In this document: one piece after another, positions 1-64,000 of the stretch
How the letters are laid out: every line of letters begins with the position of its first letter
Position numbering within the stretch: the first letter of the stretch is position 1
Origin: a virus
Lineage: Duplodnaviria > Heunggongvirae > Uroviricota > Caudoviricetes
DNA length: 64,000 nucleotides
IMG/VR virus record: IMGVR_UViG_3300047483_000428
Strand: one strand, 5' to 3'
The notes under the pieces: generated by a model
Told to the model about the DNA's origin: nothing
The model's input: the letters and a program-made list of their open reading frames with translations, nothing else
Databases searched by the model: none
Program-made: the position numbers and the translations under genes

Positions 1-369
1 CAATCCAAACGTGGAAATACATTTCTCACAACCTTCACACGGTTTTGCAATACCATACACAATCTTATTGCTGGTGGAACTTTTCTGTTTTGCACGAATG
101 ATAAACAAATCACATTTTGCAAGTTGGTCCACAGAAATACGTTTCAGCGCATTTTTGATTGCATCGGTTTCGGCATGAAGATAAATCGCATCTTCATTCT
201 TTTGATACGGAATGATGAAAGGATGTGACTTGAGTTGATTGAAGCCGTAGCTTATGATTTGATTTTTGTGAACAACGGCTGCAACAATCTTTGCATTACC
301 AGTAGCCTCATGGTCGCTGGCAAGAATAAACAACGTATCTACAATCTTACTTTGCTTATGGGTTAGCAT
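1..369 (-). CDS. dCMP/cytidine deaminase family protein (partial; N-terminal part, continues past window start)
   Basis: Minus-strand translation from the ATG at 369 gives MLTHKQSKIV...IYLHAETDAIKNA...IAKPCEGCEKC. It carries the HAE and PCxxC zinc-binding motifs of CDA-fold deaminases. The ORF is still open at position 1. Confidence 0.55.
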   Translation of the reverse strand, partial: MLTHKQSKIVDTLFILASDHEATGNAKIVAAVVHKNQIISYGFNQLKSHPFIIPYQKNEDAIYLHAETDAIKNALKRISVDQLAKCDLFIIRAKQKSSTSNKIVYGIAKPCEGCEKCISTFGL

Positions 370-541
370 GTTCGCATTTCTTTAGAAGATACTGATAAGC
401 GAAATCATTGGTAGAAAGAGGCTCTGGGTCCATTCCAAGAGATAACGATGCGTTCCATACATCAAAACCCAAAAGTGCAAGATGGGCTGCTTGCCAATCT
501 TGCAACAAATGGACCTCATTGTCTACGAGATAAAGATACAA
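356..541 (-). CDS. hypothetical small protein
   Basis: 61 aa minus-strand ORF in the gene-dense run; no recognisable motif. Confidence 0.3.
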   Translation of the reverse strand: MYLYLVDNEVHLLQDWQAAHLALLGFDVWNASLSLGMDPEPLSTNDFAYQYLLKKCEHANP

Positions 542-544
542 TGG

Positions 545-730
545 TTAGTCGCCCATACACTCGCCGGGTTCAACCACGCAACGCTGTTCATACATATTCC
601 AATAGTATTGGTCAACATCAATCTTCCAACGTGCTACTTCCTCACGATTAGTTGTTGCAACAACAATAACGACAATCACAAGAGTAGCAGCAACTGAAAC
701 CAGAATATCACGGATGGTTTGAAGAGTCAT
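545..730 (-). CDS. hypothetical small membrane protein
   Basis: 61 aa with a hydrophobic segment VSVAATLVIVVIVVA. Confidence 0.3.
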   Translation of the reverse strand: MTLQTIRDILVSVAATLVIVVIVVATTNREEVARWKIDVDQYYWNMYEQRCVVEPGECMGD

Positions 731-740
731 TTTATTTTCC

Positions 741-923
741 TTATGCTAAGAGGATGAGGTAAGCGATTGATGCAATCATAAAGAGAAACAGAAGCACCGA
801 AACACTGATTGCGACATTGGCAATGAGTTTTTTATGCCAACGTATCGGCGGCTTTTCTTTTTTGGGTTTTTTACCGAAGATAGCTCGGACCAGTCCACGA
901 AATCGCATATTTACCTTCCACAA
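741..923 (-). CDS. hypothetical small membrane protein
   Basis: 60 aa with a basic N-terminus and a C-terminal TM; overlaps the 3' end of 871..1209, so uncertain. Confidence 0.25.
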   Translation of the reverse strand: MWKVNMRFRGLVRAIFGKKPKKEKPPIRWHKKLIANVAISVSVLLFLFMIASIAYLILLA

Positions 924-1209
924 TGTTGCCCCGTGCAGCGTTCCGTGCGGGAGTGGCCCACGATGCTGCTTTCAGGATGTCACCTTTTTTGAACTTCTTA
1001 TCACCTTCATCTTTCACGATGAAGCCCCACACCGAACCGCCTTTGGTGATTTTGATGTATTTGGAGCCTTCAACTACAACGAGGGAGTCATTGAAGTCTT
1101 CAACCATTTCAGAAAGGATTTCGTTCAGTTCCCGCGTTCCGTTCCGAGTCGTCCATTTGAGGTAGTCTGCCTTGATGGCACTCAGGAGTTCTTCAACTTT
1201 GTCAAGCAT
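871..1209 (-). CDS. hypothetical protein
   Basis: 112 aa ORF immediately downstream of a promoter-motif copy at 1239..1267. Confidence 0.5.
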   Translation of the reverse strand: MLDKVEELLSAIKADYLKWTTRNGTRELNEILSEMVEDFNDSLVVVEGSKYIKITKGGSVWGFIVKDEGDKKFKKGDILKAASWATPARNAARGNIVEGKYAISWTGPSYLR

Positions 1210-1257
1210 GTCTTCTTCTCTCTCTTGGCTACAGATTACTTATAGAGTGATTCGCAG

Positions 1258-1406
1258 TATTTGTCAAGCACTTTTTGGATAAAGATTTGAAAGAACTCTC
1301 CATTCTCCGTTGAGAAGGAGTTCAACCTTCACACCGAGTGACTCAGCATAATGAAACGCACAAGAAAGATCACTGAACTCCATTCGGCCAGCGCGGTATT
1401 TCATGA
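1258..1406 (-). CDS. hypothetical small protein (about 49 aa, below ORF-track cutoff)
   Basis: Hand translation gives MKYRAGRMEFSDLSCAFHYAESLGVKVELLLNGEWRVLSNLYPKSA. An AAGGGA RBS precedes the ATG, and the ORF lies between two promoter-motif copies. Confidence 0.3.
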
Positions 1407-1455
1407 CAGTCCCTTTGTTTTTACAGGATAGTTATATACTGATTCGTTGATATTG

Positions 1456-1635
1456 TCAACCGTCTAAACCACTGTCTTGGTATGGCCAAGATAAATTATG
1501 GTAAACTTCATTCAGAAGTTCGTTGACTTCTTGAATACTGATGGTTTCAAAGTCATCACCAGATATGTTTTTCACGTATTCAAGCAACTCACTTGGAACA
1601 TCGCCCAAGGATTCAAAGTTATACTTCTTCATCAT
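1456..1635 (-). CDS. hypothetical small acidic protein
   Basis: The 82 aa ORF probably starts at the internal MMKKYNF, which has an AAGAGGA RBS. Confidence 0.35.
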   Translation of the reverse strand: MMKKYNFESLGDVPSELLEYVKNISGDDFETISIQEVNELLNEVYHNLSWPYQDSGLDG

Positions 1636-1843
1636 AACGCAGAATATCCTCTTGCCACTTGCCATCCTTGAGAGTTTTACGAGTTTTGATAAACCCGTTG
1701 TCAATCAGATTTTGAATAGTGGAATCGATAATGTGCGGAGCAAGAGCACGTGCTTTGCCTACACCTTTCATATAACCGAGAAGAAAAATAAGGAGTCCAA
1801 TACCAACTCCAATCCAGCCGTTCACATCCGAAAAGTATTCCAT
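1619..1843 (-). CDS. hypothetical membrane protein
   Basis: 74 aa with one TM, GWIGVGIGLLIFLLGY. Confidence 0.4.
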   Translation of the reverse strand: MEYFSDVNGWIGVGIGLLIFLLGYMKGVGKARALAPHIIDSTIQNLIDNGFIKTRKTLKDGKWQEDILRYDEEV

Positions 1844-1889
1844 CTGTTTCTCCTTTATGAGTTGAAGATAGTATGATTCGTATAGTTTG

Positions 1890-2489
1890 TCAAGTAGTTT
1901 CTGTAAATGTTCGTATAATATCTATCACATCGTTAGAATACAAAACATCATAATGGTCTTCATCTATCAAAATATAATCAATGTCTGAGCGGTTCATCAT
2001 ACTGTTTTTTGTGACCACACCATCATTAGGCAACACATGTATTGGATGGTGTCCACTTGTGGTTACTATTTGTGTCCAAGGTATGTCAATATCAATCAGC
2101 TTTGATGAATATATAGGGGGACTTGCGGGGCAAATATCTCTGAATAACTGATAAGATGGAAACATTTGTCTAAAAAATAATGCAAGAGCAGACCCACCAT
2201 ATGGCGTAGATATGGTTATTGCCCCTGCAACGTTTCTTTTTAGTTGATGATACAGGTGAACACTATAGATTCCACCCAATGAGTGAGCAACGAAGAATAT
2301 ATTTTTTAGATGAGAAATCTCATCTTTCATTCGTTCCAAGTTATTTGCAAATGAGTTTCTACTATCGTAATCAAGTAGAGTGTATTGTTGTGGCTGTAAG
2401 TGAGTTATAATATGCGTCCAACAAGAAGGCGATTGATTTGCTCCATGTATGAATACAAGATGTGGAATCGTTGTTAGTTCTGCTGCCAT
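1890..2489 (-). CDS. alpha/beta-hydrolase fold protein (esterase/lipase-like)
   Basis: GxSxG nucleophile elbow AHSLGG with an upstream HG oxyanion motif (FIHGANQS). Confidence 0.6.
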   Translation of the reverse strand: MAAELTTIPHLVFIHGANQSPSCWTHIITHLQPQQYTLLDYDSRNSFANNLERMKDEISHLKNIFFVAHSLGGIYSVHLYHQLKRNVAGAITISTPYGGSALALFFRQMFPSYQLFRDICPASPPIYSSKLIDIDIPWTQIVTTSGHHPIHVLPNDGVVTKNSMMNRSDIDYILIDEDHYDVLYSNDVIDIIRTFTETT

Positions 2490-2495
2490 ACTATC

Positions 2496-2831
2496 TCACT
2501 GTTTGTCTATAACCTTTTCCAACTTTATGAACTCAATGCGATGGTTTGGAACGTATCTCCAAATAGTTTTTTCGTCTCGTTCAATCTCAAATATTGTTTC
2601 TTTTAGACTTATAGATATAACAGTTGCTGGTTCTCCGTCAACATATACGTTGTCACCAGGAGAAAACGCAGGGTTACGTAAAAATGACCATCCTTTTGCA
2701 AAGTTGGTTGCTGTCTCTTTTAGCCATATAGTAACAAAGATTGAAATAAGTAACGCCACCCACGGCATCGCAGCTTCAGTCAAAGTTGTTGCAAATATAT
2801 CAAGGTCGCCCATGTCTTCTCTCCCGCTCAT
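2496..2831 (-). CDS. hypothetical membrane protein
   Basis: 111 aa with an N-terminal TM, WVALLISIFVTIWL. Confidence 0.45.
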   Translation of the reverse strand: MSGREDMGDLDIFATTLTEAAMPWVALLISIFVTIWLKETATNFAKGWSFLRNPAFSPGDNVYVDGEPATVISISLKETIFEIERDEKTIWRYVPNHRIEFIKLEKVIDKQ

Positions 2832-2868
2832 TAGTATTTATCTACTGGCAGAAAAGAAATAAGCATGG

Positions 2869-3321
2869 TTATTTTGTAAGTAAAATTTTCATTGCTTCAT
2901 ATTGTTCCCATGCATCTTGTAGGGCTGGATGTTGCTTGCGAAGTTTTTCTTCGTCATACCTTTCACGCATGGTTGCATCGTAATATTTTTGCCGTGTTGA
3001 AATACCGTCATAATCACTGTTGCTTGAAATATGGCGAAAACGATCTTGTTCACAGTAATCCAAATAGTCAAGTAGATTATATAGTGCATATTCAGTCATA
3101 TTGACGCTTACAGTTTTTACTTTTTTGGCTTTTTTGGCATGGTATGCATCCGCATCCATTGATGCCGTGTATAAAAATTCCGTATTTCTCATGTCATATG
3201 CATAACCAGAATCTTGAACTCTGGCATCATATCGGCGTTCAAACTTTTCAATCTTTTGTTCAAAAATCATTATATACCTCCATAATAGGTATATAATATC
3301 AGTTTTTTGCTTCTTTGTCAA
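2869..3321 (-). CDS. hypothetical protein
   Basis: 150 aa, Tyr/Asp-rich; no motif recognised. Confidence 0.45.
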   Translation of the reverse strand: MTKKQKTDIIYLLWRYIMIFEQKIEKFERRYDARVQDSGYAYDMRNTEFLYTASMDADAYHAKKAKKVKTVSVNMTEYALYNLLDYLDYCEQDRFRHISSNSDYDGISTRQKYYDATMRERYDEEKLRKQHPALQDAWEQYEAMKILLTK

Positions 3322-3391
3322 TCATGGAATTGACAAGTTGAATGTATGCATATCTCAGTATACGCAATCGTTCTTTATGTTTCAATCGTTG

Positions 3392-4522
3392 TTACCTGTA
3401 TTTTTTGAATATTGGGTGGACTTCCAATAGCTTCGTGTTACGTGAAGTATCAAGTCTGTCGTTGATGGAAAAGAATTTAGAAAAATCAGCTTCTTCATTT
3501 GTAATAGATTGTAATATACTCAACAGTCTATTTACAGTATCATAGTCATTTTGATTTAGGCAATTTACTTCTTTTATTTTATCTATTTGAGTAGCCATTT
3601 CATAGTTACTCCATTGATCTATTTTTAGATATTCTGGAGAATGTATTTTATCAAAGTATAAAAACCATTTAGGGAACTGAGAAGAAAAGTAACTATATAT
3701 ATCAAATACTCTATAAACGTTCAACACATTTATCACGGTGTGTATAGCAAATTTCATATTATCAAAACAGAGTTCCTCGTATTTTTTCATATTTGAAATT
3801 ACGACATCGAAGTTGCCATCAGTTCTGAAATAATTATAATGCTCAGTTATATCATCGACTGATACAATTAGATGGATTTGTTTTGCTTTTCGCAGTGAAT
3901 TCAAAATACTATCGGTCGGTAATACAGACCCATTTGTTACTATCTCAATAGAAATGTTCTGTATTAGATTATTATCATCCAGCATATGAATTAGCTTACC
4001 AAATGATTTAGACAATATTGGCTCACCGCCTAATATCTTTATTTTTTCAATGTTTTTTAGAGAATGAAAATCAATTGATGATATATCTGGTTCTTGTAGT
4101 ATTCGGTCTGGAACCCAATTTCCAAGCATAATGTCATCTTGTTTCCACCGACTACTACTTGCCGTTTTACAATGTCTACATTTCATATTACAATGATTAC
4201 TGAACGCAATTTCAATACTTGTTATGTCAGAGTTTGGGTCACCAGTTATTTTTTGGTGCTGTAACATGTAATTATGAAACTGACGCATACTGGTTGCGCC
4301 ACTATCTTCTTCGTTCCAGCAATGGTAGCAACCTTCATCACGAATGCCGTTTTTTAAGTTTTCTCTAACTGAAACCAAGTATGGGTCATTGAATGTTTCT
4401 GTAATAGTTTTACCATCCAGAAACAGTCTTTTATCGTGAAGTGGAGAATACCTACAGCAAGGATTCACCTCACCCATAGTATTGATAGCAAGGTGTGTTT
4501 CACTCAGCAAGCATCGTGTCAT
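3392..4522 (-). CDS. radical SAM domain protein
   Basis: CxxxCxxC cluster motif SNHCNMKCRHC, preceded by an extra Cys-rich N-terminal region (NPCCRY, GCYHCW). Length is 376 aa. Confidence 0.65.
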   Translation of the reverse strand: MTRCLLSETHLAINTMGEVNPCCRYSPLHDKRLFLDGKTITETFNDPYLVSVRENLKNGIRDEGCYHCWNEEDSGATSMRQFHNYMLQHQKITGDPNSDITSIEIAFSNHCNMKCRHCKTASSSRWKQDDIMLGNWVPDRILQEPDISSIDFHSLKNIEKIKILGGEPILSKSFGKLIHMLDDNNLIQNISIEIVTNGSVLPTDSILNSLRKAKQIHLIVSVDDITEHYNYFRTDGNFDVVISNMKKYEELCFDNMKFAIHTVINVLNVYRVFDIYSYFSSQFPKWFLYFDKIHSPEYLKIDQWSNYEMATQIDKIKEVNCLNQNDYDTVNRLLSILQSITNEEADFSKFFSINDRLDTSRNTKLLEVHPIFKKYR

Positions 4523-5343
4523 TTGTTTCCATAAATTTTAGAAAGTGTAGATGGTCCTGCGACTCCATCCGCTGCCAACCCATTGTTGAGTTGAAATCTC
4601 ATCACTGCTTCTTTTGTTGCAGGACCAAAGTTTCCGTCTGCAACTAGTCCAAGTGCTTGCTGTAGCTTTACAACATCATTTCCAGTTGAACCAAGTTTTA
4701 GTGTTGTAGATTTTGATTCTGAAATTTTCCCACCCAAAACAGAAAGTGCTTTGTTGTAATATTTCATTCTGTCTTCAAGACCGTTGAACCCGCCATTGAT
4801 ACGTCTGGTAAGAGCTTTCATGTCTTGTGCATCTGCCAGTGCGTTCAGATTATTTTTTGCCCAAAACCAGCAAGCAGATTCAATCGCACCTTCTTTGGTT
4901 TCAAGATATGAGATTGCTTGGTCTATAGTCATGTTCACAGACTTGGCAAAAGCTGTGTAATTATCTTTTCCGGTGAGTTGTATCAACCCACGACCACGAT
5001 GTTTCCAGCCATCATTTGGCTCAGTGTTACCCATGCGACCAGCATATACTATGTTCGCAATCTTCTCTGGTTGACGAGCATATGCGTTTGCATCACGACC
5101 AGCATTGACAAAATACTTTGGAAATACTCTGTTCAAACCGTCTGCGGAATAGATCAAATTTTCTTGAACGACCGTGAATTGACCGCTCTCATGAGCACAC
5201 TGTGCGAGGAAAGCAGCAACTCTAAGTGGCGAAGTAATATCGTATTTTGGTAATATTTTAGATAGTGGGTCATACCAAGAACCAGCATCTTTATTGTTTG
5301 AAAGTATAGAACACAATTGTTCTTTTGTTATAGGCAATGACAT
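4519..5343 (-). CDS. endolysin: GH19 (chitinase-like) lysozyme domain plus C-terminal peptidoglycan-binding repeats
   Basis: GH19 catalytic signature AAFLAQCAHESG. The C-terminus has tandem PG_binding_1-like repeats (LQQALGLVADGNFGPATKEAV and NNGLAADGVAGPSTL). Confidence 0.8.
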   Translation of the reverse strand: MSLPITKEQLCSILSNNKDAGSWYDPLSKILPKYDITSPLRVAAFLAQCAHESGQFTVVQENLIYSADGLNRVFPKYFVNAGRDANAYARQPEKIANIVYAGRMGNTEPNDGWKHRGRGLIQLTGKDNYTAFAKSVNMTIDQAISYLETKEGAIESACWFWAKNNLNALADAQDMKALTRRINGGFNGLEDRMKYYNKALSVLGGKISESKSTTLKLGSTGNDVVKLQQALGLVADGNFGPATKEAVMRFQLNNGLAADGVAGPSTLSKIYGNK

Positions 5344-5389
5344 ATGCGCCTCCTATGCTTGATATGATATTTATCATATTAGCATCCGA

Positions 5390-5632
5390 TTATGCGTATG
5401 TCATTGCGAATACCGCAGCATCAAACTCGGTATCAAATCTTATCTTTCGTTCTCTATTATATTGAATGACTGTAGCGCCGTTGTCAAATAGCCAGTTTTC
5501 AAACTCTTGGCAGACTTTATGCGCTCTCCATTGTGAAGAATACAAGGCTCCACGATACTGAACCCCGTTGCGCTCCATCCACTTTTCCCATATGTCATCT
5601 AACACATGACTTTCAAGTAGTATCGCCATCAT
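5390..5632 (-). CDS. hypothetical protein
   Basis: 80 aa ORF; Trp-rich. Confidence 0.4.
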   Translation of the reverse strand: MMAILLESHVLDDIWEKWMERNGVQYRGALYSSQWRAHKVCQEFENWLFDNGATVIQYNRERKIRFDTEFDAAVFAMTYA

Positions 5633-6269
5633 ATACCCAAGGGTTTTCTACTTCGTTTATCAATACTGCTTCATAAATCTTTTTGATTTTTACATGTTGA
5701 AGCATCATCGCAGCATAAGAAACTTGCTCATAGGTTTCAAAATATATTGGTTCCGTAGAGTAAATAGAAATTGTATACGGCGTCCATTTTCCGTTGTCTT
5801 TGACATTTAGGGTATCCATGACATCAGTTACAGATTGTGTTGCTGCGTCTCTGTCATTATAGCTTTGGCAAGCAATCATCATCTTGTAACGATACATGCC
5901 ATGATAAAGACCTTTGCGAAGTTCTGCGTTAGTGTTCAATCCACCATACACAGAACTCAAATCTTTACGATAAGGAACAGTGGCTTCTTCTATGAACTGT
6001 GCATAGTTCTCGCACAAATACTGGAAAACATATTCGTCTTCCAAGAAATAAGAATGACACATTTCAACACGAGTTTTATAATCAACTGCCTCTTTTTTCA
6101 AATACCAATCTACATTCTTGAAAGCAGCACGAATGTCTTTGTATCGCTCATTATATTCGTCGCTATCATAACTGTTTCCATTATGATATGCATAATACGA
6201 TGGGCTTTGAAATTTTATGCGATAGGGATACTTATTAAAGTATAGCTTTATTGTTTCTGTTTTTTTCAT
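5613..6269 (-). CDS. hypothetical protein
   Basis: 218 aa ORF in an operon-like run. Confidence 0.5.
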   Translation of the reverse strand: MKKTETIKLYFNKYPYRIKFQSPSYYAYHNGNSYDSDEYNERYKDIRAAFKNVDWYLKKEAVDYKTRVEMCHSYFLEDEYVFQYLCENYAQFIEEATVPYRKDLSSVYGGLNTNAELRKGLYHGMYRYKMMIACQSYNDRDAATQSVTDVMDTLNVKDNGKWTPYTISIYSTEPIYFETYEQVSYAAMMLQHVKIKKIYEAVLINEVENPWVYDGDTT

Positions 6270-6626
6270 TTACCATACCGTTGCAAAAAATAAAGCATCA
6301 TCATTATCCTCAAACATAAAAAGTGGTCCCGCAACATAAAATGGAGATTTGCAGTTATCTTTGCACCATTCAATCATTTCTTTGCGAGTAGCAGAATTAG
6401 AATCCAAATAGACAGGAGTATATCCCATATTTTTGTATTCGTTGACTTCTTTGATTTGTTGTTTCAAATATTCAATCATCATTGACTGACTATTTGATTT
6501 ACCATTTGACCTGCCACTTGTAACAATAGACATTTCTCCTGCCTTCACTCCGTAGCTGTTGTTCATCAGCTTTTTTAGCACAATGTTTTTCAGCGCAATA
6601 CTTACGTCAGTTTTCATGGTCCCCAA
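6270..6626 (-). CDS. hypothetical protein
   Basis: 118 aa ORF. Confidence 0.5.
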   Translation of the reverse strand: MGTMKTDVSIALKNIVLKKLMNNSYGVKAGEMSIVTSGRSNGKSNSQSMMIEYLKQQIKEVNEYKNMGYTPVYLDSNSATRKEMIEWCKDNCKSPFYVAGPLFMFEDNDDALFFATVW

Positions 6627-6919
6627 CTCACAAAATCAACTTGTTCTGCCACAAATAGCATACGAGTGAACTCATCTTCATCAAACTCCGTGTTGTAGTC
6701 TCGTGACTTGATAACCCGAATAGGTTCATCATTCACTTGAAGCCAAACTTTATCTGCATTTTGCGCTCTGCCCATACTAGCATCGGAAAATGCAAAACCC
6801 TCATCATTGAATAGTCTTGGGTGTTTCACTGTCATTTGAGCAAGAGGCAAGCCAAAATGCTCGGCAACATGATGTGAATATCGATACCAGTATCTTACTG
6901 TTGCGTTCTCATAAATCAT
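6614..6919 (-). CDS. hypothetical protein
   Basis: 101 aa ORF; its start overlaps the upstream stop. Confidence 0.45.
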   Translation of the reverse strand: MIYENATVRYWYRYSHHVAEHFGLPLAQMTVKHPRLFNDEGFAFSDASMGRAQNADKVWLQVNDEPIRVIKSRDYNTEFDEDEFTRMLFVAEQVDFVSWGP

Positions 6920-6979
6920 AGTATACTCAGGTTGATGCTTTACTCTACATTTATATATGATTTCTAAATGGTTGTCAAT

Positions 6980-7005
6980 AAAAAAACGCCCCGAAGGGCG
7001 TTTTG
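6980..7005. terminator. bidirectional rho-independent terminator
   Basis: Hairpin CGCCCCGAAGGGCG with an A-run on one side and a T-run on the other; lies downstream of the minus-strand gene 7270..7833. Confidence 0.6.
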
Positions 7006-7269
7006 GTGAGAAGAAAAGTAAGTAACAGACACAGCAATCAACAACGGCCTATACGCCACTCAAGCAATACGCAATCTACAATCTGCAATCAAACCCTAAT
7101 ACCGACCATCAAAATGCAAGTCCGTTGGAATATCGGATAATAATGTCGGAACATGGCAGAAAAGAATGCAAAACCTTGCTTTCATATGAACGTTTTTGTA
7201 ACTTGACAGTTACGAGTCTGTCCTAATCTCTTTCCTTCTCCAAGAGGAACCCAAAGGTTCCTCTATTTC

Positions 7270-7833
7270 TTACAGCACAGATGCTTCCCGTAGAACGGCG
7301 AGTGCATCGTCCGATAGTTCAATCTGAACGCGCACGTTCAGTTCAAGGAGTTCGTCCTGAATAGCTTGCTTGCGAAGTTTCAGTTCAGCAAGGCGGTTTT
7401 TGATTTCCGAAAGTTCGGCTTCATCAAAAATAGATGTGCGAATTTCTTCGTCAAAGCGACCATAAGGGTCAGCCTCACGTCCCTTGATTTTGCCAATCTT
7501 ACCGATTAGCACATCATGGGGAACCGCTGGTGCGATTCCAGAAATACGCTTCATAAGCACAATCTCTTTTTCAAGACGTGCAACCGCAGCAAGGCGGGCA
7601 GAAATGCCATGTGCTTCGTTCTGTGAGCCAACAGCAACACGAATGTCGTAAAGAACATTCAGAAGTTGGTCACGAGTTGCAAGAGCAGCACCGAACTTGC
7701 TTTTTGCAAGGCTGATTTTGTCCGTAGGACGTTCAAACTCATTGATTGAAACTTCTGTAACCAATGGAAGTGCATTGATTGCATCGTTTACTGCACGTTG
7801 AATAGCGTCTGCTTTGCGTAGAGAGATTTTCAT
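7270..7833 (-). CDS. hypothetical coiled-coil protein
   Basis: The ORF track starts at 7869, but a GAGGAAA RBS precedes the internal ATG for MKISLRK at 7833. Confidence 0.5.
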   Translation of the reverse strand: MKISLRKADAIQRAVNDAINALPLVTEVSINEFERPTDKISLAKSKFGAALATRDQLLNVLYDIRVAVGSQNEAHGISARLAAVARLEKEIVLMKRISGIAPAVPHDVLIGKIGKIKGREADPYGRFDEEIRTSIFDEAELSEIKNRLAELKLRKQAIQDELLELNVRVQIELSDDALAVLREASVL

Positions 7834-7885
7834 TTCATTTCCTCGTTTGATTATTTTACTAATATACATGTAAGTGGTTGATTTG

Positions 7886-8074
7886 TCAAGGTTTTTTTTG
7901 AAGTTCAGCTATTTTTTCTTTTGCATCCAACACGTTGTGTAATGCGAAATCAAGAAGATAATCTCCTTGTAATGGGTTGCCATTGTTGTGTTCCAAATAC
8001 AAACGTAGATTTGATATGGCAGTCTCCACATAATCTTCTACTGTATTTTTTGTTGCTAATGCAAACAGACCCAT
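7886..8074 (-). CDS. hypothetical small protein
   Basis: 62 aa ORF. Confidence 0.35.
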   Translation of the reverse strand: MGLFALATKNTVEDYVETAISNLRLYLEHNNGNPLQGDYLLDFALHNVLDAKEKIAELQKKP

Positions 8075-8091
8075 ATTGTTTTCCTTGAAAA

Positions 8092-8168
8092 TGGTGCCCC
8101 CGGCAGGATTCGAACCCGCAACAGTCGGTTTCGAAGACCGATGCTCTATCCAGTTGAACTACAGAGGC
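8092..8168 (-). tRNA. tRNA-Arg (anticodon TCG)
   Basis: 77 nt cloverleaf: D-arm TAGTTCAACTGGATAGAGCA, anticodon arm TCGGT-CTTCGAA-ACCGA, T-arm GGGTTCGAATCC, 3' CCA encoded. Confidence 0.75.
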
Positions 8169-8174
8169 GTTATT

Positions 8175-8807
8175 TTAGTATAGACGATTTTCAACGTCAA
8201 AAGTGGTGATTGGACCTTTTTTGCCTTTCTCATAAACCCCAACACAAAGTCGGTTTGAGTAGAATGCTCCACAATCCAAGTTACAACGATTTATCGCAAA
8301 AATAGGACCATCGCCATGCGGGGTGTGACCATGGTTCAAATACATAGTCGGATGGTCAAATGATGCATACCTACCACGTCTGCGCCAAATCATTGCGTGT
8401 TCAAGTTGCTGGCGTTCCTCAAGATGTTCATCCCAGTCGGCATGAACAAATATATTTTCATCTTCGATGTGATAGATTTTTAGTTTGTTGATCCAACGCA
8501 ATACTTCGTCGTCAATAAGTCCACCAAAACTATCCAGAACCTTTGGGTCATATAACTGATTAGATGAGCACCAATCATACATCAACATATCTTCATGGTT
8601 GCCTTTGAGGCAAATGTATTCCCAACCAGCAGGAGGAACATCCATTAGATAGCGGACAACACCACCACTGTCTGGGCCACGGTCAACATAATCACCAAGG
8701 AAAATAATCTTTCCAGAATCTTGGCGTGAGAATATTTCCTTTAGTGCAAGATCAAGTAAATCTTTTCTTCCATGTATATCTGGTATTGCGTAATATATTT
8801 CACTCAT
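8175..8807 (-). CDS. serine/threonine protein phosphatase (calcineurin-like metallophosphoesterase, lambda-PPase-like)
   Basis: Motifs DIHG, GDYVDRG, GNHE and a His-rich C-terminal region. Confidence 0.8.
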   Translation of the reverse strand: MSEIYYAIPDIHGRKDLLDLALKEIFSRQDSGKIIFLGDYVDRGPDSGGVVRYLMDVPPAGWEYICLKGNHEDMLMYDWCSSNQLYDPKVLDSFGGLIDDEVLRWINKLKIYHIEDENIFVHADWDEHLEERQQLEHAMIWRRRGRYASFDHPTMYLNHGHTPHGDGPIFAINRCNLDCGAFYSNRLCVGVYEKGKKGPITTFDVENRLY

Positions 8808-8826
8808 AATGAATCTTTCTAAATAT

Positions 8827-8983
8827 TGGTCAAGTGGGAAGGACTTGAACCTTCAACTGAATCGCAGCTTACACATACTCTTGCAAATGGGTTCGTCTCG
8901 AGCCTACTACCATCCACTCAATGTGCCTCACTGAAACTCCACGGCCCCTAATGCCGCTGCGTCTACCATTTCGCCACCACTCG
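8827..8983 (-). tRNA. interrupted tRNA-Leu(TAG)-like gene (about 157 nt; canonical 5' half and 3' T-arm/acceptor separated by an approx. 75 nt insert)
   Basis: 5' part CGAGTGG-TG-GCG-AAATGGTAGA-CGC-A-GCGGC-ATTAGGG-GCCGT carries a Leu-type D-arm and anticodon loop. 3' part is GAAGGTTCAAGTCCTTC-CCACTTG-A-CCA. The insert contains a partial duplicate of the 5' half. Confidence 0.35.
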
Positions 8984-9002
8984 TAAGACGATTTTGAGAA
9001 AG

Positions 9003-9165
9003 TCAGCCCTTGTCAAAATCGTCTTGGGATTTATTACCCTTACGCAACTCAACCTTATCATCACGGCGTTGCGCTTTTTTGCTCTTACCATGAGCACCGC
9101 TCTTTTTCGTAATCAAATGTTGCACGAAGGGATTACGAGCCTTCGGTAGTTTCTTTCGTTTCATT
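9003..9165 (-). CDS. hypothetical small basic protein (53 aa, below cutoff)
   Basis: Hand translation gives MKRKKLPKARNPFVQHLITKKSGAHGKSKKAQRRDDKVELRKGNKSQDDFDKG. An AAGGAGA RBS sits 7 nt upstream. Confidence 0.3.
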
Positions 9166-9291
9166 TGTAATCTCCTTGATTTCTACCTTTGCTGTTGATT
9201 TATCAACTTCACTTGCATGGACAAATGCCATTGCATCTTCTTTTTTTGTGGTGATTGCCACTATTTCATCGTCAACAGTCACCACAAACAT
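9126..9291 (-). CDS. hypothetical small protein (about 52 aa)
   Basis: Hand translation gives MFVVTVDDEIVAITTKKEDAMAFVHASEVDKSTAKVEIKEITNETKETTEGS. A GGAG RBS precedes it, and it overlaps the next gene out of frame. Confidence 0.25.
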
Positions 9292-9296
9292 TATTC

Positions 9297-9446
9297 TGTT
9301 TTCTCCGTTTCATAAGGAATGAACTCAACCGTCCATTTACCATCAGACCAAGTTTTCAGATGTTTCATCCAATACTTGAGTTTGCCATACTTCTTCTGAT
9401 GAAGACGAGTAAGGTAGGAAAGATTTCCACTATGGATATTGCTCAT
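9297..9446 (-). CDS. hypothetical small protein (about 49 aa)
   Basis: Hand translation gives MSNIHSGNLSYLTRLHQKKYGKLKYWMKHLKTWSDGKWTVEFIPYETEKTE, with a GGAG RBS. Confidence 0.3.
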
Positions 9447-9616
9447 TCTTTGCTCCATTCGTAAACATCATCAAAGTCAAGACCTTGGGATTTCAGGTCG
9501 CTGGCGATTTTCTTAACTTCTTCAAGGTCACCGTCAAAACCAAGGTCTTCACGAATTGCTTCTTCGGTTTCACCGTGGAAGAACCAGCAGACAGCTTCTT
9601 TGAAAATCTTGGTCAT
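9443..9616 (-). CDS. hypothetical acidic protein
   Basis: Start moved to the internal MTKIFKEA, which has a GAGGGAGA RBS and lies downstream of a promoter-motif copy at 9627..9660. Confidence 0.4.
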   Translation of the reverse strand: MTKIFKEAVCWFFHGETEEAIREDLGFDGDLEEVKKIASDLKSQGLDFDDVYEWSKE

Positions 9617-9626
9617 TTCGTCTCTC

Positions 9627-9660
9627 CCTCTTACTTGTATAGGTATACAGTGATTCGTGG
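9627..9660 (-). promoter_or_regulatory. promoter-like motif copy (minus strand: TTGACT, N17 containing CGAATCAC, TATA-rich -10)
   Basis: Plus strand reads tgtataggtatacagtgattcgtggaaagagtcaa; a member of the family repeated at least 20 times in this window. Confidence 0.5.
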
Positions 9661-9666
9661 AAAGAG

Positions 9667-9837
9667 TCAATAGTCTTTTACTATTTTCAGAGAAGTTTCT
9701 GCTTGAATAGCATCTGCTTCATCAATCGCTTCTTGTTCGGATAAACCAGAAAGTTCATCCCAGTTATCAGACCCAACCACCTTCACCGAAAAGGTGTCAT
9801 CTTCCGAGTCTTGATAGATTGAAATATAAGATTTCAT
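9667..9837 (-). CDS. hypothetical acidic protein
   Basis: Start tentatively at the internal MKSYISIYQD; weak RBS. Confidence 0.3.
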   Translation of the reverse strand: MKSYISIYQDSEDDTFSVKVVGSDNWDELSGLSEQEAIDEADAIQAETSLKIVKDY

Positions 9838-9841
9838 TTCA

Positions 9842-10108
9842 TCACACGCGGGCAAAAGAACGGCCAGAAAAGGCTTCAAGAATACCGTAATACCAATTTT
9901 CATTTGTATCACGAAGAATCGTAAGAGGGGCTTTGTCATTCGCCATTTCAGAAAAGTAACTCTCAACCGTATGATTGGCAATCAATTCTTTCAAGAACTT
10001 TGCTTTAGTGAACGGGCTACCACGGTGTTTGAAACGAGCAACAAACTTGCCCTCGTAACGAACATATTCACCAGAAGTTTCGAACTTAGCTTTTACAAAC
10101 TTCGTCAT
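9842..10108 (-). CDS. hypothetical protein
   Basis: Start moved to the internal MTKFVKAKF, which has an AAGGAGA RBS, directly downstream of promoter motif 10131..10161. Confidence 0.45.
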   Translation of the reverse strand: MTKFVKAKFETSGEYVRYEGKFVARFKHRGSPFTKAKFLKELIANHTVESYFSEMANDKAPLTILRDTNENWYYGILEAFSGRSFARV

Positions 10109-10130
10109 TTCGTATCTCCTTCTCACAGTA

Positions 10131-10161
10131 TGTTTATATACTGATTCGTGAAAGAAGTCAA
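10131..10161 (-). promoter_or_regulatory. promoter-like motif copy
   Basis: Plus strand reads tgtttatatactgattcgtgaaagaagtcaa. Confidence 0.5.
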
Positions 10162-10177
10162 CTACATTGTTGGAAAA

Positions 10178-10252
10178 TGGTGCTGCGAAAGAGGATTGAA
10201 CTCTTGACCTCTTCATTACCAATGAAGTGCTCTACCACTGAGCTACCGCAGC
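10178..10252 (-). tRNA. tRNA-Thr (anticodon GGT)
   Basis: GCTGCGG-TA-GCTC-AGTGGTA-GAGC-A-CTTCA-TTGGTAA-TGAAG-...-AAGAG-TTCAATC-CTCTT-TCGCAGC-A-CCA. Confidence 0.7.
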
Positions 10253-10262
10253 ATAAAAGTAT

Positions 10263-10904
10263 TTATCGTCTTACTACCCAACCACGAAAGTTATAGCTTT
10301 GCCAAACTTGGTCTGCATGACCAAGATATTTCAATTCTTCGGTGATTTCGGCATTAGTCAAACAAAACATCTTACCAATCAAACTGTAATCTTTATCCAA
10401 AATCTCAGTATCGGTGAAGTGTTTTCGTTTTTGGTTGTAGTGTTCTTTTGTCATGATAGAGTTTAGTTTGGCGGTATCACTGAATACCTTTTCGGCAAGT
10501 AGCAGTGTTGCACCGTTGTCTATCAACTCTTTCAACTTTTTTACAACTTGTCGGCGTTTGTATTTACCAAGAAACTGTAACGTGAACATAGATACGATCA
10601 GGTCAACGGATGTAAAGTTTTCCAATGCAGTGATTACATCTTGGTTGAGAAACACAAAATTTTTATCAGACGCCATTTCAACTACGTCAATACCTACGTA
10701 GAAGCCCTCTGTTGAGGCAGAGAGGTCATTGAGAAACTTACCAGTGCTACATCCAATGTCAACGCACTGACCCTCTGGTGGCATGTATTCAAGGGCTATG
10801 GCTCTAAAAACGTCATATAGTCCTTGGTAGTTTGGAATAGAAAGGTTGATGTGATTGTCGAAATCTTCAACCTTCTGAAAGTCAAACTTGTTGTGCATCA
10901 TCAA
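10263..10904 (-). CDS. class I SAM-dependent methyltransferase
   Basis: Motif I CVDIGCSTGKF and motif II VGIDVVE. Confidence 0.6.
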   Translation of the reverse strand: MMMHNKFDFQKVEDFDNHINLSIPNYQGLYDVFRAIALEYMPPEGQCVDIGCSTGKFLNDLSASTEGFYVGIDVVEMASDKNFVFLNQDVITALENFTSVDLIVSMFTLQFLGKYKRRQVVKKLKELIDNGATLLLAEKVFSDTAKLNSIMTKEHYNQKRKHFTDTEILDKDYSLIGKMFCLTNAEITEELKYLGHADQVWQSYNFRGWVVRR

Positions 10905-11775
10905 ATTCCCGTATCAACTCACCAACATGCTGAATGACATTTACCGTCATTCCATTATACACGAACTTTTGAGTATCGGTTAGGTCGCAACCATCAAACC
11001 AATCAATTGGGAACGACTGTAGAAGTAGTCGTTCAGTTGGAGTAACCCTGCGTATTCTATTTTCAGTGATTACCAAATCTGTAAACTGTTTATAGTCTCG
11101 TTTACAAAGAGTTGATGCTAATCCTGATTCGGTAAATTCTGCATTGCTTTGACGAGTGATGTAGGTAAAGGCTTCTTGCCCTCTTTCTGGCTTCGCCTCA
11201 AAACTCCACTCAAAGCCTTGTGAGATAGATTCCACTTTTCTTCTGTGTTCGTCAGTATCACGTTCTCTAAACTTGAAGATTTCGGTTCCAAGGGGGATTC
11301 CGTCACGGACGGCCACAATGTAAACTCTACGTCTTCGTTGGGGAACTCCAAAAAACTTGGAGTCGTAGATTGTCCAAGTCGCATCGTACCCGATTTGGGC
11401 AAGGTCGTGTAGGACGACTTCAATTCCTCTGCCAAGGATTGCAAAGACGTTTTCAATGATCGCATATTTTGGTTTCCCTTCATCTATAAGTCGTAGATAC
11501 TCTTTCCATAATCCAGAACGTTCACCAGTAATGCCAGCACCTTTTCCACCTACAGAAATGTCTTGGCAAGGGAACCCCCCGCACATAACATCATACTCTC
11601 CACCTTTCAGTGAGAGAGTTTTTACGTTGTCAAAAATAACAGCGTTAGGAAAATTCTTTTTTAGAACCCGTGTGGCTGGTTCTTCGATTTCACACATGGC
11701 AGTTATATCAAACCCTGCGCGTTGAAGCCCAAGTTCAAAGCCACCGATTCCACTGAATAGTCCTAATACTTTCAT
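10882..11775 (-). CDS. DNA (cytosine-5)-methyltransferase
   Basis: Motif I LFSGIGG and motif IV GGFPCQDIS (catalytic PC), with ENV-like motifs downstream. Confidence 0.8.
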   Translation of the reverse strand: MKVLGLFSGIGGFELGLQRAGFDITAMCEIEEPATRVLKKNFPNAVIFDNVKTLSLKGGEYDVMCGGFPCQDISVGGKGAGITGERSGLWKEYLRLIDEGKPKYAIIENVFAILGRGIEVVLHDLAQIGYDATWTIYDSKFFGVPQRRRRVYIVAVRDGIPLGTEIFKFRERDTDEHRRKVESISQGFEWSFEAKPERGQEAFTYITRQSNAEFTESGLASTLCKRDYKQFTDLVITENRIRRVTPTERLLLQSFPIDWFDGCDLTDTQKFVYNGMTVNVIQHVGELIREFDDAQQV

Positions 11776-11818
11776 TTTTACCTCATTTTATACATCATAT
11801 CAAAAAAACTCAAATAAG

Positions 11819-12010
11819 TCAAGCCACTAAAAAGTTGGCATCTTCCAAATCTTCTCGTAGGACAAAATCATCAGGAAGTTCAACAGTCTTTCCTTCCATC
11901 ACGCTTTCAATAAGTCTTTTACTTTCAAGTAAACTTTTTCCAGTGTGCTTTCTAACGGCATTTATAGCAGAATATGAGTTTGCTCTATGTTTGCATCCTA
12001 TAATAAGCAT
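11819..12010 (-). CDS. small protein resembling ribosomal protein L7/L12 C-terminal domain
   Basis: SAINAVRKHTGKSLLESKRLIESV...GKTVELPDD parallels the bL12 CTD ([22 protein letters not shown]). Confidence 0.4.
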   Translation of the reverse strand: MLIIGCKHRANSYSAINAVRKHTGKSLLESKRLIESVMEGKTVELPDDFVLREDLEDANFLVA

Positions 12011-12023
12011 TTCCTTTCTCCTT

Positions 12024-12099
12024 TAGAATAATATGGTCCCCAAGGACGGAATCGAACCGCCGACACCATGCTCTTCAGGCAAGTGCTCTACCAACTGAG
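12024..12099 (-). tRNA. tRNA-Phe (anticodon GAA)
   Basis: CCCCAAG-TA-GCTC-AGTTGGTA-GAGC-A-CTTGC-CTGAAGA-GCATG-GTGTC-GGCGG-TTCGATT-CCGTC-CTTGGGG-A-CCA. Has a U28:U42 mismatch and G37. Confidence 0.6.
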
Positions 12100-12355
12100 C
12101 TACTTGGGGACAACCAGTTTTGAGACATGGCGGTCAACCGCTCTTTAACGACAACGGTGGTCGGAACACTTATACATCAGGTTCCTATGACATAACTTTA
12201 CATCGTTTAGCTTACAACGACTGGGAATACATGCTAACCCGCTGCTCCAAAATATTACTATCAGTGACACGAAAGGAGTTGAACCTTCATCTTTACTTTT
12301 TTGGAGTAACGCCTTATCCCTAGTTTTGGCCACGTGTATGTAGTAAAATAATCTA

Positions 12356-12430
12356 TGGTGCGGTCTAATGGATTTGAACCATTGACCTCTGTCGAGTCAG
12401 GACAGCGTTCTACCCCTGAACTAAGGCCGC
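12356..12430 (-). tRNA. tRNA-Val (anticodon GAC), tentative
   Basis: GCGGCCT-TA-GTTC-AGGGGTA-GAAC-G-CTGTC-CTGACTC-GACAG-...-TTCAAAT-...-CCA; position 37 is a pyrimidine. Confidence 0.5.
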
Positions 12431-13152
12431 ATATCTATTTTCAAATTTTCTAACATGGTTCCGTTGAAATCAGCAAACTCAACCTTTTTTGTTGACAAGT
12501 ATTTTTCTGCGACTAATTTAAGATGGTCATAGTTATCTACTATTGTCTTTTTACTTGGTGCTTTTAATTTAGATATATCAAATGGTGTTAGATTTTCTAT
12601 TGGTGTATTACACAGTTCCATATTGGCAAAATCAACAACAGGATCAAAAGTAAGATTTTCCATATATACGATTTCATTATACTGAATATTAAAATCGTTT
12701 CTGCATATATATCCCAAATCCCATAACTGATTATCAACATACCATATAATCATATCATCTGTTATTTCAACTTTATCGAAGTTATGATATTCAACAAATT
12801 CTTTTTTTATATTTGCGATAGCAAGACTCAATGCACTTTGAAAGACATCTTTTCTTAATATGACAATCGTATAATATTTTTTTTGGTAATATCGATCTAT
12901 GACCCCATAGTCTTTCAAATCCACAATTTGAGTAATATGCGTTTTCATTACTACGGGGTCATGTCGTTCAATGAAATTCAGCCGACTATTAAAAAGATTT
13001 GCTATTTCAGACGAAGATGTTATTTCTGGTGGTATTAGAAATGGTTCATTTACACAAACATAATTTTTGTTCAGACTTGTCATGTGATGACAAATCATTC
13101 GTTGCATATATGTCGAACCATTTCTTGGATTACTTATTATTTGAATATTCAT
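12421..13152 (-). CDS. sulfotransferase-like protein (paralog A of 61575..62330)
   Basis: N-terminal ISNPRNGSTY resembles a PAPS 5'-phosphosulfate-binding loop. The shared block RKDVFQSALSLAIA aligns with paralog B's RKNVFDTVMSLALA. Confidence 0.4.
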   Translation of the reverse strand: MNIQIISNPRNGSTYMQRMICHHMTSLNKNYVCVNEPFLIPPEITSSSEIANLFNSRLNFIERHDPVVMKTHITQIVDLKDYGVIDRYYQKKYYTIVILRKDVFQSALSLAIANIKKEFVEYHNFDKVEITDDMIIWYVDNQLWDLGYICRNDFNIQYNEIVYMENLTFDPVVDFANMELCNTPIENLTPFDISKLKAPSKKTIVDNYDHLKLVAEKYLSTKKVEFADFNGTMLENLKIDMRP

Positions 13153-13374
13153 TGTGTTATTCCTTTGAATAATATTTATTCAATAGTGTGCTGCTACGCC
13201 AAAGGAAAACAGAGCCAAAAATATCATAACGAGCGATTATGTTTCTGTTACTGTCCGCATTTTCCCGCCCAGCCTCTCCCTATACCACTTGTTTTCACAG
13301 CCCGATATAGTCTCTTTGCGTTCACGGTGCTTCGTTCCACTCTTTAAAGGATGTGCTGCCTCTAAGCCAACCTC

Positions 13375-14091
13375 CTACTGAACTTTCAAGTAATCATATT
13401 CTCCGCTTAGTAACTTTTCAACAAACGCAGGAACCATTTCTGTTGCAACCCCATCCATACTTTCTGTAAACATATACTTGTTTTCAGAAGGATGTAGATT
13501 GATTTCAACAGTATGTGCTCTTGCTTTTTTCTTTGCAGTCTTCACAAATCCAGCCGCAGGATAAACTGTTCCAGATGTTCCAATCGCAACAAAGATGTCA
13601 CAACGTCTAAGTGCATCATCAATCACTTCCATGTAGTATGGAAATTCACCGAACCAAACGATGTTTGGGCGTAATGCAGGATGATAGCAATCATCACAAA
13701 TATCGTGTGTTTGCATCACTTCATTTGCAGTTGTAATGTCTCCACATTTTCTACAAATAGATTCGTGCAAACTTCCATGCATATGCAATACGTTTTTTGA
13801 CCCTGCTTTTTCATGTAAGTCATCTACGTTTTGAGTAATCAAAGTAACATCAAAATTTGGATTATGCTGTAATGCTGCTAAAGCATAATGCGCTTTGTTT
13901 GGTCTTGCATCGGCAACTTCTTTACGTCTATGGTTATAGAAGTCTAATACAAGTTTTGGATTTTTATAGAAACCTTCTGGGGTTGCTACATCAGTTACAT
14001 CATATTCATTCCAACGTCCATCGGTATCACGAAATGTTTTGATTCCGCTTTCTGCGGAAATTCCCGCCCCTGTCAATATGCATATTTTCAT
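13375..14091 (-). CDS. Sir2-family NAD-dependent protein deacetylase
   Basis: GAGISAESGIKTFR, QNVDDLH, a conserved HG and a CxxC zinc pair. Confidence 0.8.
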   Translation of the reverse strand: MKICILTGAGISAESGIKTFRDTDGRWNEYDVTDVATPEGFYKNPKLVLDFYNHRRKEVADARPNKAHYALAALQHNPNFDVTLITQNVDDLHEKAGSKNVLHMHGSLHESICRKCGDITTANEVMQTHDICDDCYHPALRPNIVWFGEFPYYMEVIDDALRRCDIFVAIGTSGTVYPAAGFVKTAKKKARAHTVEINLHPSENKYMFTESMDGVATEMVPAFVEKLLSGEYDYLKVQ

Positions 14092-14109
14092 TTCGTGTCC
14101 TTATAAGTT

Positions 14110-14185
14110 TGGTGGTGCTGGTAGGAATCGAACCTACGACAACCTAGTTATGAGCCAGGCACTCTACCGACTGAGTTACAGCACC
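14110..14185 (-). tRNA. tRNA with CAT anticodon (Met/fMet/Ile2-type), copy 1
   Basis: GGTGCTG-TA-ACTC-AGTCGGTA-GAGT-G-CCTGG-CTCATAA-CTAGG-TTGTC-GTAGG-TTCGATT-CCTAC-CAGCACC-A-CCA. Confidence 0.75.
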
Positions 14186-14205
14186 GAAAATTCTAGCCAG
14201 AAGCA

Positions 14206-14278
14206 AAACTGTTACGGGATTCGAACCCGCCTCTCCCCCGACTCCGCAGGAGTATCCTTTCCTATAGACGAAACAGTC
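14206..14278 (-). tRNA. degenerate tRNA-like element (possible pseudogene)
   Basis: Acceptor GACTGTT/AACAGTT and T-arm GGCGGG-TTCGAAT-CCCGT are present, but no canonical anticodon arm and no CCA. Confidence 0.25.
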
Positions 14279-14353
14279 TACCTATCAACACCTCTACGAC
14301 GATAATTGAAGATAGTCTTCTAGCTAAGGTAGTCGCAGCTACCTATTCTATGT

Positions 14354-14430
14354 TGGTGGCGGGTGAGGGATTTGAACCCCCGATCTTCTGGTTATGAGCC
14401 AGACGAGATAGACCACTTCTCCAACCCGCA
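14354..14430 (-). tRNA. tRNA with CAT anticodon, copy 2 (position 1 unpaired with 72, initiator-like feature)
   Basis: TGCGGGT-TG-GAGA-AGTGGTCTA-TCTC-G-TCTGG-CTCATAA-CCAGA-AGATC-GGGGG-TTCAAAT-CCCTC-ACCCGCC-A-CCA. Confidence 0.7.
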
Positions 14431-14565
14431 TCAATTGGAGGTCCGTTAGCCGATATAGAGTGGAACCTATATATCCGACCTTGCCGCTTTCGCAGCAAAT
14501 ATTTCACATCATTTTCTCTAATGAGAAGAACAGAGAGGTATGACACGGACCAACATCTTACTGTA

Positions 14566-14655
14566 TGGCGGTGTATACAGGATTCGAACCTGTGGCAGTC
14601 TTTCAACTGCGATGGTTTAGCAAACCACTGGTTTCAGCCACTCACCCAATACACC
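14566..14655 (-). tRNA. tRNA-Ser (anticodon GCT), type II
   Basis: GGTGTAT...GTGGT-TTGCTAA-ACCAT plus an 18 nt variable arm CGCAGTTGAAAGACTGCC, then ACAGG-TTCGAAT-CCTGT-ATACACC-G-CCA. Confidence 0.75.
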
Positions 14656-14656
14656 A

Positions 14657-14851
14657 TTATGTTTTCAGTTGTAAGTTTTTCTCTTTTATGAAGTTAGCAA
14701 TATCGCTTGGCCTAACACGAACTTCCCAATCGTCAATTACATATCCGATTTCGCGTTTGTCAAATGCTCCAACATATCTAATTTTGACATGTGAACGTCC
14801 AACAGAATATTCAAATGTTTGACCATTTACTTCAATCTTACGATAACTCAT
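14657..14851 (-). CDS. hypothetical small protein embedded in tRNA island
   Basis: 64 aa with a strong AAGGAGA RBS 7 nt upstream of the ATG. Confidence 0.5.
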   Translation of the reverse strand: MSYRKIEVNGQTFEYSVGRSHVKIRYVGAFDKREIGYVIDDWEVRVRPSDIANFIKEKNLQLKT

Positions 14852-14894
14852 TTATTTCTCCTTACGGGTTGCTAGGCACAGTGCCTATGGAATA

Positions 14895-14969
14895 TGGCGA
14901 GAGAGGTAGGAATCGAACCCACGACACCGAGTTTTGGAGACTCGTGTTCTACCACTGAACTACACTCCC
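14895..14969 (-). tRNA. tRNA-Trp (anticodon CCA)
   Basis: GGGAGTG-TA-GTTC-AGTGGTA-GAAC-A-CGAGT-CTCCAAA-ACTCG-GTGTC-GTGGG-TTCGATT-CCTAC-CTCTCTC-G-CCA. Confidence 0.75.
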
Positions 14970-15067
14970 ATTTATAGTGGTATCAATCCCCTTACCCCGA
15001 TGATGCTATCTTTGGACAACAGTATCGCTACTGCTTTTCTATGATGGATAGATTGATTACATATTTT

Positions 15068-15143
15068 TGGTGAACGGAGTGGGAATCGAACCCACGACAA
15101 CAGAATTAAAAGTTCCGTGCTCTACCAACTGAGCTACCCGTCC
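15068..15143 (-). tRNA. tRNA-Lys (anticodon TTT)
   Basis: GGACGGG-TA-GCTC-AGTTGGTA-GAGC-A-CGGAA-CTTTTAA-TTCTG-...-GTGGG-TTCGATT-CCCAC-TCCGTTC-A-CCA. Confidence 0.75.
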
Positions 15144-15248
15144 GTAAACTTTACTGGTTCTCACGTCTTGAACCGAATGCTGTCTAGTATTGCGACTCCG
15201 ACTCCCCGCTAATTGCAGGATGGAAGTATCTAGATCAAACACTTATAT

Positions 15249-15325
15249 TGGCACTTCCGACAGGATTCGAACCTGTAACCTTTCGCTTCGTAGGCGAATG
15301 CTCTATCCAGTTGAGCTACGGAAGT
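15249..15325 (-). tRNA. tRNA-Arg (anticodon ACG)
   Basis: ACTTCCG-TA-GCTC-AACTGGATA-GAGC-A-TTCGC-CTACGAA-GCGAA-...-ACAGG-TTCGAAT-CCTGT-CGGAAGT-G-CCA. Confidence 0.75.
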
Positions 15326-15429
15326 ATAAACAGTCGGAGTTTCTTTTAACGTGCTGCCGAATCAGACACAGGTATTTTTGGTGAGTGTTTATCCATCGCA
15401 GGAGGCGCTTCCGCTAGTGGTGTACGGCC

Positions 15430-15470
15430 ACATCAGACCTTGGACATTATGTGGCCACATAATGTCTTGT
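15430..15470. other. stable hairpin in tRNA-island spacer
   Basis: Inverted repeat GGCCACAT...ATGTGGCC (8 bp arms) between tRNA genes; possible processing or termination signal. Confidence 0.3.
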
Positions 15471-15488
15471 CACTTCACACTCATAGTT

Positions 15489-15572
15489 TGGTGGGTGTCC
15501 TTGGAATCGAACCAAGCATAGGTTTCCCTGACGGAGTTACAGTCCGCTGCCTCACCTTGAGGCGGCACACCC
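15489..15572 (-). tRNA. tRNA-Tyr (anticodon GTA), type II, copy 1
   Basis: GGGTGTG...GCGGA-CTGTAAC-TCCGT plus a long variable arm, then CTTGG-TTCGATT-CCAAG-GACACCC-A-CCA. Confidence 0.6.
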
Positions 15573-15767
15573 AAATGTTATGGTGCTGGATTTTTTCGGC
15601 GTCAACACTATGAGCGAGGAAGATAATCCCTCATGGGACTCTATCGCTTATCAACTGCTGACGTTTTGACTTTACGTGGATTAGAATAAACCGCTTCCAC
15701 AACCAGCTTAGATGACCGACCTGTAATATGGTGACTTGACCATATCAGGGAGCATCGGTCGTAATAT

Positions 15768-15856
15768 TGGAGGACGTGGTGTGATTCGAACACACGGTAT
15801 AACTTTCGTTAGCCGGATTTGCAATCCGGTGCCTTGAACCGCTCGGCCACACGTCC
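15768..15856 (-). tRNA. type II (long variable arm, Leu/Ser-like D-arm) tRNA whose anticodon loop reads TTGCAAA (GCA, Cys-type)
   Basis: GGACGTG-TG-GCC-GAGCGGTTCAA-GGC-A-CCGGA-TTGCAAA-TCCGG plus a 17 nt variable arm, then GTGTG-TTCGAAT-CACAC-CACGTCC-T-CCA. Confidence 0.55.
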
Positions 15857-15913
15857 ATTTTTATCTCTTGCATTATGTATAACCTGATTCGCATCAAGAG
15901 TCAACAACTATTT

Positions 15914-16003
15914 TGGCGGATGGTGAGGGATTCGAACCCCCGCTACACTTTCATGTAGCCGCCCTTTCCAGGGGCGGATAATAAACCACTCTAACAACCA
16001 TCC
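15914..16003 (-). tRNA. tRNA-Ser (anticodon GGA), type II
   Basis: GGATGGT...CGCCC-CTGGAAA-GGGCG plus variable arm GCTACATGAAAGTGTAGC, then GGGGG-TTCGAAT-CCCTC-ACCATCC-G-CCA. Confidence 0.7.
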
Positions 16004-16019
16004 ATTGTTTATGGTATTT

Positions 16020-16099
16020 TGGTCCTGCGGGAAGGATTCGAACCTTGCTCTCTCTGATCCACAATCAGATGTGCTAACCGTTAACACTACTTCGCAGGA
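16020..16099 (-). tRNA. tRNA-His (anticodon GTG), tentative
   Basis: Anticodon arm TCTGA-TTGTGGA-TCAGA, T-loop TTCGAAT and a CCA end are clear. The D-arm is irregular and no G-1 is encoded. Confidence 0.5.
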
Positions 16100-16106
16100 T
16101 TATTTT

Positions 16107-16184
<78 letters not shown>

Positions 16185-16195
16185 ACATTTTAGTG

Positions 16196-16314
16196 TGGTG
16201 CGTATGGCTGGACTTGAACCAGCATGTCACCATGACTCATTCAACCACCGTTGAACTTATGGATTTGAACCACCTTACGTCCGTCGACGTGCGTCTACCA
16301 TTTCGCCACATACG
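16196..16314 (-). tRNA. interrupted tRNA-like gene (about 119 nt) with Leu-type 5' half and approx. 50 nt insert before T-arm
   Basis: 5' GCGTATG-TG-GCG-AAATGGTAGA-CGC-A has a D-arm identical to element 8827..8983. 3' GCTGG-TTCAAGT-CCAGC-CATACGC-A-CCA. The acceptor halves pair perfectly; the middle carries two small hairpins instead of an anticodon arm. Confidence 0.3.
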
Positions 16315-16322
16315 CAAATATT

Positions 16323-16397
16323 TGGTTGCCCCTACTGGATTTGAACCAGTGACCTATCCCTTATCAGGGGATTGCTCTACCACTGAGCTAAGAGGCA
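16323..16397 (-). tRNA. tRNA-Ile (anticodon GAT)
   Basis: TGCCTCT-TA-GCTC-AGTGGTA-GAGC-A-ATCCC-CTGATAA-GGGAT-AGGTC-ACTGG-TTCAAAT-CCAGT-AGGGGCA-A-CCA. Confidence 0.75.
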
Positions 16398-16504
16398 TCA
16401 TTATTTGGAAGATAGTATCAAGGGTCGCAAATTCCTTGTGTAGCCCACTTCAAAGCAAACTTAATTACCCAAGCTACTGCGATAGAATACTATCATCAAA
16501 ATAA

Positions 16505-16590
16505 TGGTGTGGGGGGCTGGATTCGAACCAGCGTTGCTTTTCAGCGCCTGATTTACAGTCAGGTGGTTTCAACCGCTCACCCACCCCCAC
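16505..16590 (-). tRNA. tRNA-Tyr (anticodon GTA), type II, copy 2
   Basis: GTGGGGG-TG-GGTG-...-CCTGA-CTGTAAA-TCAGG plus variable arm CGCTGAAAAGCAACG, then CTGG-TTCGAAT-CCAG-CCCCCAC-A-CCA. Confidence 0.65.
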
Positions 16591-17010
16591 AAGAACACAG
16601 TGACCCTAACCGTTCTAACCGCTGAACTACATCGCAGTTTGAAGCCGCAATGGAGGGATTTGAACCCCCGACCTGTGTAGTATGTGTATATTTTCGTAAT
16701 GAGTGCTCTATCTGGATTCGAACCCTCGGACAGCATCAGCCCTACACCTACCGATCTGCTGACCGGAAAATAGGAGATCATTACATAGCCCGCACAACCA
16801 CGAATCGAACGTGTTTTCTTGACAACTGTCTATATAGACCAACTACCAGGTAGCTACAACTGGCTGTTGTGCGATTGTTGATGAGGTTTACCATGAGTCA
16901 TTTTAACTCATCAACAATATTTCTGTTTTCAACTGTAACAACTGTTGGACTCGAACCAACCCCACCTTGTCCTGAAACTACTCGTAGTTATACTACTTTC
17001 GCCCAAGGTT
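16591..17010 (-). other. block of degenerate/non-canonical tRNA-like elements (at least 4 T-arm-like and several D-arm/acceptor-like segments)
   Basis: T-loop-like GGGTTCGAATCC, GGGGGTTCAAATCCC, CACGTTCGATTCGTG and TTGGTTCGAGTCCAA occur with fitting acceptor pairs (e.g. GCACAAC/GTTGTGC), but anticodon arms could not be folded by eye. This block may hold the tRNAs missing from the hand-parsed set (Ala, Asn, Asp, Gln, Glu, Gly, Pro). Confidence 0.25.
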
Positions 17011-17121
17011 TATGACACCCTTGCACCGTATTGTTACATGTGAAAACAGAAATTATTTCATTCTGTTTTTTCTAAATTGTCAAAGAGCAGTGAAGCATCG
17101 CTTCGTTTTCTTACATTGTCT

Positions 17122-17149
17122 TTATATACTGATTCGCTTATAAAGTCAA
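17122..17149 (-). promoter_or_regulatory. promoter-like motif copy at the head of the tRNA array
   Basis: Plus strand reads tttatatactgattcgcttataaagtcaa, oriented to transcribe into the tRNA block at lower coordinates. Confidence 0.45.
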
Positions 17150-17154
17150 CATCT

Positions 17155-17196
17155 TTTTTCAATAAAAAACCCTCCGAAGATTTTCATCTTGGAGGG
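17155..17196 (-). terminator. rho-independent terminator downstream of the LamG-like gene
   Basis: Minus-strand hairpin CCCTCCAAGATGAAAATCTTCGGAGGG followed by TTTTTTATTG. Confidence 0.6.
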
Positions 17197-17365
17197 TTCC
17201 TGTGTTCGTTAGAACTGTATGGATATGTAAGTTACATTCCCATACCAAGACCCTCGCAGCCGCTATACATAAAGCGACCACACCAAGTGCGGCGAATAAT
17301 CATCTTATGTGTAGAAGCGGTTTTCATTGAAAGTCTTAGTCCTTTGTTTGTTTCTATTCTTTATT

Positions 17366-17392
17366 TATAGCACTATCAGAGTGATTCGTCAA
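17366..17392 (-). promoter_or_regulatory. promoter-like motif, variant spacing (TTGACG-N17-TATAAA)
   Basis: Revcomp reads gcTTGACGaatcactctgatagtgcTATAAAtaa, sigma70-like with the CGAATCAC block immediately after the -35. Confidence 0.45.
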
Positions 17393-17436
17393 GCATTATC
17401 TTCTATTTTATTTATCTTTTTTACATTTTTTCTGTA

Positions 17437-18519
17437 TTATAGACCGTAACGTGTCTTATGAGCATTGAAGTTTTGAAGTAGTTCTGTTGCACTCAGTGCT
17501 CTGTTATAGAACCGTATTCCGCCTAACTTTCCATCTAACCAAGCAAAACTGTTATTGGTGGAACCAAACTGCAAAAACTCTGGACTATCAAAAAGGGCAG
17601 TTGTTGACAAATCACTTCTTGTGAATTTCGCAACTCCATTCCTGTAACCAGTAAGTGATGCCCCGCTTCTGACTACTGCAACATGATACCAAGTTCCAGT
17701 GACCATTGGTTCAGAGTTAGACCATAATCCATGATATAACCAGTTTGTGCCATCAAAACTATATCTGAATGTTGGGCGATTTACCGCGCCAAACGCATCT
17801 ATATATAAACCATAACTTCTGTTTGAGGACGCACCTTCTTTTTCAAAAATGGTTTGGTTATTCACAGTATGTGCATCAATATTTACCCATACTTCCCAAG
17901 TGAAGTCGTTTGCGCCAACATCCAAAATGTCAGCTTGTGTATCACAAATAGCAGTAGCAGTAACATCAAAATCTAACACTCCACCATTTGAACTCAAATA
18001 AGTTACATCAGTGAGCGTTCCGTTGTATGCATTTGGTGAAAGGTCGTTCAACACAGTTCCAGTGCCAGGATAACTGTTGCCATCGCCAGGTTCGTAGTAA
18101 AGCTGTAGGCCACGTGTAGTCACAATATCGGTAGTTTCAGAAATGACTTCATATGACGCTGTTATTTGTATATCATTGGCAATACTTGCAAAAGAAACAA
18201 TCGCATCAGATTCTTCAAGGTAAATGCCAATTTCTTTAGTCATCAAAGAAACAGAGGAATTTGCAGGAACAGACACAGTGCTAAAAATAGAGTATGTAAT
18301 GCCATTTCTTGAAATTTGAACTGTAACAAGAGCAGGATATAGTCTATCCACGTTAGTCGCTACTATTTGATTTACTTTTATTAGCTTACCAGAACCAGCC
18401 TCATTGAACAAAATGACTTTTGGTGTTAGTTGTAGAACGGAGGAAACGCTACTTTCTCCGTCTATATTTAGACTATTTGCTATATTTGGTGCAGTCATAT
18501 TATACCTCGTGATCAACAT
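17437..18519 (-). CDS. concanavalin-A-like lectin/glucanase (LamG-like) domain protein
   Basis: C-terminal 200 aa carry a jelly-roll signature (WYHVAVV..SG....YRNG, LDG.L..IR.YNRALS). The N-terminal 160 aa are a different Ser/Thr-rich beta region. Confidence 0.55.
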   Translation of the reverse strand: MLITRYNMTAPNIANSLNIDGESSVSSVLQLTPKVILFNEAGSGKLIKVNQIVATNVDRLYPALVTVQISRNGITYSIFSTVSVPANSSVSLMTKEIGIYLEESDAIVSFASIANDIQITASYEVISETTDIVTTRGLQLYYEPGDGNSYPGTGTVLNDLSPNAYNGTLTDVTYLSSNGGVLDFDVTATAICDTQADILDVGANDFTWEVWVNIDAHTVNNQTIFEKEGASSNRSYGLYIDAFGAVNRPTFRYSFDGTNWLYHGLWSNSEPMVTGTWYHVAVVRSGASLTGYRNGVAKFTRSDLSTTALFDSPEFLQFGSTNNSFAWLDGKLGGIRFYNRALSATELLQNFNAHKTRYGL

Positions 18520-18574
18520 GTATACTTGATTTGAAGTTTTTTGTCAAGAATTATATGCTGTTTTATTTATCTAT

Positions 18575-19702
18575 TTATATTACGATTACGCCAAGTGGCG
18601 GAAACCCATTGAACGCAACCGTTGAGTATGTAGTTGTGTATGCTCCACAGTTCTTGATAAAGATTCTATCACCAGACTTCAAGTCAGTTGGAAACTTTAC
18701 TTTGTTAGTTTCATACAAAACATCAGCACTATCACAGGTAGGACCAGCAAGAACACAGGACATTGTATCATTGCTACGGCAATCTGGTGTCACAAACTGA
18801 TACTTGATTGCTTCTTCTGCGGTTTCTGCAAGGCCACTGAACTTACCAATATCCAAGTAAACCCAACGAACTTCGTCACCTTCATTTTTAGTTGACACAA
18901 GTAGAACATTGGCAGAAATCATACCAACATTTCCAACCATACCACGGCCAGGTTCTGCCATGATATACTCAACAACGCCAAACTTATCCGAAATCATCTG
19001 TGTGAGTAGTTGGCAGTATGCCTCTGAATCGGTGATAGGAACGCCATAGAAGGCAGGAAATCCACCACCTATGTTGAGTAGCTTCATATCAAAGCCATTG
19101 CTTACAGCGTCTTTCCAGACCTCTGAGGCATATGTCAGAGTGTCATCCCACATTTCTGGATGACGAGTTTGCGACCCAACATGGAAGCTAATACCGATTG
19201 GTTTCAGCCCAACAGATTTAGCATACTTCATGAGAGGAATAGCTTTTGATTGTCCGCATCCAAACTTACGACTCAATGGCCATTCCGCTTGTGAGTTTGT
19301 AACTAATAGGCGAATGAATACTTCACTGTTCGGTGCGTATTTTGCTATCTTGTCTAGTTCTTCTTCTGCATCTGCTGCATAAAGTTTGATACCTTGTGCA
19401 TACGCATATTCAAGGTCTGCTGGACGCTTTACCGTGTTTCCAAAACTAATGTGTTCTGGTTTAGCGCCAGCATATAGACATATGCGTATTTCTTCTGCGC
19501 TTGCTGCGTCAAAACGGCATCCAAGTTTGACGAGTTTGTTTATGATTTCCTTTTGTGGATTTGCTTTCACGGCATAGTGAATATGGGCATTTCCAAGTCC
19601 AGATTTCAATTTTTTGTAGTTTTCTTCTACCTTCTCCACATCTAGAACGAGGGTTGGATAGTCGAAAACATTCGAGCGAATGTAATCTTCTAGTTTATCC
19701 AT
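18575..19702 (-). CDS. PLP-dependent decarboxylase, Orn/DAP/Arg decarboxylase family (fold-type III)
   Basis: Family-2 PLP attachment signature HYAVKANPQKEIINKLVKLG, the Gly-rich motif IGGGFP and a C-terminal beta-domain. 375 aa, similar in size to CANSDC/NspC or short ODC. Confidence 0.75.
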   Translation of the reverse strand: MDKLEDYIRSNVFDYPTLVLDVEKVEENYKKLKSGLGNAHIHYAVKANPQKEIINKLVKLGCRFDAASAEEIRICLYAGAKPEHISFGNTVKRPADLEYAYAQGIKLYAADAEEELDKIAKYAPNSEVFIRLLVTNSQAEWPLSRKFGCGQSKAIPLMKYAKSVGLKPIGISFHVGSQTRHPEMWDDTLTYASEVWKDAVSNGFDMKLLNIGGGFPAFYGVPITDSEAYCQLLTQMISDKFGVVEYIMAEPGRGMVGNVGMISANVLLVSTKNEGDEVRWVYLDIGKFSGLAETAEEAIKYQFVTPDCRSNDTMSCVLAGPTCDSADVLYETNKVKFPTDLKSGDRIFIKNCGAYTTTYSTVAFNGFPPLGVIVI

Positions 19703-19747
19703 AGTGTTGTGACCCTTTCGTAAAACAACACAGTTATTTATAAGATA

Positions 19748-19837
19748 TGGCGGAAAGTGTGGGATTCGAACCCACGAGAGGTTTCACCCCCTGCTCGTTT
19801 AGTAGACGAGTGCCATCGACCGCTCGGCCAACTTTCC
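19748..19837 (-). tRNA. type II tRNA with anticodon loop CTACTAA (reads as ACT; atypical)
   Basis: GGAAAGT-TG-GCC-GAGCGGTCGAT-GGC-A-CTCGT-CTACTAA-ACGAG plus a long variable arm, then GTGGG-TTCGAAT-CCCAC-ACTTTCC-G-CCA. Ser/Leu-type architecture. Confidence 0.5.
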
Positions 19838-19840
19838 TTT

Positions 19841-20551
19841 TTATTTTCGTATCACTACCGTATATGAACCAAGTTCCGCATCTGGGTATGATGTCAGCAT
19901 GGGAACAATTTCAACATTCTTATACTTATCAAAAAAACTTTTGTCATAGAATGTAAGTGGAGTAGTTTTGTATTTCTCAGACAATTGCTCAAGTGTTAGA
20001 TTTTGTCTGTTTGCTTGCTTTTCCTTGAAAAGATTCTCTGTTTCTTTATCTTTCACATCGGATATCACAACGCCATATTTTGAGCAACGTAGCATTTCTT
20101 GAGTGACGTAATCAGCATCATCATATGATAGATATTGAAAAACTGAATTTGATATGAACCAATCAACTTTATTATCAGTTATCGGTATTTTTTTATCGGA
20201 AACAAAAAAGTGATGTGCTTGCATAGGAAACAGTATCATGCATTGGTCTATAAGTTGTTTGCTTATATCAATTCCATATACATCATTTCCATATGTGTGG
20301 TGAAGGTAATGTAATAATGCAGCGTTTCCGCATCCAAACTCAGCTATTGACGAATTTGTTTCAACAAAATCCATCATGTATTCTACATACGATTTGAATG
20401 TGTTTTTGTCGCAATCAAAAATGGCCTTGTGCAATTCAAAAGATGAATCAAATACCGATTTGTCAGTTGATACTAGTATTTTGTTTGTTTCTAAAACCCA
20501 TGAAAGATTTGGATTGTTAAATATTTTATTCCATGTTTTTACTTCGGTCAT
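19841..20551 (-). CDS. class I SAM-dependent methyltransferase
   Basis: Motif I IAEFGCGNAALLHYL and motif II VYGIDIS. Confidence 0.6.
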   Translation of the reverse strand: MTEVKTWNKIFNNPNLSWVLETNKILVSTDKSVFDSSFELHKAIFDCDKNTFKSYVEYMMDFVETNSSIAEFGCGNAALLHYLHHTYGNDVYGIDISKQLIDQCMILFPMQAHHFFVSDKKIPITDNKVDWFISNSVFQYLSYDDADYVTQEMLRCSKYGVVISDVKDKETENLFKEKQANRQNLTLEQLSEKYKTTPLTFYDKSFFDKYKNVEIVPMLTSYPDAELGSYTVVIRK

Positions 20552-20777
20552 TCGGAATTTCTTTTCTTACTTTCCAATAAACCCAACTCTCCATACAATG
20601 GTGGCTATCGTTAAATACCAAGTTTATAAACCATACGATGTTTGGTTTGTTAGTTCGTTTCCAATGCCAATTTCTTGCACTAAAAGTTTGATTGCTTTCT
20701 CCACCAATCACTACATTGAAGAGAATACTAAATGCGGTGCCGCATCTTTTTATATAGTTTGTTAATACATTTCTCAT
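20526..20777 (-). CDS. hypothetical protein
   Basis: 83 aa, Trp-rich ORF upstream of the methyltransferase. Confidence 0.3.
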   Translation of the reverse strand: MRNVLTNYIKRCGTAFSILFNVVIGGESNQTFSARNWHWKRTNKPNIVWFINLVFNDSHHCMESWVYWKVRKEIPNDRSKNME

Positions 20778-20954
20778 AAATGTATTTATATAAAACCCCC
20801 AACCAGATGCTTATGCGCGGGAACACGACATTTTACGGTATACCAGCATCATTCTCTGTATCAGAGAGGAACAGATTTTAAAGATTGTTAAGGATAAGTC
20901 CCATCCACAGCCGCATGGGTTAACTTACGTGGCAAATCCAGAGGGTTTTATATT

Positions 20955-21575
20955 TCAAATTTTACCATTCAACTCGTTAAACAAACACAAAGCGTATTCA
21001 TCGTGAGCATCTTTATTTGGATGTGATCCATCCAATGCAGGAGGATATTTTAATCTAATACTATCAAAATCAGATTTCAAAAATTCAAAACTCATCCAAT
21101 TTCCAACACTTTTTGAGGTAATATTAGAAATAGATAAAAGTGCGTGAAAGTTATTTACATCTTTTGACCATAAATATCGGTGTATATGGTCCGCTCTTAA
21201 ATTCAAATCTATTAAACCATCATATTCAGAATATAAGTTTTCATAATACCATTCATACTCTGAATATCTTGGTAGTATAAAAACATCATCCGAGTTTTCT
21301 CTAAAATATGTTGTTCTTGTAATAAAAGACCAATTTACTATAACAATATCATCTTGATGATAACCAAAGTCAACTACAGTTTTCCATATTTTTTTATTAC
21401 TAGCACCAGGAATACTTTTGTTTACTACTTCTTGTATTCCTAGTTTTTCAGCGAGAGTATTTGGCCAACCCATCTTACTTGGATACGATGTTATATATGG
21501 ATATTCATTGGTATGACAATCCTCTAACGAGTGTCCATATGTGTAACTGCAACCAAAAACAACTAATCTACTCAT
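20955..21575 (-). CDS. SGNH/GDSL-like hydrolase (tentative)
   Basis: N-terminal block VVFGCSYTYG is block I-like, a GASN block follows, and the C-terminal DGSHPNKDAH fits the DxxH catalytic pair. Confidence 0.45.
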   Translation of the reverse strand: MSRLVVFGCSYTYGHSLEDCHTNEYPYITSYPSKMGWPNTLAEKLGIQEVVNKSIPGASNKKIWKTVVDFGYHQDDIVIVNWSFITRTTYFRENSDDVFILPRYSEYEWYYENLYSEYDGLIDLNLRADHIHRYLWSKDVNNFHALLSISNITSKSVGNWMSFEFLKSDFDSIRLKYPPALDGSHPNKDAHDEYALCLFNELNGKI

Positions 21576-21586
21576 TTTTTAACCTC

Positions 21587-21683
21587 TGGTGTTGGAGAGG
21601 GATTTGAACCCTGCTTTGAACAATTTGTTTCATCCGCCTGCCCGAATATATGAAACAACATCAGCACACCATGCCAGTCCAAC
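21587..21683 (-). tRNA. tRNA-like element with canonical T-arm/acceptor but a long central hairpin instead of D/anticodon arms
   Basis: 3' AGGG-TTCAAAT-CCCT-CTCCAAC-A-CCA and 5' GTTGGAC pair; the centre is a 9 bp hairpin TTGTTTCAT...ATGAAACAA. Confidence 0.25.
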
Positions 21684-21893
21684 ATAATAAATCGTATGCA
21701 TCTTTATCCCTTCTACCCAGTCCACTGTAGGTGCGCCGTAGCTGGCCACACAGCTTCAACCTAGTCCAGTCTTCAACACTCACGTGCTACGATACACGGC
21801 ATTACTCTGCTTCGGGCTTTTTTTGCGGTTGCTACATCGCTTCTCATCATATGGGTTACCGCCCATACTATCTGTTGCTACACAGAACGTCTA

Positions 21894-21978
21894 TGGTGCC
21901 CGTAGAGGGACTTGAACCCCCACTCCGTTAGGAACCTGATTTTGAGTCAGGCGCGTCTACCAATTTCACCATACGGGC
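21894..21978 (-). tRNA. tRNA-Leu (anticodon CAA), type II
   Basis: GCCCGTA-TG-GTG-AAATTGGTAGA-CGC-G-CCTGA-CTCAAAA-TCAGG plus variable arm TTCCTAACGGAGTG, then GGGGG-TTCAAGT-CCCTC-TACGGGC-A-CCA. Confidence 0.75.
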
Positions 21979-21982
21979 AAAT

Positions 21983-22198
21983 TTATAAATCTTTTGTATT
22001 ATCTATCTCTCTACCAAGAGAAATATTTTTTTGTGCTCTTACTTTGTTGTTTGGCCAAGTCCAACACTGTCCATCATCATCACCAAAACAAACCCACATC
22101 AAGTTATGTTCTGGTCCATAATCTATCAAAACATGCGCCAATGCTGGACCTCTTGGCGTATAAAGAGGTATCGGTGGATTTAGCTGTAACATATTCAT
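21983..22198 (-). CDS. hypothetical protein
   Basis: 71 aa ORF. Confidence 0.35.
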   Translation of the reverse strand: MNMLQLNPPIPLYTPRGPALAHVLIDYGPEHNLMWVCFGDDDGQCWTWPNNKVRAQKNISLGREIDNTKDL

Positions 22199-22220
22199 GT
22201 AAGTTCTCCCCTCACACTAT

Positions 22221-22847
22221 TTATGCTACTGACGCCTCTTTCACAACTTTTGCAACTACTTTATACAAACCAGGATTTACAACTAACGCTTTTGGCATCA
22301 ACTCATGACGAATAAAGTTACGCATATACTTTGTATCGCTGTTACTTTTATCTTCAATCCATTCAATGCTTTTTCGTTCACACCAATCAACAAACTCATA
22401 CTTACGGTTCATACGAAATGGACGAATAACATTCATGTTGCGATATGGAATAACTTTACCAAAACCGTTCAATGACGACCAAATCCAAGTTTCAGTGCAA
22501 TCATCCAAGTGATGACAAGTTACAACTGGCACATCCATACTATAGAAGATTTTGTATCGCTCGTTTCTCCAATGTTCTTCCTGAGACGTATTTTTGGGAG
22601 GGTTTTCATCAGAAATACATGTCTTGATGAGACGTTCACCAAATACAGAATCAAGAAACTTTTCTGCTTCTCTACTTGTTTCAGTTCCGTGATTTACAAA
22701 TAGGGGACGGACTGTATGATTGCGACTTAGGAAGTCAACAACTGCCATACTATCAACGCCGCCACTACAAGCGACAATCACTTCACGTGGGATTTTACCT
22801 TGGATTTTGATCATATTCGAAACAGTCTTTTCCTGTTTGGTGTTCAA
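22221..22847 (-). CDS. PP-loop ATP pyrophosphatase (TilS-like tRNA(Ile)-lysidine synthetase or QueC-like)
   Basis: SGGVDS PP-loop in VIVACSGGVDSMAVVDFL followed by FVNHG. Context of four CAT-anticodon tRNAs favours TilS-like. Confidence 0.6.
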   Translation of the reverse strand: MNTKQEKTVSNMIKIQGKIPREVIVACSGGVDSMAVVDFLSRNHTVRPLFVNHGTETSREAEKFLDSVFGERLIKTCISDENPPKNTSQEEHWRNERYKIFYSMDVPVVTCHHLDDCTETWIWSSLNGFGKVIPYRNMNVIRPFRMNRKYEFVDWCERKSIEWIEDKSNSDTKYMRNFIRHELMPKALVVNPGLYKVVAKVVKEASVA

Positions 22848-23046
22848 ATGTTAGAAGGCCGAGTCGTGGAGACTTCTTATTCGCACATACACCATAATCA
22901 AATCCAAGTTCCCCGTCAAGAGGCAAAAACCATTTACATCCACAACTACAGTCTGGGTAATCTTGATTGTCGGCCCATCGTTTGACTTCTCCACCATAAT
23001 CAGTGTAATCAGATGGAAGGACTTTTATAAACGACATATCAATCAT
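22795..23046 (-). CDS. hypothetical Cys-containing small protein
   Basis: 83 aa with a CSCGCKW motif. Confidence 0.35.
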   Translation of the reverse strand: MIDMSFIKVLPSDYTDYGGEVKRWADNQDYPDCSCGCKWFLPLDGELGFDYGVCANKKSPRLGLLTFEHQTGKDCFEYDQNPR

Positions 23047-23064
23047 ATTCAGACCTTTTTATTT

Positions 23065-23141
23065 TGGTAGTCCCCCTCGGACTTGAACCGAGATATCCGT
23101 TCTTATGAGGAACGCTCATTCACCAATTATGATAGAGGACC
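23065..23141 (-). tRNA. tRNA with CAT anticodon, copy 4
   Basis: GGTCCTC-TA-TCAT-AATTGGTGA-ATGA-G-CGTTC-CTCATAA-GAACG-GATAT-CTCGG-TTCAAGT-CCGAG-GGGGACT-A-CCA. Confidence 0.7.
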
Positions 23142-23255
23142 GTAATTCTGTTCGGTTTGTCGCAGACTCCGAAAAACTGCTTTCAGTAACCTAGACGCAG
23201 AGCATCATCCCTGTAGGACCATTGTCCCGCTACCGCCATCGCATTACCTTCTAAA

Positions 23256-23332
23256 TGGTGCCCCCGGTGGGATTCGAACCCACACTGTAGAGATTTTAAG
23301 TCTCCTGCCTCCTGCCTTTGGGCTACGAGGGC
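23256..23332 (-). tRNA. type I tRNA with anticodon TAA (Leu-type anticodon on a short-variable-arm body)
   Basis: GCCCTCG-TA-GCC-...-GGC-A-GGAGA-CTTAAAA-TCTCT-ACAGT-GTGGG-TTCGAAT-CCCAC-CGGGGGC-A-CCA. Confidence 0.55.
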
Positions 23333-23452
23333 ATTTTATTACTTGTTCCGACACCAGCCCCCAAACCCGCCGTGTCAGTGACTACTTCCATATCCCAAAG
23401 AGAACAGAAAGGAAAAGGTTCTCAACGGTATACTAAGTATCTTTCCTAATAT

Positions 23453-23529
23453 TGGCGATTCCGGCAGGACTCGAACCTGCAACCCACAGCTTAGAAGGCT
23501 GTTGCTCTATCCAGTTGAGCTACGGAACC
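23453..23529 (-). tRNA. tRNA-Arg (anticodon TCT)
   Basis: GGTTCCG-TA-GCTC-AACTGGATA-GAGC-A-ACAGC-CTTCTAA-GCTGT-GGGTT-GCAGG-TTCGAGT-CCTGC-CGGAATC-G-CCA. Confidence 0.75.
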
Positions 23530-23542
23530 ATTATGTAGGTAT

Positions 23543-23692
23543 TTATCAAATTGCTTTCAATTCAGCACGAGACACGCCGTTGTGTCCACGAATAGCATGA
23601 AAGAAAGACAAAGCAGCAGCACGAGTATCAAACACTTTTTCACCAGCATGACGACCGTAGCGGCTCCAAACGACTTTGAACATTTTGTTCAT
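23543..23692 (-). CDS. hypothetical small protein (49 aa)
   Basis: Hand translation gives MNKMFKVVWSRYGRHAGEKVFDTRAAALSFFHAIRGHNGVSRAELKAI. It has an AGAGAGGG RBS and a promoter motif at 23705..23732. Confidence 0.3.
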
Positions 23693-23704
23693 CCCTCTCT
23701 TGAT

Positions 23705-23732
23705 TACTTTCTTACTATAGCCGATTCGTGTT
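23705..23732 (-). promoter_or_regulatory. promoter-like motif copy
   Basis: Plus strand reads ctatagccgattcgtgttagattgtcaa. Confidence 0.45.
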
Positions 23733-23738
23733 AGATTG

Positions 23739-23954
23739 TCAAGACTGTTTTTCCCATTTTACTTTTTTCATTATCTCGTCGTGCCAAGCAAGATGTTTTT
23801 CATACCATTCCACCCGATTGCCACCGTCTTTACGGTCTTCAACAAAAGCATGAAGATGATCAGACATCATTTTAGTTTTGTAGTCTCGTAGAATCTCACT
23901 GATATGAGTTGCCTCAAAATCATCAAGACCAGATATAGTAAGGGTATGAGGCAT
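23739..23954 (-). CDS. hypothetical protein
   Basis: 71 aa. Confidence 0.4.
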   Translation of the reverse strand: MPHTLTISGLDDFEATHISEILRDYKTKMMSDHLHAFVEDRKDGGNRVEWYEKHLAWHDEIMKKVKWEKQS

Positions 23955-24343
23955 CAGCCAAACTCCCGCTTCAGTTTCTTATACATCTTGAAGTCTTCTT
24001 CTGACATAGCGTCAACATCGTTTTCTGCTTGTGCAGCAAGAGTATTGAACAAGATTTGTTTTGCTTCATTTACTTCCGAAACAATATTACTTTCACCAAC
24101 AAACCTACGAGACACTTCCACTTCAACAACCGAAAGGGTTCGCTTGCTGTTGTATTGAACATAGTCAAGATATTCAATGACTTCTTTACGAGTGACGTAA
24201 AGTCTTGCATCCTCAATATTAGTTGAAAACTCTAGTTTTCCAAACATATCGCGAACATAATATTCGCCTGTCGCCTTGTCATAGAATGCGAGTTTGATTA
24301 CTGACATTTGTTTACTTTCAGAGTTTGATGCCAAGAACTTCAA
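23954..24343 (-). CDS. hypothetical protein
   Basis: 129 aa. Confidence 0.45.
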   Translation of the reverse strand: MKFLASNSESKQMSVIKLAFYDKATGEYYVRDMFGKLEFSTNIEDARLYVTRKEVIEYLDYVQYNSKRTLSVVEVEVSRRFVGESNIVSEVNEAKQILFNTLAAQAENDVDAMSEEDFKMYKKLKREFG

Positions 24344-24653
24344 GTTCTTCTGCGGTCAGTTTGCCCAAAGCAACTTTTCGAAGTTCTTCCTTACGCTTTT
24401 CGGCGGCTTCACGAGCACGGCGCTTTTCATCTTTCTCTTTGTGCTTTTTCCACCAAAGACCAAGAGTGCGGCGTTTTACACCAGCTTCATCCCAATCAAC
24501 CAAGTCAAGAACCTTGTTCAACTCGTCTACGCCAAGTTTGCTTTCAAGTGCAGTCAAGATACCGCACATCGAAGCTTCAAGCATATTGTGTTCAGCAACC
24601 TCATCGCGGCTCACACGAACTTCGTCACTCCAACCACCATCACTGCAAGGCAT
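24318..24653 (-). CDS. hypothetical protein with Lys/Glu-rich C-terminus
   Basis: 111 aa. Confidence 0.4.
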   Translation of the reverse strand: MPCSDGGWSDEVRVSRDEVAEHNMLEASMCGILTALESKLGVDELNKVLDLVDWDEAGVKRRTLGLWWKKHKEKDEKRRAREAAEKRKEELRKVALGKLTAEELEVLGIKL

Positions 24654-24687
24654 TTTGTATCTCCTTATGTTTCAGAAGTAGGTTGGT

Positions 24688-24990
24688 TCAGGCGACTGCC
24701 TGAACCTTGCTCACCATCATCGCAGGAACTTTCCAGTTCGTGGTAACATTGTTCAGACCTTTTTGAGAAACAATCAGGTTCTTGCGGTTAACTTTTGTAA
24801 CAACGCCACGAATTACCACACCACGAGCGACAAACTCAACTTCTTCACCGACCACAACAGAGCGAACATTTTGATTAGTGATGAAAGTGCGTTGAAGTTT
24901 GATGCGTTCAGCAATGCGAACGATTTGGTCAAAGTCAGCTTTGCCGATCAGAGTCAGAACAGTGTCCATTTCAGTGGCGGTGAGTTTCAT
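24688..24990 (-). CDS. hypothetical protein
   Basis: Start moved to MKLTATEM, which has an AGAGAGGAAA RBS downstream of promoter motif 25020..25049. Confidence 0.45.
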   Translation of the reverse strand: MKLTATEMDTVLTLIGKADFDQIVRIAERIKLQRTFITNQNVRSVVVGEEVEFVARGVVIRGVVTKVNRKNLIVSQKGLNNVTTNWKVPAMMVSKVQAVA

Positions 24991-25019
24991 TTTGATTTCC
25001 TCTCTTTTGCTTACAGGAT

Positions 25020-25049
25020 ATGTATATCGTGATTCGTTCAGATTGTCAA
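25020..25049 (-). promoter_or_regulatory. promoter-like motif copy
   Basis: Plus strand reads atgtatatcgtgattcgttcagattgtcaa. Confidence 0.5.
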
Positions 25050-25252
25050 GCAGCTTCTTCAACATAGAAGTTGTGGCTTTGGCTGCAAAGTTGATAAAGC
25101 CAAGCATCAACCATGTCGATATACGACTTATACTTTGCAACAGGAACCGCGCCAGTCAACCCCATGTAGGGATCATAAGTAACGCCTTTTGTTTCATACA
25201 CAACGTAGATGGGGTTTTCAATAAACTTGGTTTCCATCATCGTCTCCCTCAT
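25046..25252 (-). CDS. hypothetical protein
   Basis: 68 aa; promoter motif at 25266..25294. Confidence 0.4.
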   Translation of the reverse strand: MRETMMETKFIENPIYVVYETKGVTYDPYMGLTGAVPVAKYKSYIDMVDAWLYQLCSQSHNFYVEEAA

Positions 25253-25290
25253 TGGCTACAGTGTATGTATATCGTGATTCTTTTGGAATG

Positions 25291-25692
25291 TCAACGAAAA
25301 ACCATCGGCAGAACAGAAATAAACATAACAATCATACCACCGATAACAATTTTCATCGTATTGACAGATGATTGCAATTCCCGTGCTTTACGCTTTAGGG
25401 CATATTCTTTGTTCATCAGGTTGCGATGTTCAATTGACAGATTGTCATATAGGTATTTCAGGGTTCGGTAATCAGCAGAGTTATTATTTTGCTTGTGATA
25501 ATTGTAATATGCCAGAGCCTTCTCATACCAATACTTTGCAGTATGGCCATTATAAGTAACTTCTTCTGACTTTTGACCAAAAGATTGAGTTACTTTTCCA
25601 CCTTTCTTTCGTGCCATTCGCAAACAAGCAATTGCTTCGTCTTCAGAAGTGGTGCTCATAGCCTTGGCGATAAGTTGGTCAGTCGTGCTCAT
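25291..25692 (-). CDS. hypothetical C-terminally membrane-anchored protein
   Basis: 133 aa with a C-terminal TM, IVIGGMIVMFISVLPMVF. Confidence 0.45.
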   Translation of the reverse strand: MSTTDQLIAKAMSTTSEDEAIACLRMARKKGGKVTQSFGQKSEEVTYNGHTAKYWYEKALAYYNYHKQNNNSADYRTLKYLYDNLSIEHRNLMNKEYALKRKARELQSSVNTMKIVIGGMIVMFISVLPMVFR

Positions 25693-25937
25693 TTTACTTC
25701 CACTTCTCGATATTGAACTTCAAGCCATCCGTTGGATGGTCCTGCATTTGGGAGCCAACGACCTTTCACATACTCATGTTCGAACCCATGGTTTGGTAAG
25801 TCAGCGTAAGCCTCTTCGGCTGTTGGCCAACGATCAAGAACTACCGCGCTGGTGGGATAGTTACAACCATATTGGTCAACTTGTTGAATGACGACTTGCC
25901 ATTCACACCGAATTGTTTTTGTTCTGAAGTTTTTCAT
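25689..25937 (-). CDS. hypothetical protein
   Basis: 82 aa. Confidence 0.4.
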   Translation of the reverse strand: MKNFRTKTIRCEWQVVIQQVDQYGCNYPTSAVVLDRWPTAEEAYADLPNHGFEHEYVKGRWLPNAGPSNGWLEVQYREVEVK

Positions 25938-26107
25938 CAGTAATCCCGCTCAGTTTCAAACATCACGCCAAAGACAAACATCAAGGCAAGCCCTGGAATA
26001 GCAAGAGCAGCAGCAATCCAAAGAGAAACCCCTTCATCGATGCAACCAGCGGCAATCACCATAAGAAGGCCAATCATTACCATCACAGTGCGAAACCAAG
26101 CCATCAT
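25937..26107 (-). CDS. hypothetical small membrane protein (56 aa)
   Basis: Hand translation gives MMAWFRTVMVMIGLLMVIAAGCIDEGVSLWIAAALAIPGLALMFVFGVMFETERDY; two TMs. Confidence 0.3.
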   Translation of the reverse strand: MMAWFRTVMVMIGLLMVIAAGCIDEGVSLWIAAALAIPGLALMFVFGVMFETERDY

Positions 26108-26122
26108 ATTTTCCTTTTCTGA

Positions 26123-26386
26123 TTAGGTGCGAACCGAAATGGTAGAACCGTCTTTGAACTTCATATAGAAGCCATCATAGTAGTCGGCATCACCATGGTC
26201 TTTTTCAAACTTACCATATTCTTCTTCAAGGGCATCGTAGGCAATCACGGGAACAGACGTATGAAACAGTTTGGCATCACGAGGATCAAACTTGACAAAC
26301 TGTGCAAGATGAGCGATGGTAGTTGACGTGTCACCTTCTGCGGGTTTAATCAGAAGTTTGGAACCAAAGTGCGAAGCGAGAGTTTT
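26123..26386 (-). CDS. hypothetical protein
   Basis: Start moved to MKTLASHF, which has an AAGGAGA RBS, downstream of promoter motif 26417..26445. Confidence 0.4.
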   Translation of the reverse strand, partial: KTLASHFGSKLLIKPAEGDTSTTIAHLAQFVKFDPRDAKLFHTSVPVIAYDALEEEYGKFEKDHGDADYYDGFYMKFKDGSTISVRT

Positions 26387-26416
26387 CATGATTGTCTCCT
26401 TGTTTGCTACAAGATA

Positions 26417-26445
26417 TGTATATAGTGATTCGTTGTTCTTGTCAA
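26417..26445 (-). promoter_or_regulatory. promoter-like motif copy
   Basis: Plus strand reads atgtatatagtgattcgttgttcttgtcaa. Confidence 0.5.
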
Positions 26446-26654
26446 TCCACATTCGGCTCAAGACGGAAGAACCACGACTTTTTGTTTTCGGAAAACTTCG
26501 CAAGAACACGGTCACCGCAATGACGGTAGGTGTTCATCAAACGAAGGCAAGCGAGTTCGGAACCAAATACATACATCGTTCCGCCAATTTCCTCAACCTC
26601 AAGATTTTCTTTGGCATGGATTTCAAACTCACGCTTGGCACGGAAAAGGTTCAT
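26442..26654 (-). CDS. hypothetical protein
   Basis: 70 aa; promoter motif at 26684..26712. Confidence 0.4.
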   Translation of the reverse strand: MNLFRAKREFEIHAKENLEVEEIGGTMYVFGSELACLRLMNTYRHCGDRVLAKFSENKKSWFFRLEPNVD

Positions 26655-26683
26655 CTGGTTTCCTCTCTCTTGGTTACAGATTA

Positions 26684-26712
26684 CTTATATAGTGATTCGT
26701 ATGGATTGTCAA
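26684..26712 (-). promoter_or_regulatory. promoter-like motif copy
   Basis: Plus strand reads acttatatagtgattcgtatggattgtcaa. Confidence 0.5.
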
Positions 26713-26722
26713 TAGAAAAAAC

Positions 26723-27973
26723 TCAAGCGGCGGCAACCGCTTGAGTCCGAGCACGTTTCATGCCTTCTTTGATTTTTTCAACTTTCTTTTCACCATTCGG
26801 GAAAACATCGTTGAACTTCACACTCTTGAACGCTTCCCACTTGGTCAGCAGAACGTCCAGTTGGTCAACAGAGTTGTTTTCACTACCCAGACGACCACGC
26901 TCATCGCACATACCAACCCGATGCAGAACATTCACAGTTTCAGGATCATTCAGCGAACCCATTTCATCAAACATCTTGACAAAAGTTTTCGGGTTCAGAT
27001 CATCCAGTTTGTGCATATTCATGTGAAACCGAGTAGCTTTCATCGCACGGTCACGCATCTTAGCAGGAACAGTCAGACGGTCAGCAAAGGCTTCCACAAC
27101 GGGAACACCCTTCACATCATGCCCGAAGTGCTTAGGAAAGTCTTCTTTCCGAGTCAGACCTTTACCAAAGTCATGAACCAGTGCAGCAAACCGAGTTTCC
27201 AGATCAAACCCAAACTTGGCAGCTTGAGTCAGAACCAGCATGGTATGCTCAAAGGCATTACCTTCGGGGTGCCAACGGCGACTTTCCATCGCAGAACACA
27301 GTGCATACACTTCGGGAAACAGAACATGCAGAGCATCACATTCCAGCAGCGTATCAAAGAACAGGCGAGGATGGGGTTCCATCAGAGCACGGCTCAGTTC
27401 TTTCCACACCCGTTCAGCAGTCAGTTCGTTCAGAACGCCCTTCTTGGCCATCGTATGAACCAGTTCACGAGTTTCCTTGGCAACAGTCCATTCCGCACCA
27501 AAACGAGCACGGAACCGAGCCAGACGCAGAACCCGAACAGGGTCTTCAACGAAAGCATTAGAAGTATGACGCAGAACTTTGGCATTCAGATCATCTTGAC
27601 CACCAAAGGGGTCAAACAGAGCAAAACTACCTTCATCGCCTTCAACAAAGAACTCAGTGTCTTCCATGCGTTGCAGAGACATGCTGTTGATGGTCAGGTC
27701 ACGTCGACCCAGGTCTTCTTCCAGCGTCACATCAGTGCCGAACTCAGAAGTGAAACCCAGATACCCAGTGCCAGTCTTTTTTTCACGACGAGCCAGAGCA
27801 AATTCTTCACCAGTTTCGGGGTGCAGAAACACAGGAAAATCAGCGCCAACTTTTTCAAAGCCAGCAGCCAGCATTTCTTCGACCGTGGAACCGACCACGA
27901 CAAAATCTTTATCTTTCGGCTCCATGCCCATCAGCATATCGCGAACAGCACCGCCGACCAGAAATGTTTGCAT
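26723..27973 (-). CDS. cca: CCA-adding tRNA nucleotidyltransferase (class II polymerase-beta head plus HD domain)
   Basis: N-terminal GGAVRD...DxD head motif (LVGGAVRDMLMG..KDKDFVV) and HD-domain signature ALVHDFGKG. Start placed at the internal MQTFLV (GAAAGGAA RBS), because a promoter motif and terminator lie inside the longer ORF-track frame. Confidence 0.8.
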   Translation of the reverse strand: MQTFLVGGAVRDMLMGMEPKDKDFVVVGSTVEEMLAAGFEKVGADFPVFLHPETGEEFALARREKKTGTGYLGFTSEFGTDVTLEEDLGRRDLTINSMSLQRMEDTEFFVEGDEGSFALFDPFGGQDDLNAKVLRHTSNAFVEDPVRVLRLARFRARFGAEWTVAKETRELVHTMAKKGVLNELTAERVWKELSRALMEPHPRLFFDTLLECDALHVLFPEVYALCSAMESRRWHPEGNAFEHTMLVLTQAAKFGFDLETRFAALVHDFGKGLTRKEDFPKHFGHDVKGVPVVEAFADRLTVPAKMRDRAMKATRFHMNMHKLDDLNPKTFVKMFDEMGSLNDPETVNVLHRVGMCDERGRLGSENNSVDQLDVLLTKWEAFKSVKFNDVFPNGEKKVEKIKEGMKRARTQAVAAA

Positions 27974-28002
27974 TGGTGATTCCTTTCTCATTACTGTTAC
28001 AC

Positions 28003-28029
28003 CATACAGTATGATTCTTACCTTGTCAA
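28003..28029 (-). promoter_or_regulatory. promoter-like motif copy upstream of the CCA-adding enzyme gene
   Basis: Plus strand reads catacagtatgattcttaccttgtcaa. Confidence 0.45.
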
Positions 28030-28060
28030 ATAAAAAAGAGGGTTTCCCCTCTTTATTTTT
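28030..28060. terminator. bidirectional rho-independent terminator
   Basis: Hairpin AAGAGGGTTTCCCCTCTT flanked by an A-run and a T-run. Confidence 0.6.
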
Positions 28061-28253
28061 GTTCCACAACTCGTATTTCTTGTTCGGCAATCATATACCA
28101 ATCAGGTGCGATTGCTTCTGGTGGCTCATTGAATGAGTTGATATGGTCACGATACTTGATGGCTTCTTCTATCGTATCAAACAAAGCATATTCTCGTTTT
28201 TGTCCCCAACCACGTTCTGATTCAATAGTGCAGACTTCGTATTTTACTTTCAT
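28053..28253 (-). CDS. hypothetical protein
   Basis: 66 aa; variant promoter motif at 28278..28310. Confidence 0.4.
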   Translation of the reverse strand: MKVKYEVCTIESERGWGQKREYALFDTIEEAIKYRDHINSFNEPPEAIAPDWYMIAEQEIRVVEQK

Positions 28254-28311
28254 CTTCGGTTCCTTTCTGTTTCTATACTTCTATGATAAGTTGATAACCC
28301 AAGATTGTCAA

Positions 28312-28340
28312 ATAAAAAAGGCGACCGAAGCCGCCTTTTG
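28312..28340. terminator. rho-independent terminator
   Basis: Hairpin GGCGACCGAAGCCGCC with an A-run and a T-run. Confidence 0.55.
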
Positions 28341-28346
28341 TTGAGA

Positions 28347-28892
28347 TTATCGTAGTTTGAGTGGTTCTTCGACACCAGTCTTGAACGCTTCTTCAGTTCG
28401 GGCATTGGTCACAATCTTGTAGTCGTCAAGATTAATTTTTGGATATCCAGCGACTCGCATCCAAGTGCCTTGCCAGAATGAACCAAGGGCAGTTTCATAT
28501 ACACGTTTCTGATCAATCAACCGAGTTTGGGCAGTTGCAAAGTCAATACGACCCGCTTCAATCATGCGTTGTAGTTGAGTGTATACAGTGCTGTCAATGG
28601 TTGGGTTTTGTTCCTGAATGAACTGGAACATAGCTTTTGAACCTTCTTCTCCATAACGAGCATCAAGGGCAGCGGTTACAACCGCAGTCAAATCGTCTCG
28701 TTGCATTGCGGGGATTTGAGCGGCTTCCGCAATACGATTACTGTATTGAGCAAGAATGTTTTTGTTGTCTTCAAATGTTGCGACAATCTGATTTTCAAGT
28801 CGGTTACCAGTGTTATACGCGGACACATAACTCATGAACACAAGGCCAACCAGACCGACAACAAAGACAAGGGCAGCGATTAGGTATTTCAT
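28347..28892 (-). CDS. LemA family membrane protein
   Basis: N-terminal TM followed by YNTGNRLENQIVATFEDNKNILAQYSNR...AQIPAMQRDDL, matching the LemA architecture. Confidence 0.6.
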   Translation of the reverse strand: MKYLIAALVFVVGLVGLVFMSYVSAYNTGNRLENQIVATFEDNKNILAQYSNRIAEAAQIPAMQRDDLTAVVTAALDARYGEEGSKAMFQFIQEQNPTIDSTVYTQLQRMIEAGRIDFATAQTRLIDQKRVYETALGSFWQGTWMRVAGYPKINLDDYKIVTNARTEEAFKTGVEEPLKLR

Positions 28893-28902
28893 CTTTTTCT
28901 CC

Positions 28903-30012
28903 TTAGACGATTTTATATTTGTTCATCACATAGGTGATTGCAGGGGTTACAATTAGAAGCACGATGAGTGCCAAGACAAATGCCCAAGTAGGCGGAACAA
29001 TGTCGTTGGACAGGTATTCAAAGTCGTCCATTGATTGAAGTTTGTAGTCGCTTCGAATCACATTCCCAATATAGGTATTGATCGTATCAATGTCAAGAAC
29101 TTTCGCATCATAAATTGCATCACGGATTTTCACGTTTACAATGCTATCTTCACTCCAACTACGCACATCCACCCAAGAAATATTGTTGTCTGCCATACCA
29201 ATCACAACGATTACGTCATTGATATTATGGGCATCCCAAGATTGTGCCAGTTGTTCAGCAAAGTCTTGATTCTTACTGGTTACTACAATGATTACGTTTG
29301 CGCCAGTTTTCACAATATCAGAGTTTAGAATAGAAAGTTTCTTGTTCCATTCTGCTTTCATTGTTTCTGGCATAGAATAATCAACAGTAATCACACGGTC
29401 AGAACGATAGAAGTCATAGATGGCAGGATAGGAGATAGAAGGCAGTTCTTCTGGTTTCAGATGTTTGTTGAAGAGACTTGTAGACGCACCACGAATATAG
29501 TTTGTATACGATACTTGACCAGATACAGGGTCACCAACATTCGCTTCTGCAACGCGAGGCGGAATGTTTACGCCTTGGGCATCAACACGAGAAATTTGAT
29601 ACGTGTCAATCGTTGTTTCAATAAAATACTTTTGTTCCCAAGAATATTTTGAACGATATTGAGTTTTGTATTTTGGAGTGCAAGTGCGTTTATTATTGAC
29701 GGTTGTGCAAGTTTGCCCATTCCTTACCGTTCTTGTTTGTTGATTGGTGCAGAAGCTATCTGGCCAATCGCTCCAATATTGATTGCAAGACTTTCTTTCT
29801 TTGACGAGTTCAGTTACTACGCCATTTACGAATTTTACATCACTTGTCTGTGACCCAATGCCAGCAAGAAATACCAGAAAAATGATAAGACTTGTTGCTA
29901 CAAATTGAATAGCAACTTCACCCCAAGTGATGTTCATGTGTAGGAAGGTCTTTGTGATTCCAATCCATATCACAACAGGGATAAGGAATAGAAAGGCATA
30001 GTATGCGGTCAT
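28903..30012 (-). CDS. membrane protein (N-terminal 2 TM, large extracytoplasmic domain, C-terminal TM); likely LemA partner
   Basis: TM segments at 1-50 and a C-terminal FVLALIVLLIVTPAITYV; co-operonic with LemA (11 nt gap). Confidence 0.5.
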   Translation of the reverse strand: MTAYYAFLFLIPVVIWIGITKTFLHMNITWGEVAIQFVATSLIIFLVFLAGIGSQTSDVKFVNGVVTELVKERKSCNQYWSDWPDSFCTNQQTRTVRNGQTCTTVNNKRTCTPKYKTQYRSKYSWEQKYFIETTIDTYQISRVDAQGVNIPPRVAEANVGDPVSGQVSYTNYIRGASTSLFNKHLKPEELPSISYPAIYDFYRSDRVITVDYSMPETMKAEWNKKLSILNSDIVKTGANVIIVVTSKNQDFAEQLAQSWDAHNINDVIVVIGMADNNISWVDVRSWSEDSIVNVKIRDAIYDAKVLDIDTINTYIGNVIRSDYKLQSMDDFEYLSNDIVPPTWAFVLALIVLLIVTPAITYVMNKYKIV

Positions 30013-30043
30013 GTGATTTCCTATCGGTTATTTCGAATCCATA

Positions 30044-30070
30044 CATATACTATGCAGATTCATTTGTCAA
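30044..30070 (-). promoter_or_regulatory. promoter-like motif copy
   Basis: Plus strand reads acatatactatgcagattcatttgtcaa, upstream of the 28903..30012 operon. Confidence 0.5.
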
Positions 30071-30619
30071 GTGGATTCATACAGATACTTACTCTGTAAG
30101 TATCAAATTATGATGGACACTCATTCCTTGCTATCGCTTCGTCATTCATATCCATCATAATTTTTTAGTTATGATATTATTTTCTTATATCATTTCCAGA
30201 GCCAAGATACACTTTGCCTTCAGGCTGGCAAGCGTGTATCTATGGGGAAATCTTTTCCGTCACACTGATACTTCATACAGAACAACCTTGTTACGTCAGG
30301 TTATGGTGGTCACGCGGTGCCATTTTACGTTCTAACTTATTATGACGCAGACTTGCTATAGCTGTATGAATAACATTAGCAGTCTTGCGGGTTCCCTAAG
30401 TGTCATGGATTGCCCGCTCATTTTTCAAGTGGTCATCTTGATTACATAAACGAACTCTGGCATCGGTAAAATGCCAGAGCACACATTGTCACTATATCTA
30501 TTCGCATAGTGGTTTATTACTACCGAAAACGTAACAGAGGATACATCCTCATTGTCTGTGTTATAAGTTTTACTACCTTTATATGACAGGTATACACCTG
30601 ACTTTATAAGAGTATCATA

Positions 30620-30656
30620 GACTCTATGATTCGGTCAACATACTACTTTGTCAAAG
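30620..30656 (-). promoter_or_regulatory. promoter-like motif, variant, at the far end of the 620 bp gap
   Basis: Plus strand reads ctctatgattcggtcaacatactactttgtcaaag. Confidence 0.35.
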
Positions 30657-30895
30657 TATGCTTTTAGTTCAGTGAATCCACCAATGTGATTTCCATCTAC
30701 CCATATTTGAGGATATGTTCTTGGAGTGTAATTTACTGCCGCACATTCTGCAAGCATGTTTTCTTTCGCTCCATCCACAAACTCAACATTCAGTTCTTCA
30801 TACTGAACACCACGAATTTGCAATAGAGTTTTTGCCTGAATGCAATAACTGCATCCATTCTTGGTATATATTTTTGCTTTCATTTTTTCATCCAT
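30635..30895 (-). CDS. glutaredoxin (NrdH/GrxA-like)
   Basis: CxxC active site KNGCSYCIQAK in a thioredoxin-fold-sized (86 aa) protein, with a conserved TYPQIWVDGNHIGGF. Confidence 0.75.
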   Translation of the reverse strand: MDEKMKAKIYTKNGCSYCIQAKTLLQIRGVQYEELNVEFVDGAKENMLAECAAVNYTPRTYPQIWVDGNHIGGFTELKAYFDKVVC

Positions 30896-31202
30896 ATAAT
30901 AAAATAAGATGCGCCTTTACTTCATCAGACGCATTCGTTTTGTTGACCCATTCGTCAAAATTATATCGTTCACCATTCAAATAGAAGTCTGAAAACTCAT
31001 TTTCAATAATATCGGCTGGACCATCATTGCGATGTATCTTGCCATAACGATAATATATCTTTCTATTTACAGTGTGGTCAATATATGCAGCACCTTTCTC
31101 TCTATGAAGACACCCGTATCTATAATACATTGTAATGTTTCCATCTTGATATATGGTATATTTATGGTCGCCTTTACTTTTGGGTCTTTTGTAGTTCTTC
31201 AT
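30888..31202 (-). CDS. hypothetical protein
   Basis: 104 aa, Tyr-rich. Confidence 0.4.
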   Translation of the reverse strand: MKNYKRPKSKGDHKYTIYQDGNITMYYRYGCLHREKGAAYIDHTVNRKIYYRYGKIHRNDGPADIIENEFSDFYLNGERYNFDEWVNKTNASDEVKAHLILLYG

Positions 31203-31602
31203 TCGTTACTCTTTTTCTTAGGTCACTTGAACTAAATCTGTGATCTCTTTGGTTGAAGTAAATTTCAATTCCACGTTTTTTGCAGATGTCTCTGCCTGTG
31301 AAATCCATGTCTCTGTATTCAACACCAAGAATACGAATATCAATATGCATACCAGAAAGAATATCTTCCAAGTCTTGTTCGGTAGCGTATGGGATAATTT
31401 CATCAACATACTTACATGCTCTTAGTTGCAAGTATCTCTCAACCACAGTTTGAACTGGTTTGTTCTTCTGTGGGCGGTCTATTGTCGGGTCAGTTTGAAG
31501 TCCTACAATAAGATAGTCACACACTGTTTTAGCTTCTTCAAGCATCAGTGTGTGACCTGAGTGTAGTAAATCAAATGACGAAGCTGTAAATCCTACTTTC
31601 AT
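31174..31602 (-). CDS. cytidylyltransferase-family nucleotidyltransferase (TagD/RfaE-domain-II-like)
   Basis: HxGH motif SFDLLHSGH. The run YLIVGLQTD...ERYLQLRACKYVDEIIP parallels TagD (GTFDLLHWGH...YLVVAISTD...YVDEVIP). Confidence 0.65.
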   Translation of the reverse strand: MKVGFTASSFDLLHSGHTLMLEEAKTVCDYLIVGLQTDPTIDRPQKNKPVQTVVERYLQLRACKYVDEIIPYATEQDLEDILSGMHIDIRILGVEYRDMDFTGRDICKKRGIEIYFNQRDHRFSSSDLRKRVTNEELQKTQK

Positions 31603-31603
31603 T

Positions 31604-31876
31604 CTATATCAACATTGTAAATATTGCTGCATCATCTTCGTTGCGAAAACTGAGAGTTGCCATCATACTATATTTGTCAAAATATATTCCTATGTCTTTT
31701 CCACAGTTTTCAGAAAGAAGGTTACGAAAATCTTTGATGCATTTTTTTATATGATGGTTGTCGTAATTTCCTAAATCGAAACTAACAACAACAGTGTATG
31801 GAAGTCCAGCCCCGTGTATGTATCGCGAGTTAACGATGTTTACTTTATAATCGAGGTTGGAGTTCTTATCATACAT
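31604..31876 (-). CDS. hypothetical protein
   Basis: 90 aa. Confidence 0.4.
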   Translation of the reverse strand: MYDKNSNLDYKVNIVNSRYIHGAGLPYTVVVSFDLGNYDNHHIKKCIKDFRNLLSENCGKDIGIYFDKYSMMATLSFRNEDDAAIFTMLI

Positions 31877-31882
31877 TCATTA

Positions 31883-32083
31883 TCAGCCAACAATATCCTT
31901 GATACGTTTTGCTTCCTCTGCTTTCTTTTCTACAGTTTTACCAGCAATAAGCAGTGCTATACCTACAAGCAGGGGAGAAAGAATGAAGGCTACTATGCCC
32001 CAACCCCAACCATTTCGACCCCAAGAGTTTGCCCAATATCCTACGCCAAACGAGAATATTAGTAGAAAGAATAGAATTTCCAT
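31883..32083 (-). CDS. hypothetical small membrane protein
   Basis: 66 aa with two TMs. Confidence 0.35.
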   Translation of the reverse strand: MEILFFLLIFSFGVGYWANSWGRNGWGWGIVAFILSPLLVGIALLIAGKTVEKKAEEAKRIKDIVG

Positions 32084-32092
32084 TTTGTTTCC

Positions 32093-33265
32093 TTACATTT
32101 TTGTTGTTGTGGACTCATATGTCCGATTATACTGATTATTTACCCTAATAAATGTGGTGCATTTACTGAGTTGTTTCAAGGTAGGTGCGCCAACATAAGT
32201 GCAAGTTGAACGTATTCCGCCAAGAATAGTTTGAATGGTATTGGATACATTTCCACGATACGGAACCAATACTTCTCTGCCTTCACTTGCCCGATAATCT
32301 TTGAGGCCACCAAAGTGTTTAGTGTTAGCAGCATCGCTACTCATACCATAGAACTGAACAAATTTCTTTTCTGCGATGATGGGTTGAAAACTTTCAAAAG
32401 TTTCTGGTGTGCCAGTGTGTTTGTATTCACCTGTGTTATACCATTTACTTATCACCTCGCCACCACCTTCGTCATGGCCAGCCAACATGCCACCTAGCAT
32501 TACAAAGTCAGCACCCCCTGCAAAAGCCTTGGCAACGTCCCCAGAACAAGAACAGCCCCCGTCAGCAATAATATGTCCACCAAGACCATGAGCCGCATCC
32601 GCGCACTCAATGATAGCCGAGAGTTGGGGATAACCGACACCAGTTTGTATCCGAGTGGTGCAGACGCTACCAGGACCAATCCCAACTTTAACAATGTCTG
32701 CTCCATTTAGAATCAATTCCTGTGTTTGGTCTGCGGTAACAACGTTTCCTGCGATGATAACGATGTTTGGATATATTTTGCGAATGTTTTTTACATGTTC
32801 AACAAAATGCTGACTGTATCCATTTGCAACATCAATACAAAGATATTTTAGATTATCACCAACTCTGGCATAAACCTGAACAAACTTGTCATAGTCTGCA
32901 TTACTGGTGCCAATACTCATAGCTACATGTTGAGTTCTACGTTCAACGTTTTGTGAAAAGAACTCAACGAGTTCATCCATCGAATATGTTTTTACCAAGC
33001 AAGTAAAAATGCTTTGGCTGGATAGAACGTCTGCCATTTCAAATGTTCCAACACCATCCATGTTTGCAGCCATGATGGGAACCCCCTTGTATTGAGAGTA
33101 GTTACGATCAAACACTTCATTCATGGTTTCGTTTGGACCAGAAACATAGTTTCTAAATGTATATGACCGTTCCAGACTTACATCTGAACGGCTTTTGAGT
33201 GTGCTTCGTTTTGGGCGAATTAGAACATCGCTGTAATCCAGCAATACTTCATTTTCTATGCGCAT
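32093..33265 (-). CDS. guaC: GMP reductase
   Basis: Near-colinear with bacterial GuaC: [105 protein letters not shown]. Confidence 0.85.
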
Positions 33266-33467
33266 TCTTATTCCTATTTTTTACATGTTGTTTTATGAAA
33301 TCAACAGGAACACTTGGATTTAAATTAATCAATTCCTGTTCAGTATACGATTCTGGTTTACGAACCCCAAACTTGTCAAATTGTTCGTAAGCCCAATCGG
33401 TCATTTCTTTTTTGTTTTTAAAACGCATCTGCATTTTCCATATGATAAAGGGTGGGACGTTGCCCAC
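33249..33467 (-). CDS. hypothetical protein
   Basis: 72 aa. Confidence 0.35.
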
Positions 33468-33478
33468 CCTTTTTTTTA
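33449..33478 (+). terminator. terminator-like hairpin with T-run on plus strand
   Basis: AGGGTGGGACGTTGCCCACCCT followed by TTTTTTTT. Confidence 0.4.
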
Positions 33479-33748
33479 CTTACCGAGAATTGTTTTGAAC
33501 TCTGTCAGGGTGTCGGCATCAACAAGGTCGCTTCGGTATAGCGCGTATCGTTTTGTGTTTCCGTTATAAACACCGACTTCGGTGACATCACCACGGTCAT
33601 TCGTGGATAGCATACCGTAAAGATTTTCCTTGCCACGATGTTGTTTCACAAGTTTGATTGCTTCATCTAGCGAAGGTGTCCGAGAACGCCGCTGGTTTGA
33701 TTGATTTGATTGTGGGCGACGATTCTTCTGGGTATTTGGGTTTGCCAT
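33476..33748 (-). CDS. hypothetical basic protein
   Basis: 90 aa with a basic N-terminus (QKNRRPQSNQSNQRRSR). Confidence 0.45.
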   Translation of the reverse strand: MANPNTQKNRRPQSNQSNQRRSRTPSLDEAIKLVKQHRGKENLYGMLSTNDRGDVTEVGVYNGNTKRYALYRSDLVDADTLTEFKTILGK

Positions 33749-34037
33749 ATTTTCCTCATATTGACAAATTTAAGAAGAGAAAGTTTTTGATTTGGGTGAG
33801 CATTTCTCGTTGCGGCTTCACCGATTAATAATATTAAAATAACGATGACGGTTACATGACACTTACTCCAAGTGGAGGTTGAAGGTTAGTTTTTTGTTTT
33901 ACGAGCAGCATTCCCATTATTCGGCGCTCATCATACTAAATTAGTCTCATATATCTATAAGTCAGTCATAACATTAAGATGTAACCGTCATCGTCGCATT
34001 TTATTCTCCACGGTTAAGTTCTTGTTTCTGATACATT

Positions 34038-34067
34038 ATTTATAGCAGATTCGTATATCGTTGTCAA
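34038..34067 (-). promoter_or_regulatory. promoter-like motif copy
   Basis: Plus strand reads ttatttatagcagattcgtatatcgttgtcaa. Confidence 0.45.
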
Positions 34068-34603
34068 GAACCTTTTTTCTCGTCTTTGTAGAAAATGTGA
34101 TCCTCAATCTCAACGGTTTCTACAAATTTTGAACTCCAGTAAGGGTCAACGTAGTCGGCATGATACATAGTCGCGCCATTCGTTGGGTCTGGAATTTGGC
34201 CGTATGAATACATTGCAATTTCGGCAACGAATTGTGCAAGCATCCAAGATGTTTCGTCGTTTGGTTTATCCGATTTGCCATCCTCTGTCCAAGAGAATTG
34301 GCCATCTTGCCATACAACTTCACATACGCTTTTCGGATATTGTTCGTCTTTTACCCGATTGAGTGTAACCCAAGCAACTGCCCGTTGCCCAAGAAACGAT
34401 TGGTTTCGTGCCTCAAAATAGATATTTTTTGCAAGGCAATCTGTTTGTTTTTCAATGTTCACTTTTTGAACTTGATTGTCAATAGACGTAGCCATCGCTA
34501 TACGTCTTTCTGACTCTGCTTTAACCTCATGAACTCCGAGACCCGCAAGTCCTATTGCTACAGTAGCATTCATGAGAAACGCTGCAAGGTGTAACCTTTT
34601 CAT
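34064..34603 (-). CDS. SleB/CwlJ-family cell-wall hydrolase with signal peptide
   Basis: Signal peptide MKRLHLAAFLMNATVAIGLAGLGVHEVKA, then Hydrolase_2 signatures CLAKNIYFEAR, AVAWVTLNRV and CEVVWQDGQFSW. Confidence 0.7.
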   Translation of the reverse strand: MKRLHLAAFLMNATVAIGLAGLGVHEVKAESERRIAMATSIDNQVQKVNIEKQTDCLAKNIYFEARNQSFLGQRAVAWVTLNRVKDEQYPKSVCEVVWQDGQFSWTEDGKSDKPNDETSWMLAQFVAEIAMYSYGQIPDPTNGATMYHADYVDPYWSSKFVETVEIEDHIFYKDEKKGS

Positions 34604-34635
34604 TGTCGCTCCATGTTTGTTTCTTTTGCATCTTA

Positions 34636-34664
34636 CTTATATTCTGATTCGTCGGTCGTGTCAA
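34636..34664 (-). promoter_or_regulatory. promoter-like motif copy upstream of the SleB-like gene
   Basis: Plus strand reads cttatattctgattcgtcggtcgtgtcaa. Confidence 0.5.
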
Positions 34665-34667
34665 TGA

Positions 34668-35216
34668 TTATTTTGCGAAAATTTTCAAAATTTCGAGTTC
34701 TATATAATCTTTGTTTCGTTCAATATAAGCAATATCACCAATTGAACATCCTAATAGTTCTTTTCCAACTGGCGATCTATGACTTATAACGCCCTCAGAC
34801 GGATTGCTGTCCGTCTCTCCAAGGATTGTGTATGTTATAATTTTGTCAGTCGATAAGTTTTTCACAGTCACACTCAGCCCAACTTCGACCTTACTATATT
34901 CCCCCTTTGCTTTTGTTGGTATGATAGTATATGTTTCTGCTATGAATTGGAGTTTTGCAATCTCCATATCCAATCTCATCATTTCTTCGAGTGCCATAGA
35001 AAATTCTTCATTTTCTTCTACGCCCCCGTTTTCTCTGGCATCTTTAATTTGCTCAGAAATTAGTGGTTTCTTTTTGGAAAGAATTTGAATTTTTTCCAAA
35101 ATTTGTTTTCGTCCCTGTTCGGTAATAATGTCCCCACTCAATTCTTTGTATTCCTTGTTATTATTATTGTTGTGGTTGTATTTATCGTAAACAACAAATG
35201 ATAGTGCATTATTCAT
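34668..35216 (-). CDS. GreA/GreB-family domain protein
   Basis: C-terminal FKBP-like Gre signature ISHRSPVGKELLGCSIGDIAYIE plus an N-terminal coiled-coil region. Confidence 0.55.
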   Translation of the reverse strand: MNNALSFVVYDKYNHNNNNNKEYKELSGDIITEQGRKQILEKIQILSKKKPLISEQIKDARENGGVEENEEFSMALEEMMRLDMEIAKLQFIAETYTIIPTKAKGEYSKVEVGLSVTVKNLSTDKIITYTILGETDSNPSEGVISHRSPVGKELLGCSIGDIAYIERNKDYIELEILKIFAK

Positions 35217-35481
35217 TGTTTGTCAGCCTTTCACTAATGAGAGAGAAAACTTCAAATAAGTCATCGTCAATATCATTCAAATGATTGATGTGTGCTTGAA
35301 ATAACATGCTCAGTAAAATCATATTCTCTGCTGTTTGCACGTCATACGCATTGTATTTGTATTTCAAAAGTATGGTGATAATGGATTTCATGAGTTCAAG
35401 AGACTCTACTTCGTCTTGCGGACGATAGGTAGAGTCTTCTTTTTTGGACCGATATTCATCCAAACTTACTATGTTAGTCAT
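35209..35481 (-). CDS. hypothetical protein
   Basis: 90 aa. Confidence 0.4.
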   Translation of the reverse strand: MTNIVSLDEYRSKKEDSTYRPQDEVESLELMKSIITILLKYKYNAYDVQTAENMILLSMLFQAHINHLNDIDDDLFEVFSLISERLTNNE

Positions 35482-36017
35482 CGGATATTCAAACCCAATG
35501 TGGCGATAGCATCTTGGACGGATTTTGCTTGAAATTTCGCATCCTGTAGTGGGTCATGCTTCAAAAACGTGTATGCTTTCCTTGGGTCGTCTGGCAAAAT
35601 ACTAAACAGTGTGGCACTGTCTTTGATTGCCCAGTATGGCCAAGGAACGGGAGAATCGTATTGCTTGCACATGTTTTGTATAATTCCAACGTCCATCAAA
35701 ATACGTTGTGACCAGATGGCATCACAGCCAACATACCATTTTTTCAAATGGCGAAGCATTTCATGTGGGGAAACACGCCCTTCTGGTGAGAACGCCATTT
35801 CAATTGCGTCTTTGTCTTGTGTGGACCACCAATCCAACGTTTCTGTGCTTACCGTTCTACCAGTGCTTTCCTGATAGTCAATATCCACCCGATAGAAAAA
35901 CTCATCAAATGGATTTTCTTTACTGTTTGGATTAAATTTTACCCCACCGATGGATAAAACTTGTGCTGTTGGAGACACATCAAGCGTCTCCAAATCAATC
36001 ATTGCATGTATTGTCAT
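35478..36017 (-). CDS. DEDDh-family 3'-5' exonuclease (DexA/oligoribonuclease-like)
   Basis: Exo I motif IDLETLD near the N-terminus and a distal HD..D..Q block (KHDPLQDA); 179 aa. Confidence 0.6.
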   Translation of the reverse strand: MTIHAMIDLETLDVSPTAQVLSIGGVKFNPNSKENPFDEFFYRVDIDYQESTGRTVSTETLDWWSTQDKDAIEMAFSPEGRVSPHEMLRHLKKWYVGCDAIWSQRILMDVGIIQNMCKQYDSPVPWPYWAIKDSATLFSILPDDPRKAYTFLKHDPLQDAKFQAKSVQDAIATLGLNIR

Positions 36018-36031
36018 TATTTTCCTATTCT

Positions 36032-36490
36032 TTATACGCCAAACAGTTCAGACGCAATTGCGCCAACTTGTTTCATGTCGGCAAGAACACCCCAGTGAGA
36101 CTTTGCCCACTTCATAATCTCGCCCTTATTTTGGACCTGTTTGCCACCGAAGGCGAATACCAGCTTTGAACGAATTTCTTCTTCTGAGGCCATTTGTGGC
36201 AGAACACCAGAAAGAATATTCTTTTCAAAGTTTAGAGCAACACGCCGACCATCATCAATATTCAGCTTCAAGTTTTCGTCAATAGTGACGATAAGTTTCT
36301 GAATAACCTTGATGGCTTCGTCTTCTGTGGTTTCGCGGTTGCCGTTATTCTTGCCAACCTTTTCAATTTCGCTAAGTGCAAAAAGAATGGATGGCGCAAT
36401 GGGACTGCGAGTTTTACGCAGTGCGATGGATTCAGCTTTTAGTTTTTCAATAACACTCATTTTCTTTTCCTTAGCTACATAGTCCAGCAA
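36032..36490 (-). CDS. hypothetical protein (weak GatB/YqeY-like helical pattern)
   Basis: 152 aa. Confidence 0.35.
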   Translation of the reverse strand: MLDYVAKEKKMSVIEKLKAESIALRKTRSPIAPSILFALSEIEKVGKNNGNRETTEDEAIKVIQKLIVTIDENLKLNIDDGRRVALNFEKNILSGVLPQMASEEEIRSKLVFAFGGKQVQNKGEIMKWAKSHWGVLADMKQVGAIASELFGV

Positions 36491-36866
36491 GCATTTGGTA
36501 ATGTTCCCATGCTTCTTTTACTGCGGGAACGTTTTCAAGTTCATCAACAGGAACAGCACAATCAAGCCAGTAATAATTCAACCGAAGTGGATGTGTTCCA
36601 AATTTACGTGGTTGATGTATTTTTCCACCACTGTATAGCTTGACTGCCAGCTTTCTAAACTCATCATAATTGTCAATATGTGCGGACCATTCTGGATTTG
36701 ACCATCCACCACGGGTATAGCCTTCCCAAATCTGATTCCATTCTGAGTCAATGTTTGGATCAACATCTGTTCTGGCGACAATCACCAACACATCATGATA
36801 GTCAACTTTTCCTTCAAAAATGTCGCGAAGGCAACGACTAAAACTCAATCCAACTTTCATTTGCAT
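36471..36866 (-). CDS. hypothetical protein, tandem paralog 1 (conserved C-terminus WEHYQMLAGLCS)
   Basis: Shares a start-region pattern and the C-terminal VKxAW(D/E)HYQMLAGLC motif with 36857..37264. Confidence 0.45.
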   Translation of the reverse strand: MQMKVGLSFSRCLRDIFEGKVDYHDVLVIVARTDVDPNIDSEWNQIWEGYTRGGWSNPEWSAHIDNYDEFRKLAVKLYSGGKIHQPRKFGTHPLRLNYYWLDCAVPVDELENVPAVKEAWEHYQMLAGLCS

Positions 36867-37264
36867 AACCCTGCTAACATTTGGTAGTGGTCCCAAGCCA
36901 ACTTGACTGCTGGCTCCATGTCTTGTTCTCGTAAATTTATTTGATACCAATGACTCCGTGCAGCTTGTTTTGCTCTCACGAGTAAGTTGACTGGATTACC
37001 AGTATCGCGAATTACTATAGCACCATCCTGATACAATGTCAAGCACAAATGGTAAACTTCTTCAAAATCAAATAGATGAAAAACGTTTTTACCGTTTGAT
37101 AGGTTTATTACCATAGGGTCTACTTGGGTATCATACCAATGAGTGAATGAATCCATGCTTCTTATGTTTACGTCATGTGCAATGATACAGTAAACATCGT
37201 TCAAATCAACTTTTTTCAGTAGAATATCACTGATGCAGTATGTAAGATTTGTCCCAAGTAACAT
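36857..37264 (-). CDS. hypothetical protein, tandem paralog 2 (C-terminus WDHYQMLAGLCK)
   Basis: See paralog 1. Confidence 0.45.
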   Translation of the reverse strand: MLLGTNLTYCISDILLKKVDLNDVYCIIAHDVNIRSMDSFTHWYDTQVDPMVINLSNGKNVFHLFDFEEVYHLCLTLYQDGAIVIRDTGNPVNLLVRAKQAARSHWYQINLREQDMEPAVKLAWDHYQMLAGLCK

Positions 37265-37983
37265 TATAACTTTCTTAGTTTATCGTTCACTTCAATGACC
37301 TTACGAAGAATTTCACTGTTGCTGAACTTCAAAAACGCCTCTGTATCTTTTGGAAAGCAATATCCACCGAACCCTAGCCCGCCCTCATCATTTGGTGCCA
37401 TCATGTGACTTGGACCCATATTTGGAAATTGTGCAAGAATATTCACCATAGAGTAAAAATTAGCTTCTGGAACGAGAGAGTATATCTCGTGAAAGAACGC
37501 AACCTTTGTTGCAAGCCACACGTTGTGCATATACTTTACCATGCTTGCAGTATGTCTGTCGGTTTCCATGACATTGGCTTCAATGTATGAAAACACGTGT
37601 TTCCAATAAAACAATTGCGCATGGTCGCCGCCAATAACCATAACTTTTTGGTTCTTGAAATCTTCATACGCATGAGCCGCCCGTAAAAATTCTGGATAAT
37701 AACTTACATTATCTGGATATAGTGCAATGAGGTCAGGCGGAACTGTGCTTTTCAACAGTATGGGAATATCACCGAGTTTCCCAATGATGAACCGTATTAG
37801 TGAATCATCACATTTTCCATCTACAGTTGGAGTTGGCAAACATATAATTGCTGATTGATAGTTGGAAAAACTGGAAAGGTCAGTTTCCAGTTTTGGGTCA
37901 ACCCGACCTACAACATAACCATTTCTTTCTAGGCTTGTCGCAACAGTTTCGCCAACAAATCCACATCCGATAACTAGTATCAT
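37264..37983 (-). CDS. UDP-glucose/GDP-mannose dehydrogenase-family protein, short form (lacks C-terminal UDP-sugar-binding domain)
   Basis: N-terminal Rossmann MILVIGCGFVGETVA and a central-domain catalytic region GGLGFGGYCFPKDT (cf. Ugd GYGGYCLPKDT); only 239 aa. Confidence 0.6.
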   Translation of the reverse strand: MILVIGCGFVGETVATSLERNGYVVGRVDPKLETDLSSFSNYQSAIICLPTPTVDGKCDDSLIRFIIGKLGDIPILLKSTVPPDLIALYPDNVSYYPEFLRAAHAYEDFKNQKVMVIGGDHAQLFYWKHVFSYIEANVMETDRHTASMVKYMHNVWLATKVAFFHEIYSLVPEANFYSMVNILAQFPNMGPSHMMAPNDEGGLGFGGYCFPKDTEAFLKFSNSEILRKVIEVNDKLRKL

Positions 37984-38282
37984 TCTTCTATCTCAGCCCA
38001 CCAACAACGACAAAAAATTTCTTTGTTCGGAAAACTATCTATGATTGATTGCGGATAGCCTTCTGAAACCAACCAACGCTCAAAATCAAAATCTTCTCCC
38101 AACAGAAAATATTCGTCATGCATCTGTTTTGGAAATCCATACTTCCAACCTTCTGGCGGATCGACCATTAGAACTTTTTGCATTTCATTCCTCTCTTTTT
38201 GAAAGTAGATACATTTTCCAATAGTGCTCAAAACACTTTGGGTATTGTTGAGGGTTTGGGATTTTACTCCCAAACATTTCAA
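37980..38282 (-). CDS. hypothetical protein
   Basis: 100 aa; overlaps the UGDH-like start (ATGA). Confidence 0.4.
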   Translation of the reverse strand: MKCLGVKSQTLNNTQSVLSTIGKCIYFQKERNEMQKVLMVDPPEGWKYGFPKQMHDEYFLLGEDFDFERWLVSEGYPQSIIDSFPNKEIFCRCWWAEIEE

Positions 38283-38318
38283 TGAACTCTTTGATTTGGT
38301 CGTCAGTTGGTTTTGCTT

Positions 38319-39140
38319 TTACGTCCACAGACTTGCTCTAACTTTGATTAGGCGAATAAGCATTTCGGTATCTTCTTCTTCGTATGCTTTTTCCATTTCG
38401 CGGATTTTGTCATGCATTGCACGAGTGTTCCACTTTTCTTCGTCTGGGTCATCTTCAAGAAAATCAACACCGCGTCCACGTTTGTTTTCGCAGTATTCGC
38501 TCCAACCGCTCACATCGTATGGGTCTGGACGGTTAGGATAAACCTCTGTCCACCACATATAAAGGTCGTAGATTTCTTTTGCAGCAATAGACTGTGCGGT
38601 TGGTTGTGCTTGATCTTTTTTATCTTCATCAAGCCATTCTTCGTCGGTGAGGTCCATTTCCCATTTTAGATGACCAATACCAGCTTCGGCACTTCGCCAA
38701 GTGCGAGTGCGCCAACGGCCAACTTGCCACCACTTCATACCTTTTTGTTTTTCTTCACACCAACGATAGTTGCAGTATGCCGTTTCAATCTCTACAAAGT
38801 CAACAAGTTCATCAAAAAGACAAATAAGAATACGACTGTCAAAGTCTTGATACTGACCAGGCTTGATATGTTTTGGATGTGCAACCAAGGCATTGCTTTG
38901 GTCAATCCAGCGGTTGACAACATAATATTTCATATCATACAGTCGGTCAACAGGCCAGTTGACAAAGTTTTGAATTTTGTCAAGACCTTCTTCTGCCAGC
39001 CAATAACGGAAAGAATGTTTCTGCTTGGCTTCATTCTTCCACTGCTTCCAGCCAGAGCCAGATGCAGCATATGGTTTTTCAGTTCCGCGTAGCCAATCAG
39101 CAAACTTACTACAAGACCAATAGTTATTTCGAAACGCCAT
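38319..39140 (-). CDS. hypothetical Trp-rich protein
   Basis: 273 aa. Confidence 0.45.
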   Translation of the reverse strand: MAFRNNYWSCSKFADWLRGTEKPYAASGSGWKQWKNEAKQKHSFRYWLAEEGLDKIQNFVNWPVDRLYDMKYYVVNRWIDQSNALVAHPKHIKPGQYQDFDSRILICLFDELVDFVEIETAYCNYRWCEEKQKGMKWWQVGRWRTRTWRSAEAGIGHLKWEMDLTDEEWLDEDKKDQAQPTAQSIAAKEIYDLYMWWTEVYPNRPDPYDVSGWSEYCENKRGRGVDFLEDDPDEEKWNTRAMHDKIREMEKAYEEEDTEMLIRLIKVRASLWT

Positions 39141-39513
39141 CTTTTTTCATCCTTTGATTACGAAACTCTTTTACATCATCTATCGCAGATTTCAATACCG
39201 CAGAGTAGTTCAGTGCGGTTTGTTCAGTTAGGACAATAGTAGTCTCCATGTCTGCATATCCTTTTGTAAGGATTTGCCAGATTTGCTTCCACCGATTAGA
39301 CTTCCACCATTTGGTATGCTGCTTATGATATAGGTGAACTTGAACGAACATATCATCCGCTTCTACTTCAATCGTATGAGCGCAATCTTCATTACTGCAA
39401 TCACATTGAACATAGTAGAACTTAGAATCTCCAAAGTCCCCTTGTTTTAGAATACCCGATGCTGGTGTCTCTGGTGTCATGCTTCTTTGACCTTTCCGTT
39501 TTCGTAATCCCAT
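39124..39513 (-). CDS. hypothetical Cys/His-containing protein
   Basis: 129 aa with CDCSNEDCAH. Confidence 0.4.
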   Translation of the reverse strand: MGLRKRKGQRSMTPETPASGILKQGDFGDSKFYYVQCDCSNEDCAHTIEVEADDMFVQVHLYHKQHTKWWKSNRWKQIWQILTKGYADMETTIVLTEQTALNYSAVLKSAIDDVKEFRNQRMKKDGVSK

Positions 39514-39710
39514 CCTTGTCCACCAAGGATTTCCATCATTTTATACATTTCTGCTTTTTCTTGGCATTGTTTTGGTTGGCCAATACTGCCAACCATAGCA
39601 AAACAAGTAGTGCAACGATACCCAATATCTGATTCAGAATCCCACCTTGCAACATTGCCACAAGGTGAGATAATAAATTTTGCCATCATTGTTTTGTTGC
39701 TTCCATGCAT
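39477..39710 (-). CDS. hypothetical Cys-rich small protein
   Basis: 77 aa with CGN...CTTC. Confidence 0.35.
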   Translation of the reverse strand: MHGSNKTMMAKFIISPCGNVARWDSESDIGYRCTTCFAMVGSIGQPKQCQEKAEMYKMMEILGGQGWDYENGKVKEA

Positions 39711-39991
39711 CCAAGATAGGACACGCCAGCAACTGTTTCTGGTGATGCAGTTGGCATGTCATCGTATACCATCTTTACAATCATATGTGCAATTTGCTGA
39801 TCTAACCCATTTGCTATCATTGCGGCATATACAGCAGATGCAGTTTGTCCTTGGTCGCGCATTGATGCCGTTGCGCCCGTCAGCTTTCCCATATTCATAC
39901 ACAGAGCATCACGTTGTTCGTCTGATAGTTGTTGTGCAGAAGCGGCTAATGGAGCCACAAGCAGCATCGCAGTCAACAGTAGGTATTTCAT
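39686..39991 (-). CDS. secreted/periplasmic small protein
   Basis: Start at the internal MKYLLLTAMLLVAPLAASA, which is a signal peptide. Confidence 0.45.
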   Translation of the reverse strand: MKYLLLTAMLLVAPLAASAQQLSDEQRDALCMNMGKLTGATASMRDQGQTASAVYAAMIANGLDQQIAHMIVKMVYDDMPTASPETVAGVSYLGCMEATKQ

Positions 39992-40011
39992 TTTTATCTC
40001 CAAATAATAGG

Positions 40012-40353
40012 TTATGCAACGCCCTGTAGAATTTTCCACATGTGAGCGGTCTTCTGTTTTTCCACCCAAGATGAGCGGATGCCATTGGTGTCTTTGCACC
40101 AATTCTTGAAGTTATCCTCATTGCCAAAACTACCATTTGGAAATTCAAGATAAATCCACTTTGCCTGACGAGACATCATGGGTGCATTGAAGTGGTCTGC
40201 TCGTGCAGAAGCAAGATACAGATTTCCAGCCAGCAATGCGGTAGTATATCCACCCGGTTCGATACCATGAAACAGATATAGTTCCAACGCTTCTACCATG
40301 TAGTTGTTGAAAATATCGTTTGGGATATCAAACACTCCACGAATGTCGTTCAT
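40012..40353 (-). CDS. hypothetical protein
   Basis: Start moved to MNDIRGVF (ATGA overlap with upstream gene). Confidence 0.4.
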   Translation of the reverse strand: MNDIRGVFDIPNDIFNNYMVEALELYLFHGIEPGGYTTALLAGNLYLASARADHFNAPMMSRQAKWIYLEFPNGSFGNEDNFKNWCKDTNGIRSSWVEKQKTAHMWKILQGVA

Positions 40354-40568
40354 TCTTTCGCCTTTTTCTCTAAGATTTCGATGTATTGTAGCACACGATC
40401 CAGACGATTCGCAAGGGTATAAAACCCTTCGTCCCACATCCAATCAATATCTTGTTCTAGCATCTTTTTTAGGCTGTCAGAATTTGGCATTGTTTTCTCC
40501 ATTGCACCAAAGTTTTTTGTTAGAGTTACGTGGATTAGGTTGGCCGTTTGGCCAACCTTACTGGTCAA
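40350..40568 (-). CDS. hypothetical protein
   Basis: 72 aa. Confidence 0.35.
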   Translation of the reverse strand: MTSKVGQTANLIHVTLTKNFGAMEKTMPNSDSLKKMLEQDIDWMWDEGFYTLANRLDRVLQYIEILEKKAKE

Positions 40569-41199
40569 GTGGCGTAGTTGCTAGTTTTACGCCTTCAAAA
40601 TACTTCGTAGCTTTTTCGCTCTTGGTATCAACTGCCGTGACTTTTGCAATTGTGATGCCTTTGGTTTCATCAGTTTTTAGCAGCAAATCGCCAACTGCAA
40701 CTGAACCCTCTTTGCCAAGATACGCATATTCGGTTCCTTGGCCATTGAATTTGACAGAGAAGGTGAATGGCATAACCACTTCAATATCCCGCTTGTCAAA
40801 CGCTTCAAGGTCGCCAGAACCCTTCATTTCAAGAACATACTTCCCAGTGCTGTTGATCGCAAGACCAACGCCAAACCGTGGAGCCTGTTCTTTTGTTTGA
40901 AATAGTTTACCCTTCATTGTGTTGCCTTTCTGCTCATTGTTTCCGTCAATCTTCACAAACTCACTCATATGACGATAAGAAATCATCCCACCACTATGCT
41001 CATAGCGGGCAGAAACCTTATCGTTACCATACACACTTTCAACTATAAGTGGTCGTGTTCCAAACCCAAGGCGAACTCTGTCGCCTACTACAAGTTTCAT
41101 ACTGTTTCCTTTTTTCTTCTGCTTCGTGTTTTTGTTATATGGTTGATCAAACCAACCATCAACCATATGGTCAATGTAATCGTCTGTGTAATCACTCAT
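40558..41199 (-). CDS. hypothetical protein
   Basis: 213 aa. Confidence 0.45.
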   Translation of the reverse strand: MSDYTDDYIDHMVDGWFDQPYNKNTKQKKKGNSMKLVVGDRVRLGFGTRPLIVESVYGNDKVSARYEHSGGMISYRHMSEFVKIDGNNEQKGNTMKGKLFQTKEQAPRFGVGLAINSTGKYVLEMKGSGDLEAFDKRDIEVVMPFTFSVKFNGQGTEYAYLGKEGSVAVGDLLLKTDETKGITIAKVTAVDTKSEKATKYFEGVKLATTPLDQ

Positions 41200-41233
41200 G
41201 TCTCTTTTCCTTAGTTCAAATATACTACTATAA

Positions 41234-41527
41234 TCATTCGCCTAAGTCAAGGACTTTATTAGGTTTTTTTACAGCTTTTATTCTATCTTCCATCGTCATC
41301 GGCGGTTGTGGGTCTACACTCCAATGTGGACTTCCCCATCGCCTTCTTTGATTTTCTTCGTATGTTTCTTCTTTACTGAGATATTCGCCAGACCAACTGT
41401 CTATCACATCTGCCATTTCATATAGGGCTGAAACAACACTCGCATTGTCACCCCAACGACTTTCTCTATCATCATGTTTTTTCAAATACTCTGCACGGTC
41501 ACGAAATGCATCTGCTAAACTTTTCAT
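41234..41527 (-). CDS. hypothetical protein
   Basis: 97 aa. Confidence 0.4.
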   Translation of the reverse strand: MKSLADAFRDRAEYLKKHDDRESRWGDNASVVSALYEMADVIDSWSGEYLSKEETYEENQRRRWGSPHWSVDPQPPMTMEDRIKAVKKPNKVLDLGE

Positions 41528-41528
41528 C

Positions 41529-41921
41529 TTATCCGTTTACCATACCAAACCATACGGCATCGGCTTCATATGCAAATACAAAATGATTTTGAAGACGAAT
41601 GTATGCGCCTGGTTTTAGATTTTGTTCACACCACTGCATTGCTGCTTTTGCTTGTAATGACGTTACCTTGACTTTGGTATACTTGTATTTGTCAACAATT
41701 TCAGAAAACTTGTGAAACTTCTGACGGTTTGGCAACCGAACAAAATGCTGATAATGAACTTTCTGCATAATAACAGACCCCTTTTCATAAATCATTGAAC
41801 CAATATAATCTTCTGACGACATTGGTTGAACGCCAATAATATCATTGGCGATGATATTTGGCATAACTCGTCTGATGATAGGTAATAATACCTTGGCAGT
41901 GTTAGGGTCTAACTCACTCAT
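41529..41921 (-). CDS. hypothetical protein
   Basis: 130 aa. Confidence 0.45.
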   Translation of the reverse strand: MSELDPNTAKVLLPIIRRVMPNIIANDIIGVQPMSSEDYIGSMIYEKGSVIMQKVHYQHFVRLPNRQKFHKFSEIVDKYKYTKVKVTSLQAKAAMQWCEQNLKPGAYIRLQNHFVFAYEADAVWFGMVNG

Positions 41922-42168
41922 ACTGATAATCCACTTCTTTTAGCATTTCGGAAATTCTGGCCAAGTTGTTTGCCCATGAGCCAGAGATTGTAATATAGTG
42001 CAATTCGCAAGTTTCTTCAAGCACTTTCTCATATTCAAAGTTGAAATCTATCTCGTCATCCATTAGCAACTTGATAAATTTGCGAACTTGTGACACATCA
42101 CGAAAATGAAACTCAAGTTCCCAAGTGCATATACTTGCTCTGCCATTTACTACTGGCTTATATGTCAA
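41914..42168 (-). CDS. hypothetical protein
   Basis: 84 aa. Confidence 0.4.
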   Translation of the reverse strand: MTYKPVVNGRASICTWELEFHFRDVSQVRKFIKLLMDDEIDFNFEYEKVLEETCELHYITISGSWANNLARISEMLKEVDYQYE

Positions 42169-42740
42169 AATCCATGTTCCTTTTTGTATTCTGTAAGCCA
42201 GTTTACTGCTCTTACTCGTTCTCTATCCCAACGAGGAATATGTTCTTCATACCCAACTGAGTCTGGCCAAGTCATTGGCTTCACATATGAGTATGGCGCT
42301 GAAAGTTTTTGAATGGCTTCATCAATAGTTACATTGCCATTTGAACCAAACACTCCTGCAATATTGGCAGCTTCATGCTTGCCAAGACCTTCAAGGGTTG
42401 AAATACCAAGGGCAGTTTCCGCCCAACACTTCATACATGACGCAGCAACACAAGTGCAATCGCCCATATGAGAATATTGAAGTTCACTCACCAGCGCATT
42501 GACTCGAGAATCGTTTTCATCCATATCACATATTCGTTGCCACTTTGAGGCACGTTTTAGAATATCAGCGTTAGACAGTGAAGGTGACTTTTGGTTGATA
42601 GTTTCTTCCAACGTTAGCTGAAGATCGCATAGAATTTCAACATAATCCTCATTTTGAAGATACATACAAATACGTTGACGATCCCGTTCATCAACGTCAA
42701 CCGTTGTCCACAGTGGATTTTGATGCCAGTTTATTTTCAT
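42165..42740 (-). CDS. hypothetical Cys-rich protein
   Basis: 191 aa. Confidence 0.45.
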   Translation of the reverse strand: MKINWHQNPLWTTVDVDERDRQRICMYLQNEDYVEILCDLQLTLEETINQKSPSLSNADILKRASKWQRICDMDENDSRVNALVSELQYSHMGDCTCVAASCMKCWAETALGISTLEGLGKHEAANIAGVFGSNGNVTIDEAIQKLSAPYSYVKPMTWPDSVGYEEHIPRWDRERVRAVNWLTEYKKEHGF

Positions 42741-43177
42741 TCGTATTTTGTGCTTTCTCGCTTACTTACCAGTCTATGGTTTTTACAATCCTCAAAGAAC
42801 GCTTCAATGTTTTCGCTTGTGCGACTTACTTTATAGCACAATGTTCCACCAAAGTAAACAAGATACTCTTGTAATGCGTAGCACTCCAACACAATAGTAT
42901 AAGCAGTTGTCATAGCCGCACCACCCATTCCACCATGACCAAGGGCGGTGCTACCCCAAGTTTGAGGAAACATTGCGTAAACCCAAAAGTCACGAGTAGT
43001 TGGGCGTCTTACCGCAGGAGTGGTTGCATGCATTGCAGCAGCACGTTCTTCCGAAGTTTTAGCCTTGCGAATAGCTTCAATGTCACGCTGTTCATACTCA
43101 ATGTCACTGAACCCTTCATATTGAGCATGTGCCAACGCATCGTGTAACTCACGGATAGGATTTTCTACATACATCAT
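42737..43177 (-). CDS. hypothetical protein
   Basis: 146 aa. Confidence 0.45.
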   Translation of the reverse strand: MMYVENPIRELHDALAHAQYEGFSDIEYEQRDIEAIRKAKTSEERAAAMHATTPAVRRPTTRDFWVYAMFPQTWGSTALGHGGMGGAAMTTAYTIVLECYALQEYLVYFGGTLCYKVSRTSENIEAFFEDCKNHRLVSKRESTKYE

Positions 43178-43455
43178 TTAGTCCTCACAATATATCTGCC
43201 TACTTGTTTGATCTTCATTTTCTTTTTCAGGCGGCGCATATGCTTTCCCCTGATTTGAAGAAGATGTTCCCCGTTGATTCGCATACCATCAGGAAAGATT
43301 TCAAGTCTTTCTTCAACTTTGTTTTTTAGTTCGCGAGTAGAATACCAATGCTGGATTCCTTTTGGCTTATCAATAACCGCTTTGCCATTACGAAGGATGC
43401 GACCCTTTACATATCCAAGCTCGATAAGTCGGCGCTTTTTATCTTCTGTCATCAT
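43174..43455 (-). CDS. hypothetical basic protein
   Basis: 93 aa. Confidence 0.4.
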   Translation of the reverse strand: MMTEDKKRRLIELGYVKGRILRNGKAVIDKPKGIQHWYSTRELKNKVEERLEIFPDGMRINGEHLLQIRGKHMRRLKKKMKIKQVGRYIVRTK

Positions 43456-43763
43456 TTCTTGATACTCCCTCCAATCAAGTATGAAACTGCCCAGAACAAC
43501 GCAGTTGAACCGTTTTCAGTCTCATAATGCACATCCAGCCAGTCAAGAAACTCTGCCAGTTTTTCTTGTGCATCTATTGGCAACGGATTGGTTCCGATTG
43601 GAGTTTCAAGTGCATGATAAACCGCAGGACAAGGATCGGCAAGTTTGCCCCATCCACTTGGTGTATCGGCGGTATCACACTTTTTACATACATAATCGTA
43701 GTGTGAACTATCACGCCATTCTAAATCATGGCTTGGATGTGCTTGGCTCATTTTCTTCTCCAC
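43452..43763 (-). CDS. hypothetical Cys-containing protein
   Basis: 103 aa with CKKCD...PCP. Confidence 0.4.
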   Translation of the reverse strand: MEKKMSQAHPSHDLEWRDSSHYDYVCKKCDTADTPSGWGKLADPCPAVYHALETPIGTNPLPIDAQEKLAEFLDWLDVHYETENGSTALFWAVSYLIGGSIKK

Positions 43764-43938
43764 AAACAGGGCAATGGTTTTCTCTTACATTGAATGAAGT
43801 AAGAAAGGCATTTGACGTTCCTACATAAGAGCCTCTTGCCCAACGAACAGTTTTATCATAAAGTGCATCGCAACACTTGCAACGCACAAGATTGTGCTGG
43901 TTGGAATAAGTCATTTTTTCTTCTGAAAGCAAGTGCAT
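43726..43938 (-). CDS. small zinc-ribbon-like protein
   Basis: 70 aa with CKCCD...HCPVCGE. Confidence 0.4.
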   Translation of the reverse strand: MHLLSEEKMTYSNQHNLVRCKCCDALYDKTVRWARGSYVGTSNAFLTSFNVRENHCPVCGEENEPSTSKP

Positions 43939-43990
43939 TTGGGGCCGCAGCTACTTCCACGATGTTCAAAGTTGTTTGGACAAATCAGTT

Positions 43991-44215
43991 TCATTTCTTT
44001 CCCCACGTATCAATAAAATAGTTGGCGTCATCCTGAGAAGGAAAGTCCATGGTAATAGTAGGAGAATCCCCGTTTGTGTATTTCATAAACACTTTGATGT
44101 TGTTGGTAGCCAACCAACTTTTTACATCTTGTGTCAAATTCCATTCTCCTTGCTGAGAACTTGGCTCAACAAGGTTACGATGGTCTTTGTAGTGAAATAT
44201 AACTTGATGTATCAT
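43991..44215 (-). CDS. hypothetical protein
   Basis: 74 aa; followed by two further ATGA-coupled 49-aa-class ORFs (44214..44363 and about 44360..44456) that I did not list separately. Confidence 0.4.
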   Translation of the reverse strand: MIHQVIFHYKDHRNLVEPSSQQGEWNLTQDVKSWLATNNIKVFMKYTNGDSPTITMDFPSQDDANYFIDTWGKK

Positions 44216-44456
44216 TCTATAAGAACTCCCCGTGTCCCCCAGTTGTTCAGATCAGACAGACGATGAACTTTACGCCAATCGTCTGCATAGTCGCCGCCCT
44301 CATAGAAAACTTCGGTTTCTGGCGGAAACTTTTTTAGTTCTTCAATCAGTTCTTTGACTGTCATTTTCTTTCTCTTTCAGAAGTTCAAGAAGCCTTTCTT
44401 CCAATGCTGGCATTCTGTAACCATGAAACGCACCAAGCATAATCTCACCTTCAAGG

Positions 44457-44693
44457 TCATAAATCAACTGTTGTCGTTCTTTCGCTGTCATCTTCTATTC
44501 CTTCTTCTTGAATGATTTCTATCACACGCATAATCGCATGACGGGTCATGTGACATTCATCTTTATACCGTTGAATGATTTCATCCTTGGTCAGTGGAGA
44601 ATGCCTAAAGCCAACTTCAAGTGAGTTATATGTTGGGTTTTCTAAACAAGAAGCCCAATATTCAAGATTTATCAATACATCACTTGTTTTCAT
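44457..44693 (-). CDS. hypothetical protein
   Basis: 78 aa. Confidence 0.4.
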   Translation of the reverse strand: MKTSDVLINLEYWASCLENPTYNSLEVGFRHSPLTKDEIIQRYKDECHMTRHAIMRVIEIIQEEGIEDDSERTTTVDL

Positions 44694-44827
44694 TTGAATT
44701 TCCTTGATGAATGATAACCTTTCTCCGTTCTTTTACCAACTCTACGATACTATGCAAAGACGCTTCATCGTCTGTTGTGATGAAACGTCTCATAGCATCT
44801 TTGATTTGTGTGTTTATTCGGCGTAGG

Positions 44828-45211
44828 TCATTCGACACTTTTTGGTTTCCATAACTTGGCGAACTTCAACACATTCGGCAAAGGTTCATCATCACGATAA
44901 GGACATACTACCACGCAACTATCGCGTCCGTCAAGAGTTTTCTTTTCATGACCAAGATAAACATCTGGAAGTGCGGCAATCTTGTCAAACTCTTTTTGGC
45001 TTACTCTCACTACACATTTCTTGAATGAGTTTTCAAGCCAGTCAATATATTGCGGATACTTGTATGGCCCGTCATCTACAATACGGTCAAGGTCAGTATG
45101 ACACTTAGTGAAGTAAAGATGAGCACCAAGCATAGAATGAGCGACAAGAGTTGGCGTCATATAGTCTGGAAACTCATCCAGAACAGCGATATATAGTTTC
45201 ATTCGTCCCAA
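44828..45211 (-). CDS. hypothetical protein
   Basis: 127 aa. Confidence 0.45.
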   Translation of the reverse strand: MGRMKLYIAVLDEFPDYMTPTLVAHSMLGAHLYFTKCHTDLDRIVDDGPYKYPQYIDWLENSFKKCVVRVSQKEFDKIAALPDVYLGHEKKTLDGRDSCVVVCPYRDDEPLPNVLKFAKLWKPKSVE

Positions 45212-45359
45212 TCCACTAAGGTTTCCATAAGTTTATATAGCCCCATATCAGCAATATGCTGTTGAAATGCTTCTTCTGCCGTTTGTCCCCAATATAAAGA
45301 GGGAACAAGGTTTGGTGCTTGATGTTGCATCCACCAAGTTTTATATGCGGTATATGCTT

Positions 45360-45599
45360 TCATTCTTGCTTCCACCCTTGCTGCTTTTGGTATTCGGCAT
45401 GACCCAAGTTGATCAACATTTCAATAAACTTTGGATCAAACTGCATAGCGGGTTCAACCATATTGATCAGATTCCAACCATGACGATGATTGCACCTTCC
45501 AAGATAAAGGGCATAGCCTTTGCCATGCCTTTCAATCGTGTATTTGCCTTCACATTTACAAGGTTCAAAGAGTGCGGACAAGCTATTTACTTCGGTCAT
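45360..45599 (-). CDS. hypothetical protein
   Basis: 79 aa. Confidence 0.4.
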   Translation of the reverse strand: MTEVNSLSALFEPCKCEGKYTIERHGKGYALYLGRCNHRHGWNLINMVEPAMQFDPKFIEMLINLGHAEYQKQQGWKQE

Positions 45600-46408
45600 C
45601 CGCGATAGTCTCCTACTCCCAGTCCTTCCATTTCTTTCAATGAACGATAACCCGGCCTTACAGGCACTACTGTGAGATTGATCCAGCTTTCAATACCAAC
45701 GCCATCGTGTGCATCTTCAATTTTGATATGCAGAGCATTAGACCTTGCCCAAGCAGTGAGTTCATTCCAGATGTCTTGATGTGCAGCCTTGCCTTTTACA
45801 GCTTCCTGCACCCATTTCCTGCGGTCATAATCCTTGATTTTGATCAATGGAACTCTGCCATCAATAATAGAAGCAGTCAGAGTGGAAATCGTATCATCTT
45901 TGAGACGGGTTAGCGAAAGCCGTTCTTTGCGAATCTTTTCACGATCCGCGCTTGCTTGTTTTTCAAGCCCTTCAATTTTTGCTTTTTCAAGTTCATCAAG
46001 GGTAGCAGCCAGTTTTTGGCCAAGAGTTTGTGTCGTCATAGCAGTTGCAGTCTCCAAAAGTTTCACATCTTCTGGCGTAGTCCAGAAGATTCCACTACCA
46101 AGTGTTCCATTTGCTTTCAGCGGAGTAATCCAAAACACATGTTGGTCTGGGTGAACTTTCACCACTTGGCAAATAGTGCCAGCGGACGGACCCCATCCTT
46201 CTGCCATATCGCTGATTACTTCCACATTCATACCAACTTTGAACATCGTTTGTTTCCTTGGGTTTGGTTTGTTGAGTTCAATCAAAACGTTCACAAGGTA
46301 AGGATTTGGAACACATTCCCCCTTGTTGTGTCCCATCATAGATGATACTTGACCACAAGTCAAGCAGAAATATCCATGAGAAAGGCCATTCGGGCGAATG
46401 TGTTCCAT
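45596..46408 (-). CDS. hypothetical protein with N-terminal Cys/His cluster and coiled coil
   Basis: 270 aa. Confidence 0.45.
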   Translation of the reverse strand: MEHIRPNGLSHGYFCLTCGQVSSMMGHNKGECVPNPYLVNVLIELNKPNPRKQTMFKVGMNVEVISDMAEGWGPSAGTICQVVKVHPDQHVFWITPLKANGTLGSGIFWTTPEDVKLLETATAMTTQTLGQKLAATLDELEKAKIEGLEKQASADREKIRKERLSLTRLKDDTISTLTASIIDGRVPLIKIKDYDRRKWVQEAVKGKAAHQDIWNELTAWARSNALHIKIEDAHDGVGIESWINLTVVPVRPGYRSLKEMEGLGVGDYRG

Positions 46409-46413
46409 TTTAG

Positions 46414-47175
46414 TTACTCCGATTTAGGGCAAAACTTACCAAGTTGTGGGACTTCAAAGAAGCCATAACGGTTCATGATTTGTCGTGCTTCTTCAACAGT
46501 GCCGCGATGGTAGTATCCACCAGCAACCGATTGTTCCGTCATAACAACAGGAACCATGCCATACGGCAGTTCTACGAACTCTGCGGCAATACCGTCAAAC
46601 TTGTCTTGTGGAATGACCCAGACCGCTACAGCTTCTTCTTCGCCACCCCAAGGATTTTCAATTTTTTCCGCGTAGTAGTAGCAATCTTGTGGGGTCAGTT
46701 CTTTTTCTTTGACAATAAGGCTTTCTTTTTCCTTTTCGTCACTTTCAATTTTGGTAGCAAGTGCATCAAGAAAATCGTCAAGAGACAGGTTCATAAAGTC
46801 GTCAGAGAAATCAACACCAGTATCTTGTTCTTTTTCTGAAACTTCTTCTGCAAGTTCTTCAAGAAGGGTCAGTGCTTCGGAACCTTCTGCGAACTCGTCA
46901 TTATCTTCATCTTCATCTTCATCGTCATCATCTGCCACGTCATCATCTTCTTCGTCTTCATACGGATGGTAGTGTTCGGAAATCTCAAAATCAGCATTGT
47001 CATGAAGTTCCAAGTCTTCTTCCCGCCAGCCGATATCTTCATTCAGGTCAGTCAGTTTTTGAATACGGGCTTGACGTGCAGCAGCCGTTGAAAAGACCTC
47101 AATCGGTGAATAGAAGATATTGCAATCTTCACGGCTTCCATGGTCAACATCATAGATAAGAACGTATACAGTCAT
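46414..47175 (-). CDS. highly acidic protein (poly-Asp/Glu tract)
   Basis: Contains YEDEEDDDVADDDDEDEDEDNDEFAEG. Confidence 0.45.
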   Translation of the reverse strand: MTVYVLIYDVDHGSREDCNIFYSPIEVFSTAAARQARIQKLTDLNEDIGWREEDLELHDNADFEISEHYHPYEDEEDDDVADDDDEDEDEDNDEFAEGSEALTLLEELAEEVSEKEQDTGVDFSDDFMNLSLDDFLDALATKIESDEKEKESLIVKEKELTPQDCYYYAEKIENPWGGEEEAVAVWVIPQDKFDGIAAEFVELPYGMVPVVMTEQSVAGGYYHRGTVEEARQIMNRYGFFEVPQLGKFCPKSE

Positions 47176-47441
47176 TTTGCTTCGCTTTCCATTACAAAGA
47201 AGGTGGGTTCATAGTCAAGTTCAAATACAAAGTATCGTTTATTTCCTGATTCGTCAATAGCTATAATGCGTTCATCCGAATCTTTCATCCACTCCCAACC
47301 ATCGCGGTGACTATACAGATACTTACAAAAGTTAGTAATATCCCAATCAATCATCAAATCGGAAGTATCGATGATGTGACTAGGCTCCAAGTCACCATCA
47401 AAATCTTTGTATTCTTGTTCCAAATACAACTTATACTTCAT
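47172..47441 (-). CDS. hypothetical protein
   Basis: 89 aa. Confidence 0.4.
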   Translation of the reverse strand: MKYKLYLEQEYKDFDGDLEPSHIIDTSDLMIDWDITNFCKYLYSHRDGWEWMKDSDERIIAIDESGNKRYFVFELDYEPTFFVMESEAK

Positions 47442-48151
47442 TAGTAGTCTCGCTTTCCATAAGTGAACTTTTTGATCGAACCAGTGATGCTCACATCATC
47501 AACAAGCAACTCATGAGACAATGCAGCAGCAAGGCCAGGCCAATCATCTGCAAACATGTTGCACTCATAGCTATAGGTATTATTGGTGCCACCACCACCA
47601 GTGCCAGTGTGAATACCAGTTCCACGGAACGTATCAGAACCAAACCCAAGATCATGGCTGGTTTGGAATGAGATACGCCCTTTCCAACCGGGGTAATAGC
47701 GAGGAACCCCCTCTTTGTCTCCGTTCCCGCACCAGTTGGTTTTCTTCCCACGTGGCGCAGAATGTGAATTGGAAACTTGTTGGCTGTAAGTCAAATCCAA
47801 ATAATGGATTTTGATCCAATATTCTGAGCGAATGTGAGCACGACGAGTTGCCCAACCAGTATGACCATGTTGAATTAGATTGTCAAAGAAAAACTCTGGA
47901 CTGGTTTCAATCCAATCAATAATGTCTTTGAATGTCGGCTGATTGTAGAAAGTAGCAAATTTACGCTGATGAATGTTTTGACGCGCCCGCTTATGCATAC
48001 GGTTTTCGCGAAGGTCTTTCAAATGTTTGAGGTATGCCTTCTTGGTCGCAAACAACTCGCTTGTCCAAGGGCATTGATATACTTTTGAGATTTTTGCTTC
48101 GCTCACTGGAATCATCTTTCCATTTGCTTTGTATGCTTGAATCGCGGGCAT
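47441..48151 (-). CDS. hypothetical protein with Gly-rich C-terminal region
   Basis: 236 aa. Confidence 0.45.
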   Translation of the reverse strand: MPAIQAYKANGKMIPVSEAKISKVYQCPWTSELFATKKAYLKHLKDLRENRMHKRARQNIHQRKFATFYNQPTFKDIIDWIETSPEFFFDNLIQHGHTGWATRRAHIRSEYWIKIHYLDLTYSQQVSNSHSAPRGKKTNWCGNGDKEGVPRYYPGWKGRISFQTSHDLGFGSDTFRGTGIHTGTGGGGTNNTYSYECNMFADDWPGLAAALSHELLVDDVSITGSIKKFTYGKRDY

Positions 48152-48204
48152 TTTAGTTTCCTATTGTTTCATCACAACAGTTATGCCACAGAATGGCATA
48201 ACTG

Positions 48205-48552
48205 TCAAGAACCTTTTTTCTTATCCCAATAATCTTTTGGCATATTTGTCCATTGCGTTGACCAGTAGAACACAATGAAATACAGGTTCAGTTGCGCGTG
48301 TGGGCAGTCATACCAAAACTTGTGAAGTCCAAAGTTTTCAAAACCCCAAATCTTACGCATCCAAGAGTCGTCTTTGAACTCTCGCATTGCTTGACGCATT
48401 TCTTTGTCAACCAGTCCAACCTTGAAATAGCACCCATACCAATCGGACCCAAGAGTCTTTTCGGTTTGATACCACTCAACGCCGAGTTCTCCCTTCCAAC
48501 AAAGTTTGAACTTCCACGGGTATTGTTTTACTTTTTCCATATCAGTCCCCAC
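48205..48552 (-). CDS. hypothetical Trp-rich protein
   Basis: 115 aa. Confidence 0.4.
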   Translation of the reverse strand: MGTDMEKVKQYPWKFKLCWKGELGVEWYQTEKTLGSDWYGCYFKVGLVDKEMRQAMREFKDDSWMRKIWGFENFGLHKFWYDCPHAQLNLYFIVFYWSTQWTNMPKDYWDKKKGS

Positions 48553-49552
48553 CTTTCAGAAGGAACTGATTGCTGATTGTCTTGAAGCTGAAACTTGGGT
48601 CTTCGTTGCACTTCCACACAAGACCTTCACGAACCTTATGGGCGATACTTGGACCTTCGGCAATAGCAAGACCTTGTTCAACCGAAGCAGGGGATTTCCA
48701 GTCATTACCAAGAACAGGAGCATGGTCAAAGTATTTTGCATTGCAGACCATGCGCCGAGTCTTTGGTTCTAGGTATTCATGCTTCTGAATGTCGAAGACG
48801 TCGAACACGAAGAACTTGTGTTCAGTGAACCCTTCGCGGTTTCCTTGAATACCTGGGCCCATGACTTCACCTTGAACAGCGTAACCGTTCGGAATGCGAT
48901 CACCGATCTTGAGAGCCATTGCAACAAGGGTGTTGTCTCGGTTCTCGTCATTGATCTTGAGTTCAAGGTTCCTACTGCAAACGCGAACTTCGCCTTCCCA
49001 ACGGAAGATAGTGCAACTGGTTCCGTCCAGTTTCATAGTTACTTCGTAAGTAACATCACCCTTATCCTGAATCTCTTGGAAACAGTTTTGGATACGTTCT
49101 TGGTCAGTTTTAGGAATCAGGCTGGTAGGAAACAGACCGCGAACTTGACCAGCAAGTTGAGCAGGGATTTCTGGTTCCCACTTTTGAATACCAAGGATTT
49201 CGGTTACATCAACTCCTTCTTCTGGAAGAGTAAAGAACAGTTTTCCTTTCACACCTTCCGCATCAAGTTTCAAAAGAAGACCTTGTGAAACTTGCCCACG
49301 CAGTTTGACAGTGCGAAGCCGTTCACCTTTCACCCCATTGTATTCACGAGGTTCTTGTCCTTTTGACAGGAACGCAGCAAGTTCAGTTGGCACCCAAGAG
49401 TCGATTTCAAGGTAAACGGCAAGGTCACCAACTTGAAACTCGTCTTTCTTGACCACAACTTTCCAGCCATCAACTGTGGCCACAACAATAGCATCAGCAC
49501 CTTCAATGGGCTGAATGTCGGCAATCCGACGAATAGAGGCTAGTTTACGCAT
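48542..49552 (-). CDS. ATP-dependent RNA ligase (nucleotidyltransferase superfamily)
   Basis: Motif I KxDG as KLDGTSCTIF. Start placed at MRKLASIRR (ATGA-coupled to the upstream ORF). Confidence 0.5.
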   Translation of the reverse strand: MRKLASIRRIADIQPIEGADAIVVATVDGWKVVVKKDEFQVGDLAVYLEIDSWVPTELAAFLSKGQEPREYNGVKGERLRTVKLRGQVSQGLLLKLDAEGVKGKLFFTLPEEGVDVTEILGIQKWEPEIPAQLAGQVRGLFPTSLIPKTDQERIQNCFQEIQDKGDVTYEVTMKLDGTSCTIFRWEGEVRVCSRNLELKINDENRDNTLVAMALKIGDRIPNGYAVQGEVMGPGIQGNREGFTEHKFFVFDVFDIQKHEYLEPKTRRMVCNAKYFDHAPVLGNDWKSPASVEQGLAIAEGPSIAHKVREGLVWKCNEDPSFSFKTISNQFLLKGGD

Positions 49553-49911
49553 TATTTTTTCTCCCGAATAAAGGCAGTGAGTGGAGTTCCGTATCCACAT
49601 TGTAAGTCCGAATGAAGATTTCCACCGTTGATGGAGTCTGTCAGATAGTCCATTTCAGTATAGCCATACCGATCAATGCCATTGCCAATCCCAACGTATT
49701 CACCGTCAGCATCAAAGGCAGAGTATCCGTAACTGTCAAAACCTTCACTGTCGTAGTCGCCAAACATGGTTTTTTCATCATATTCGATTCCATCTTCATA
49801 GACTTCTTGATTCCATTCTGCGGGGACTTCGCCATAGCAGTTGTATTTGAACATTTCCCATCCGCTTTCATTGGCGTGAGGGCAGAGAGGTGAATATTTT
49901 CCAGTGCTCAT
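49552..49911 (-). CDS. hypothetical acidic protein
   Basis: 119 aa. Confidence 0.4.
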   Translation of the reverse strand: MSTGKYSPLCPHANESGWEMFKYNCYGEVPAEWNQEVYEDGIEYDEKTMFGDYDSEGFDSYGYSAFDADGEYVGIGNGIDRYGYTEMDYLTDSINGGNLHSDLQCGYGTPLTAFIREKK

Positions 49912-49922
49912 TTTGTATTCCT

Positions 49923-50150
49923 TCAGATTTCGCCGTTCAGACCGACATAGACCGCAATGGTTTTGATGTCATGTTCACGAAAGCCTTCCATCGCAAGACA
50001 GTTGCGAAGATATTTCAACAGTCGTTCTTCGTCCGCTTTGATTTGCGGCATCTGATTTTCAAGCATATTCCAAATGGAAAACGACTTCCAAGGTTTCAGA
50101 AACCCCGAAGTGAAGCTATTGCAGAACGACTCAAAACGACGATAGTCCAT
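49923..50150 (-). CDS. hypothetical protein
   Basis: 75 aa; promoter motif at 50176..50206. Confidence 0.4.
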   Translation of the reverse strand: MDYRRFESFCNSFTSGFLKPWKSFSIWNMLENQMPQIKADEERLLKYLRNCLAMEGFREHDIKTIAVYVGLNGEI

Positions 50151-50175
50151 ATCATCACCTCTCTTGGTTACATAT

Positions 50176-50206
50176 TATGTATACAGTGATTCGTCAGGAA
50201 TGTCAA
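50176..50206 (-). promoter_or_regulatory. promoter-like motif copy
   Basis: Plus strand reads ttatgtatacagtgattcgtcaggaatgtcaa. Confidence 0.5.
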
Positions 50207-50754
50207 GAGTATGATTTCAAAAAGTTGCGAACATATTCATCGGAAGCATCGCCCATATCTTTGCCTTCGTCCATCACATGATGCTGATTGCCAAATTTAG
50301 CAAGTTTGCGGCCAGCAGCATCATTATCACATACACAAATGACGGGACGATTCTTTCTCGCCACCCATAACCAACGAGCCACAGAACTGTCCAGATCATT
50401 AGAAAGGGTGGCAATAGCAGAATAGCCATAAGAAGTAAGTCGAGCAGCATCAAAAACACCTTCTGTTACAAACAATACGTTTGAGAATGACCAAGATTCA
50501 AGACCCCAAACCCCGACCACTTTATCTTTTCGCCAAGTGAAATATCGACCATCTTTGGGATGGTTGAATGCTTTTTTGTCACCAGCAGGGCGATATTGCT
50601 GATAGCCAACCATTTGACCAGAAAGGTTCCACAATGGAAAAGTGGCAACGCCTTCTTCTTCATCCACCCAAGCAGTGTGAACGTTCAAGTCAAAGTGTCT
50701 GGACTTCAAGTTTTCAAGAACGGTCACATTATTACTCCTTCTTATCAAAAGCAA
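50203..50754 (-). CDS. Toprim-domain protein (primase/topoisomerase-like fold)
   Basis: Contains VTEGVFDAARL...ICVCDNDAAGRKLA, the Toprim conserved Glu and DxD. Confidence 0.45.
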   Translation of the reverse strand: MLLIRRSNNVTVLENLKSRHFDLNVHTAWVDEEEGVATFPLWNLSGQMVGYQQYRPAGDKKAFNHPKDGRYFTWRKDKVVGVWGLESWSFSNVLFVTEGVFDAARLTSYGYSAIATLSNDLDSSVARWLWVARKNRPVICVCDNDAAGRKLAKFGNQHHVMDEGKDMGDASDEYVRNFLKSYS

Positions 50755-50784
50755 TATACGACGATTCGTGTAGAATGTAAAGAC

Positions 50785-50970
50785 TTATTTTTGTTGGTCA
50801 ATCATTTCTTTACGCCAATCGGCATAAAAAATGAAACTCAAGTATCCAAGAACAATCATGGCAGAATACCACAAAAAGTCTACGGTTGTGGCAGCAGCGA
50901 GTGTCATCATAAGACTAGCAGACATTCCATCTGCAATCCACAAACAAACAAAGTAATCATACCACTTCAT
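50785..50970 (-). CDS. hypothetical small membrane protein
   Basis: 61 aa with two TMs. Confidence 0.35.
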   Translation of the reverse strand: MKWYDYFVCLWIADGMSASLMMTLAAATTVDFLWYSAMIVLGYLSFIFYADWRKEMIDQQK

Positions 50971-51443
50971 TATTCATCCTTTGCGGTTTGTTTCAATTCT
51001 GGTAGCCAAGTTTCATAATCGTTTAGAAACTTTATGAGTCCATCTGGTGAATCAGCATAGATTGGCGCAGCTTCGATAATTTTCGTAAGAGCATCAACCT
51101 TGCGCTGCAAGATGTTCCGTTGAATAATTGCGTTTGCAACATGGTCATCAATAAACGCAGCAAGAGGAACATTTTGTGAGTTGAGCATATCCCGAATGGT
51201 TGAACACACCGCACCTTCCATTCCATCGTTTTCATGATACTTGGCTATGGCTTCATCCCGTTCATACACTAACGATGTAATCGCTATCGCAGCTTCTTTT
51301 TGAATAGGTGGAGTTTCAAACGTGCGAACAAACTCACTGGGGTTGTCTGGTTCTTCTCCACCGGCGGGACCAAGACCGTCTGTGATAGGAATACGATACT
51401 GGCCAAGTAGACGTTGAACCAGACTTGTGTGTTCGTGTGTCAT
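50970..51443 (-). CDS. hypothetical protein
   Basis: 157 aa. Confidence 0.45.
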   Translation of the reverse strand: MTHEHTSLVQRLLGQYRIPITDGLGPAGGEEPDNPSEFVRTFETPPIQKEAAIAITSLVYERDEAIAKYHENDGMEGAVCSTIRDMLNSQNVPLAAFIDDHVANAIIQRNILQRKVDALTKIIEAAPIYADSPDGLIKFLNDYETWLPELKQTAKDE

Positions 51444-51444
51444 A

Positions 51445-51843
51445 TTAGTTATCCCTTATAAACATATCTTTTGCAATTCGTTCCAATGAAAGGTATTCTT
51501 TTTCTGTCATGCCGTTCATATATGAGTTGTAGCGTCTCTTCTCAAGTCCATCTATATATTTTTTGAACCGATAGATATTATAACGTGATGCTCTTCCCAC
51601 AATTGGGGTGTCTCGCAGATTGGTGTAAGAGTATGGGTATGTTCCAATCCATACCGCCACATCCCCATACCTGACCGTATACGTTCCTGTATATTCTCCT
51701 TCTACATTTCTATCCAAGATGTCTTGAATGAAATTGTCAATGTTGCGATTGTAGGGAGCAGACAAGGCCCAAAATGCAGGACGAAGAATGACAGTTGAGT
51801 AAAAAAGTATTCTACTCAACTTATTTTTTGTGCTTTGGTTCAT
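51445..51843 (-). CDS. hypothetical protein
   Basis: 132 aa. Confidence 0.4.
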   Translation of the reverse strand: MNQSTKNKLSRILFYSTVILRPAFWALSAPYNRNIDNFIQDILDRNVEGEYTGTYTVRYGDVAVWIGTYPYSYTNLRDTPIVGRASRYNIYRFKKYIDGLEKRRYNSYMNGMTEKEYLSLERIAKDMFIRDN

Positions 51844-51853
51844 TTATTTTCAC

Positions 51854-52255
51854 CTACCGATGCAGAGAGAACTGTTTCATATATTCGGCTTCTTCTTCGG
51901 TGTAAACAAACACCCAAGCACAAGTAACTTCACAGCTTACAAAAACATCACCATAAAAGTTACGCCAAGGGTAGGTAGGATCAACCGTCATCCCACTGTT
52001 TGGAATGACACTGGTGATTTGATTGATGACATCCAGAGGTTCATGCAGAACCAGTGTGACGCCAAAAGACCGATCTTCTTTCCATTGTGCAACCGCATTG
52101 AATAGTGCAGCAGTTTTGAAATCCAAGGGCGCAAGTTTCGACGATTCCACAAATTCGTCAAAGTCAGATTGCGCGTGTGCAGCTTGCGCCATAGCCTTGC
52201 CAGGATTCATGTCCTGAATGTCTTTGCGCATGATAATATACAGTTTCGGTTCCAT
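51854..52255 (-). CDS. hypothetical protein
   Basis: 133 aa. Confidence 0.45.
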   Translation of the reverse strand: MEPKLYIIMRKDIQDMNPGKAMAQAAHAQSDFDEFVESSKLAPLDFKTAALFNAVAQWKEDRSFGVTLVLHEPLDVINQITSVIPNSGMTVDPTYPWRNFYGDVFVSCEVTCAWVFVYTEEEAEYMKQFSLHR

Positions 52256-52257
52256 TT

Positions 52258-52533
52258 TTACTCCATTGTGAACAACATCATTGCCTTATCTATATCAGAC
52301 AATGTGCAGTATGTCAACCATTCTTTGAAGGACATATCACATCCCTCTACATAGAAAAAGAAAACGCCATCCCGAATAATAGCAGGACCATTCGTGTTAT
52401 GGAGTTTTCCATTTTTTAGATACATTGTTCCAAGCGTTACATCAACCCTCTTGGTTTCACCTTCGGTTACGGTAATAACCCTACTGCAAGTGTAGTTGTC
52501 AATTGTGATGGATGTATTCTTAGCCCTTTCCAT
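52258..52533 (-). CDS. hypothetical protein
   Basis: 91 aa. Confidence 0.4.
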   Translation of the reverse strand: MERAKNTSITIDNYTCSRVITVTEGETKRVDVTLGTMYLKNGKLHNTNGPAIIRDGVFFFYVEGCDMSFKEWLTYCTLSDIDKAMMLFTME

Positions 52534-53215
52534 AGATATTCTCGTCGGTGATTTCCAAATTGTTCAAATCCACATCAACGTAGTCAAGTTCTCCAAGGCA
52601 CATAAAAACTGTATTTCCATACTGGTGACGCATTGTATGATGCCAATGTCCGAAAAACCAAAAATCAGGCCGATGAATATCAAGCATCGCATCAAATGCT
52701 TGGGCGGTTCTCGTTTTATATTCTACGCCCTTGATAATTCCAGTATTGAAAAACATTTCGCGTGAGATTTTTTGCGGGCAATCATGTGTAATCATGATGC
52801 TTGGTTTTACAAACGAATACAGTTCAATAAATCGTTGGAACTGCTCATCGGAACATTGTTCATCTGCCCACCAATCCACATCCTCTGTGCGATGATACCA
52901 ACCGGGCGCACCATCTGGTCCATCAATACTCCACGCCCCGCCAACAAACATCACATCGTTTTCAACAGTTCCATCAGGAATCCATCCAACCATTTCAGAC
53001 CTACACATAGAAGGCTTGTCGTGGTTTCCACGAATAAATCGGTGTTTCCCATCTTTGTGAAAGTCATTCACACTTTCAACCCAGTAGTCGCTTTGGCCAA
53101 ATCCAATACCAAAGTCGCCAACTTGAATAGTGGGACCATCAAAGTCTCCAATGGAATATGCCTTGTAATCATTCACCATTCCGTGAATGTCGCCAATAAG
53201 TCTTGTCAATGTCAT
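52520..53215 (-). CDS. calcineurin-like metallophosphoesterase (second copy)
   Basis: Motifs GDIHG, GDFG, GNHD and GHWHH. Confidence 0.75.
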   Translation of the reverse strand: MTLTRLIGDIHGMVNDYKAYSIGDFDGPTIQVGDFGIGFGQSDYWVESVNDFHKDGKHRFIRGNHDKPSMCRSEMVGWIPDGTVENDVMFVGGAWSIDGPDGAPGWYHRTEDVDWWADEQCSDEQFQRFIELYSFVKPSIMITHDCPQKISREMFFNTGIIKGVEYKTRTAQAFDAMLDIHRPDFWFFGHWHHTMRHQYGNTVFMCLGELDYVDVDLNNLEITDENIYGKG

Positions 53216-53391
53216 TGTGATACTTCCTCCAAGAAACTTTCAATGTCTTCTTTTAGGCAATATCCATCGCAGTCAGTGCCATCATAAAATGCAGTGGCAC
53301 TGAGCACGTCAAGCACATAAGGGCTTTTGTCGCATTTGTTGAGTAGTTCCAGTGCTGCTTTCAGAAGCACAACGGCGCGATCTTCTTCCAT
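53215..53391 (-). CDS. hypothetical small acidic protein (58 aa)
   Basis: Hand translation gives MEEDRAVVLLKAALELLNKCDKSPYVLDVLSATAFYDGTDCDGYCLKEDIESFLEEVSQ. It has a GGAG RBS and is ATGA-coupled to the phosphoesterase gene. Confidence 0.3.
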
Positions 53392-53466
53392 AAGAAAACT
53401 CCAGTTAGGTTACGGCTACATAATAGCATCTAACTGGAGTCTTGTCAAGTAAAAGTATTTTTATTT

Positions 53467-54531
53467 TTATGGTGTGGGGTTACTTGGTGGTGTCGCATTA
53501 GCCGAGTTGGCGTCAGCTTCGTCCAACACTCTGTTGAATTCTCGTAAACGCTTTATAACAGACTGGAAATCAACAATCGTTGTCCAACGGTCAATGAAGT
53601 ATGTAAGCGCACTTTCAACTCGTCCAAACGCATTTAGAACTTGTATGAGAACACCAAATGTAACCAACTGTGCGAAATAGCTTGGTGCCAGCACAACAAG
53701 AGCCACGTTTCCTGCTATCATACCAAATGCGGTTTGCCATACACCAAATCCCATATACCAGTTGAACAAACGATAATAGTTACGTTTGATTGAAGCAAAC
53801 ATAGGGAATAGGTCTGCGGTCAAACGATGGTTGAAATCATCTTCGGAATGAACTAACTTCTTTCTAAACTGTGCTTCTACCACTTGGTTGTTATATTCTA
53901 ACCCAGGAAGTTTTATACCCAACAAGAATGACAGCAATGTTCCGCCCAAGGACATGGTAAGAGCAACCCACACCAAGAACCCAGGAATTATTTGGTCGCC
54001 CCACACTGGCAGTCCTTCGCTCAGATTCCACAAAACTGGCAAGAAAGCTGCAAGAACAAAAATCTTATTCACAAATCCAGCAAATAGACCTTGTAGTGTT
54101 TTTCCAAAGACCATCAAGTCTTCTTGTATACGCTGTGAGCCACCTTCAATCTTTGCCGTTGATTTTTCCCAACGCTTTAGATAATACATCGTGTTTGCTT
54201 CTCTCCATGCAAACGTGTAACGCTGTGTTTGCCACGTTGAATAAACTGCGATTGGAGTGTATAGCACAATGATTTCCAAGAAACTGGGAACAATCATTTC
54301 GGAGTCGATTCTTAGCATTAGAAAGTCAAAAAATCTTCCTGTATCCCAACCCCATAACAATTCCCAAAAGGTTTCCTCTTGTAGCGTTTGTATGGCATCA
54401 TAGAACTCTCTGTTCCACGCATTATAATATACGAGAATTTCAACGCTATACCAACCAACGAATAGCAACCATGCTAACATTAGCCAAGAATATAACGCGG
54501 TTTCTCTGTTCCAAAAGAAACTTTTTAGCAT
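53467..54531 (-). CDS. polytopic inner-membrane protein (at least 6 TM), transporter-like
   Basis: 354 aa with multiple hydrophobic helices and a C-terminal Pro/Ser/Asn-rich tail; first gene of the membrane module. Confidence 0.5.
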   Translation of the reverse strand: MLKSFFWNRETALYSWLMLAWLLFVGWYSVEILVYYNAWNREFYDAIQTLQEETFWELLWGWDTGRFFDFLMLRIDSEMIVPSFLEIIVLYTPIAVYSTWQTQRYTFAWREANTMYYLKRWEKSTAKIEGGSQRIQEDLMVFGKTLQGLFAGFVNKIFVLAAFLPVLWNLSEGLPVWGDQIIPGFLVWVALTMSLGGTLLSFLLGIKLPGLEYNNQVVEAQFRKKLVHSEDDFNHRLTADLFPMFASIKRNYYRLFNWYMGFGVWQTAFGMIAGNVALVVLAPSYFAQLVTFGVLIQVLNAFGRVESALTYFIDRWTTIVDFQSVIKRLREFNRVLDEADANSANATPPSNPTP

Positions 54532-54542
54532 TTTTTATCTCC

Positions 54543-55406
54543 CTACTCTAATCCACTTATTGGGTTAGCAGCAGTAAAACCCCAAAAGTTTCTATAATTT
54601 GTTGCGATGTTAAGTAATCCTGGCTTAACTTTAAAGTCATCTGGCTTTAGCCAATACATATTCGAATTTGGTATTTGAATGAATAGTTGTCTTACGTCTG
54701 CATCTGTGACGCCCAAATCTTCAAGTAACGATAACAAGCTACTGGCAACTCTCAACGTTGATGATTCGACTTGCGACTGGTTCATTCCTCCACCAGCGCC
54801 TTCTGGGGTTGCAGGAGAATGTATACCAAACCATACATCGCCAATCAGATAGCGAACATCACCAGCCAAGAATAGCAGACCACAAGCACTGGCGCATATT
54901 GAGTTTCCCTCCATACCAGAGTCTTTTGGTGCTATCAATCCTGGTTGGTATATATTTTTCCCCATGTCATTATAAACTGGGGTTGCACGGACAACCGTTA
55001 CTACGTCCCGTATTTTGAAATGTGCAGCCAGACATGAACCATCTGCAAGACTTCCGCCAGGGCTTTCTAAAATAACAGTGAAATGGTCTGGTAACAACGG
55101 GACGATTTTTTGACAATCGCCTTCTTTTATGCCACCAGTTAATGTATACAAGTTGTCATCAATCTGTTTGAACTCTAACCCAACTTCTTCTACCGCAGTA
55201 ACTTCTTTTGAGGGATTGTTTAGTTCAGTGTATAACTCGTTGTATGCGTTATATGACATTCTTATTTGATTTCCAGCTAACAACATTATGATGATTATTA
55301 GCGAGAGCATTAATGGCTGTGAAATCAGCCTACGTATCGCTCTATATATCCACAATCCCTCTATTGATTCAAATATAAAGAGTCTAACCTTCTTCCATAT
55401 ATTCAT
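54543..55406 (-). CDS. membrane-anchored ClpP/crotonase-fold serine protease (NfeD/SppA S49-like)
   Basis: N-terminal TM (LMLSLIIIIMLLAG) then ILESPGGSLADGSCLAAHF...GNSICASACGLLFLAGD, the SPGG and Ser-x-x-x-Cys/Ala pattern of S49/NfeD. Confidence 0.55.
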   Translation of the reverse strand: MNIWKKVRLFIFESIEGLWIYRAIRRLISQPLMLSLIIIIMLLAGNQIRMSYNAYNELYTELNNPSKEVTAVEEVGLEFKQIDDNLYTLTGGIKEGDCQKIVPLLPDHFTVILESPGGSLADGSCLAAHFKIRDVVTVVRATPVYNDMGKNIYQPGLIAPKDSGMEGNSICASACGLLFLAGDVRYLIGDVWFGIHSPATPEGAGGGMNQSQVESSTLRVASSLLSLLEDLGVTDADVRQLFIQIPNSNMYWLKPDDFKVKPGLLNIATNYRNFWGFTAANPISGLE

Positions 55407-55439
55407 ATTGGTTTCCCCTATATTGTATTGTTATTTTAG

Positions 55440-55700
55440 TTACTGTGCGGGTGTGTCTGGTTGTTGTTTTGATTGTTCCGCAACTGCGGCATCATATTCT
55501 TGACGTGTCATACATTGTGACCTTGAATAGACAGTCCATTCTATGTCAATTTGCGTCTTTTGATTTTCTAGCATTTGGGCATGTGCTTTGCAATCTTCCA
55601 AAGACGTATACGGTATGTGTTGAATAATCGGTGCTCCGAGTTGCACATTGAACACCGATACTATAAAGTAAACCACTACTAGGACTGCATTGTATTCCAT
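55440..55700 (-). CDS. small single-pass membrane protein
   Basis: 86 aa with an N-terminal TM. Confidence 0.4.
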   Translation of the reverse strand: MEYNAVLVVVYFIVSVFNVQLGAPIIQHIPYTSLEDCKAHAQMLENQKTQIDIEWTVYSRSQCMTRQEYDAAVAEQSKQQPDTPAQ

Positions 55701-55701
55701 A

Positions 55702-56187
55702 TCAATTTCCTTTTAAATTGTCTGGATCAGTAACAACAAAGTCATAGGTGTTATATTCTCCACCCTGCGTTTGCCCTTTGCCTACTCCAGTTCCATCTTG
55801 GTCTGCACCTTCTTGACCAATTTTTTGGCCTTTGCCTTCTTCTTGTGCTTTTGCTGCTTCATCCATCGCCTTTTTGTTTTGCTCAGTATTTGGAATACTA
55901 TACAGTCTAGGCTTTTCAGTTTCAGTCGGCCATGCCCAAACATAAATCACATCACCATCAACAATGTGATTTATATAAAAACTGTCATTTGGAATTGGAG
56001 TAACAACGGGAAATCCTAAAAGGTTCTGTAATGTGAGATAACTTGTAATGACACTAACGAATGTTACTGGTATGATTATAAAAGTAATCAGGAAATTTTT
56101 ATAGTTTCTTATCGCTACCCACAATACAACAATTGATAGGAACATAAGGGATATTAAAATAGGTAACAATTCGCTGCTATATATCAT
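55702..56187 (-). CDS. membrane protein with Gly/Gln-rich C-terminal tail
   Basis: Two to three N-terminal TMs; C-terminal QEEGKGQKIGQEGADQDGTGVGKGQTQGG. Confidence 0.45.
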   Translation of the reverse strand: MIYSSELLPILISLMFLSIVVLWVAIRNYKNFLITFIIIPVTFVSVITSYLTLQNLLGFPVVTPIPNDSFYINHIVDGDVIYVWAWPTETEKPRLYSIPNTEQNKKAMDEAAKAQEEGKGQKIGQEGADQDGTGVGKGQTQGGEYNTYDFVVTDPDNLKGN

Positions 56188-56193
56188 TTTATT

Positions 56194-56907
56194 TTACTCT
56201 ACATTTATGAAACTTGACCCTGCGGTATATTTTTTATTAGATTTTTGCAATCCACCACTGACAAACGTGTCAGATATAAGTGAACCACTAATTCTGGAAT
56301 TGGATTTTATTACTATATTTTCAGTAGGAAATCTAAAATTGCTTGCCTTTCCATTTTCATCTAAATCGAATTGTAGGATTGGAACGATTTGGCCTTTATC
56401 TTTATATCTGTGTTCTGAAGTATATACTTCTTGATACGGATTCACACGTATCATTTTAAAAGACAATGGAGAATATGGGTCTGGATTATTTTTATTTTCA
56501 TACTTATTGAAAACGTGGGCCATAACTGTATAAGTTCCTGGGATAATTCCACGCATTGTAGTAACTTCCCGATTGGTTTTTACAATAGTCTCTGTCCCAT
56601 CTGGGGATTCATACGTATCGTTACTTTTACCAAGATCGTCTCTTTCAAGATTGAGTAAACCGCCATCTTTACTCAAGAAACTTACGGTTATTCCATTTGG
56701 GTCTCTTACCCAAATATCAATATCGTCATACGATTCTGAGTCCCATTCGATGGCGAATAGGTATTCAGCTTTTGATGGTATATCATTTTTTTTCGCTTGC
56801 GGATTGATTAAAATAAATGCAACCGTGAACAAAAATACAAATCCCACCAACAAGTTGAATAACAAATCATTAAATGCTATGCCACTTCCGTAGTGTGATC
56901 TTTTCAT
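56194..56907 (-). CDS. MotB/ExbD/TolR-like stator subunit (single TM with conserved Asp, periplasmic domain of unknown fold)
   Basis: N-terminal GIAFNDLLFNLLVGFVFLFTVAFIL parallels the ExbD/TolR/MotB TM (FIDVMLVLLIIF / ADLMTLLMAFF), with Asp at the cytoplasmic end of the helix. Sits immediately downstream of the MotA-like gene. Confidence 0.5.
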   Translation of the reverse strand: MKRSHYGSGIAFNDLLFNLLVGFVFLFTVAFILINPQAKKNDIPSKAEYLFAIEWDSESYDDIDIWVRDPNGITVSFLSKDGGLLNLERDDLGKSNDTYESPDGTETIVKTNREVTTMRGIIPGTYTVMAHVFNKYENKNNPDPYSPLSFKMIRVNPYQEVYTSEHRYKDKGQIVPILQFDLDENGKASNFRFPTENIVIKSNSRISGSLISDTFVSGGLQKSNKKYTAGSSFINVE

Positions 56908-56908
56908 A

Positions 56909-57382
56909 TCATTGGTTGCCTGACTCTAAATTGACAAGTTGTATCTTTAATACTTGACTACATACCAACCCGACAAGAGTAGTATATAGTGCAGTGCTCA
57001 TACCAAGCGCCATTGCGACAAGTGCAGATTTTAGTGTTTCTGGATTAGAAGCATCTATTTCAGCAAACGAACCGCCTAGCATCATAATAAAACCAGCAAC
57101 GGTTCCAATCATACCAAGTGTCAACATAGTTTCACTTATGAACCATGCAATTTCGGTTCTTTCTTCTACTATTTTGTTTTTGGAATTTTCGTAAGACAAT
57201 TTTCCAACAAACAAACTTGCAATTATATACAACGCTATAATCAAGACGCTTATTTTAGTTGTATCCTTGGTGTAAATTTCCCAAGTCCATCCAAAGATGT
57301 ATGCAATGTATCCCATAACTAATGATAAACAAAAAACTAGCCACCATTTTAGAACTTTAGACATTAATACTTCTCCACACAT
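56909..57382 (-). CDS. MotA/TolQ/ExbB-family proton-channel protein (short form, 4 TM)
   Basis: C-terminal TMs carry the family signature TMLTLGMIGTVAGFIMMLGG...ALVAMALGMSTALYTTLVGLVCS (cf. MotA GMIGTV.GL...LG.GIAVAL.TT.YG). Confidence 0.6.
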   Translation of the reverse strand: MCGEVLMSKVLKWWLVFCLSLVMGYIAYIFGWTWEIYTKDTTKISVLIIALYIIASLFVGKLSYENSKNKIVEERTEIAWFISETMLTLGMIGTVAGFIMMLGGSFAEIDASNPETLKSALVAMALGMSTALYTTLVGLVCSQVLKIQLVNLESGNQ

Positions 57383-57525
57383 TCACACAAACTAATTCAT
57401 TTATTTATTTATCTATTTTGTCTGTATATAACGAATAATCAAAATCCACTTTTGTGGTATTACTGCCACAATAAAAAAAGAACAGTGAGTAATCACTGTT
57501 CTTTTATTTTGATTTATTTTTACTG

Positions 57526-58161
57526 TTAGTATGTTTCTACAACCACGTCAGCAATACCATGTTGGACTGCTTCTTCTGGTGTTAGCCAGTGGTCTGTTTT
57601 TGGCGCAAGCAAGTGCTTACGAATATACTTTTCCGTTTTGCCAGTGCATTTGATGTAGTGTTCAAGCAACTTGTCGTTTGTCCAATCCATGTGTTTGCGG
57701 CTTTCAACCATATCATGGTATTGGCCACGAGTGCCACCACTAAATTCATGGCTCATAACAGCGGTGTTTTGTGTCAGGTAACGGTGTCCCTTTTCTCCTG
57801 ACATCATGAGCATCACACCACAACTTGCAATGCTTCCCATTCCATAGGTATATACTGGAATACGACTTTGTTTGATAATGTCAATCAGATGCATACAACT
57901 GTCAACGTAACCACCAGGGCTGTTGATATATAGATGAATCACTTCTGGTGCTCTATCGGCTGGCATCAAGTTGTATTCCATAATCATTTTTACTAGTGGC
58001 ATACAATTTTCTTGATTGAACTCTTTGTCCATAAACAACACACCATTGTCGCGCAAGTATTCACCTAGCTGTTTTGGTGGACTTGGTGGCGCTGGCGGTG
58101 GTGGTGGAGGGGTTTGTGGCGCTGGTGTTTCTTTTGGAACGGGGATGACTTTGTTTTTCAT
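57526..58161 (-). CDS. ClpP-like serine protease with Pro-rich N-terminal linker
   Basis: Contains YINSPGGYVDSCMHLIDII...GMGSIASCGVMLMMSG...MSHEFSGG, ClpP-like Ser/His regions. The N-terminus is PAPQTPPPPPPAPPSPP. Confidence 0.7.
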   Translation of the reverse strand: MKNKVIPVPKETPAPQTPPPPPPAPPSPPKQLGEYLRDNGVLFMDKEFNQENCMPLVKMIMEYNLMPADRAPEVIHLYINSPGGYVDSCMHLIDIIKQSRIPVYTYGMGSIASCGVMLMMSGEKGHRYLTQNTAVMSHEFSGGTRGQYHDMVESRKHMDWTNDKLLEHYIKCTGKTEKYIRKHLLAPKTDHWLTPEEAVQHGIADVVVETY

Positions 58162-58178
58162 TTTATGTTTCTTTCTTA

Positions 58179-58445
58179 TTAGTCGTCTTCATCATCAGTA
58201 TTTAGTTCGGTCCATTCTGTTTCAATGTGACATTCAGCGAAAAAGGTGCCTTCCACTCCTTCTTTTCCGTATACAAAAATACTTGGGCCATCTATGTCTT
58301 TTGACATGAACACGTGATGAAACCAAAGGTCGCCCGTGGTTTCTAGGCTTTCGCATAAATAGTCAAGTTCATTGCGAACCTTTGCGACTTGTTCAGCAGT
58401 CGGAATGATTTCGCCTTCCCATACAATGTCATAATTTTCAATCAT
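58179..58445 (-). CDS. hypothetical acidic protein
   Basis: 88 aa. Confidence 0.4.
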   Translation of the reverse strand: MIENYDIVWEGEIIPTAEQVAKVRNELDYLCESLETTGDLWFHHVFMSKDIDGPSIFVYGKEGVEGTFFAECHIETEWTELNTDDEDD

Positions 58446-58666
58446 CTACATTTCTCAATCATCTGACGTGCCATTGCAGTATCATTTCTTTCTTCCAATT
58501 CTTCGTCTATCATAGAAAGTATTAGCAATTCACGAAGCACAATTACTTCTTTTACGGTTTCTTCTGGGAGTGAGCGAATCCATCGCTCTAACTCGTCTAC
58601 TGTTTCCAAACTCCACATCTTGTCTAATAGGCGGCACTGACTTTCTGACATTCCTTGTAGGATCAC
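58442..58666 (-). CDS. hypothetical protein
   Basis: 74 aa. Confidence 0.4.
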   Translation of the reverse strand: MILQGMSESQCRLLDKMWSLETVDELERWIRSLPEETVKEVIVLRELLILSMIDEELEERNDTAMARQMIEKCR

Positions 58667-58823
58667 TTTTTATTCCCTTTATCGTTTGCGATAGCACGAA
58701 GTGTTTTACTAAGTTTTATCTTGTCTTTTTTGGATAGTTTTTCGTTTTGTTCGTCCAAGCAGTCTTCGCAGAAGGGCGAACCATATTCTGCACAATCTTT
58801 GCAATCTTTTGGTATATCGCTCA
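58664..58823 (-). CDS. small Cys-rich zinc-ribbon-like protein (53 aa)
   Basis: Hand translation gives MSDIPKDCKDCAEYGSPFCEDCLDEQNEKLSKKDKIKLSKTLRAIANDKGNKK, with an AAGGAGA RBS. Confidence 0.3.
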
Positions 58824-58871
58824 TGTAGATTCTCCTTCGGAATAATATACTCTACAAATGCCACGATGTCA

Positions 58872-58902
58872 ACAAAAAAGGCGACCGAAGTCGCCTTTTT
58901 TG
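58872..58902. terminator. bidirectional rho-independent terminator after the SPFH gene
   Basis: Hairpin GGCGACCGAAGTCGCC with a flanking A6 run and T6 run. Confidence 0.65.
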
Positions 58903-58914
58903 ATTCTTGTGTGG

Positions 58915-60312
58915 TTACTGCTTTACAGGGTTTCCGATAGTAGGATCAACACTCAGTTGCTTTGCAGAGTTTAGCATCATCAGTTGCATAAACTGGTCTA
59001 CGGTTCCAAGTGCATTTCCCGCAGTCCCATCGCTACCACCACCAGCAATCACAGTGGAAGGAACATTGATTTTAGATGCGGCGTCTGCCCATACACGTTG
59101 TGCTTCAACCCAAGCATCAAGTTTCTGTTGTAGCGCACCGTCAGCTTCAAGGATAGCTTGTTTGGCGTAGGCTTCTGCATCGGCAGCAACAGTTACAGAT
59201 TGTGCGTCAACCTTTGCACGTTCCAGATTGATTTCCGAGGTTTCTTGTGCAATTCGGGCTTCCTCGCGGATACGTTCAGCTTCAATTAGAGCAAGTTTTT
59301 TCGTGGTTTCGGCGTTTGTAGTCTTTTCAATCTGTTCCACTTTTGCTTCTGCTTGACGCTTGGCAATGTCAGTTTCACCTTGTTGAATAGCCAGCAGACG
59401 CTGTTCTTCTTGCTCAAGGCGTTGTTCACGAGCAACTACACGACGAGACGCAGCTTTCTTACGTTCACCAATTTGACGCTCATATTCATCATCTGGGTCA
59501 ATGTTTTCAAGAATTGCAGATGATACAACAACACCGATTTCCGCAAAGTCATGTGGGGTTCGGATGTCATTGCCGCTTGCGTCTGTCACTTTTTCCATCA
59601 TAACACGACGAACTTCTGTGTCGCCAACTTCTGAAGTGTCGGCAGCAACATCGCTACTTGATGGAGCGGCACGACTAGGAATTACGCCACCCGCTTGGTT
59701 GAAAGACACTTGACGAACTTGCGCACGACCCTTTTCAACAGTATCTTTGAACTCGCTCTTGAATTGGTCCCGCTTACCACCAGAGTAGTATTCTTCCATG
59801 GTAAACATGTTGGAAACCGAGTCAAGCGATGCAGTAACGGCAGGTTTCAGAGTAGTGCTAATCAGACGCTCAGGACTACGGAAGGTTCGTGCCATCGTCA
59901 AGAATTGTTCTTGATCTTGTGGGATTGCAAAACGAGTGGTCTGAGTAACATCACCTGTCCAGTTGTCTGCTAGGCGAACACGATATGGACCCGTGACAGA
60001 ACTGCCATCCGCTTCAATATCAATCGTGTTTGCGACTGTAATGAAGTGAGGCCATGCGGTAGAAGTTCCCCAACCGACAAAAAACCAACCTGTTTCGCAA
60101 ACTGCGGTTTCTGTTCCAAAAATACTCCGAGTGTGTTGGCAGTATCCAGCGTCATTGTAACTTACGGCCCCAAGACCGATAATTGCAACACCAAAAACGG
60201 CGACCGCAGATGAAACGATTGTTTTTACTTTTCGTAGTTCAGGCACCAGAGGCACAGCTTTGATTGCGATTGCCGCAATAATAAAGACGATGCCTAGAAT
60301 AAGTCCAGTCAT
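58915..60312 (-). CDS. SPFH/Band-7 (flotillin/YqiK-like) membrane protein
   Basis: N-terminal TM, an SPFH domain, then a long Ala/Glu-rich coiled coil (EAKVEQIEKT...ERAKVDAQSVTVAADAEAYAKQAILEADGALQQKL) typical of flotillin/HflK/C. Confidence 0.75.
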   Translation of the reverse strand: MTGLILGIVFIIAAIAIKAVPLVPELRKVKTIVSSAVAVFGVAIIGLGAVSYNDAGYCQHTRSIFGTETAVCETGWFFVGWGTSTAWPHFITVANTIDIEADGSSVTGPYRVRLADNWTGDVTQTTRFAIPQDQEQFLTMARTFRSPERLISTTLKPAVTASLDSVSNMFTMEEYYSGGKRDQFKSEFKDTVEKGRAQVRQVSFNQAGGVIPSRAAPSSSDVAADTSEVGDTEVRRVMMEKVTDASGNDIRTPHDFAEIGVVVSSAILENIDPDDEYERQIGERKKAASRRVVAREQRLEQEEQRLLAIQQGETDIAKRQAEAKVEQIEKTTNAETTKKLALIEAERIREEARIAQETSEINLERAKVDAQSVTVAADAEAYAKQAILEADGALQQKLDAWVEAQRVWADAASKINVPSTVIAGGGSDGTAGNALGTVDQFMQLMMLNSAKQLSVDPTIGNPVKQ

Positions 60313-60342
60313 TATTTTATCCTTTGTTAGATTGTGTGTGAG

Positions 60343-60489
60343 TTAGTTTTGTTCTGAACCGTAGTTCATAAGCGTTTCGTGGTTTTCAATAACGTGCCAT
60401 ACCATGCGTTCAATAGCTTTGCTAACAAACCACAGTCCACCAAACATAAGCACGTTTGGGATTACATAGTATACAACTACATCTACCAT
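60343..60489 (-). CDS. small membrane protein (48 aa) co-transcribed with the SPFH gene
   Basis: Hand translation gives MVDVVVYYVIPNVLMFGGLWFVSKAIERMVWHVIENHETLMNYGSEQN, with an AAGGAAA RBS downstream of promoter motif 60536..60568. Confidence 0.3.
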   Translation of the reverse strand: MVDVVVYYVIPNVLMFGGLWFVSKAIERMVWHVIENHETLMNYGSEQN

Positions 60490-60535
60490 GTCGTTTTCCT
60501 TCGTATTGAGTTTGCACTATTGCTCACTCTTATGT

Positions 60536-60568
60536 GTTATATATAGTATAGATTCGTGTCAATGTCAA
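60536..60568 (-). promoter_or_regulatory. promoter-like motif copy heading the SPFH operon
   Basis: Plus strand reads atatatagtatagattcgtgtcaatgtcaa. Confidence 0.5.
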
Positions 60569-60757
60569 GAGGATAGTAAGTGAAAAGCAAGATTTTCTGT
60601 TGTTGCATACTTTCTATAAGTATAGGTGTATTCCATCCTTCCGCCCATAATCATAACTTTAGTGCATATTCTCAAAAACATCCACCTTTTAGTGAAAATG
60701 CACCAACCAAATGGATTGATGCATCTTACTTCTTTGCAGTCTATTATACGCTCATCA

Positions 60758-61096
60758 TTACGCAAAGTTCACCGAAACTCCACATCCGCAGCCAGATTGT
60801 GCATTTGGATTGAAAAGTTCAATTTTACTTCCAGTGATATCGCTGACATAATCAACAGTCGTTCCGATAAGATACATTAGGCTGTGACTGTCAACATACA
60901 GAGTGAAGTTATCGTATTCTTGAACCTCATCGCCAAACATATGGTCCTTGACTTCATCGAATATTTCCCAATGGTATTGGAAACCCGCGCATCCACCACC
61001 GATGATGCCAAACTTCACCAGTTTTCCAGATGCGATATTAGTAAAGTGATTGATTGCTTTGTCGGTTAGTGTCACAACACTCATTTTTTTCTCCAT
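60758..61096 (-). CDS. HesB/IscA-family iron-sulfur cluster insertion protein
   Basis: C-terminal CGCGVSVNFA matches the conserved Cys-Gly-Cys of A-type carriers; an N-terminal Cys lies in GGGCAGFQY. Confidence 0.65.
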   Translation of the reverse strand: MEKKMSVVTLTDKAINHFTNIASGKLVKFGIIGGGCAGFQYHWEIFDEVKDHMFGDEVQEYDNFTLYVDSHSLMYLIGTTVDYVSDITGSKIELFNPNAQSGCGCGVSVNFA

Positions 61097-61578
61097 TTTG
61101 TGATAGATAGTCCGCTATCTATTATTTCGTTATTGTGAATATAGAATTGGCTTGTTATTTTTTCTTTTGGTAAAAACACGTCACAATCATATATTCCACT
61201 AATATTACTTATCCACAATTCATCTATAATATCAAGGCAGTCTTCAATAAGCGAAGCGCCGCCGATGACCCATGTAATGTATTCCGAGTATCTAGTTTCT
61301 ATGATTTCCTTGATGATTCTAGAAGGATTGCCACTATATACTCCATGGGGTGCGTTCTTCCATTCATTTGGATTCATGGAAGACGATATTACAAAGTTCA
61401 GACGGTTGGATAGTGGTTTATATGGAAGGCTATCCCATGTCTTTCTTCCCATTACCACCGAATGACCATTGGTGCAATCTTTGAACCATTTCAAGTCGGC
61501 AGAGTTACGGGGCCATGGCAAGTCGCCGTTCTTTCCTATGCCCCAATTGTCGTCCATTGCAAATATTGCGTTTATCAT
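61081..61578 (-). CDS. frd: dihydrofolate reductase
   Basis: N-terminal MINAIFAMDDNWGIGKNGDLPWP with the DHFR signature, and LNFVISSS downstream; 165 aa. Confidence 0.85.
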   Translation of the reverse strand: MINAIFAMDDNWGIGKNGDLPWPRNSADLKWFKDCTNGHSVVMGRKTWDSLPYKPLSNRLNFVISSSMNPNEWKNAPHGVYSGNPSRIIKEIIETRYSEYITWVIGGASLIEDCLDIIDELWISNISGIYDCDVFLPKEKITSQFYIHNNEIIDSGLSITKWRKK

Positions 61579-62330
61579 GATTTTGGTATAAATCTCTCGT
61601 AGTTGGCAAACTCTTCATCAAGAAACCCATCTGGTTTTACTAACTTTATCTTGTTTGAAACCATAAAGCTATTGAAATATCTTCTGAGTTGTTCAATGTT
61701 GTCAATTGATGATTCTTTTGATGGTCCCCGATGAACCCTGCTTTCCATACTTTCTATGTAAGTTGGAATGAAGCCAGATTTCTTCACATCTGCTATTGGG
61801 TCAGATGTCAAATCTTCATAATAAATCACTTTATTGTATACGATACCAAGTTCATTACTTCTAAACTTTCGATAGTTGTTTAGACAGTCAAGTAGTGTTC
61901 GGTGAAATATATCAATAGGAACGGATTTTTTGTCAACTGTGGCGTCTTTATCATAGAACCAAACATCTTTTGTTCGGGCTAACGCCAGACTCATAACGGT
62001 GTCAAACACATTTTTACGAACAAGCACAACAGTGTGCCAATCAAGAGACATATACCTATCCCAAAGATTATTTCCCATACTGTGAAGATGAAACATGTTG
62101 AACATGTGATTTTTGACAAGACAATGGTTTGATTTGGTAAACGCCTCTACACGCTCTTCCGCATATTTTGGAAATTCATCACGGGAAATCTTCTCTCTCG
62201 CGGTAATCCAGTCAATATTGAATGGTTCATACTGTATCTCAAAGTCTGGATATTCTCTGATGTATCGTTCAAGCAACCCGGCATAATATGTGCTGCCGGA
62301 TCGCGGATGTGTAAGTAATTGTATTCTCAT
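61575..62330 (-). CDS. sulfotransferase-like protein (paralog B of 12421..13152)
   Basis: Start at MRIQLLTHPRSGSTYY. Shares PRxGSTY, EPF and VVLVRKNVFDTVMSLALA blocks with paralog A. ATGA-coupled to the S8 protease gene. Confidence 0.45.
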   Translation of the reverse strand: MRIQLLTHPRSGSTYYAGLLERYIREYPDFEIQYEPFNIDWITAREKISRDEFPKYAEERVEAFTKSNHCLVKNHMFNMFHLHSMGNNLWDRYMSLDWHTVVLVRKNVFDTVMSLALARTKDVWFYDKDATVDKKSVPIDIFHRTLLDCLNNYRKFRSNELGIVYNKVIYYEDLTSDPIADVKKSGFIPTYIESMESRVHRGPSKESSIDNIEQLRRYFNSFMVSNKIKLVKPDGFLDEEFANYERFIPKS

Positions 62331-62331
62331 A

Positions 62332-64000
62332 TTAGAACCTTTGTGTAAGGGTAAAGCCAATCTGTGGCGCGGTTTCGCCAGCAATACCCATGTAATTTTC
62401 GCGAACTTCTGCAAACATAGAAACGTTAGTCATTGGTGCTACGTCTACATTGTAAAACACACCAAGATTTACTTCACGACTATTATTCGCAAGAGATTCA
62501 GTTGCAGAAGCAGATGATACCACACCTTCAGCACTTACGGAAGATGCATATTCCATTGACACTTCCCCAGATTGAATGGAAACTGGAAGTGCCGCCACAA
62601 CTCCAAAGTGTCCGTTTTTCGTGTTGAATTTTGCACCAATGCTTGCTGTGTTGCTGATTATAGTTCCAGCACTTTTCATCATAGAGTTATCTCCAACATT
62701 CAGGTCAGTCGCACCAAATCCAATACTCCCAAACAGTGAGCCGTTTCCAGTTTGAATTTCTGGATTGAAACTTACATAAGTTGTAGTCGCACCAGTTACA
62801 TTCATGATTGGACTGTTCGCCGTGTTTCCAAGGAATGAACCATCTTCTTTCATCATCCCGAATGTCATAAATCCTGCGTTATATGATAGACCATAGTTTG
62901 TTCCATCAGTGTTTGTAGATACAGCAACATTGCCGATATTGATATTTAGTCCTTTTGTATAACCCATGTAATTGTCTGCATTTGAGTTATACGATGCTGC
63001 CAGAACTGGGTTCACCATGCGAGTATCAGTAGCAACGTTCAGTTTGTTGCCATCAACATAAAAGTTTCGATCATAGTCATCAACGACCATCATACTGGAC
63101 AACGAAGCCATATTCATCCCTGCAACAGAAAGTTGCCCATCAAGCGAAGCGGTTGCCCCATCAATCCGACCAGTCGTAGGAATACCAATTGCACCCTGTG
63201 GAGACGTTGCGTTATCAAGGTCCATGACGCCTTGACCGTGAATATTTACATTATAGCCAGCAAACGATTTGTCCGCAGTTTCCATGAGTAGTTTTACAAT
63301 ATTATCGCCTGTCATGTATGGCCACATTTGATGAACTAGTGCTACGCCACCAGAAATAGCGGGAGCAGCCATAGATGTTCCACTCAGAGCACGATAGTCC
63401 CCACCATTATCGGTTGAAGTGACCCAAGAACCAGGAGCCATCAAATAATAGTCGCTAACACGATAGGTATTGTTACACTGATTAGTTACGGAATTGTAAT
63501 CATAGCACATTGTTCCAGCACGGTTTGAGTAAGAAGCAATATTATTTGTTCCAAGGTCAAACGAACCAGCAATGATTACCCGACCGTCAAGTGCAAGGTT
63601 GCCATTTTCATCAGTGATAGTGGCATAGTGAGCAGGAAACGCTGGAAATGCCAACCCTTGGTTACCAGCAGCCACAACAAGAACAGTGTCATTTCCACTC
63701 ATCGCACTGATAACAGGAGCAGTGAAGTTGTTGCTATCTAGCACTTGGTTGTAACCAAGAGATTGGTATGGGCTGTAGGTGCTATAGTAAAAACCATCGC
63801 CAATAGACACTACACTATTACGGTATGTAGAATCCATACTCATTTCGGCACTTACGTTTACTACATCTGCGCCATTTGATACTGCCCATGCGATACCATT
63901 ACCAAGTTGGTCAAGTTCAATATATCCGCTATCATGACCAATTTTGCCAATCAACAGGTCAGCGTCAGGCGCAACACCAGTCATGCCAACGCCATCTAAT
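62332..64000 (-). CDS. S8 subtilisin-family serine protease with beta-barrel-like C-terminal domain (partial; N-terminus beyond window end)
   Basis: Asn oxyanion VVAAGNQG and catalytic Ser in LSGTSMAAPAISGGVALV. The C-terminal 250 aa are Gly/Ser/Asn/Thr-rich with alternating hydrophobics ending ...IGFTLTQRF (aromatic terminus, autotransporter/OMP-like). Confidence 0.7.
   Translation of the reverse strand, partial: LDGVGMTGVAPDADLLIGKIGHDSGYIELDQLGNGIAWAVSNGADVVNVSAEMSMDSTYRNSVVSIGDGFYYSTYSPYQSLGYNQVLDSNNFTAPVISAMSGNDTVLVVAAGNQGLAFPAFPAHYATITDENGNLALDGRVIIAGSFDLGTNNIASYSNRAGTMCYDYNSVTNQCNNTYRVSDYYLMAPGSWVTSTDNGGDYRALSGTSMAAPAISGGVALVHQMWPYMTGDNIVKLLMETADKSFAGYNVNIHGQGVMDLDNATSPQGAIGIPTTGRIDGATASLDGQLSVAGMNMASLSSMMVVDDYDRNFYVDGNKLNVATDTRMVNPVLAASYNSNADNYMGYTKGLNINIGNVAVSTNTDGTNYGLSYNAGFMTFGMMKEDGSFLGNTANSPIMNVTGATTTYVSFNPEIQTGNGSLFGSIGFGATDLNVGDNSMMKSAGTIISNTASIGAKFNTKNGHFGVVAALPVSIQSGEVSMEYASSVSAEGVVSSASATESLANNSREVNLGVFYNVDVAPMTNVSMFAEVRENYMGIAGETAPQIGFTLTQRF

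Follow-up and report, generated by a model that had tools for sequence, protein, structure and literature searches.

Results

Organization of the locus

The window, a stretch of 64,000 nucleotides of Caudoviricetes DNA from a large marine phage (IMG/VR virus record IMGVR_UViG_3300047483_000428), carries a MotA-like gene (A) and a MotB-like gene (B) on its minus strand, at the coordinates given in the original prediction, together with a third gene (C) that it had overlooked (Table 1). Together, A, B and C constitute a single conserved operon module. On the minus strand, 1 nt separates the stop codon of A from the ATG of B, 6 nt separate the stop codon of B from the ATG of C, and the ATG of gene D lies 1 nt past the stop codon of C. 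The terminator-like hairpin 3′ of the ClpP-like gene is likely the upstream limit of the A-B-C transcription unit. Sigma-70-like promoter matches were no commoner than in shuffled sequence (19 vs. 16.4), and no promoter is therefore named. A 157-residue MotA-like protein had been proposed, and its open reading frame (56909-57382) is present, but the likeliest start is the ATG at 57364, which gives 151 residues. This start is preceded at 6 nt by GGAGAA, agrees with the ~150-residue length of 120 homologues, and was also chosen by an independent gene call (151 aa).

Table 1 Genes, domains and signals of the A-B-C module and its neighbors in the window
Feature	Position	Strand	Remarks
SbmA/BacA-like inner-membrane transporter gene	53467..54531	-	
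Gene E, 287 aa	54543..55406	-	N-terminal hydrophobic segment; no family match
Gene D, 86 aa	55440..55700	-	Membrane-anchored; in some phage clades only
Gene C, 161 aa	55702..56187	-	Two-TM hairpin and small C-terminal domain; obligatory third member of the module
Gene B, 237 aa	56194..56907	-	Single-pass membrane protein; presumed axle subunit
Beta-sandwich domain of B (residues 47-192)	56332..56769	-	TerD-like by fold (predicted)
TM helix of B (residues 9-34)	56806..56883	-	Invariant Asp14 codon at 56866-56868
Gene A, 151 aa	56909..57364	-	MotA/TolQ/ExbB family; four hydrophobic segments; longest open reading frame extends to 57382
Pfam MotA_ExbB match within A	56951..57169	-	TM3-TM4 hairpin; invariant GxxGT(88)VxG and A(125)LYTT(129)xxG
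GGAGAA ribosome-binding site	57371..57376	-	6 nt 5′ of the ATG of A at 57364; read from sequence
Terminator-like hairpin	57476..57505	-	13 pairs and a T run; 3′ of the ClpP-like gene
ClpP-like protease gene	57526..58161	-	Terminator-like hairpin lies between this gene and A

Gene A encodes a minimal MotA/ExbB-family protein

The assignment of A to the MotA/ExbB family was borne out by a match to Pfam PF01618 (MotA_ExbB) above the gathering cut-off (E = 4.9e-7; 30.0 bits; cut-off 22.9). This match was repeated in 119 of 120 database homologues and was found independently in A homologues from Rhizobium phage and from bacteria. Using hhalign, A was aligned with E. coli TolQ (residues 135-185; E = 2.3e-4) and ExbB (residues 142-188; E = 1.9e-4) so that the GTV and AxxxT motifs coincided, while the alignment with E. 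coli MotA placed the wrong helix. When the A profile was compared with the PDB, seven of the eight matches at E <= 1 were A-subunits of 5:2 complexes, led by MotA (8gqy; E = 4e-4) and followed by TolQ, ExbB and MotA. Both channel-lining threonine motifs of the family (G-T-V-x-G and A-x-x-x-T-x-x-G) are present in the TM hairpin of A. Residues G84, G87, T88, G91, A125, T129, G132 and Q142 are 100% conserved (n = 220 sequences); T88 and T129 lie in those halves of TM3 and TM4 that are nearer the cytoplasm. The loop charges are consistent with an N-in, four-TM, MotA-like topology.

The loop between TM2 and TM3 has a median length of 19 residues in phages vs. 72 in bacteria, where A carries ~50 additional residues in this loop. 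The minimal A is the phage form of the protein, and to our knowledge, at 151 aa and with a TM2-TM3 loop of ~19 residues, it is smaller than any characterized A subunit. More than 1,100 relatives of A exist at 90% clustering. Identity across phage groups is 23-25%, yet A, B and C remain together.

Gene B encodes a membrane-tethered protein with an invariant aspartate

AlphaFold2 predicted B, as a monomer, to consist of a TM helix (residues 9-34) and an all-beta domain (residues 47-192) (pLDDT 84.4; pTM 0.73); the other predicted structures considered here are likewise monomer models. Asp14 is invariant in 241 of 241 distinct relatives and is located 5-6 residues into the helix, counted from its N-terminus. 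B thus has the single (predicted) N-terminal TM helix and the conserved acidic residue expected of the B subunit of a 5:2 motor, and its gene adjoins A in nearly all of 126 loci. The N-terminal plug and TM helix with Asp that had been described for B hold for the helix and Asp14; a plug is not evident, given that a stretch of only ~12 residues connects the TM helix to the beta domain. The ~200-residue periplasmic part that had been described is obtained only by counting the poorly conserved tail (residues 200-237), while the conserved domain comprises ~150 residues. The net charges of the regions flanking the TM helix (+2.1 vs. +1.4) are both positive, so that charge does not settle the periplasmic location of the beta-sandwich.

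The hhalign comparison placed IAFNDLLF of B over IAYADFMT of MotB, Asp on Asp, at a weak E-value of 0.35. Neither MotB_plug (E <= 10) nor ExbD was matched when ten N-terminal B segments of 50 aa were searched against Pfam, and hhalign comparisons of B profiles with single E. coli MotB, TolR and ExbD sequences revealed no significant similarity. The TM segment of B likewise showed no significant sequence similarity to MotB, ExbD, TolR or ZorB. The role of B as the axle is proposed on the basis of its genomic context and the one invariant Asp.

The soluble domain of B has a predicted TerD-like fold

A beta-rich domain had been noted in B, and both strings quoted for it, DIWVRDPNGITVSF and GTYTVMAHVF, are present. 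The statement that B is devoid of an OmpA-like domain also proved sound: N..LS..RA occurs in 0 of 241 relatives, no OmpA Pfam match was found, and the modeled fold is a beta-sandwich. That the predicted fold is TerD-like, and not ExbD/TolR-like, had been overlooked; B has neither the ExbD Pfam profile nor the alpha/beta periplasmic domain by which ExbD and TolR are recognized. Pfam searches with 53 full-length B proteins and with the ten N-terminal segments gave scattered chance matches and no MotB_plug (E <= 10), ExbD, OmpA or TerD.

In the predicted structure, the domain adopts the TerD beta-sandwich fold, and its closest structural matches are Ca2+-binding proteins, namely TerD, and 2lge in its calcium-bound form. 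Residues W55, D62, D64, D90, G93 and E114 are invariant and D91 and D97 are near-invariant, and the domain probably binds metal (Ca2+). Three B profiles (Neff 2.7 to 5.1) were aligned by hhalign with an alignment of TerD, TerE and TerZ in a sensible register, with EWD, DxD, DPNG and the acidic loop of B opposite GWD, DLD, ANGK and GDNxTGEGDGDDE of TerD. At E = 0.2-0.3 this alignment is not significant, and for this reason sequence homology of B to TerD is not claimed and the likeness is taken as structural only. A search of PDB sequences with the B profile found neither a stator nor a TerD chain, and Foldseek of B against BFVD gave only weak, low-TM-score matches.

The module is strictly linked and is not confined to phages

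Linkage was assessed over 126 loci, among them 80 IMG/VR contigs as well as loci from Rhizobium phages and bacterial chromosomes. B is present in 126, C in 123 and A in 121 of them; A and B adjoin in ~120 of these independent loci, and most of the others are truncated by a contig end. The pairing of A and B is far beyond chance. B has ~1,900 clusters at 50% identity. The module is widespread in phages and also occurs in some marine bacteria: it is found, as the original prediction missed, on the chromosomes of low-GC marine Gammaproteobacteria between fumC and acnA. The phage module is a trimmed copy of the cellular module.

Neither megablast with the region as query against 50,697 phage records nor tblastn with A gave a match; B alone finds cultured phages, all of which infect Rhizobium or Sinorhizobium; Rhizobium phages RHph_N34, P10VF, RL38J1 and RHph_N3_13 carry the module. 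In the Rhizobium phages it lies amid replication/DNA-metabolism and middle genes, immediately beside and upstream of the late sigma factor gene and away from the lysis genes. In the window, the endolysin gene (4519-5343) is ~50 kb from the module. An SbmA/BacA gene recurs near the module, on either side, in 13 loci (9 dereplicated groups), and a ClpP-like gene is a neighbor in 21 loci (14 groups); E and SbmA/BacA occur together next to the module in ~10 loci. Protein E has no sequence relative in the PDB, and its SPGG and GxSxCG-like strings may resemble those of ClpP/SppA-type proteases.

C travels with A and B. The loop between its two TM helices has a net charge of +1.2 and the flanks are negative, from which the C-terminal domain of C is predicted to be periplasmic. 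In this clade, the tail of C bears a GQTxGGEYxxYDF motif. C does not show the combination of an N-terminal TM helix with SxxxH, an extended spacer and a target-binding C-terminal domain that characterizes TonB and TolA. PHROG, NCBIfam, PADLOC and Pfam gave no family for B or C.

Discussion

Comparison with known 5:2 systems

The closest parallels are the ExbB-ExbD-TonB and TolQ-TolR-TolA systems. The order A, B, third membrane protein is that of tolQ-tolR-tolA; A aligns on the TM2-TM3 hairpin of TolQ/ExbB, including both threonine motifs; B spans the membrane once by a helix that bears an Asp close to its N-terminal end, and has no OmpA domain; and the output would presumably be periplasmic. 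The module differs from these systems in that A has four TM helices in 151 aa and almost no cytoplasmic domain, whereas ExbB/TolQ have three TM helices in 230-244 aa together with a large cytoplasmic domain. Furthermore, the soluble domain of B is a predicted TerD-like beta-sandwich rather than the alpha/beta fold of ExbD/TolR, and C, a protein with two TM helices, lacks the SxxxH motif, and no similarity of it to TonB/TolA could be detected.

With MotA-MotB and PomA-PomB, the module shares an A subunit of four TM helices, N-in, whose top match among solved structures is MotA (8gqy), and a B motif (xIAFxDLLF) that resembles KIAYADFMT of MotB with the Asp in register, although this match is non-significant. 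In contrast to these stators, it lacks the FliG-contacting cytoplasmic domain, the plug, the linker and the OmpA-like peptidoglycan-binding domain, and it is found in phages and housekeeping loci with no flagellar genes nearby. The top NCBIfam and PADLOC matches of A (residues 33-144; TM2 to TM4) are the TM cores of ZorA; however, the score is 30.6 bits vs. a cut-off of 500, and A is without the long C-terminal tail of ZorA. B has neither a ZorB match nor a peptidoglycan-binding domain, no ZorC/D/E-type gene was present among the recurrent neighbors (as judged by a neighbor survey), and the module is phage-borne rather than turned against phage. A flagellar stator, a Zorya component, a lysis cassette and a chance Pfam match were considered and rejected as identities of the module.

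GldL-GldM and PorL-PorM, like the proposed complex, are 5:2 motors composed of a small A subunit and a B subunit that is beta-rich rather than OmpA-like in its periplasmic part; GldL differs from A in having two TM helices and a cytoplasmic domain, and GldM is long and spans the periplasm. Canonical TerD proteins are soluble and cytoplasmic and act with TerB, TerC and others. B differs from the TerD family (PF02342) in that it has no Pfam TerD match and does not reach the family by sequence profile; moreover, a TM helix anchors its domain, which has a MotA-like partner and is probably located in the periplasm.

Proposed mechanism

We consider it somewhat probable that, in a Gram-negative host under infection, A, B and C come together in the inner membrane as an ion-driven complex of the MotAB/ExbBD/TolQR (5:2) type, and that it operates as follows. 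A would form a ring of four-TM subunits with almost no cytoplasmic mass, and B would be the central axle, with Asp14 as the ion-binding site opposite Thr88 and Thr129 of A, in the half of the membrane next to the cytoplasm. The C-terminal domain of B would be held just above the membrane on the periplasmic side, taking the position that MotB gives to its peptidoglycan anchor and ExbD/TolR to their alpha/beta domain. Since there is nothing in the cytoplasm for A to push and the linker of B is too short for the wall, the work of ion flow would most likely be handed to C. The TM hairpin of C would ride on the ring, while its periplasmic domain and tail would act in the manner of TonB/TolA. The three-part logic of the module is most likely Ton/Tol-like, and the earlier suggestion of a stator that, as ExbD/TolR do, energizes something besides the wall anchor is a reasonable inference. 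A complex without a cytoplasmic domain and with a 12-residue linker has no obvious lever, which is an observation against this model. Also against it are the positive charge on both flanks of the TM helix of B, the cytoplasmic location of canonical TerD proteins and the absence of significant sequence similarity between the TM segment of B and known B subunits. Phages probably use the module in early or middle infection to control an envelope or PMF-dependent process.

A much more tentative extension, which we regard as rather unlikely in full, is that the module is a miniaturized, virus-encoded Ton-like energizer, made up of a bare four-TM ring, an axle that bears the Asp and ends in a Ca2+-binding TerD-like cap, and C as a new TonB-like adaptor. 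Some phages would couple it to the SbmA/BacA-like importer encoded nearby, to the membrane-anchored protein E and to ClpP-like proteases, and so build a pathway by which peptides or other scarce nutrients are imported and degraded in nutrient-poor hosts. In abundant low-GC marine Gammaproteobacteria, this core would then represent a third, so far unrecognized envelope energizer beside Ton and Tol.

Alternative explanations

The module could instead be a gated ion channel or PMF modulator without mechanical output, with A and B as the conducting core and the TerD-like domain as a Ca2+-sensitive lid, that tunes or collapses the membrane potential in, e.g., superinfection exclusion, host shut-off or timing. 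Such a device is in keeping with the absence of a cytoplasmic domain from phage A and its shortened TM2-TM3 loop, with the position of the B beta domain so close to the TM helix that it must sit on the channel mouth, and with the invariant acidic cluster in B and its Ca2+-binding structural matches. Nevertheless, it is possible rather than likely, as it gives the strictly co-inherited C no role, and the housekeeping context of the chromosomal orthologues in marine Gammaproteobacteria favors a constructive function over a toxic leak. In addition, every characterized member of the A family that we know of couples ion flow to work.

It is improbable that the stripped phage A (and B) serves as a decoy that mixes into host TolQR, ExbBD, MotAB or ZorAB and inactivates them, thereby blunting Zorya-type defense or blocking Tol/Ton-dependent entry of rival phages and colicins. 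The ZorA TM cores are the top matches of A (E = 1.6e-7 and 1.1e-6), and the loss of the cytoplasmic loop from the phage form is what might be seen in a dominant-negative protein; however, the ZorA score is far under the family cut-off. A decoy would need no complete, co-evolving set of A, B and C with all putative catalytic residues invariant, such as the phage possesses. Moreover, the three genes remain linked between phage groups in which A has diverged to 23-25% identity, and the cellular orthologues form a self-contained module.

An accessory for lysis or envelope disruption (a holin, pinholin or spanin-like set by which the envelope is depolarized or breached when infection ends) might be suspected from three small membrane proteins in a tight operon. 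We consider this very improbable, since the module is away from the endolysin gene, is surrounded by DNA-metabolism genes and precedes the late sigma factor gene in Rhizobium phages, and is kept in bacterial chromosomes between fumC and acnA, and A carries a family signature absent from holins. Finally, the notion that there is no real unit, with hydrophobic helices giving a chance MotA_ExbB match of modest score (30 bits) and B, which is without a family match, being an unrelated membrane protein, is effectively refuted by the score above the gathering cut-off, the recurrence of the match in 119 of 120 relatives and in Rhizobium phage and bacterial homologues, the 5:2 A-subunits among the PDB matches, the invariant motif residues and the A-B-C linkage across 126 loci.

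Significance

Literature searches returned no description of the A-B-C module, and a 2025 survey of MotAB relatives makes no mention of phage forms or of a TerD-like B subunit (PMC12505986). The module is without a name, and its job is put forward here as a proposal. If the Ton/Tol-like complex assembles as predicted, phage A would illustrate with how little protein ion flow can be converted into work, and it would be an attractive target for cryo-EM. With the B domain, the types of periplasmic output domain in the family (OmpA-like, ExbD/TolR-like and GldM-like) would rise to four, and the TerD fold, which is still poorly understood, would gain a connection to membrane energetics. The presence of the module in cultured Rhizobium phages makes genetic testing possible now. 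Because the module is abundant and B and C are completely unannotated, many genomes of marine phages and bacteria would carry an unrecognized envelope machine.

Results

Operon organization and genomic setting

The window is phage-like: its PHROG matches include a virion protein, an endolysin, a methyltransferase and a radical-SAM protein, it carries many auxiliary genes, and no close relative was found among deposited phages. Nearly all long ORFs of positions 1-64000 lie on the minus strand and every 2-kb bin shows negative GC skew, a pattern consistent with a single long block of co-oriented genes in a jumbo phage. Relatives sit on 150-470 kb contigs.

Genes A, B and C, encoding a MotA/ExbB-type protein, an Asp-bearing protein with a beta-sandwich and a two-TM protein, respectively, are translationally packed on the minus strand, which carries every long ORF of this part of the window in an ORF scan. 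Both ORFs of the original prediction (A and B) are real and constitute the first two genes of this tightly packed operon. The hairpin upstream of A is the strongest terminator-like site within 53.2-58.3 kb and is separated by an AT-rich spacer from a GGAGAA located 6 nt upstream of the gene A start codon. Although A was correctly recognized as an ORF, its proposed length of 157 aa is probably an overestimate; 151 aa is most likely, since 120 listed relatives measure ~150 aa and a separate gene call, made on another contig, also yields 151 aa.

Features of the window, ordered by position
Feature	Position	Strand	Details
CCA-adding/poly(A) polymerase	26723-28090	-	HD domain
IMPDH/GMP reductase	32093-33265	-	
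RNA ligase	48542-49600	-	
PTH2-like peptidyl-tRNA hydrolase	51854-52255	-	
SbmA/BacA-like gene	54531-53467	-	next after E
Gene E	55406-54543	-	287 aa; next after D
Gene D	55700-55440	-	86 aa; begins 1 nt past TGA of C
Gene C	56187-55702	-	ATG 6 nt past TAA of B; ends with TGA
Gene B	56907-56194	-	ATG 1 nt past TGA of A; ends with TAA
Gene A	57364-56909	-	starts with ATG; ends with TGA
Terminator-like hairpin	57505-57476	-	13 pairs then T run; after ClpP-like gene
ClpP-like gene	57526-58161	-	precedes hairpin upstream of A
SPFH/Band-7 protein	58915-60312	-	465 aa; phrog_11908, E=4e-101
IscA-like Fe-S protein	60758-61096	-	
Dihydrofolate reductase	61081-61578	-	
Subtilase (S8)	62332-63984	-	

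The ClpP-like gene lies ~750 bp downstream of the SPFH gene with three small ORFs between them, and has a weak NfeD1b_N match; this pairing resembles bacterial SPFH-NfeD operons.

Gene A

A is a member of the MotA/ExbB family (PF01618) with channel motifs. It scores 30 bits against Pfam MotA_ExbB, for which the gathering threshold is 22.9, and its Rhizobium phage and bacterial relatives pass this threshold too. An A-family profile aligned with E. coli TolQ (135-185) and ExbB (142-188) at E ~2e-4, placing the GxxGTVxG of A on G-L-F-G-T-V-W-G and its ALYTTxxG on AL(I/L)ATAIG; we take the threonines of these motifs to be the two channel-lining threonines. A search of the profile against the full set of PDB sequences gave eight matches at E<=1, of which seven were A-subunits of 5:2 complexes (pentamer of A around dimer of B), namely MotA 8gqy, a second MotA, four TolQ and ExbB. 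The eighth, an engineered cytochrome, was spurious. G84, G87, T88, G91, A125, T129, G132 and Q142 do not vary across 220 distinct sequences, in which D34 reaches 99% conservation. Hydropathy delineates four hydrophobic segments (4-27, 34-59, 79-101 and 115-134); net charge is negative in the TM1-TM2 and TM3-TM4 loops and most Lys/Arg fall in the TM2-TM3 loop, which predicts a four-TM, N-in topology like that of MotA. Named families in NCBIfam and PADLOC match A weakly, the best being ZorA TM cores, far under cut-offs; unlike Zorya, the module lacks the long tail and scores below the cut-off.

Gene B

B is a single-pass protein that combines an invariant Asp with a TerD-like sandwich. An AlphaFold2 model built with 53 relatives (pLDDT 84.4, pTM 0.73) predicts a TM helix (9-34), a ~12-residue linker and an all-beta sandwich (47-192). 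Asp14 is present in all of 241 distinct sequences and sits 5-6 residues in from the N-terminus of the helix; the invariant threonines of A occupy the cytoplasmic half of TM3 and that of TM4. For Asp14 to face them, B would have to be oriented N-in, C-out, as are MotB, ExbD and TolR; charges flanking the helix (+2.1 vs +1.4) weakly favor this orientation. The TM segment had no significant match to stator B-subunit profiles, the sole in-register alignment with MotB being a weak one (IAFNDLLF on IAYADFMT, E=0.35).

As originally predicted, the N..LS..RA OmpA-like motif is absent (0 of 241 sequences), and the best 60 structural matches contained no OmpA-like, MotB-C, ExbD, TolR or GldM chain. B differs from MotB in both OmpA domain and plug, and from ExbD/TolR in both profile and fold. 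Within the domain, W55, D62, D64, D90, G93 and E114 are invariant and D91 and D97 nearly so, and it is probably metal-binding. With three B profiles, hhalign set these residues opposite the TerD GWD, DLD and GDNxTGEGDGDDE motifs, yet at E=0.2-0.3, and Pfam TerD gave no match to B; the modeled domain is therefore TerD-like by fold, unlike TerD at the sequence level, with homology unproven.

Both B-family profiles also recurrently matched residues ~247-314 of PDB 11pb_C / 36za ('Virion structural protein', 864 aa) at a non-significant E=0.3-0.5. The segment (YRDDVDIYVKGPNGK...LTHRDYG) looks like the most conserved B motifs, DDVDLWVxDPxG...LDRDDLG. Weak tblastn matches to B 34-138 (E ~6e-3 to 8e-3) were found in two temperate rhizobial phages, Rhizobium phage 16-3 (p040, NC_011103 23441-23707) and Sinorhizobium phage NV1.1.1, and may be remote copies that comprise only the beta-sandwich domain.

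Gene C

In C, a positive loop (net +1.2) connects two hydrophobic helices, and the N-terminus of the protein and the stretch past TM2 are net negative, a charge pattern that predicts a periplasmic location for the small C-terminal domain and tail. Only G58, Y59, P93 and G118 are conserved over 99 diverse members; the C-terminal GQTxGGEYxxYDF is invariant within the phage clade of the window, and longer relatives also contain a Pro-rich stretch. Unlike TonB/TolA, C has no SxxxH.

Distribution of the module

Relatives of B numbered 204 among 90% clusters, and no Pfam domain was found on the 120 of these that were listed. A B profile search returned 1,902 clusters at 50% identity (E<=1e-3), the best 150 being mostly ~200-250 aa with some shorter entries, probably truncated proteins. 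Relatives of A numbered 1,161. We collected 126 loci, including 80 IMG/VR viral contigs, 37 loci from species-representative genomes, three cultured Rhizobium phages and metagenome contigs of 150-470 kb; the genome scan relied on peptide patterns that had been adapted to the marine clade. ORF clustering over all loci recovered B in 126, C in 123 and A in 121; the genes share one strand and keep the A-B-C order throughout, and the few loci missing A or C mostly end at a contig edge. C always accompanies A and B, and the unit is therefore three genes rather than two.

There are no universal neighbors beyond A-B-C. Recurrent phage neighbors are an IscA-like Fe-S protein (22 loci, 16 dereplicated groups), a ClpP-like protease (21 and 14), a family-B DNA polymerase (18 and 13), an SbmA/BacA-like transporter on either side of the module (13 and 9) and protein E (~10 loci). 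The window encodes such an SbmA/BacA-like inner-membrane transporter (Pfam E=7e-78). Gene order is ClpP-A-B-C-D-E-SbmA in the window and two other loci (L048 and L050), and E-SbmA-A-B-C-ClpP in L013; that the E/SbmA pair is kept beside the module despite the changed order hints at a functional link in this subset. Protein E always accompanies the SbmA-like gene, has an N-terminal hydrophobic segment and matched nothing in Pfam, NCBIfam, PHROG or PDB sequences; the SPGG and CASACG strings that it contains may be reminiscent of ClpP/SppA-type serine proteases. In Rhizobium phages the module lies amid replication and middle genes; in RHph_N34 the gene immediately downstream of it encodes the late sigma factor. 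The endolysin gene of the window is ~50 kb away from the module.

Most of the 37 genome loci are from uncultured marine Gammaproteobacteria of low GC content (27-33%), and their contigs reach 820 kb; judging by GC content and habitat, our guess is that these bacteria are SAR86-like. Here the module sits between fumC and acnA, a synteny common to ~25 genomes, and is surrounded by prfB, lysS, purB, a DUF489 gene and mnmA; this setting is chromosomal and vertically inherited. In all 32 such loci (L035 5268-5972, L025 5274-6017 and 30 others), the cytoplasmic TM2-TM3 loop of A is ~50 residues longer (median 72 chromosomal vs 19 phage), and the C-terminus of A is longer as well. The short loop occurs in the window, 64 of 64 distinct viral copies and 119 close metagenomic relatives. 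Minimal size is thus a phage-lineage trait: the small MotA-like protein originally described holds for phage copies, but not for the module as a whole. Two short-loop 'MAG' loci (L010 and L013) share neighbors with viral contigs only and therefore represent phage DNA placed in bacterial bins. Two SAR116 single-cell genomes (L011 and L012, 5547-7094) carry a short-loop, phage-type A-B-C on 79-84 kb contigs, with neighbor genes matching neither viral nor gammaproteobacterial loci; these two loci may represent a prophage, an infecting phage or some third context.

Discussion

Neither B nor C belongs to a described family of Pfam (2025 copy), PHROGs v4, NCBIfam 20 or PADLOC 2, and a full-text literature search found no description of the A-B-C module. 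All that a 2025 survey of MotAB relatives notes is that non-flagellar B subunits bear assorted compact domains (PMC12505986).

Phage A is nearly devoid of cytoplasmic mass and the B linker is too short for peptidoglycan, so that the MotA-to-rotor and MotB-to-wall routes are both unavailable and Ton/Tol logic is the remaining precedent. In Ton/Tol systems, a third membrane protein with a TM segment on the ring conveys work to the periplasm, and C is rightly placed and has the predicted topology for this role. The main competing explanation, a Ca2+-gated conductance with no mechanical output, would account for the lid-like placing of the B sandwich, but it leaves C and the housekeeping cellular copies unexplained and we regard it as rather improbable. 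It is unlikely that the module is a decoy, a lysis device or a chance match. We lean, by a little over even chances, toward a three-part Ton/Tol-type energizer, an ion-driven complex in which A and B would assemble as A5B2, ions would flow past Asp14 with the B sandwich on the periplasmic face, and C would dock its TM segment on the A ring and take work into the periplasm.

Follow-up and report, generated by a model that had tools for sequence, protein, structure and literature searches.

Two genes that adjoin near the end of the window (the whole stretch of 64,000 nucleotides of viral DNA that was analysed) probably represent two unrelated auxiliary functions set side by side, namely an autotransporter-like surface protease of the subtilase (S8) type and a cytoplasmic protein of the sulfotransferase fold, the latter having a diverged paralog elsewhere in the window. 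An earlier note on this DNA had recognized both proteins and proposed that they act jointly on the host surface. Its identity calls, sulfotransferase-like for one and a subtilase with a barrel for the other, are upheld by the present analysis, whereas the joint function is not. Of the two outcomes that it had named as refuting, a P-loop kinase or other fold for the paralogs and a tail-fibre chaperone as the S8 C-terminus, neither was obtained.

The carrier is best explained as a large (jumbo-class) uncultured phage with a Gram-negative host. Evidence for its phage origin comes from 23 tRNA genes, from matches to the PHROGs of tRNA nucleotidyltransferase and RNA ligase, and from a neighbouring Band_7 protein, which has its best relatives in Alishewanella, Sinorhizobium and Vibrio phages. 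Megablast of positions 60300-64000 against deposited phages gave no matches. All genes treated here lie on the minus strand (Table 1), and a scan for promoters and terminators gave a signal no higher than shuffle level.

Table 1. Positions in the window of the genes, domains and motifs discussed in the text
Feature	Position	Strand	Details
S8-barrel protease gene, 3' part	62332..64000	-	Residues 334-888 and stop codon; ORF list, Pfam
Subtilase (S8) catalytic domain, in-window part	63199..64000	-	Residues 334-600; Pfam, PDB matches
Oxyanion Asn446 (AAGN)	63661-63663	-	
Nucleophile Ser542 (GTSMAAP)	63373-63375	-	
Conserved linker region	62950..63198	-	Residues 601-683; invariant columns in alignments A1 and A4
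Predicted outer-membrane beta-barrel	62335..62949	-	Residues 684-888; about 12 strands
Sulfotransferase-like paralog B	61575..62330	-	251 aa, cytoplasmic; BLASTP, motifs, profiles
5'-PSB loop of paralog B (P9-Y15)	62286-62306	-	
K73-x-H75 of paralog B	62106-62114	-	
3'-PB of paralog B (R105...S114)	61989-62018	-	
Sulfotransferase-like paralog A	12421..13152	-	243 aa; SIR2 gene on one side, Dcm-type methylase gene on the other
N_Twi_rSAM (twitch-domain radical SAM) gene	3392..4522	-	NCBIfam NF033640
DHFR gene (context only)	61081..61578	-	ORF list

The subtilase and its C-terminal domain

The protease gene leaves the window at position 64000 and was recovered in full (888 aa) from the source contig (L001:7333-9999), where its 5' third supplies a signal peptide, a Thr-rich region and the catalytic residues Asp283 (DTGID) and His322 (HGTHVAG). 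Residues 274-589 of the full protein match Pfam Peptidase_S8 (PF00082) with an E-value of 5.4e-36 and 124.8 bits (cutoff 21.8), the part encoded in the window reaches 78.8 bits by itself against the same model, and the PDB sequence matches of the domain are subtilisins at about 1e-23. The AAGN oxyanion and GTSMAAP serine motifs, on which the earlier note had based its call of a large S8 subtilisin, are both present. The subtilase domain is intact, with the triad and oxyanion residues in the expected order, and all four (D283, H322, N446, S542) are invariant in 24 of 24 distinct orthologs.

Genes for this S8-barrel protein were found in at least 31 viral contigs of IMG/VR, encoding proteins mostly of 880-945 aa, with a signal peptide or lipobox in all complete orthologs and a terminal Phe in 26 of the 31. 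A tblastn search with the S8 fragment gave three partial matches among deposited phages, all confined to the S8 domain, while a word-indexed protein search with the C-terminal domain returned only five close matches. No bacterial homolog was seen in 185,579 GTDB genomes by a narrow scan with a single, very specific pattern, and no literature on phage subtilase autotransporters was found. A 92-aa conserved neighbour of the gene in other phages was considered as a partner and rejected; by its motifs it resembles a MazG-type pyrophosphohydrolase, and it is therefore a marker of shared ancestry rather than of function.

Overall, the protein is predicted to be an exported subtilase with an autotransporter-like C-terminus of the outer-membrane barrel type. 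The full-length sequence, needed for the signal-peptide check that the earlier note had proposed, begins with a Sec signal peptide (MKKLLLALFISLSVIVSPVLA, followed by G), as read by eye from the letters, and some 250 aa of Thr-rich sequence lie ahead of the protease domain. Two signatures of the family, PQGxIGIPTTGRIDG and MVVDDYDRxFYVDGN, are located in the region that follows the protease domain. In the AlphaFold model this linker (residues 601-683) is coil with a single 6-residue helix and a pLDDT below 35, and the model, in which the linker is thus of low confidence, lacks the pore-plugging alpha-helix of type Va autotransporters.

The C-terminal domain is predicted, with modest model confidence (pLDDT 57, from an alignment of 6 sequences), to fold as an outer-membrane beta-barrel. 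The model contains about 12-13 strand elements and its best structure matches are 12-stranded barrels. The amphipathicity of the C-terminal strands exceeds that of all 1000 shuffles, the last 288 aa are rich in Gly (11.5%), Ser (10.4%), Asn (10.4%), Ala (9.7%) and Thr (8.7%), and the C-terminus, ...IGFTLTQRF, has the terminal Phe and alternating hydrophobic residues of a beta-signal, all in agreement with the barrel-like C-terminus read by the earlier note. In alignment A4 the last residue of the barrel domain is Phe in 23 of 24 sequences and Leu in one, preceded by G-hydrophobic-x-hydrophobic; the distant, lipoprotein-type members L037-L039 extend for ∼58 further residues after the barrel end. 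The Pfam Autotransporter beta-domain (PF03797) gave no matches with the protein at E<=10 or with 24 family members at E<=1, a 24-sequence profile had no match in the PDB, solved barrels included, and hhalign of the barrel with the Ag43 beta-domain returned a probability of 0.6%. It is rather unlikely, in our estimate, that instead of a translocator the barrel forms an anchor or a channel in the outer membrane, in which case the protease would be periplasmic and attack envelope proteins from the inner side, or the barrel itself, as a FapF- or COG4313-like channel, would be the functional part.

Phage tail fibres often have C-terminal autoproteolytic chaperone domains, and the earlier note had offered a tail-fibre-like adhesin with a protease domain as an alternative. 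Such a virion protein, whose protease domain would serve as intramolecular chaperone or resemble a depolymerase module, might be suggested by the match of PHROG 3677 ('protease') to the S8 region, but it is exceedingly improbable and the candidate was rejected. Complete orthologs have a conserved Sec signal peptide or lipobox, which cannot be reconciled with virion assembly in the cytoplasm; the C-terminus is modelled as a membrane barrel, and neither the protein nor the 24 family members have a Pfam match to Peptidase_S74 or another tail-fibre domain. The neighbours of the gene (DHFR, TK, tRNAs and ClpP) are of the early or auxiliary kind, and it lies outside any structural module.

The sulfotransferase-like family and its radical SAM association

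Paralogs A and B were correctly paired by the earlier note: BLASTP aligns B with A at 25% identity over 246 aa, with an E-value (2e-23) that rules out chance. The PR(N/S)GSTY loop and the RK(D/N)VF(Q/D)xxxSLA block noticed at that time are found in both, as HPRSGSTYY and VRKNVFDTVMSLALA in paralog B and as NPRNGSTYM and LRKDVFQSALSLAIA in paralog A. Paralog B is taken to start at the ATG at 62330, since its homologs begin MRIQLL; a rival ORF starting from TTG at 62414 would overlap the protease gene.

Neither window paralog passes the curated thresholds of Pfam or NCBIfam. Paralog B scores 20.2 bits (E=8e-4) against Sulfotransfer_3, below the gathering score of 27, paralog A has no Pfam match, and neither was placed in a family by NCBIfam or PHROGs. 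A profile of the paralog alignment (A2) found only noise in the PDB, and a pattern search of IMG/VR with the same alignment gave no confirmed loci. Word-indexed protein searches returned only five close matches for paralog B, and likewise for paralog A. The family becomes visible only through exhaustive HMM search, which at E<=1e-3 yielded 364 clusters (50% identity), all of them unnamed; members were seen only on metagenomic, phage-like contigs.

Residues that in known sulfotransferases bind PAPS or take part in catalysis are conserved across this family, as judged from an alignment of 127 sequences in which R10 and S114 are invariant (127/127) and R105 (126), K73 (122), G12 (119) and H75 (110) are present in most members; S/T13 is present in 122 of the 127, and a YEDL motif is also conserved. 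The 5'-PSB loop of SULT and Stf0 structures, P-[KR]-x-G-[ST]-[ST], follows the first strand, and it is matched by PRSGST in paralog B and PRNGST in paralog A. The 3'-PB region (R105/S114) aligns with the NodH segment LeRenklasysSlskA, and the K73-x-H75 motif aligns with NodH KTHI and is presumably the counterpart of the catalytic K106/H108 of cytosolic SULTs. The 127-sequence profile (A3) gave seven PDB matches, five of which are sulfotransferases; the best was NodH (E=1.2e-3), in an alignment that covers the PSB loop, KxH and 3'-PB. In Pfam, 29 of the 127 members match Sulfotransfer_3 (E<0.01, best 5e-6), 5 match Sulfotransfer_1 and 2 match Stf0. The paralogs thus have the sulfotransferase fold, with the 5'-PSB and 3'-PB motifs that the earlier note had suspected, and the comparison with Sulfotransfer_1/3 and Stf0 that it called for bears this out.

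Sulfotransferases and P-loop nucleotide kinases have a common fold, and Foldseek gave only weak matches in which kinases were mixed, with PSTK at the top E-value followed by many dTMP and adenylate kinases. Together with the scores of the window paralogs below the Pfam sulfotransferase thresholds, this could point to nucleotide kinases of the P-loop type or to some other nucleotide-binding enzyme that shares the fold. That reading is clearly improbable. The Walker A motif GxxxxGK[ST] is absent; in the family loop, (S/G)xPR(S/T)G(S/T)(T/S)Y, the hydroxyl residue is not preceded by Lys, and the invariant Arg stands two residues before the Gly.

For the sulfotransferase-like enzymes, a pathway partner may be encoded within the window. 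ORF 3392-4522 matches NCBIfam NF033640 over its full length with 246.1 bits (cutoff 170), and the alignment of this protein to the radical SAM half of two proteins (P0049 and P0074) in which a sulfotransferase-like domain is fused to N_Twi_rSAM runs from one end to the other. Cassettes of the two genes also occur on four independent contigs (L042, L043/L044, L048 and L049), and the link is missing at L045 and L046. On the strength of these fusions and clusters elsewhere, the window N_Twi_rSAM, which lies 8 kb and 57 kb from the paralogs, is a candidate pathway partner. No literature on N_Twi_rSAM function was found, and no PAPS-metabolism gene was seen among a scanned subset of window ORFs. 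A pairing of hydroxylase and sulfotransferase genes has been described (PMC2938197); an arrangement of that type was considered and rejected, as the ORF found at the corresponding place in the window (4519-5343) encodes a peptidoglycan-binding protein and no hydroxylase.

Relation between the two genes and proposed roles

The earlier note had read the protease and paralog B as a translationally coupled pair that modifies or degrades a host receptor or capsule. The genes do adjoin, with one base between the TAA stop codon of the protease gene (62334-62332) and the paralog B start codon, upstream of which is a possible AAAGG ribosome-binding site, and the same order is common to four close relatives (L001-L004). 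The best PDB profile match is moreover named 'LPS sulfotransferase NodH', and sulfotransferases of the NodH type have LPS or Nod-factor glycans as substrates. However, the pairing is limited to the close kin of the window, and in 31 viral loci of IMG/VR that carry the S8-barrel gene, no sulfotransferase-like gene was present up to a distance of 8 kb. In the relative at L010, whose S8-barrel protein shares 63% identity in its C-terminal domain, DHFR directly follows the protease gene, and at L009 an unrelated gene lies downstream. Tight spacing is usual along this whole strand, and paralog B itself overlaps the DHFR gene by 4 nt (ATGA). Paralog A lies amid unrelated genes at a distance of 49 kb, in an arrangement (SIR2-A-Dcm-methyltransferase) that is kept on a 347-kb contig. 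The paralogs also lack signal peptides and so work in another compartment than the exported protease, and their recurrent partner is N_Twi_rSAM. A coupled pair is therefore very improbable; the protease and the sulfotransferase-like gene are most likely neighbours by accident, not partners.

In our preferred reading of two unrelated functions, the S8-barrel protein would pass to the periplasm via Sec, the host BAM machinery would insert the C-terminal domain as a ∼12-strand barrel, and the protease would either stay exposed at the surface of the infected cell or be released from it. By analogy with NalP, for which a role in surface-protein shedding is described (PMC5472700), it would most likely cleave proteins on the host surface, for instance receptors, pili or matrix. 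Such cleavage would block superinfection or keep progeny from sticking to debris. The conservation of the S8-barrel family in phages and its absence from the narrow GTDB scan suggest that large phages actively remodel the outer surface of the dying cell by means of host Sec and BAM machinery. Paralogs A and B, from their conserved residues, may be PAPS-dependent sulfotransferases and, as their recurrent partner is N_Twi_rSAM and not the protease, they probably tailor the product of a radical SAM pathway.

A bolder proposal is that the S8-barrel protein founds a phage-restricted class of autotransporters, with a beta-domain unrelated to PF03797, that serves as a surface 'sheddase' of large lytic phages, and that independently the sulfotransferase-like genes and multi-copy N_Twi_rSAM form a cassette for a sulfated product of a kind new to viruses. 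We offer this tentatively and regard it as doubtful in its entirety. If true, the sheddase would strip receptors or other surface proteins, leading to superinfection exclusion and progeny escape, and the sulfated product would be a small molecule, a peptide or a nucleic-acid modification.

Comparison with known systems

Autotransporters are usually seen as bacterial surface or virulence devices. Those of the classical type (type Va) have 12 strands and an alpha-helical linker that fills the pore, and subtilase-type members include NalP (Neisseria meningitidis), SphB1, Ssp, EprS and AasP. Whereas this group is encoded by bacteria, the S8-barrel protein is encoded by large uncultured phages. It differs further in its beta-domain, for which neither PF03797 nor any solved barrel shows detectable sequence similarity, in a signature of its own (MVVDDYDRxFYVDGN), in having no predicted pore helix, and in the long Thr-rich sequence before the protease. 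Examples of autotransporters carried by phages are adhesins of temperate or defective prophages, a precedent being Ag43 (flu), whose gene lies in the annotated E. coli cryptic prophage CP4-44. In contrast to this adhesin on a defective temperate element, the S8-barrel passenger is a protease, carried by a large phage that is rich in tRNA genes and of a kind related to lytic myoviruses; the two barrels are, by the hhalign comparison above, unrelated in sequence. The S8-barrel proteins thus form a conserved family in which the catalytic site is intact and to which deposited phage genomes offer no close counterpart; their compact, sequence-novel barrel could serve for surface display.

Sulfotransfer_3 auxiliary genes have been reported in OM43 phages and in Synechococcus phage S-SRM01, with a function that the authors considered unclear (PMC10580990). 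The present family is likewise phage-encoded and of the sulfotransferase fold, but while those genes are recognizable PF13469 members, it falls below the Pfam threshold and gave no tblastn match (queries paralog B and family member P0027) in 50,697 deposited phage records. With Stf0 (the mycobacterial trehalose 2-sulfotransferase), NodH and Sulfotransfer_3 the paralogs have an identity of only about 15%, and they differ from all three in lying under every Pfam and NCBIfam threshold and in the recurrent fusion and clustering of their family with the uncharacterized N_Twi_rSAM. This association points to an unexplored phage pathway and provides a first contextual handle on both families.

Identity and family of the sulfotransferase-like paralogs

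The two sulfotransferase-like genes of the window, paralogs A and B, share 25% identity across 246 residues (E=2e-23), and the two motif blocks quoted for them in the earlier note are present in both. The Sulfotransfer_3 score of paralog B is 20.2 bits, below the cutoff of 27; paralog A has no Pfam match, and neither paralog has one in NCBIfam or PHROG. A word-indexed protein database yielded five close homologs per paralog and no more; when both subfamilies were used in an exhaustive HMM search, 364 clusters passed E≤1e-3, of which 183 also passed E≤1e-10. The family members checked come from metagenomic sources only, and none carries a functional name. Conservation across an alignment of 127 sequences is highest at R10 and S114 (127 of 127), R105 and N211 (126 each), followed by K73 (122), G12 (119), Y15 (116), E172 (114) and H75 (110). 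We take these positions to be the features of SULT, NST and Stf0 enzymes, namely the PSB loop P-R-x-G-S/T-S/T, the catalytic K-x-H, the 3'-PB Arg and Ser, and YEDL.

When the profile of this alignment was compared with the PDB, five of seven matches were sulfotransferases, the best being NodH (E=1.2e-3, aligned over the PSB loop, KxH and 3'-PB). Pfam matches among the 127 members were to Sulfotransfer_3 (29), Sulfotransfer_1 (5) and Stf0 (2). The AlphaFold model of paralog B is good (pLDDT 83, pTM 0.81); a Foldseek search with it was ambiguous. On these profile and Pfam results the paralogs do not group with kinases, and the Walker A lysine is absent from the family alignment. The sulfotransferase-like identity proposed earlier is thus upheld, and the paralogs are members of a new, divergent sulfotransferase-fold family with putative functions. 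Both begin straight at the first strand, without a signal peptide, which places them in the cytoplasm. Marine phages are also reported to carry Sulfotransfer_3 genes, of unknown role (PMC10580990).

SIR2, paralog A, a Dcm-type cytosine methylase and a SAM methyltransferase follow one another in the window (10263-14091, minus strand) and in the same order on a 347-kb contig (L006:6976-10620), so paralog A lies in a stable setting of its own that has nothing to do with the protease. A predicted tRNA-Val (12356-12430, minus strand) overlaps the final 10 nt of paralog A, including its stop codon, on the same strand.

Features of the window, of the S8 protein and of related loci (L-numbers denote loci on metagenomic or viral contigs)
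Feature	Location	Strand	Detail
Paralog B	61575-62330		251 aa
Paralog A	12421-13152	-	243 aa
N_Twi_rSAM and sulfotransferase-like cassette, standalone or fused	L042:2574-10690
N_Twi_rSAM and sulfotransferase-like cassette, standalone or fused	L043:3590-10135 (L043/L044)
N_Twi_rSAM and sulfotransferase-like cassette, standalone or fused	L048:1-6021
N_Twi_rSAM and sulfotransferase-like cassette, standalone or fused	L049:1205-7702
Sec signal peptide, textbook type	N-terminus of S8 protein		MKKLLLALFISLSVIVSPVLA
Thr-rich region	~240 aa of S8 protein		21% Thr
S8 domain	residues 274-589		Pfam 5.4e-36; subtilisins are best PDB sequence matches
C-terminal domain	289 aa of S8 protein		no Pfam match
Band_7/SPFH protein	58915-60312	-
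ClpP	57526-58161	-
MotA/ExbB-like protein	56909-57382	-
SbmA/BacA-like transporter	53467-54531	-

Association with N_Twi_rSAM genes

Two family members, P0049 (651 aa) and P0074/P0170 (664 aa), are fusions of an N-terminal sulfotransferase-like half to a radical SAM half, which belongs to the twitch-domain family N_Twi_rSAM (NCBIfam NF033640; 316-336 bits). A full-length N_Twi_rSAM gene lies in the window itself (3392-4522, minus strand; 246 bits, cutoff 170), and its product aligns with the fused halves over the whole length. On four independent contigs, a sulfotransferase-like gene lies within a series of three to five N_Twi_rSAM paralogs, and orthologous radical SAM subgroups are common to these cassettes. 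One context without radical SAM genes was recovered twice, as L045 and L046, two nearly identical loci. In the window these genes are scattered, with 8 kb between the radical SAM gene and paralog A and 57 kb between it and paralog B. N_Twi_rSAM is the sole recurrent partner found for the sulfotransferase-like genes, a candidate link by guilt by association. We found no literature on its function, and the cassette represents a fresh lead.

Just past the fusion gene on L043, a 47-aa ORF (9992-10135) is an N-terminal piece of a second sulfotransferase-like gene (MKHIHLIGLPRSGTTYLF..., HMM E=1.6e-9), probably a decayed duplicate. In the window, the start of the N_Twi_rSAM gene overlaps by 4 nt a gene (4519-5343, minus strand) whose 274-aa product has a PG_binding_1 domain at its C-terminus and may be a cell-wall-binding or endolysin-like enzyme.

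Genomic setting of the protease gene

A single base separates the stop codon of the S8 gene from the start codon of paralog B, whose own stop overlaps the DHFR start. All sizeable ORFs of the window are on the minus strand, and such spacing is ordinary on this densely packed strand. The family HMM detected no sulfotransferase-like member within 8 kb of the S8 gene in any of 31 IMG/VR loci. At L010, whose S8 C-terminal domain shares 63% identity with the one in the window, DHFR comes straight after S8, then an IscA-like gene and Band_7; at L009 the next gene is unrelated. The side-by-side position of S8 and paralog B is therefore an insertion limited to close kin of the window (L001-L004), and the joint function suggested in the earlier note for protease and sulfotransferase-like enzymes finds no support in these gene orders.

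The window is part of a 185,629-bp JGI metagenome contig (exact match of paralog B), and locus L001 on that contig adds 10 kb past position 64000. Contigs with homologs of the paralogs measure 246 kb and 347 kb, indicating a lineage of jumbo-phage size. No close relative was found among deposited phages at the DNA level; the neighbouring Band_7 protein is most closely related to those of Alishewanella phages Slicko01/Slickus01 (58%), followed by Sinorhizobium phage phiN3 (49%) and Pseudomonas and Vibrio phages. PHROG matches include a tRNA nucleotidyltransferase and an RNA ligase, and 23 tRNA genes, four of them tRNA-Met, lie within 8092-23529. ARAGORN predicts a tRNA-Ser with anticodon ACT (19748-19837) and a 97-nt tRNA-Tyr with anticodon ATA (21588-21684), both on the minus strand; A at position 34 is unusual for bacterial-type tRNAs.

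A subtilase with an export signal and a predicted barrel

The S8 ORF leaves the window, which encodes residues 334-888, AAGN and GTSMAAP among them; the full gene (L001:7333-9999) encodes 888 aa. The subtilisin identity read from those motifs is confirmed by the Pfam match, and D283, H322, N446 and S542 are invariant in all 24 distinct orthologs, which as judged from sequence indicates an active enzyme under selection. No close match to the protein was found among deposited phages. The C-terminal domain, whose last 288 aa are rich in Gly/Ser/Asn/Ala/Thr and terminate in TLTQRF, is encoded whole on 31 viral contigs in an IMG/VR pattern scan (27-46% identity); in 185,579 GTDB genomes, scanned with a single pattern, there were 0 matches. 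Reconstructed orthologs are mostly 880-945 aa, the complete ones all starting with a signal peptide or, in a distant subgroup, a lipobox, and a terminal Phe follows a G-hydrophobic-x-hydrophobic pattern in 26 of 31 loci.

In an AlphaFold model of the domain, of modest confidence (pLDDT 57, pTM 0.52), ~12 long antiparallel strands cover residue 684 through the C-terminus. In an independent check on a 24-sequence alignment, the predicted strands alternate in hydrophobicity (2.38 versus 1.09 ± 0.22 in 1000 shuffles, maximum 1.81). The barrel-like C-terminus proposed earlier holds as a prediction. Sequence methods gave no connection to the Pfam Autotransporter family or solved barrels, and the pore helix of classical autotransporters is absent from the prediction. 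We therefore describe the architecture as type Va-like, and on sequence grounds the protein is not classed as a PF03797 member; with its predicted barrel, we propose that it would work like a type Va autotransporter. In the distant subgroup (L037-L041; S8 ORFs of ~890-1234 aa, barrel identity 27-30%), the signal is of lipoprotein type (LTACGGGGG), as in NalP, and the barrel ends in ...KKF and is followed by ~58 further residues, so it does not form the C-terminus in these proteins.

From this architecture we infer a mechanism in which Sec would carry the protein out, BAM would put the barrel into the membrane, and the protease would be displayed on the infected-cell surface or released from there. 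By analogy, its most likely role would be cleavage of host surface proteins, leading to superinfection exclusion or easier progeny escape. An orientation to the periplasm is a less likely alternative. A virion protein, or the tail-fibre-like adhesin with a protease domain that had also been suggested, is contradicted by the export signal conserved in the orthologs and by the position of the gene among auxiliary genes (TK, DHFR, IscA-like, Band_7, ClpP, MotA/ExbB-like, SbmA-like). Directly downstream of the paralog B/S8 region, a row of envelope- or membrane-directed phage genes (53467-60312, minus strand) suggests, together with the exported protease, a module acting on the host envelope. Past the window end, ~4.5 kb upstream of the S8 gene in the same co-directional array, L001:2837-5299 encodes an 820-aa protein in which FG-GAP_2 repeats occur eight times (1.4e-111) and which weakly matches a phage Tudor domain.

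The putatively surface-acting protease has a subtilase-autotransporter architecture with a sequence-novel barrel, found solely on viral contigs; such a protein in lytic-type jumbo phages would be unexpected for a specialist. Ag43 in CP4-44 is a precedent for a prophage-borne autotransporter. The closest known system is NalP, a subtilase autotransporter and also a lipoprotein, which frees other proteins from the bacterial surface (PMC5472700).
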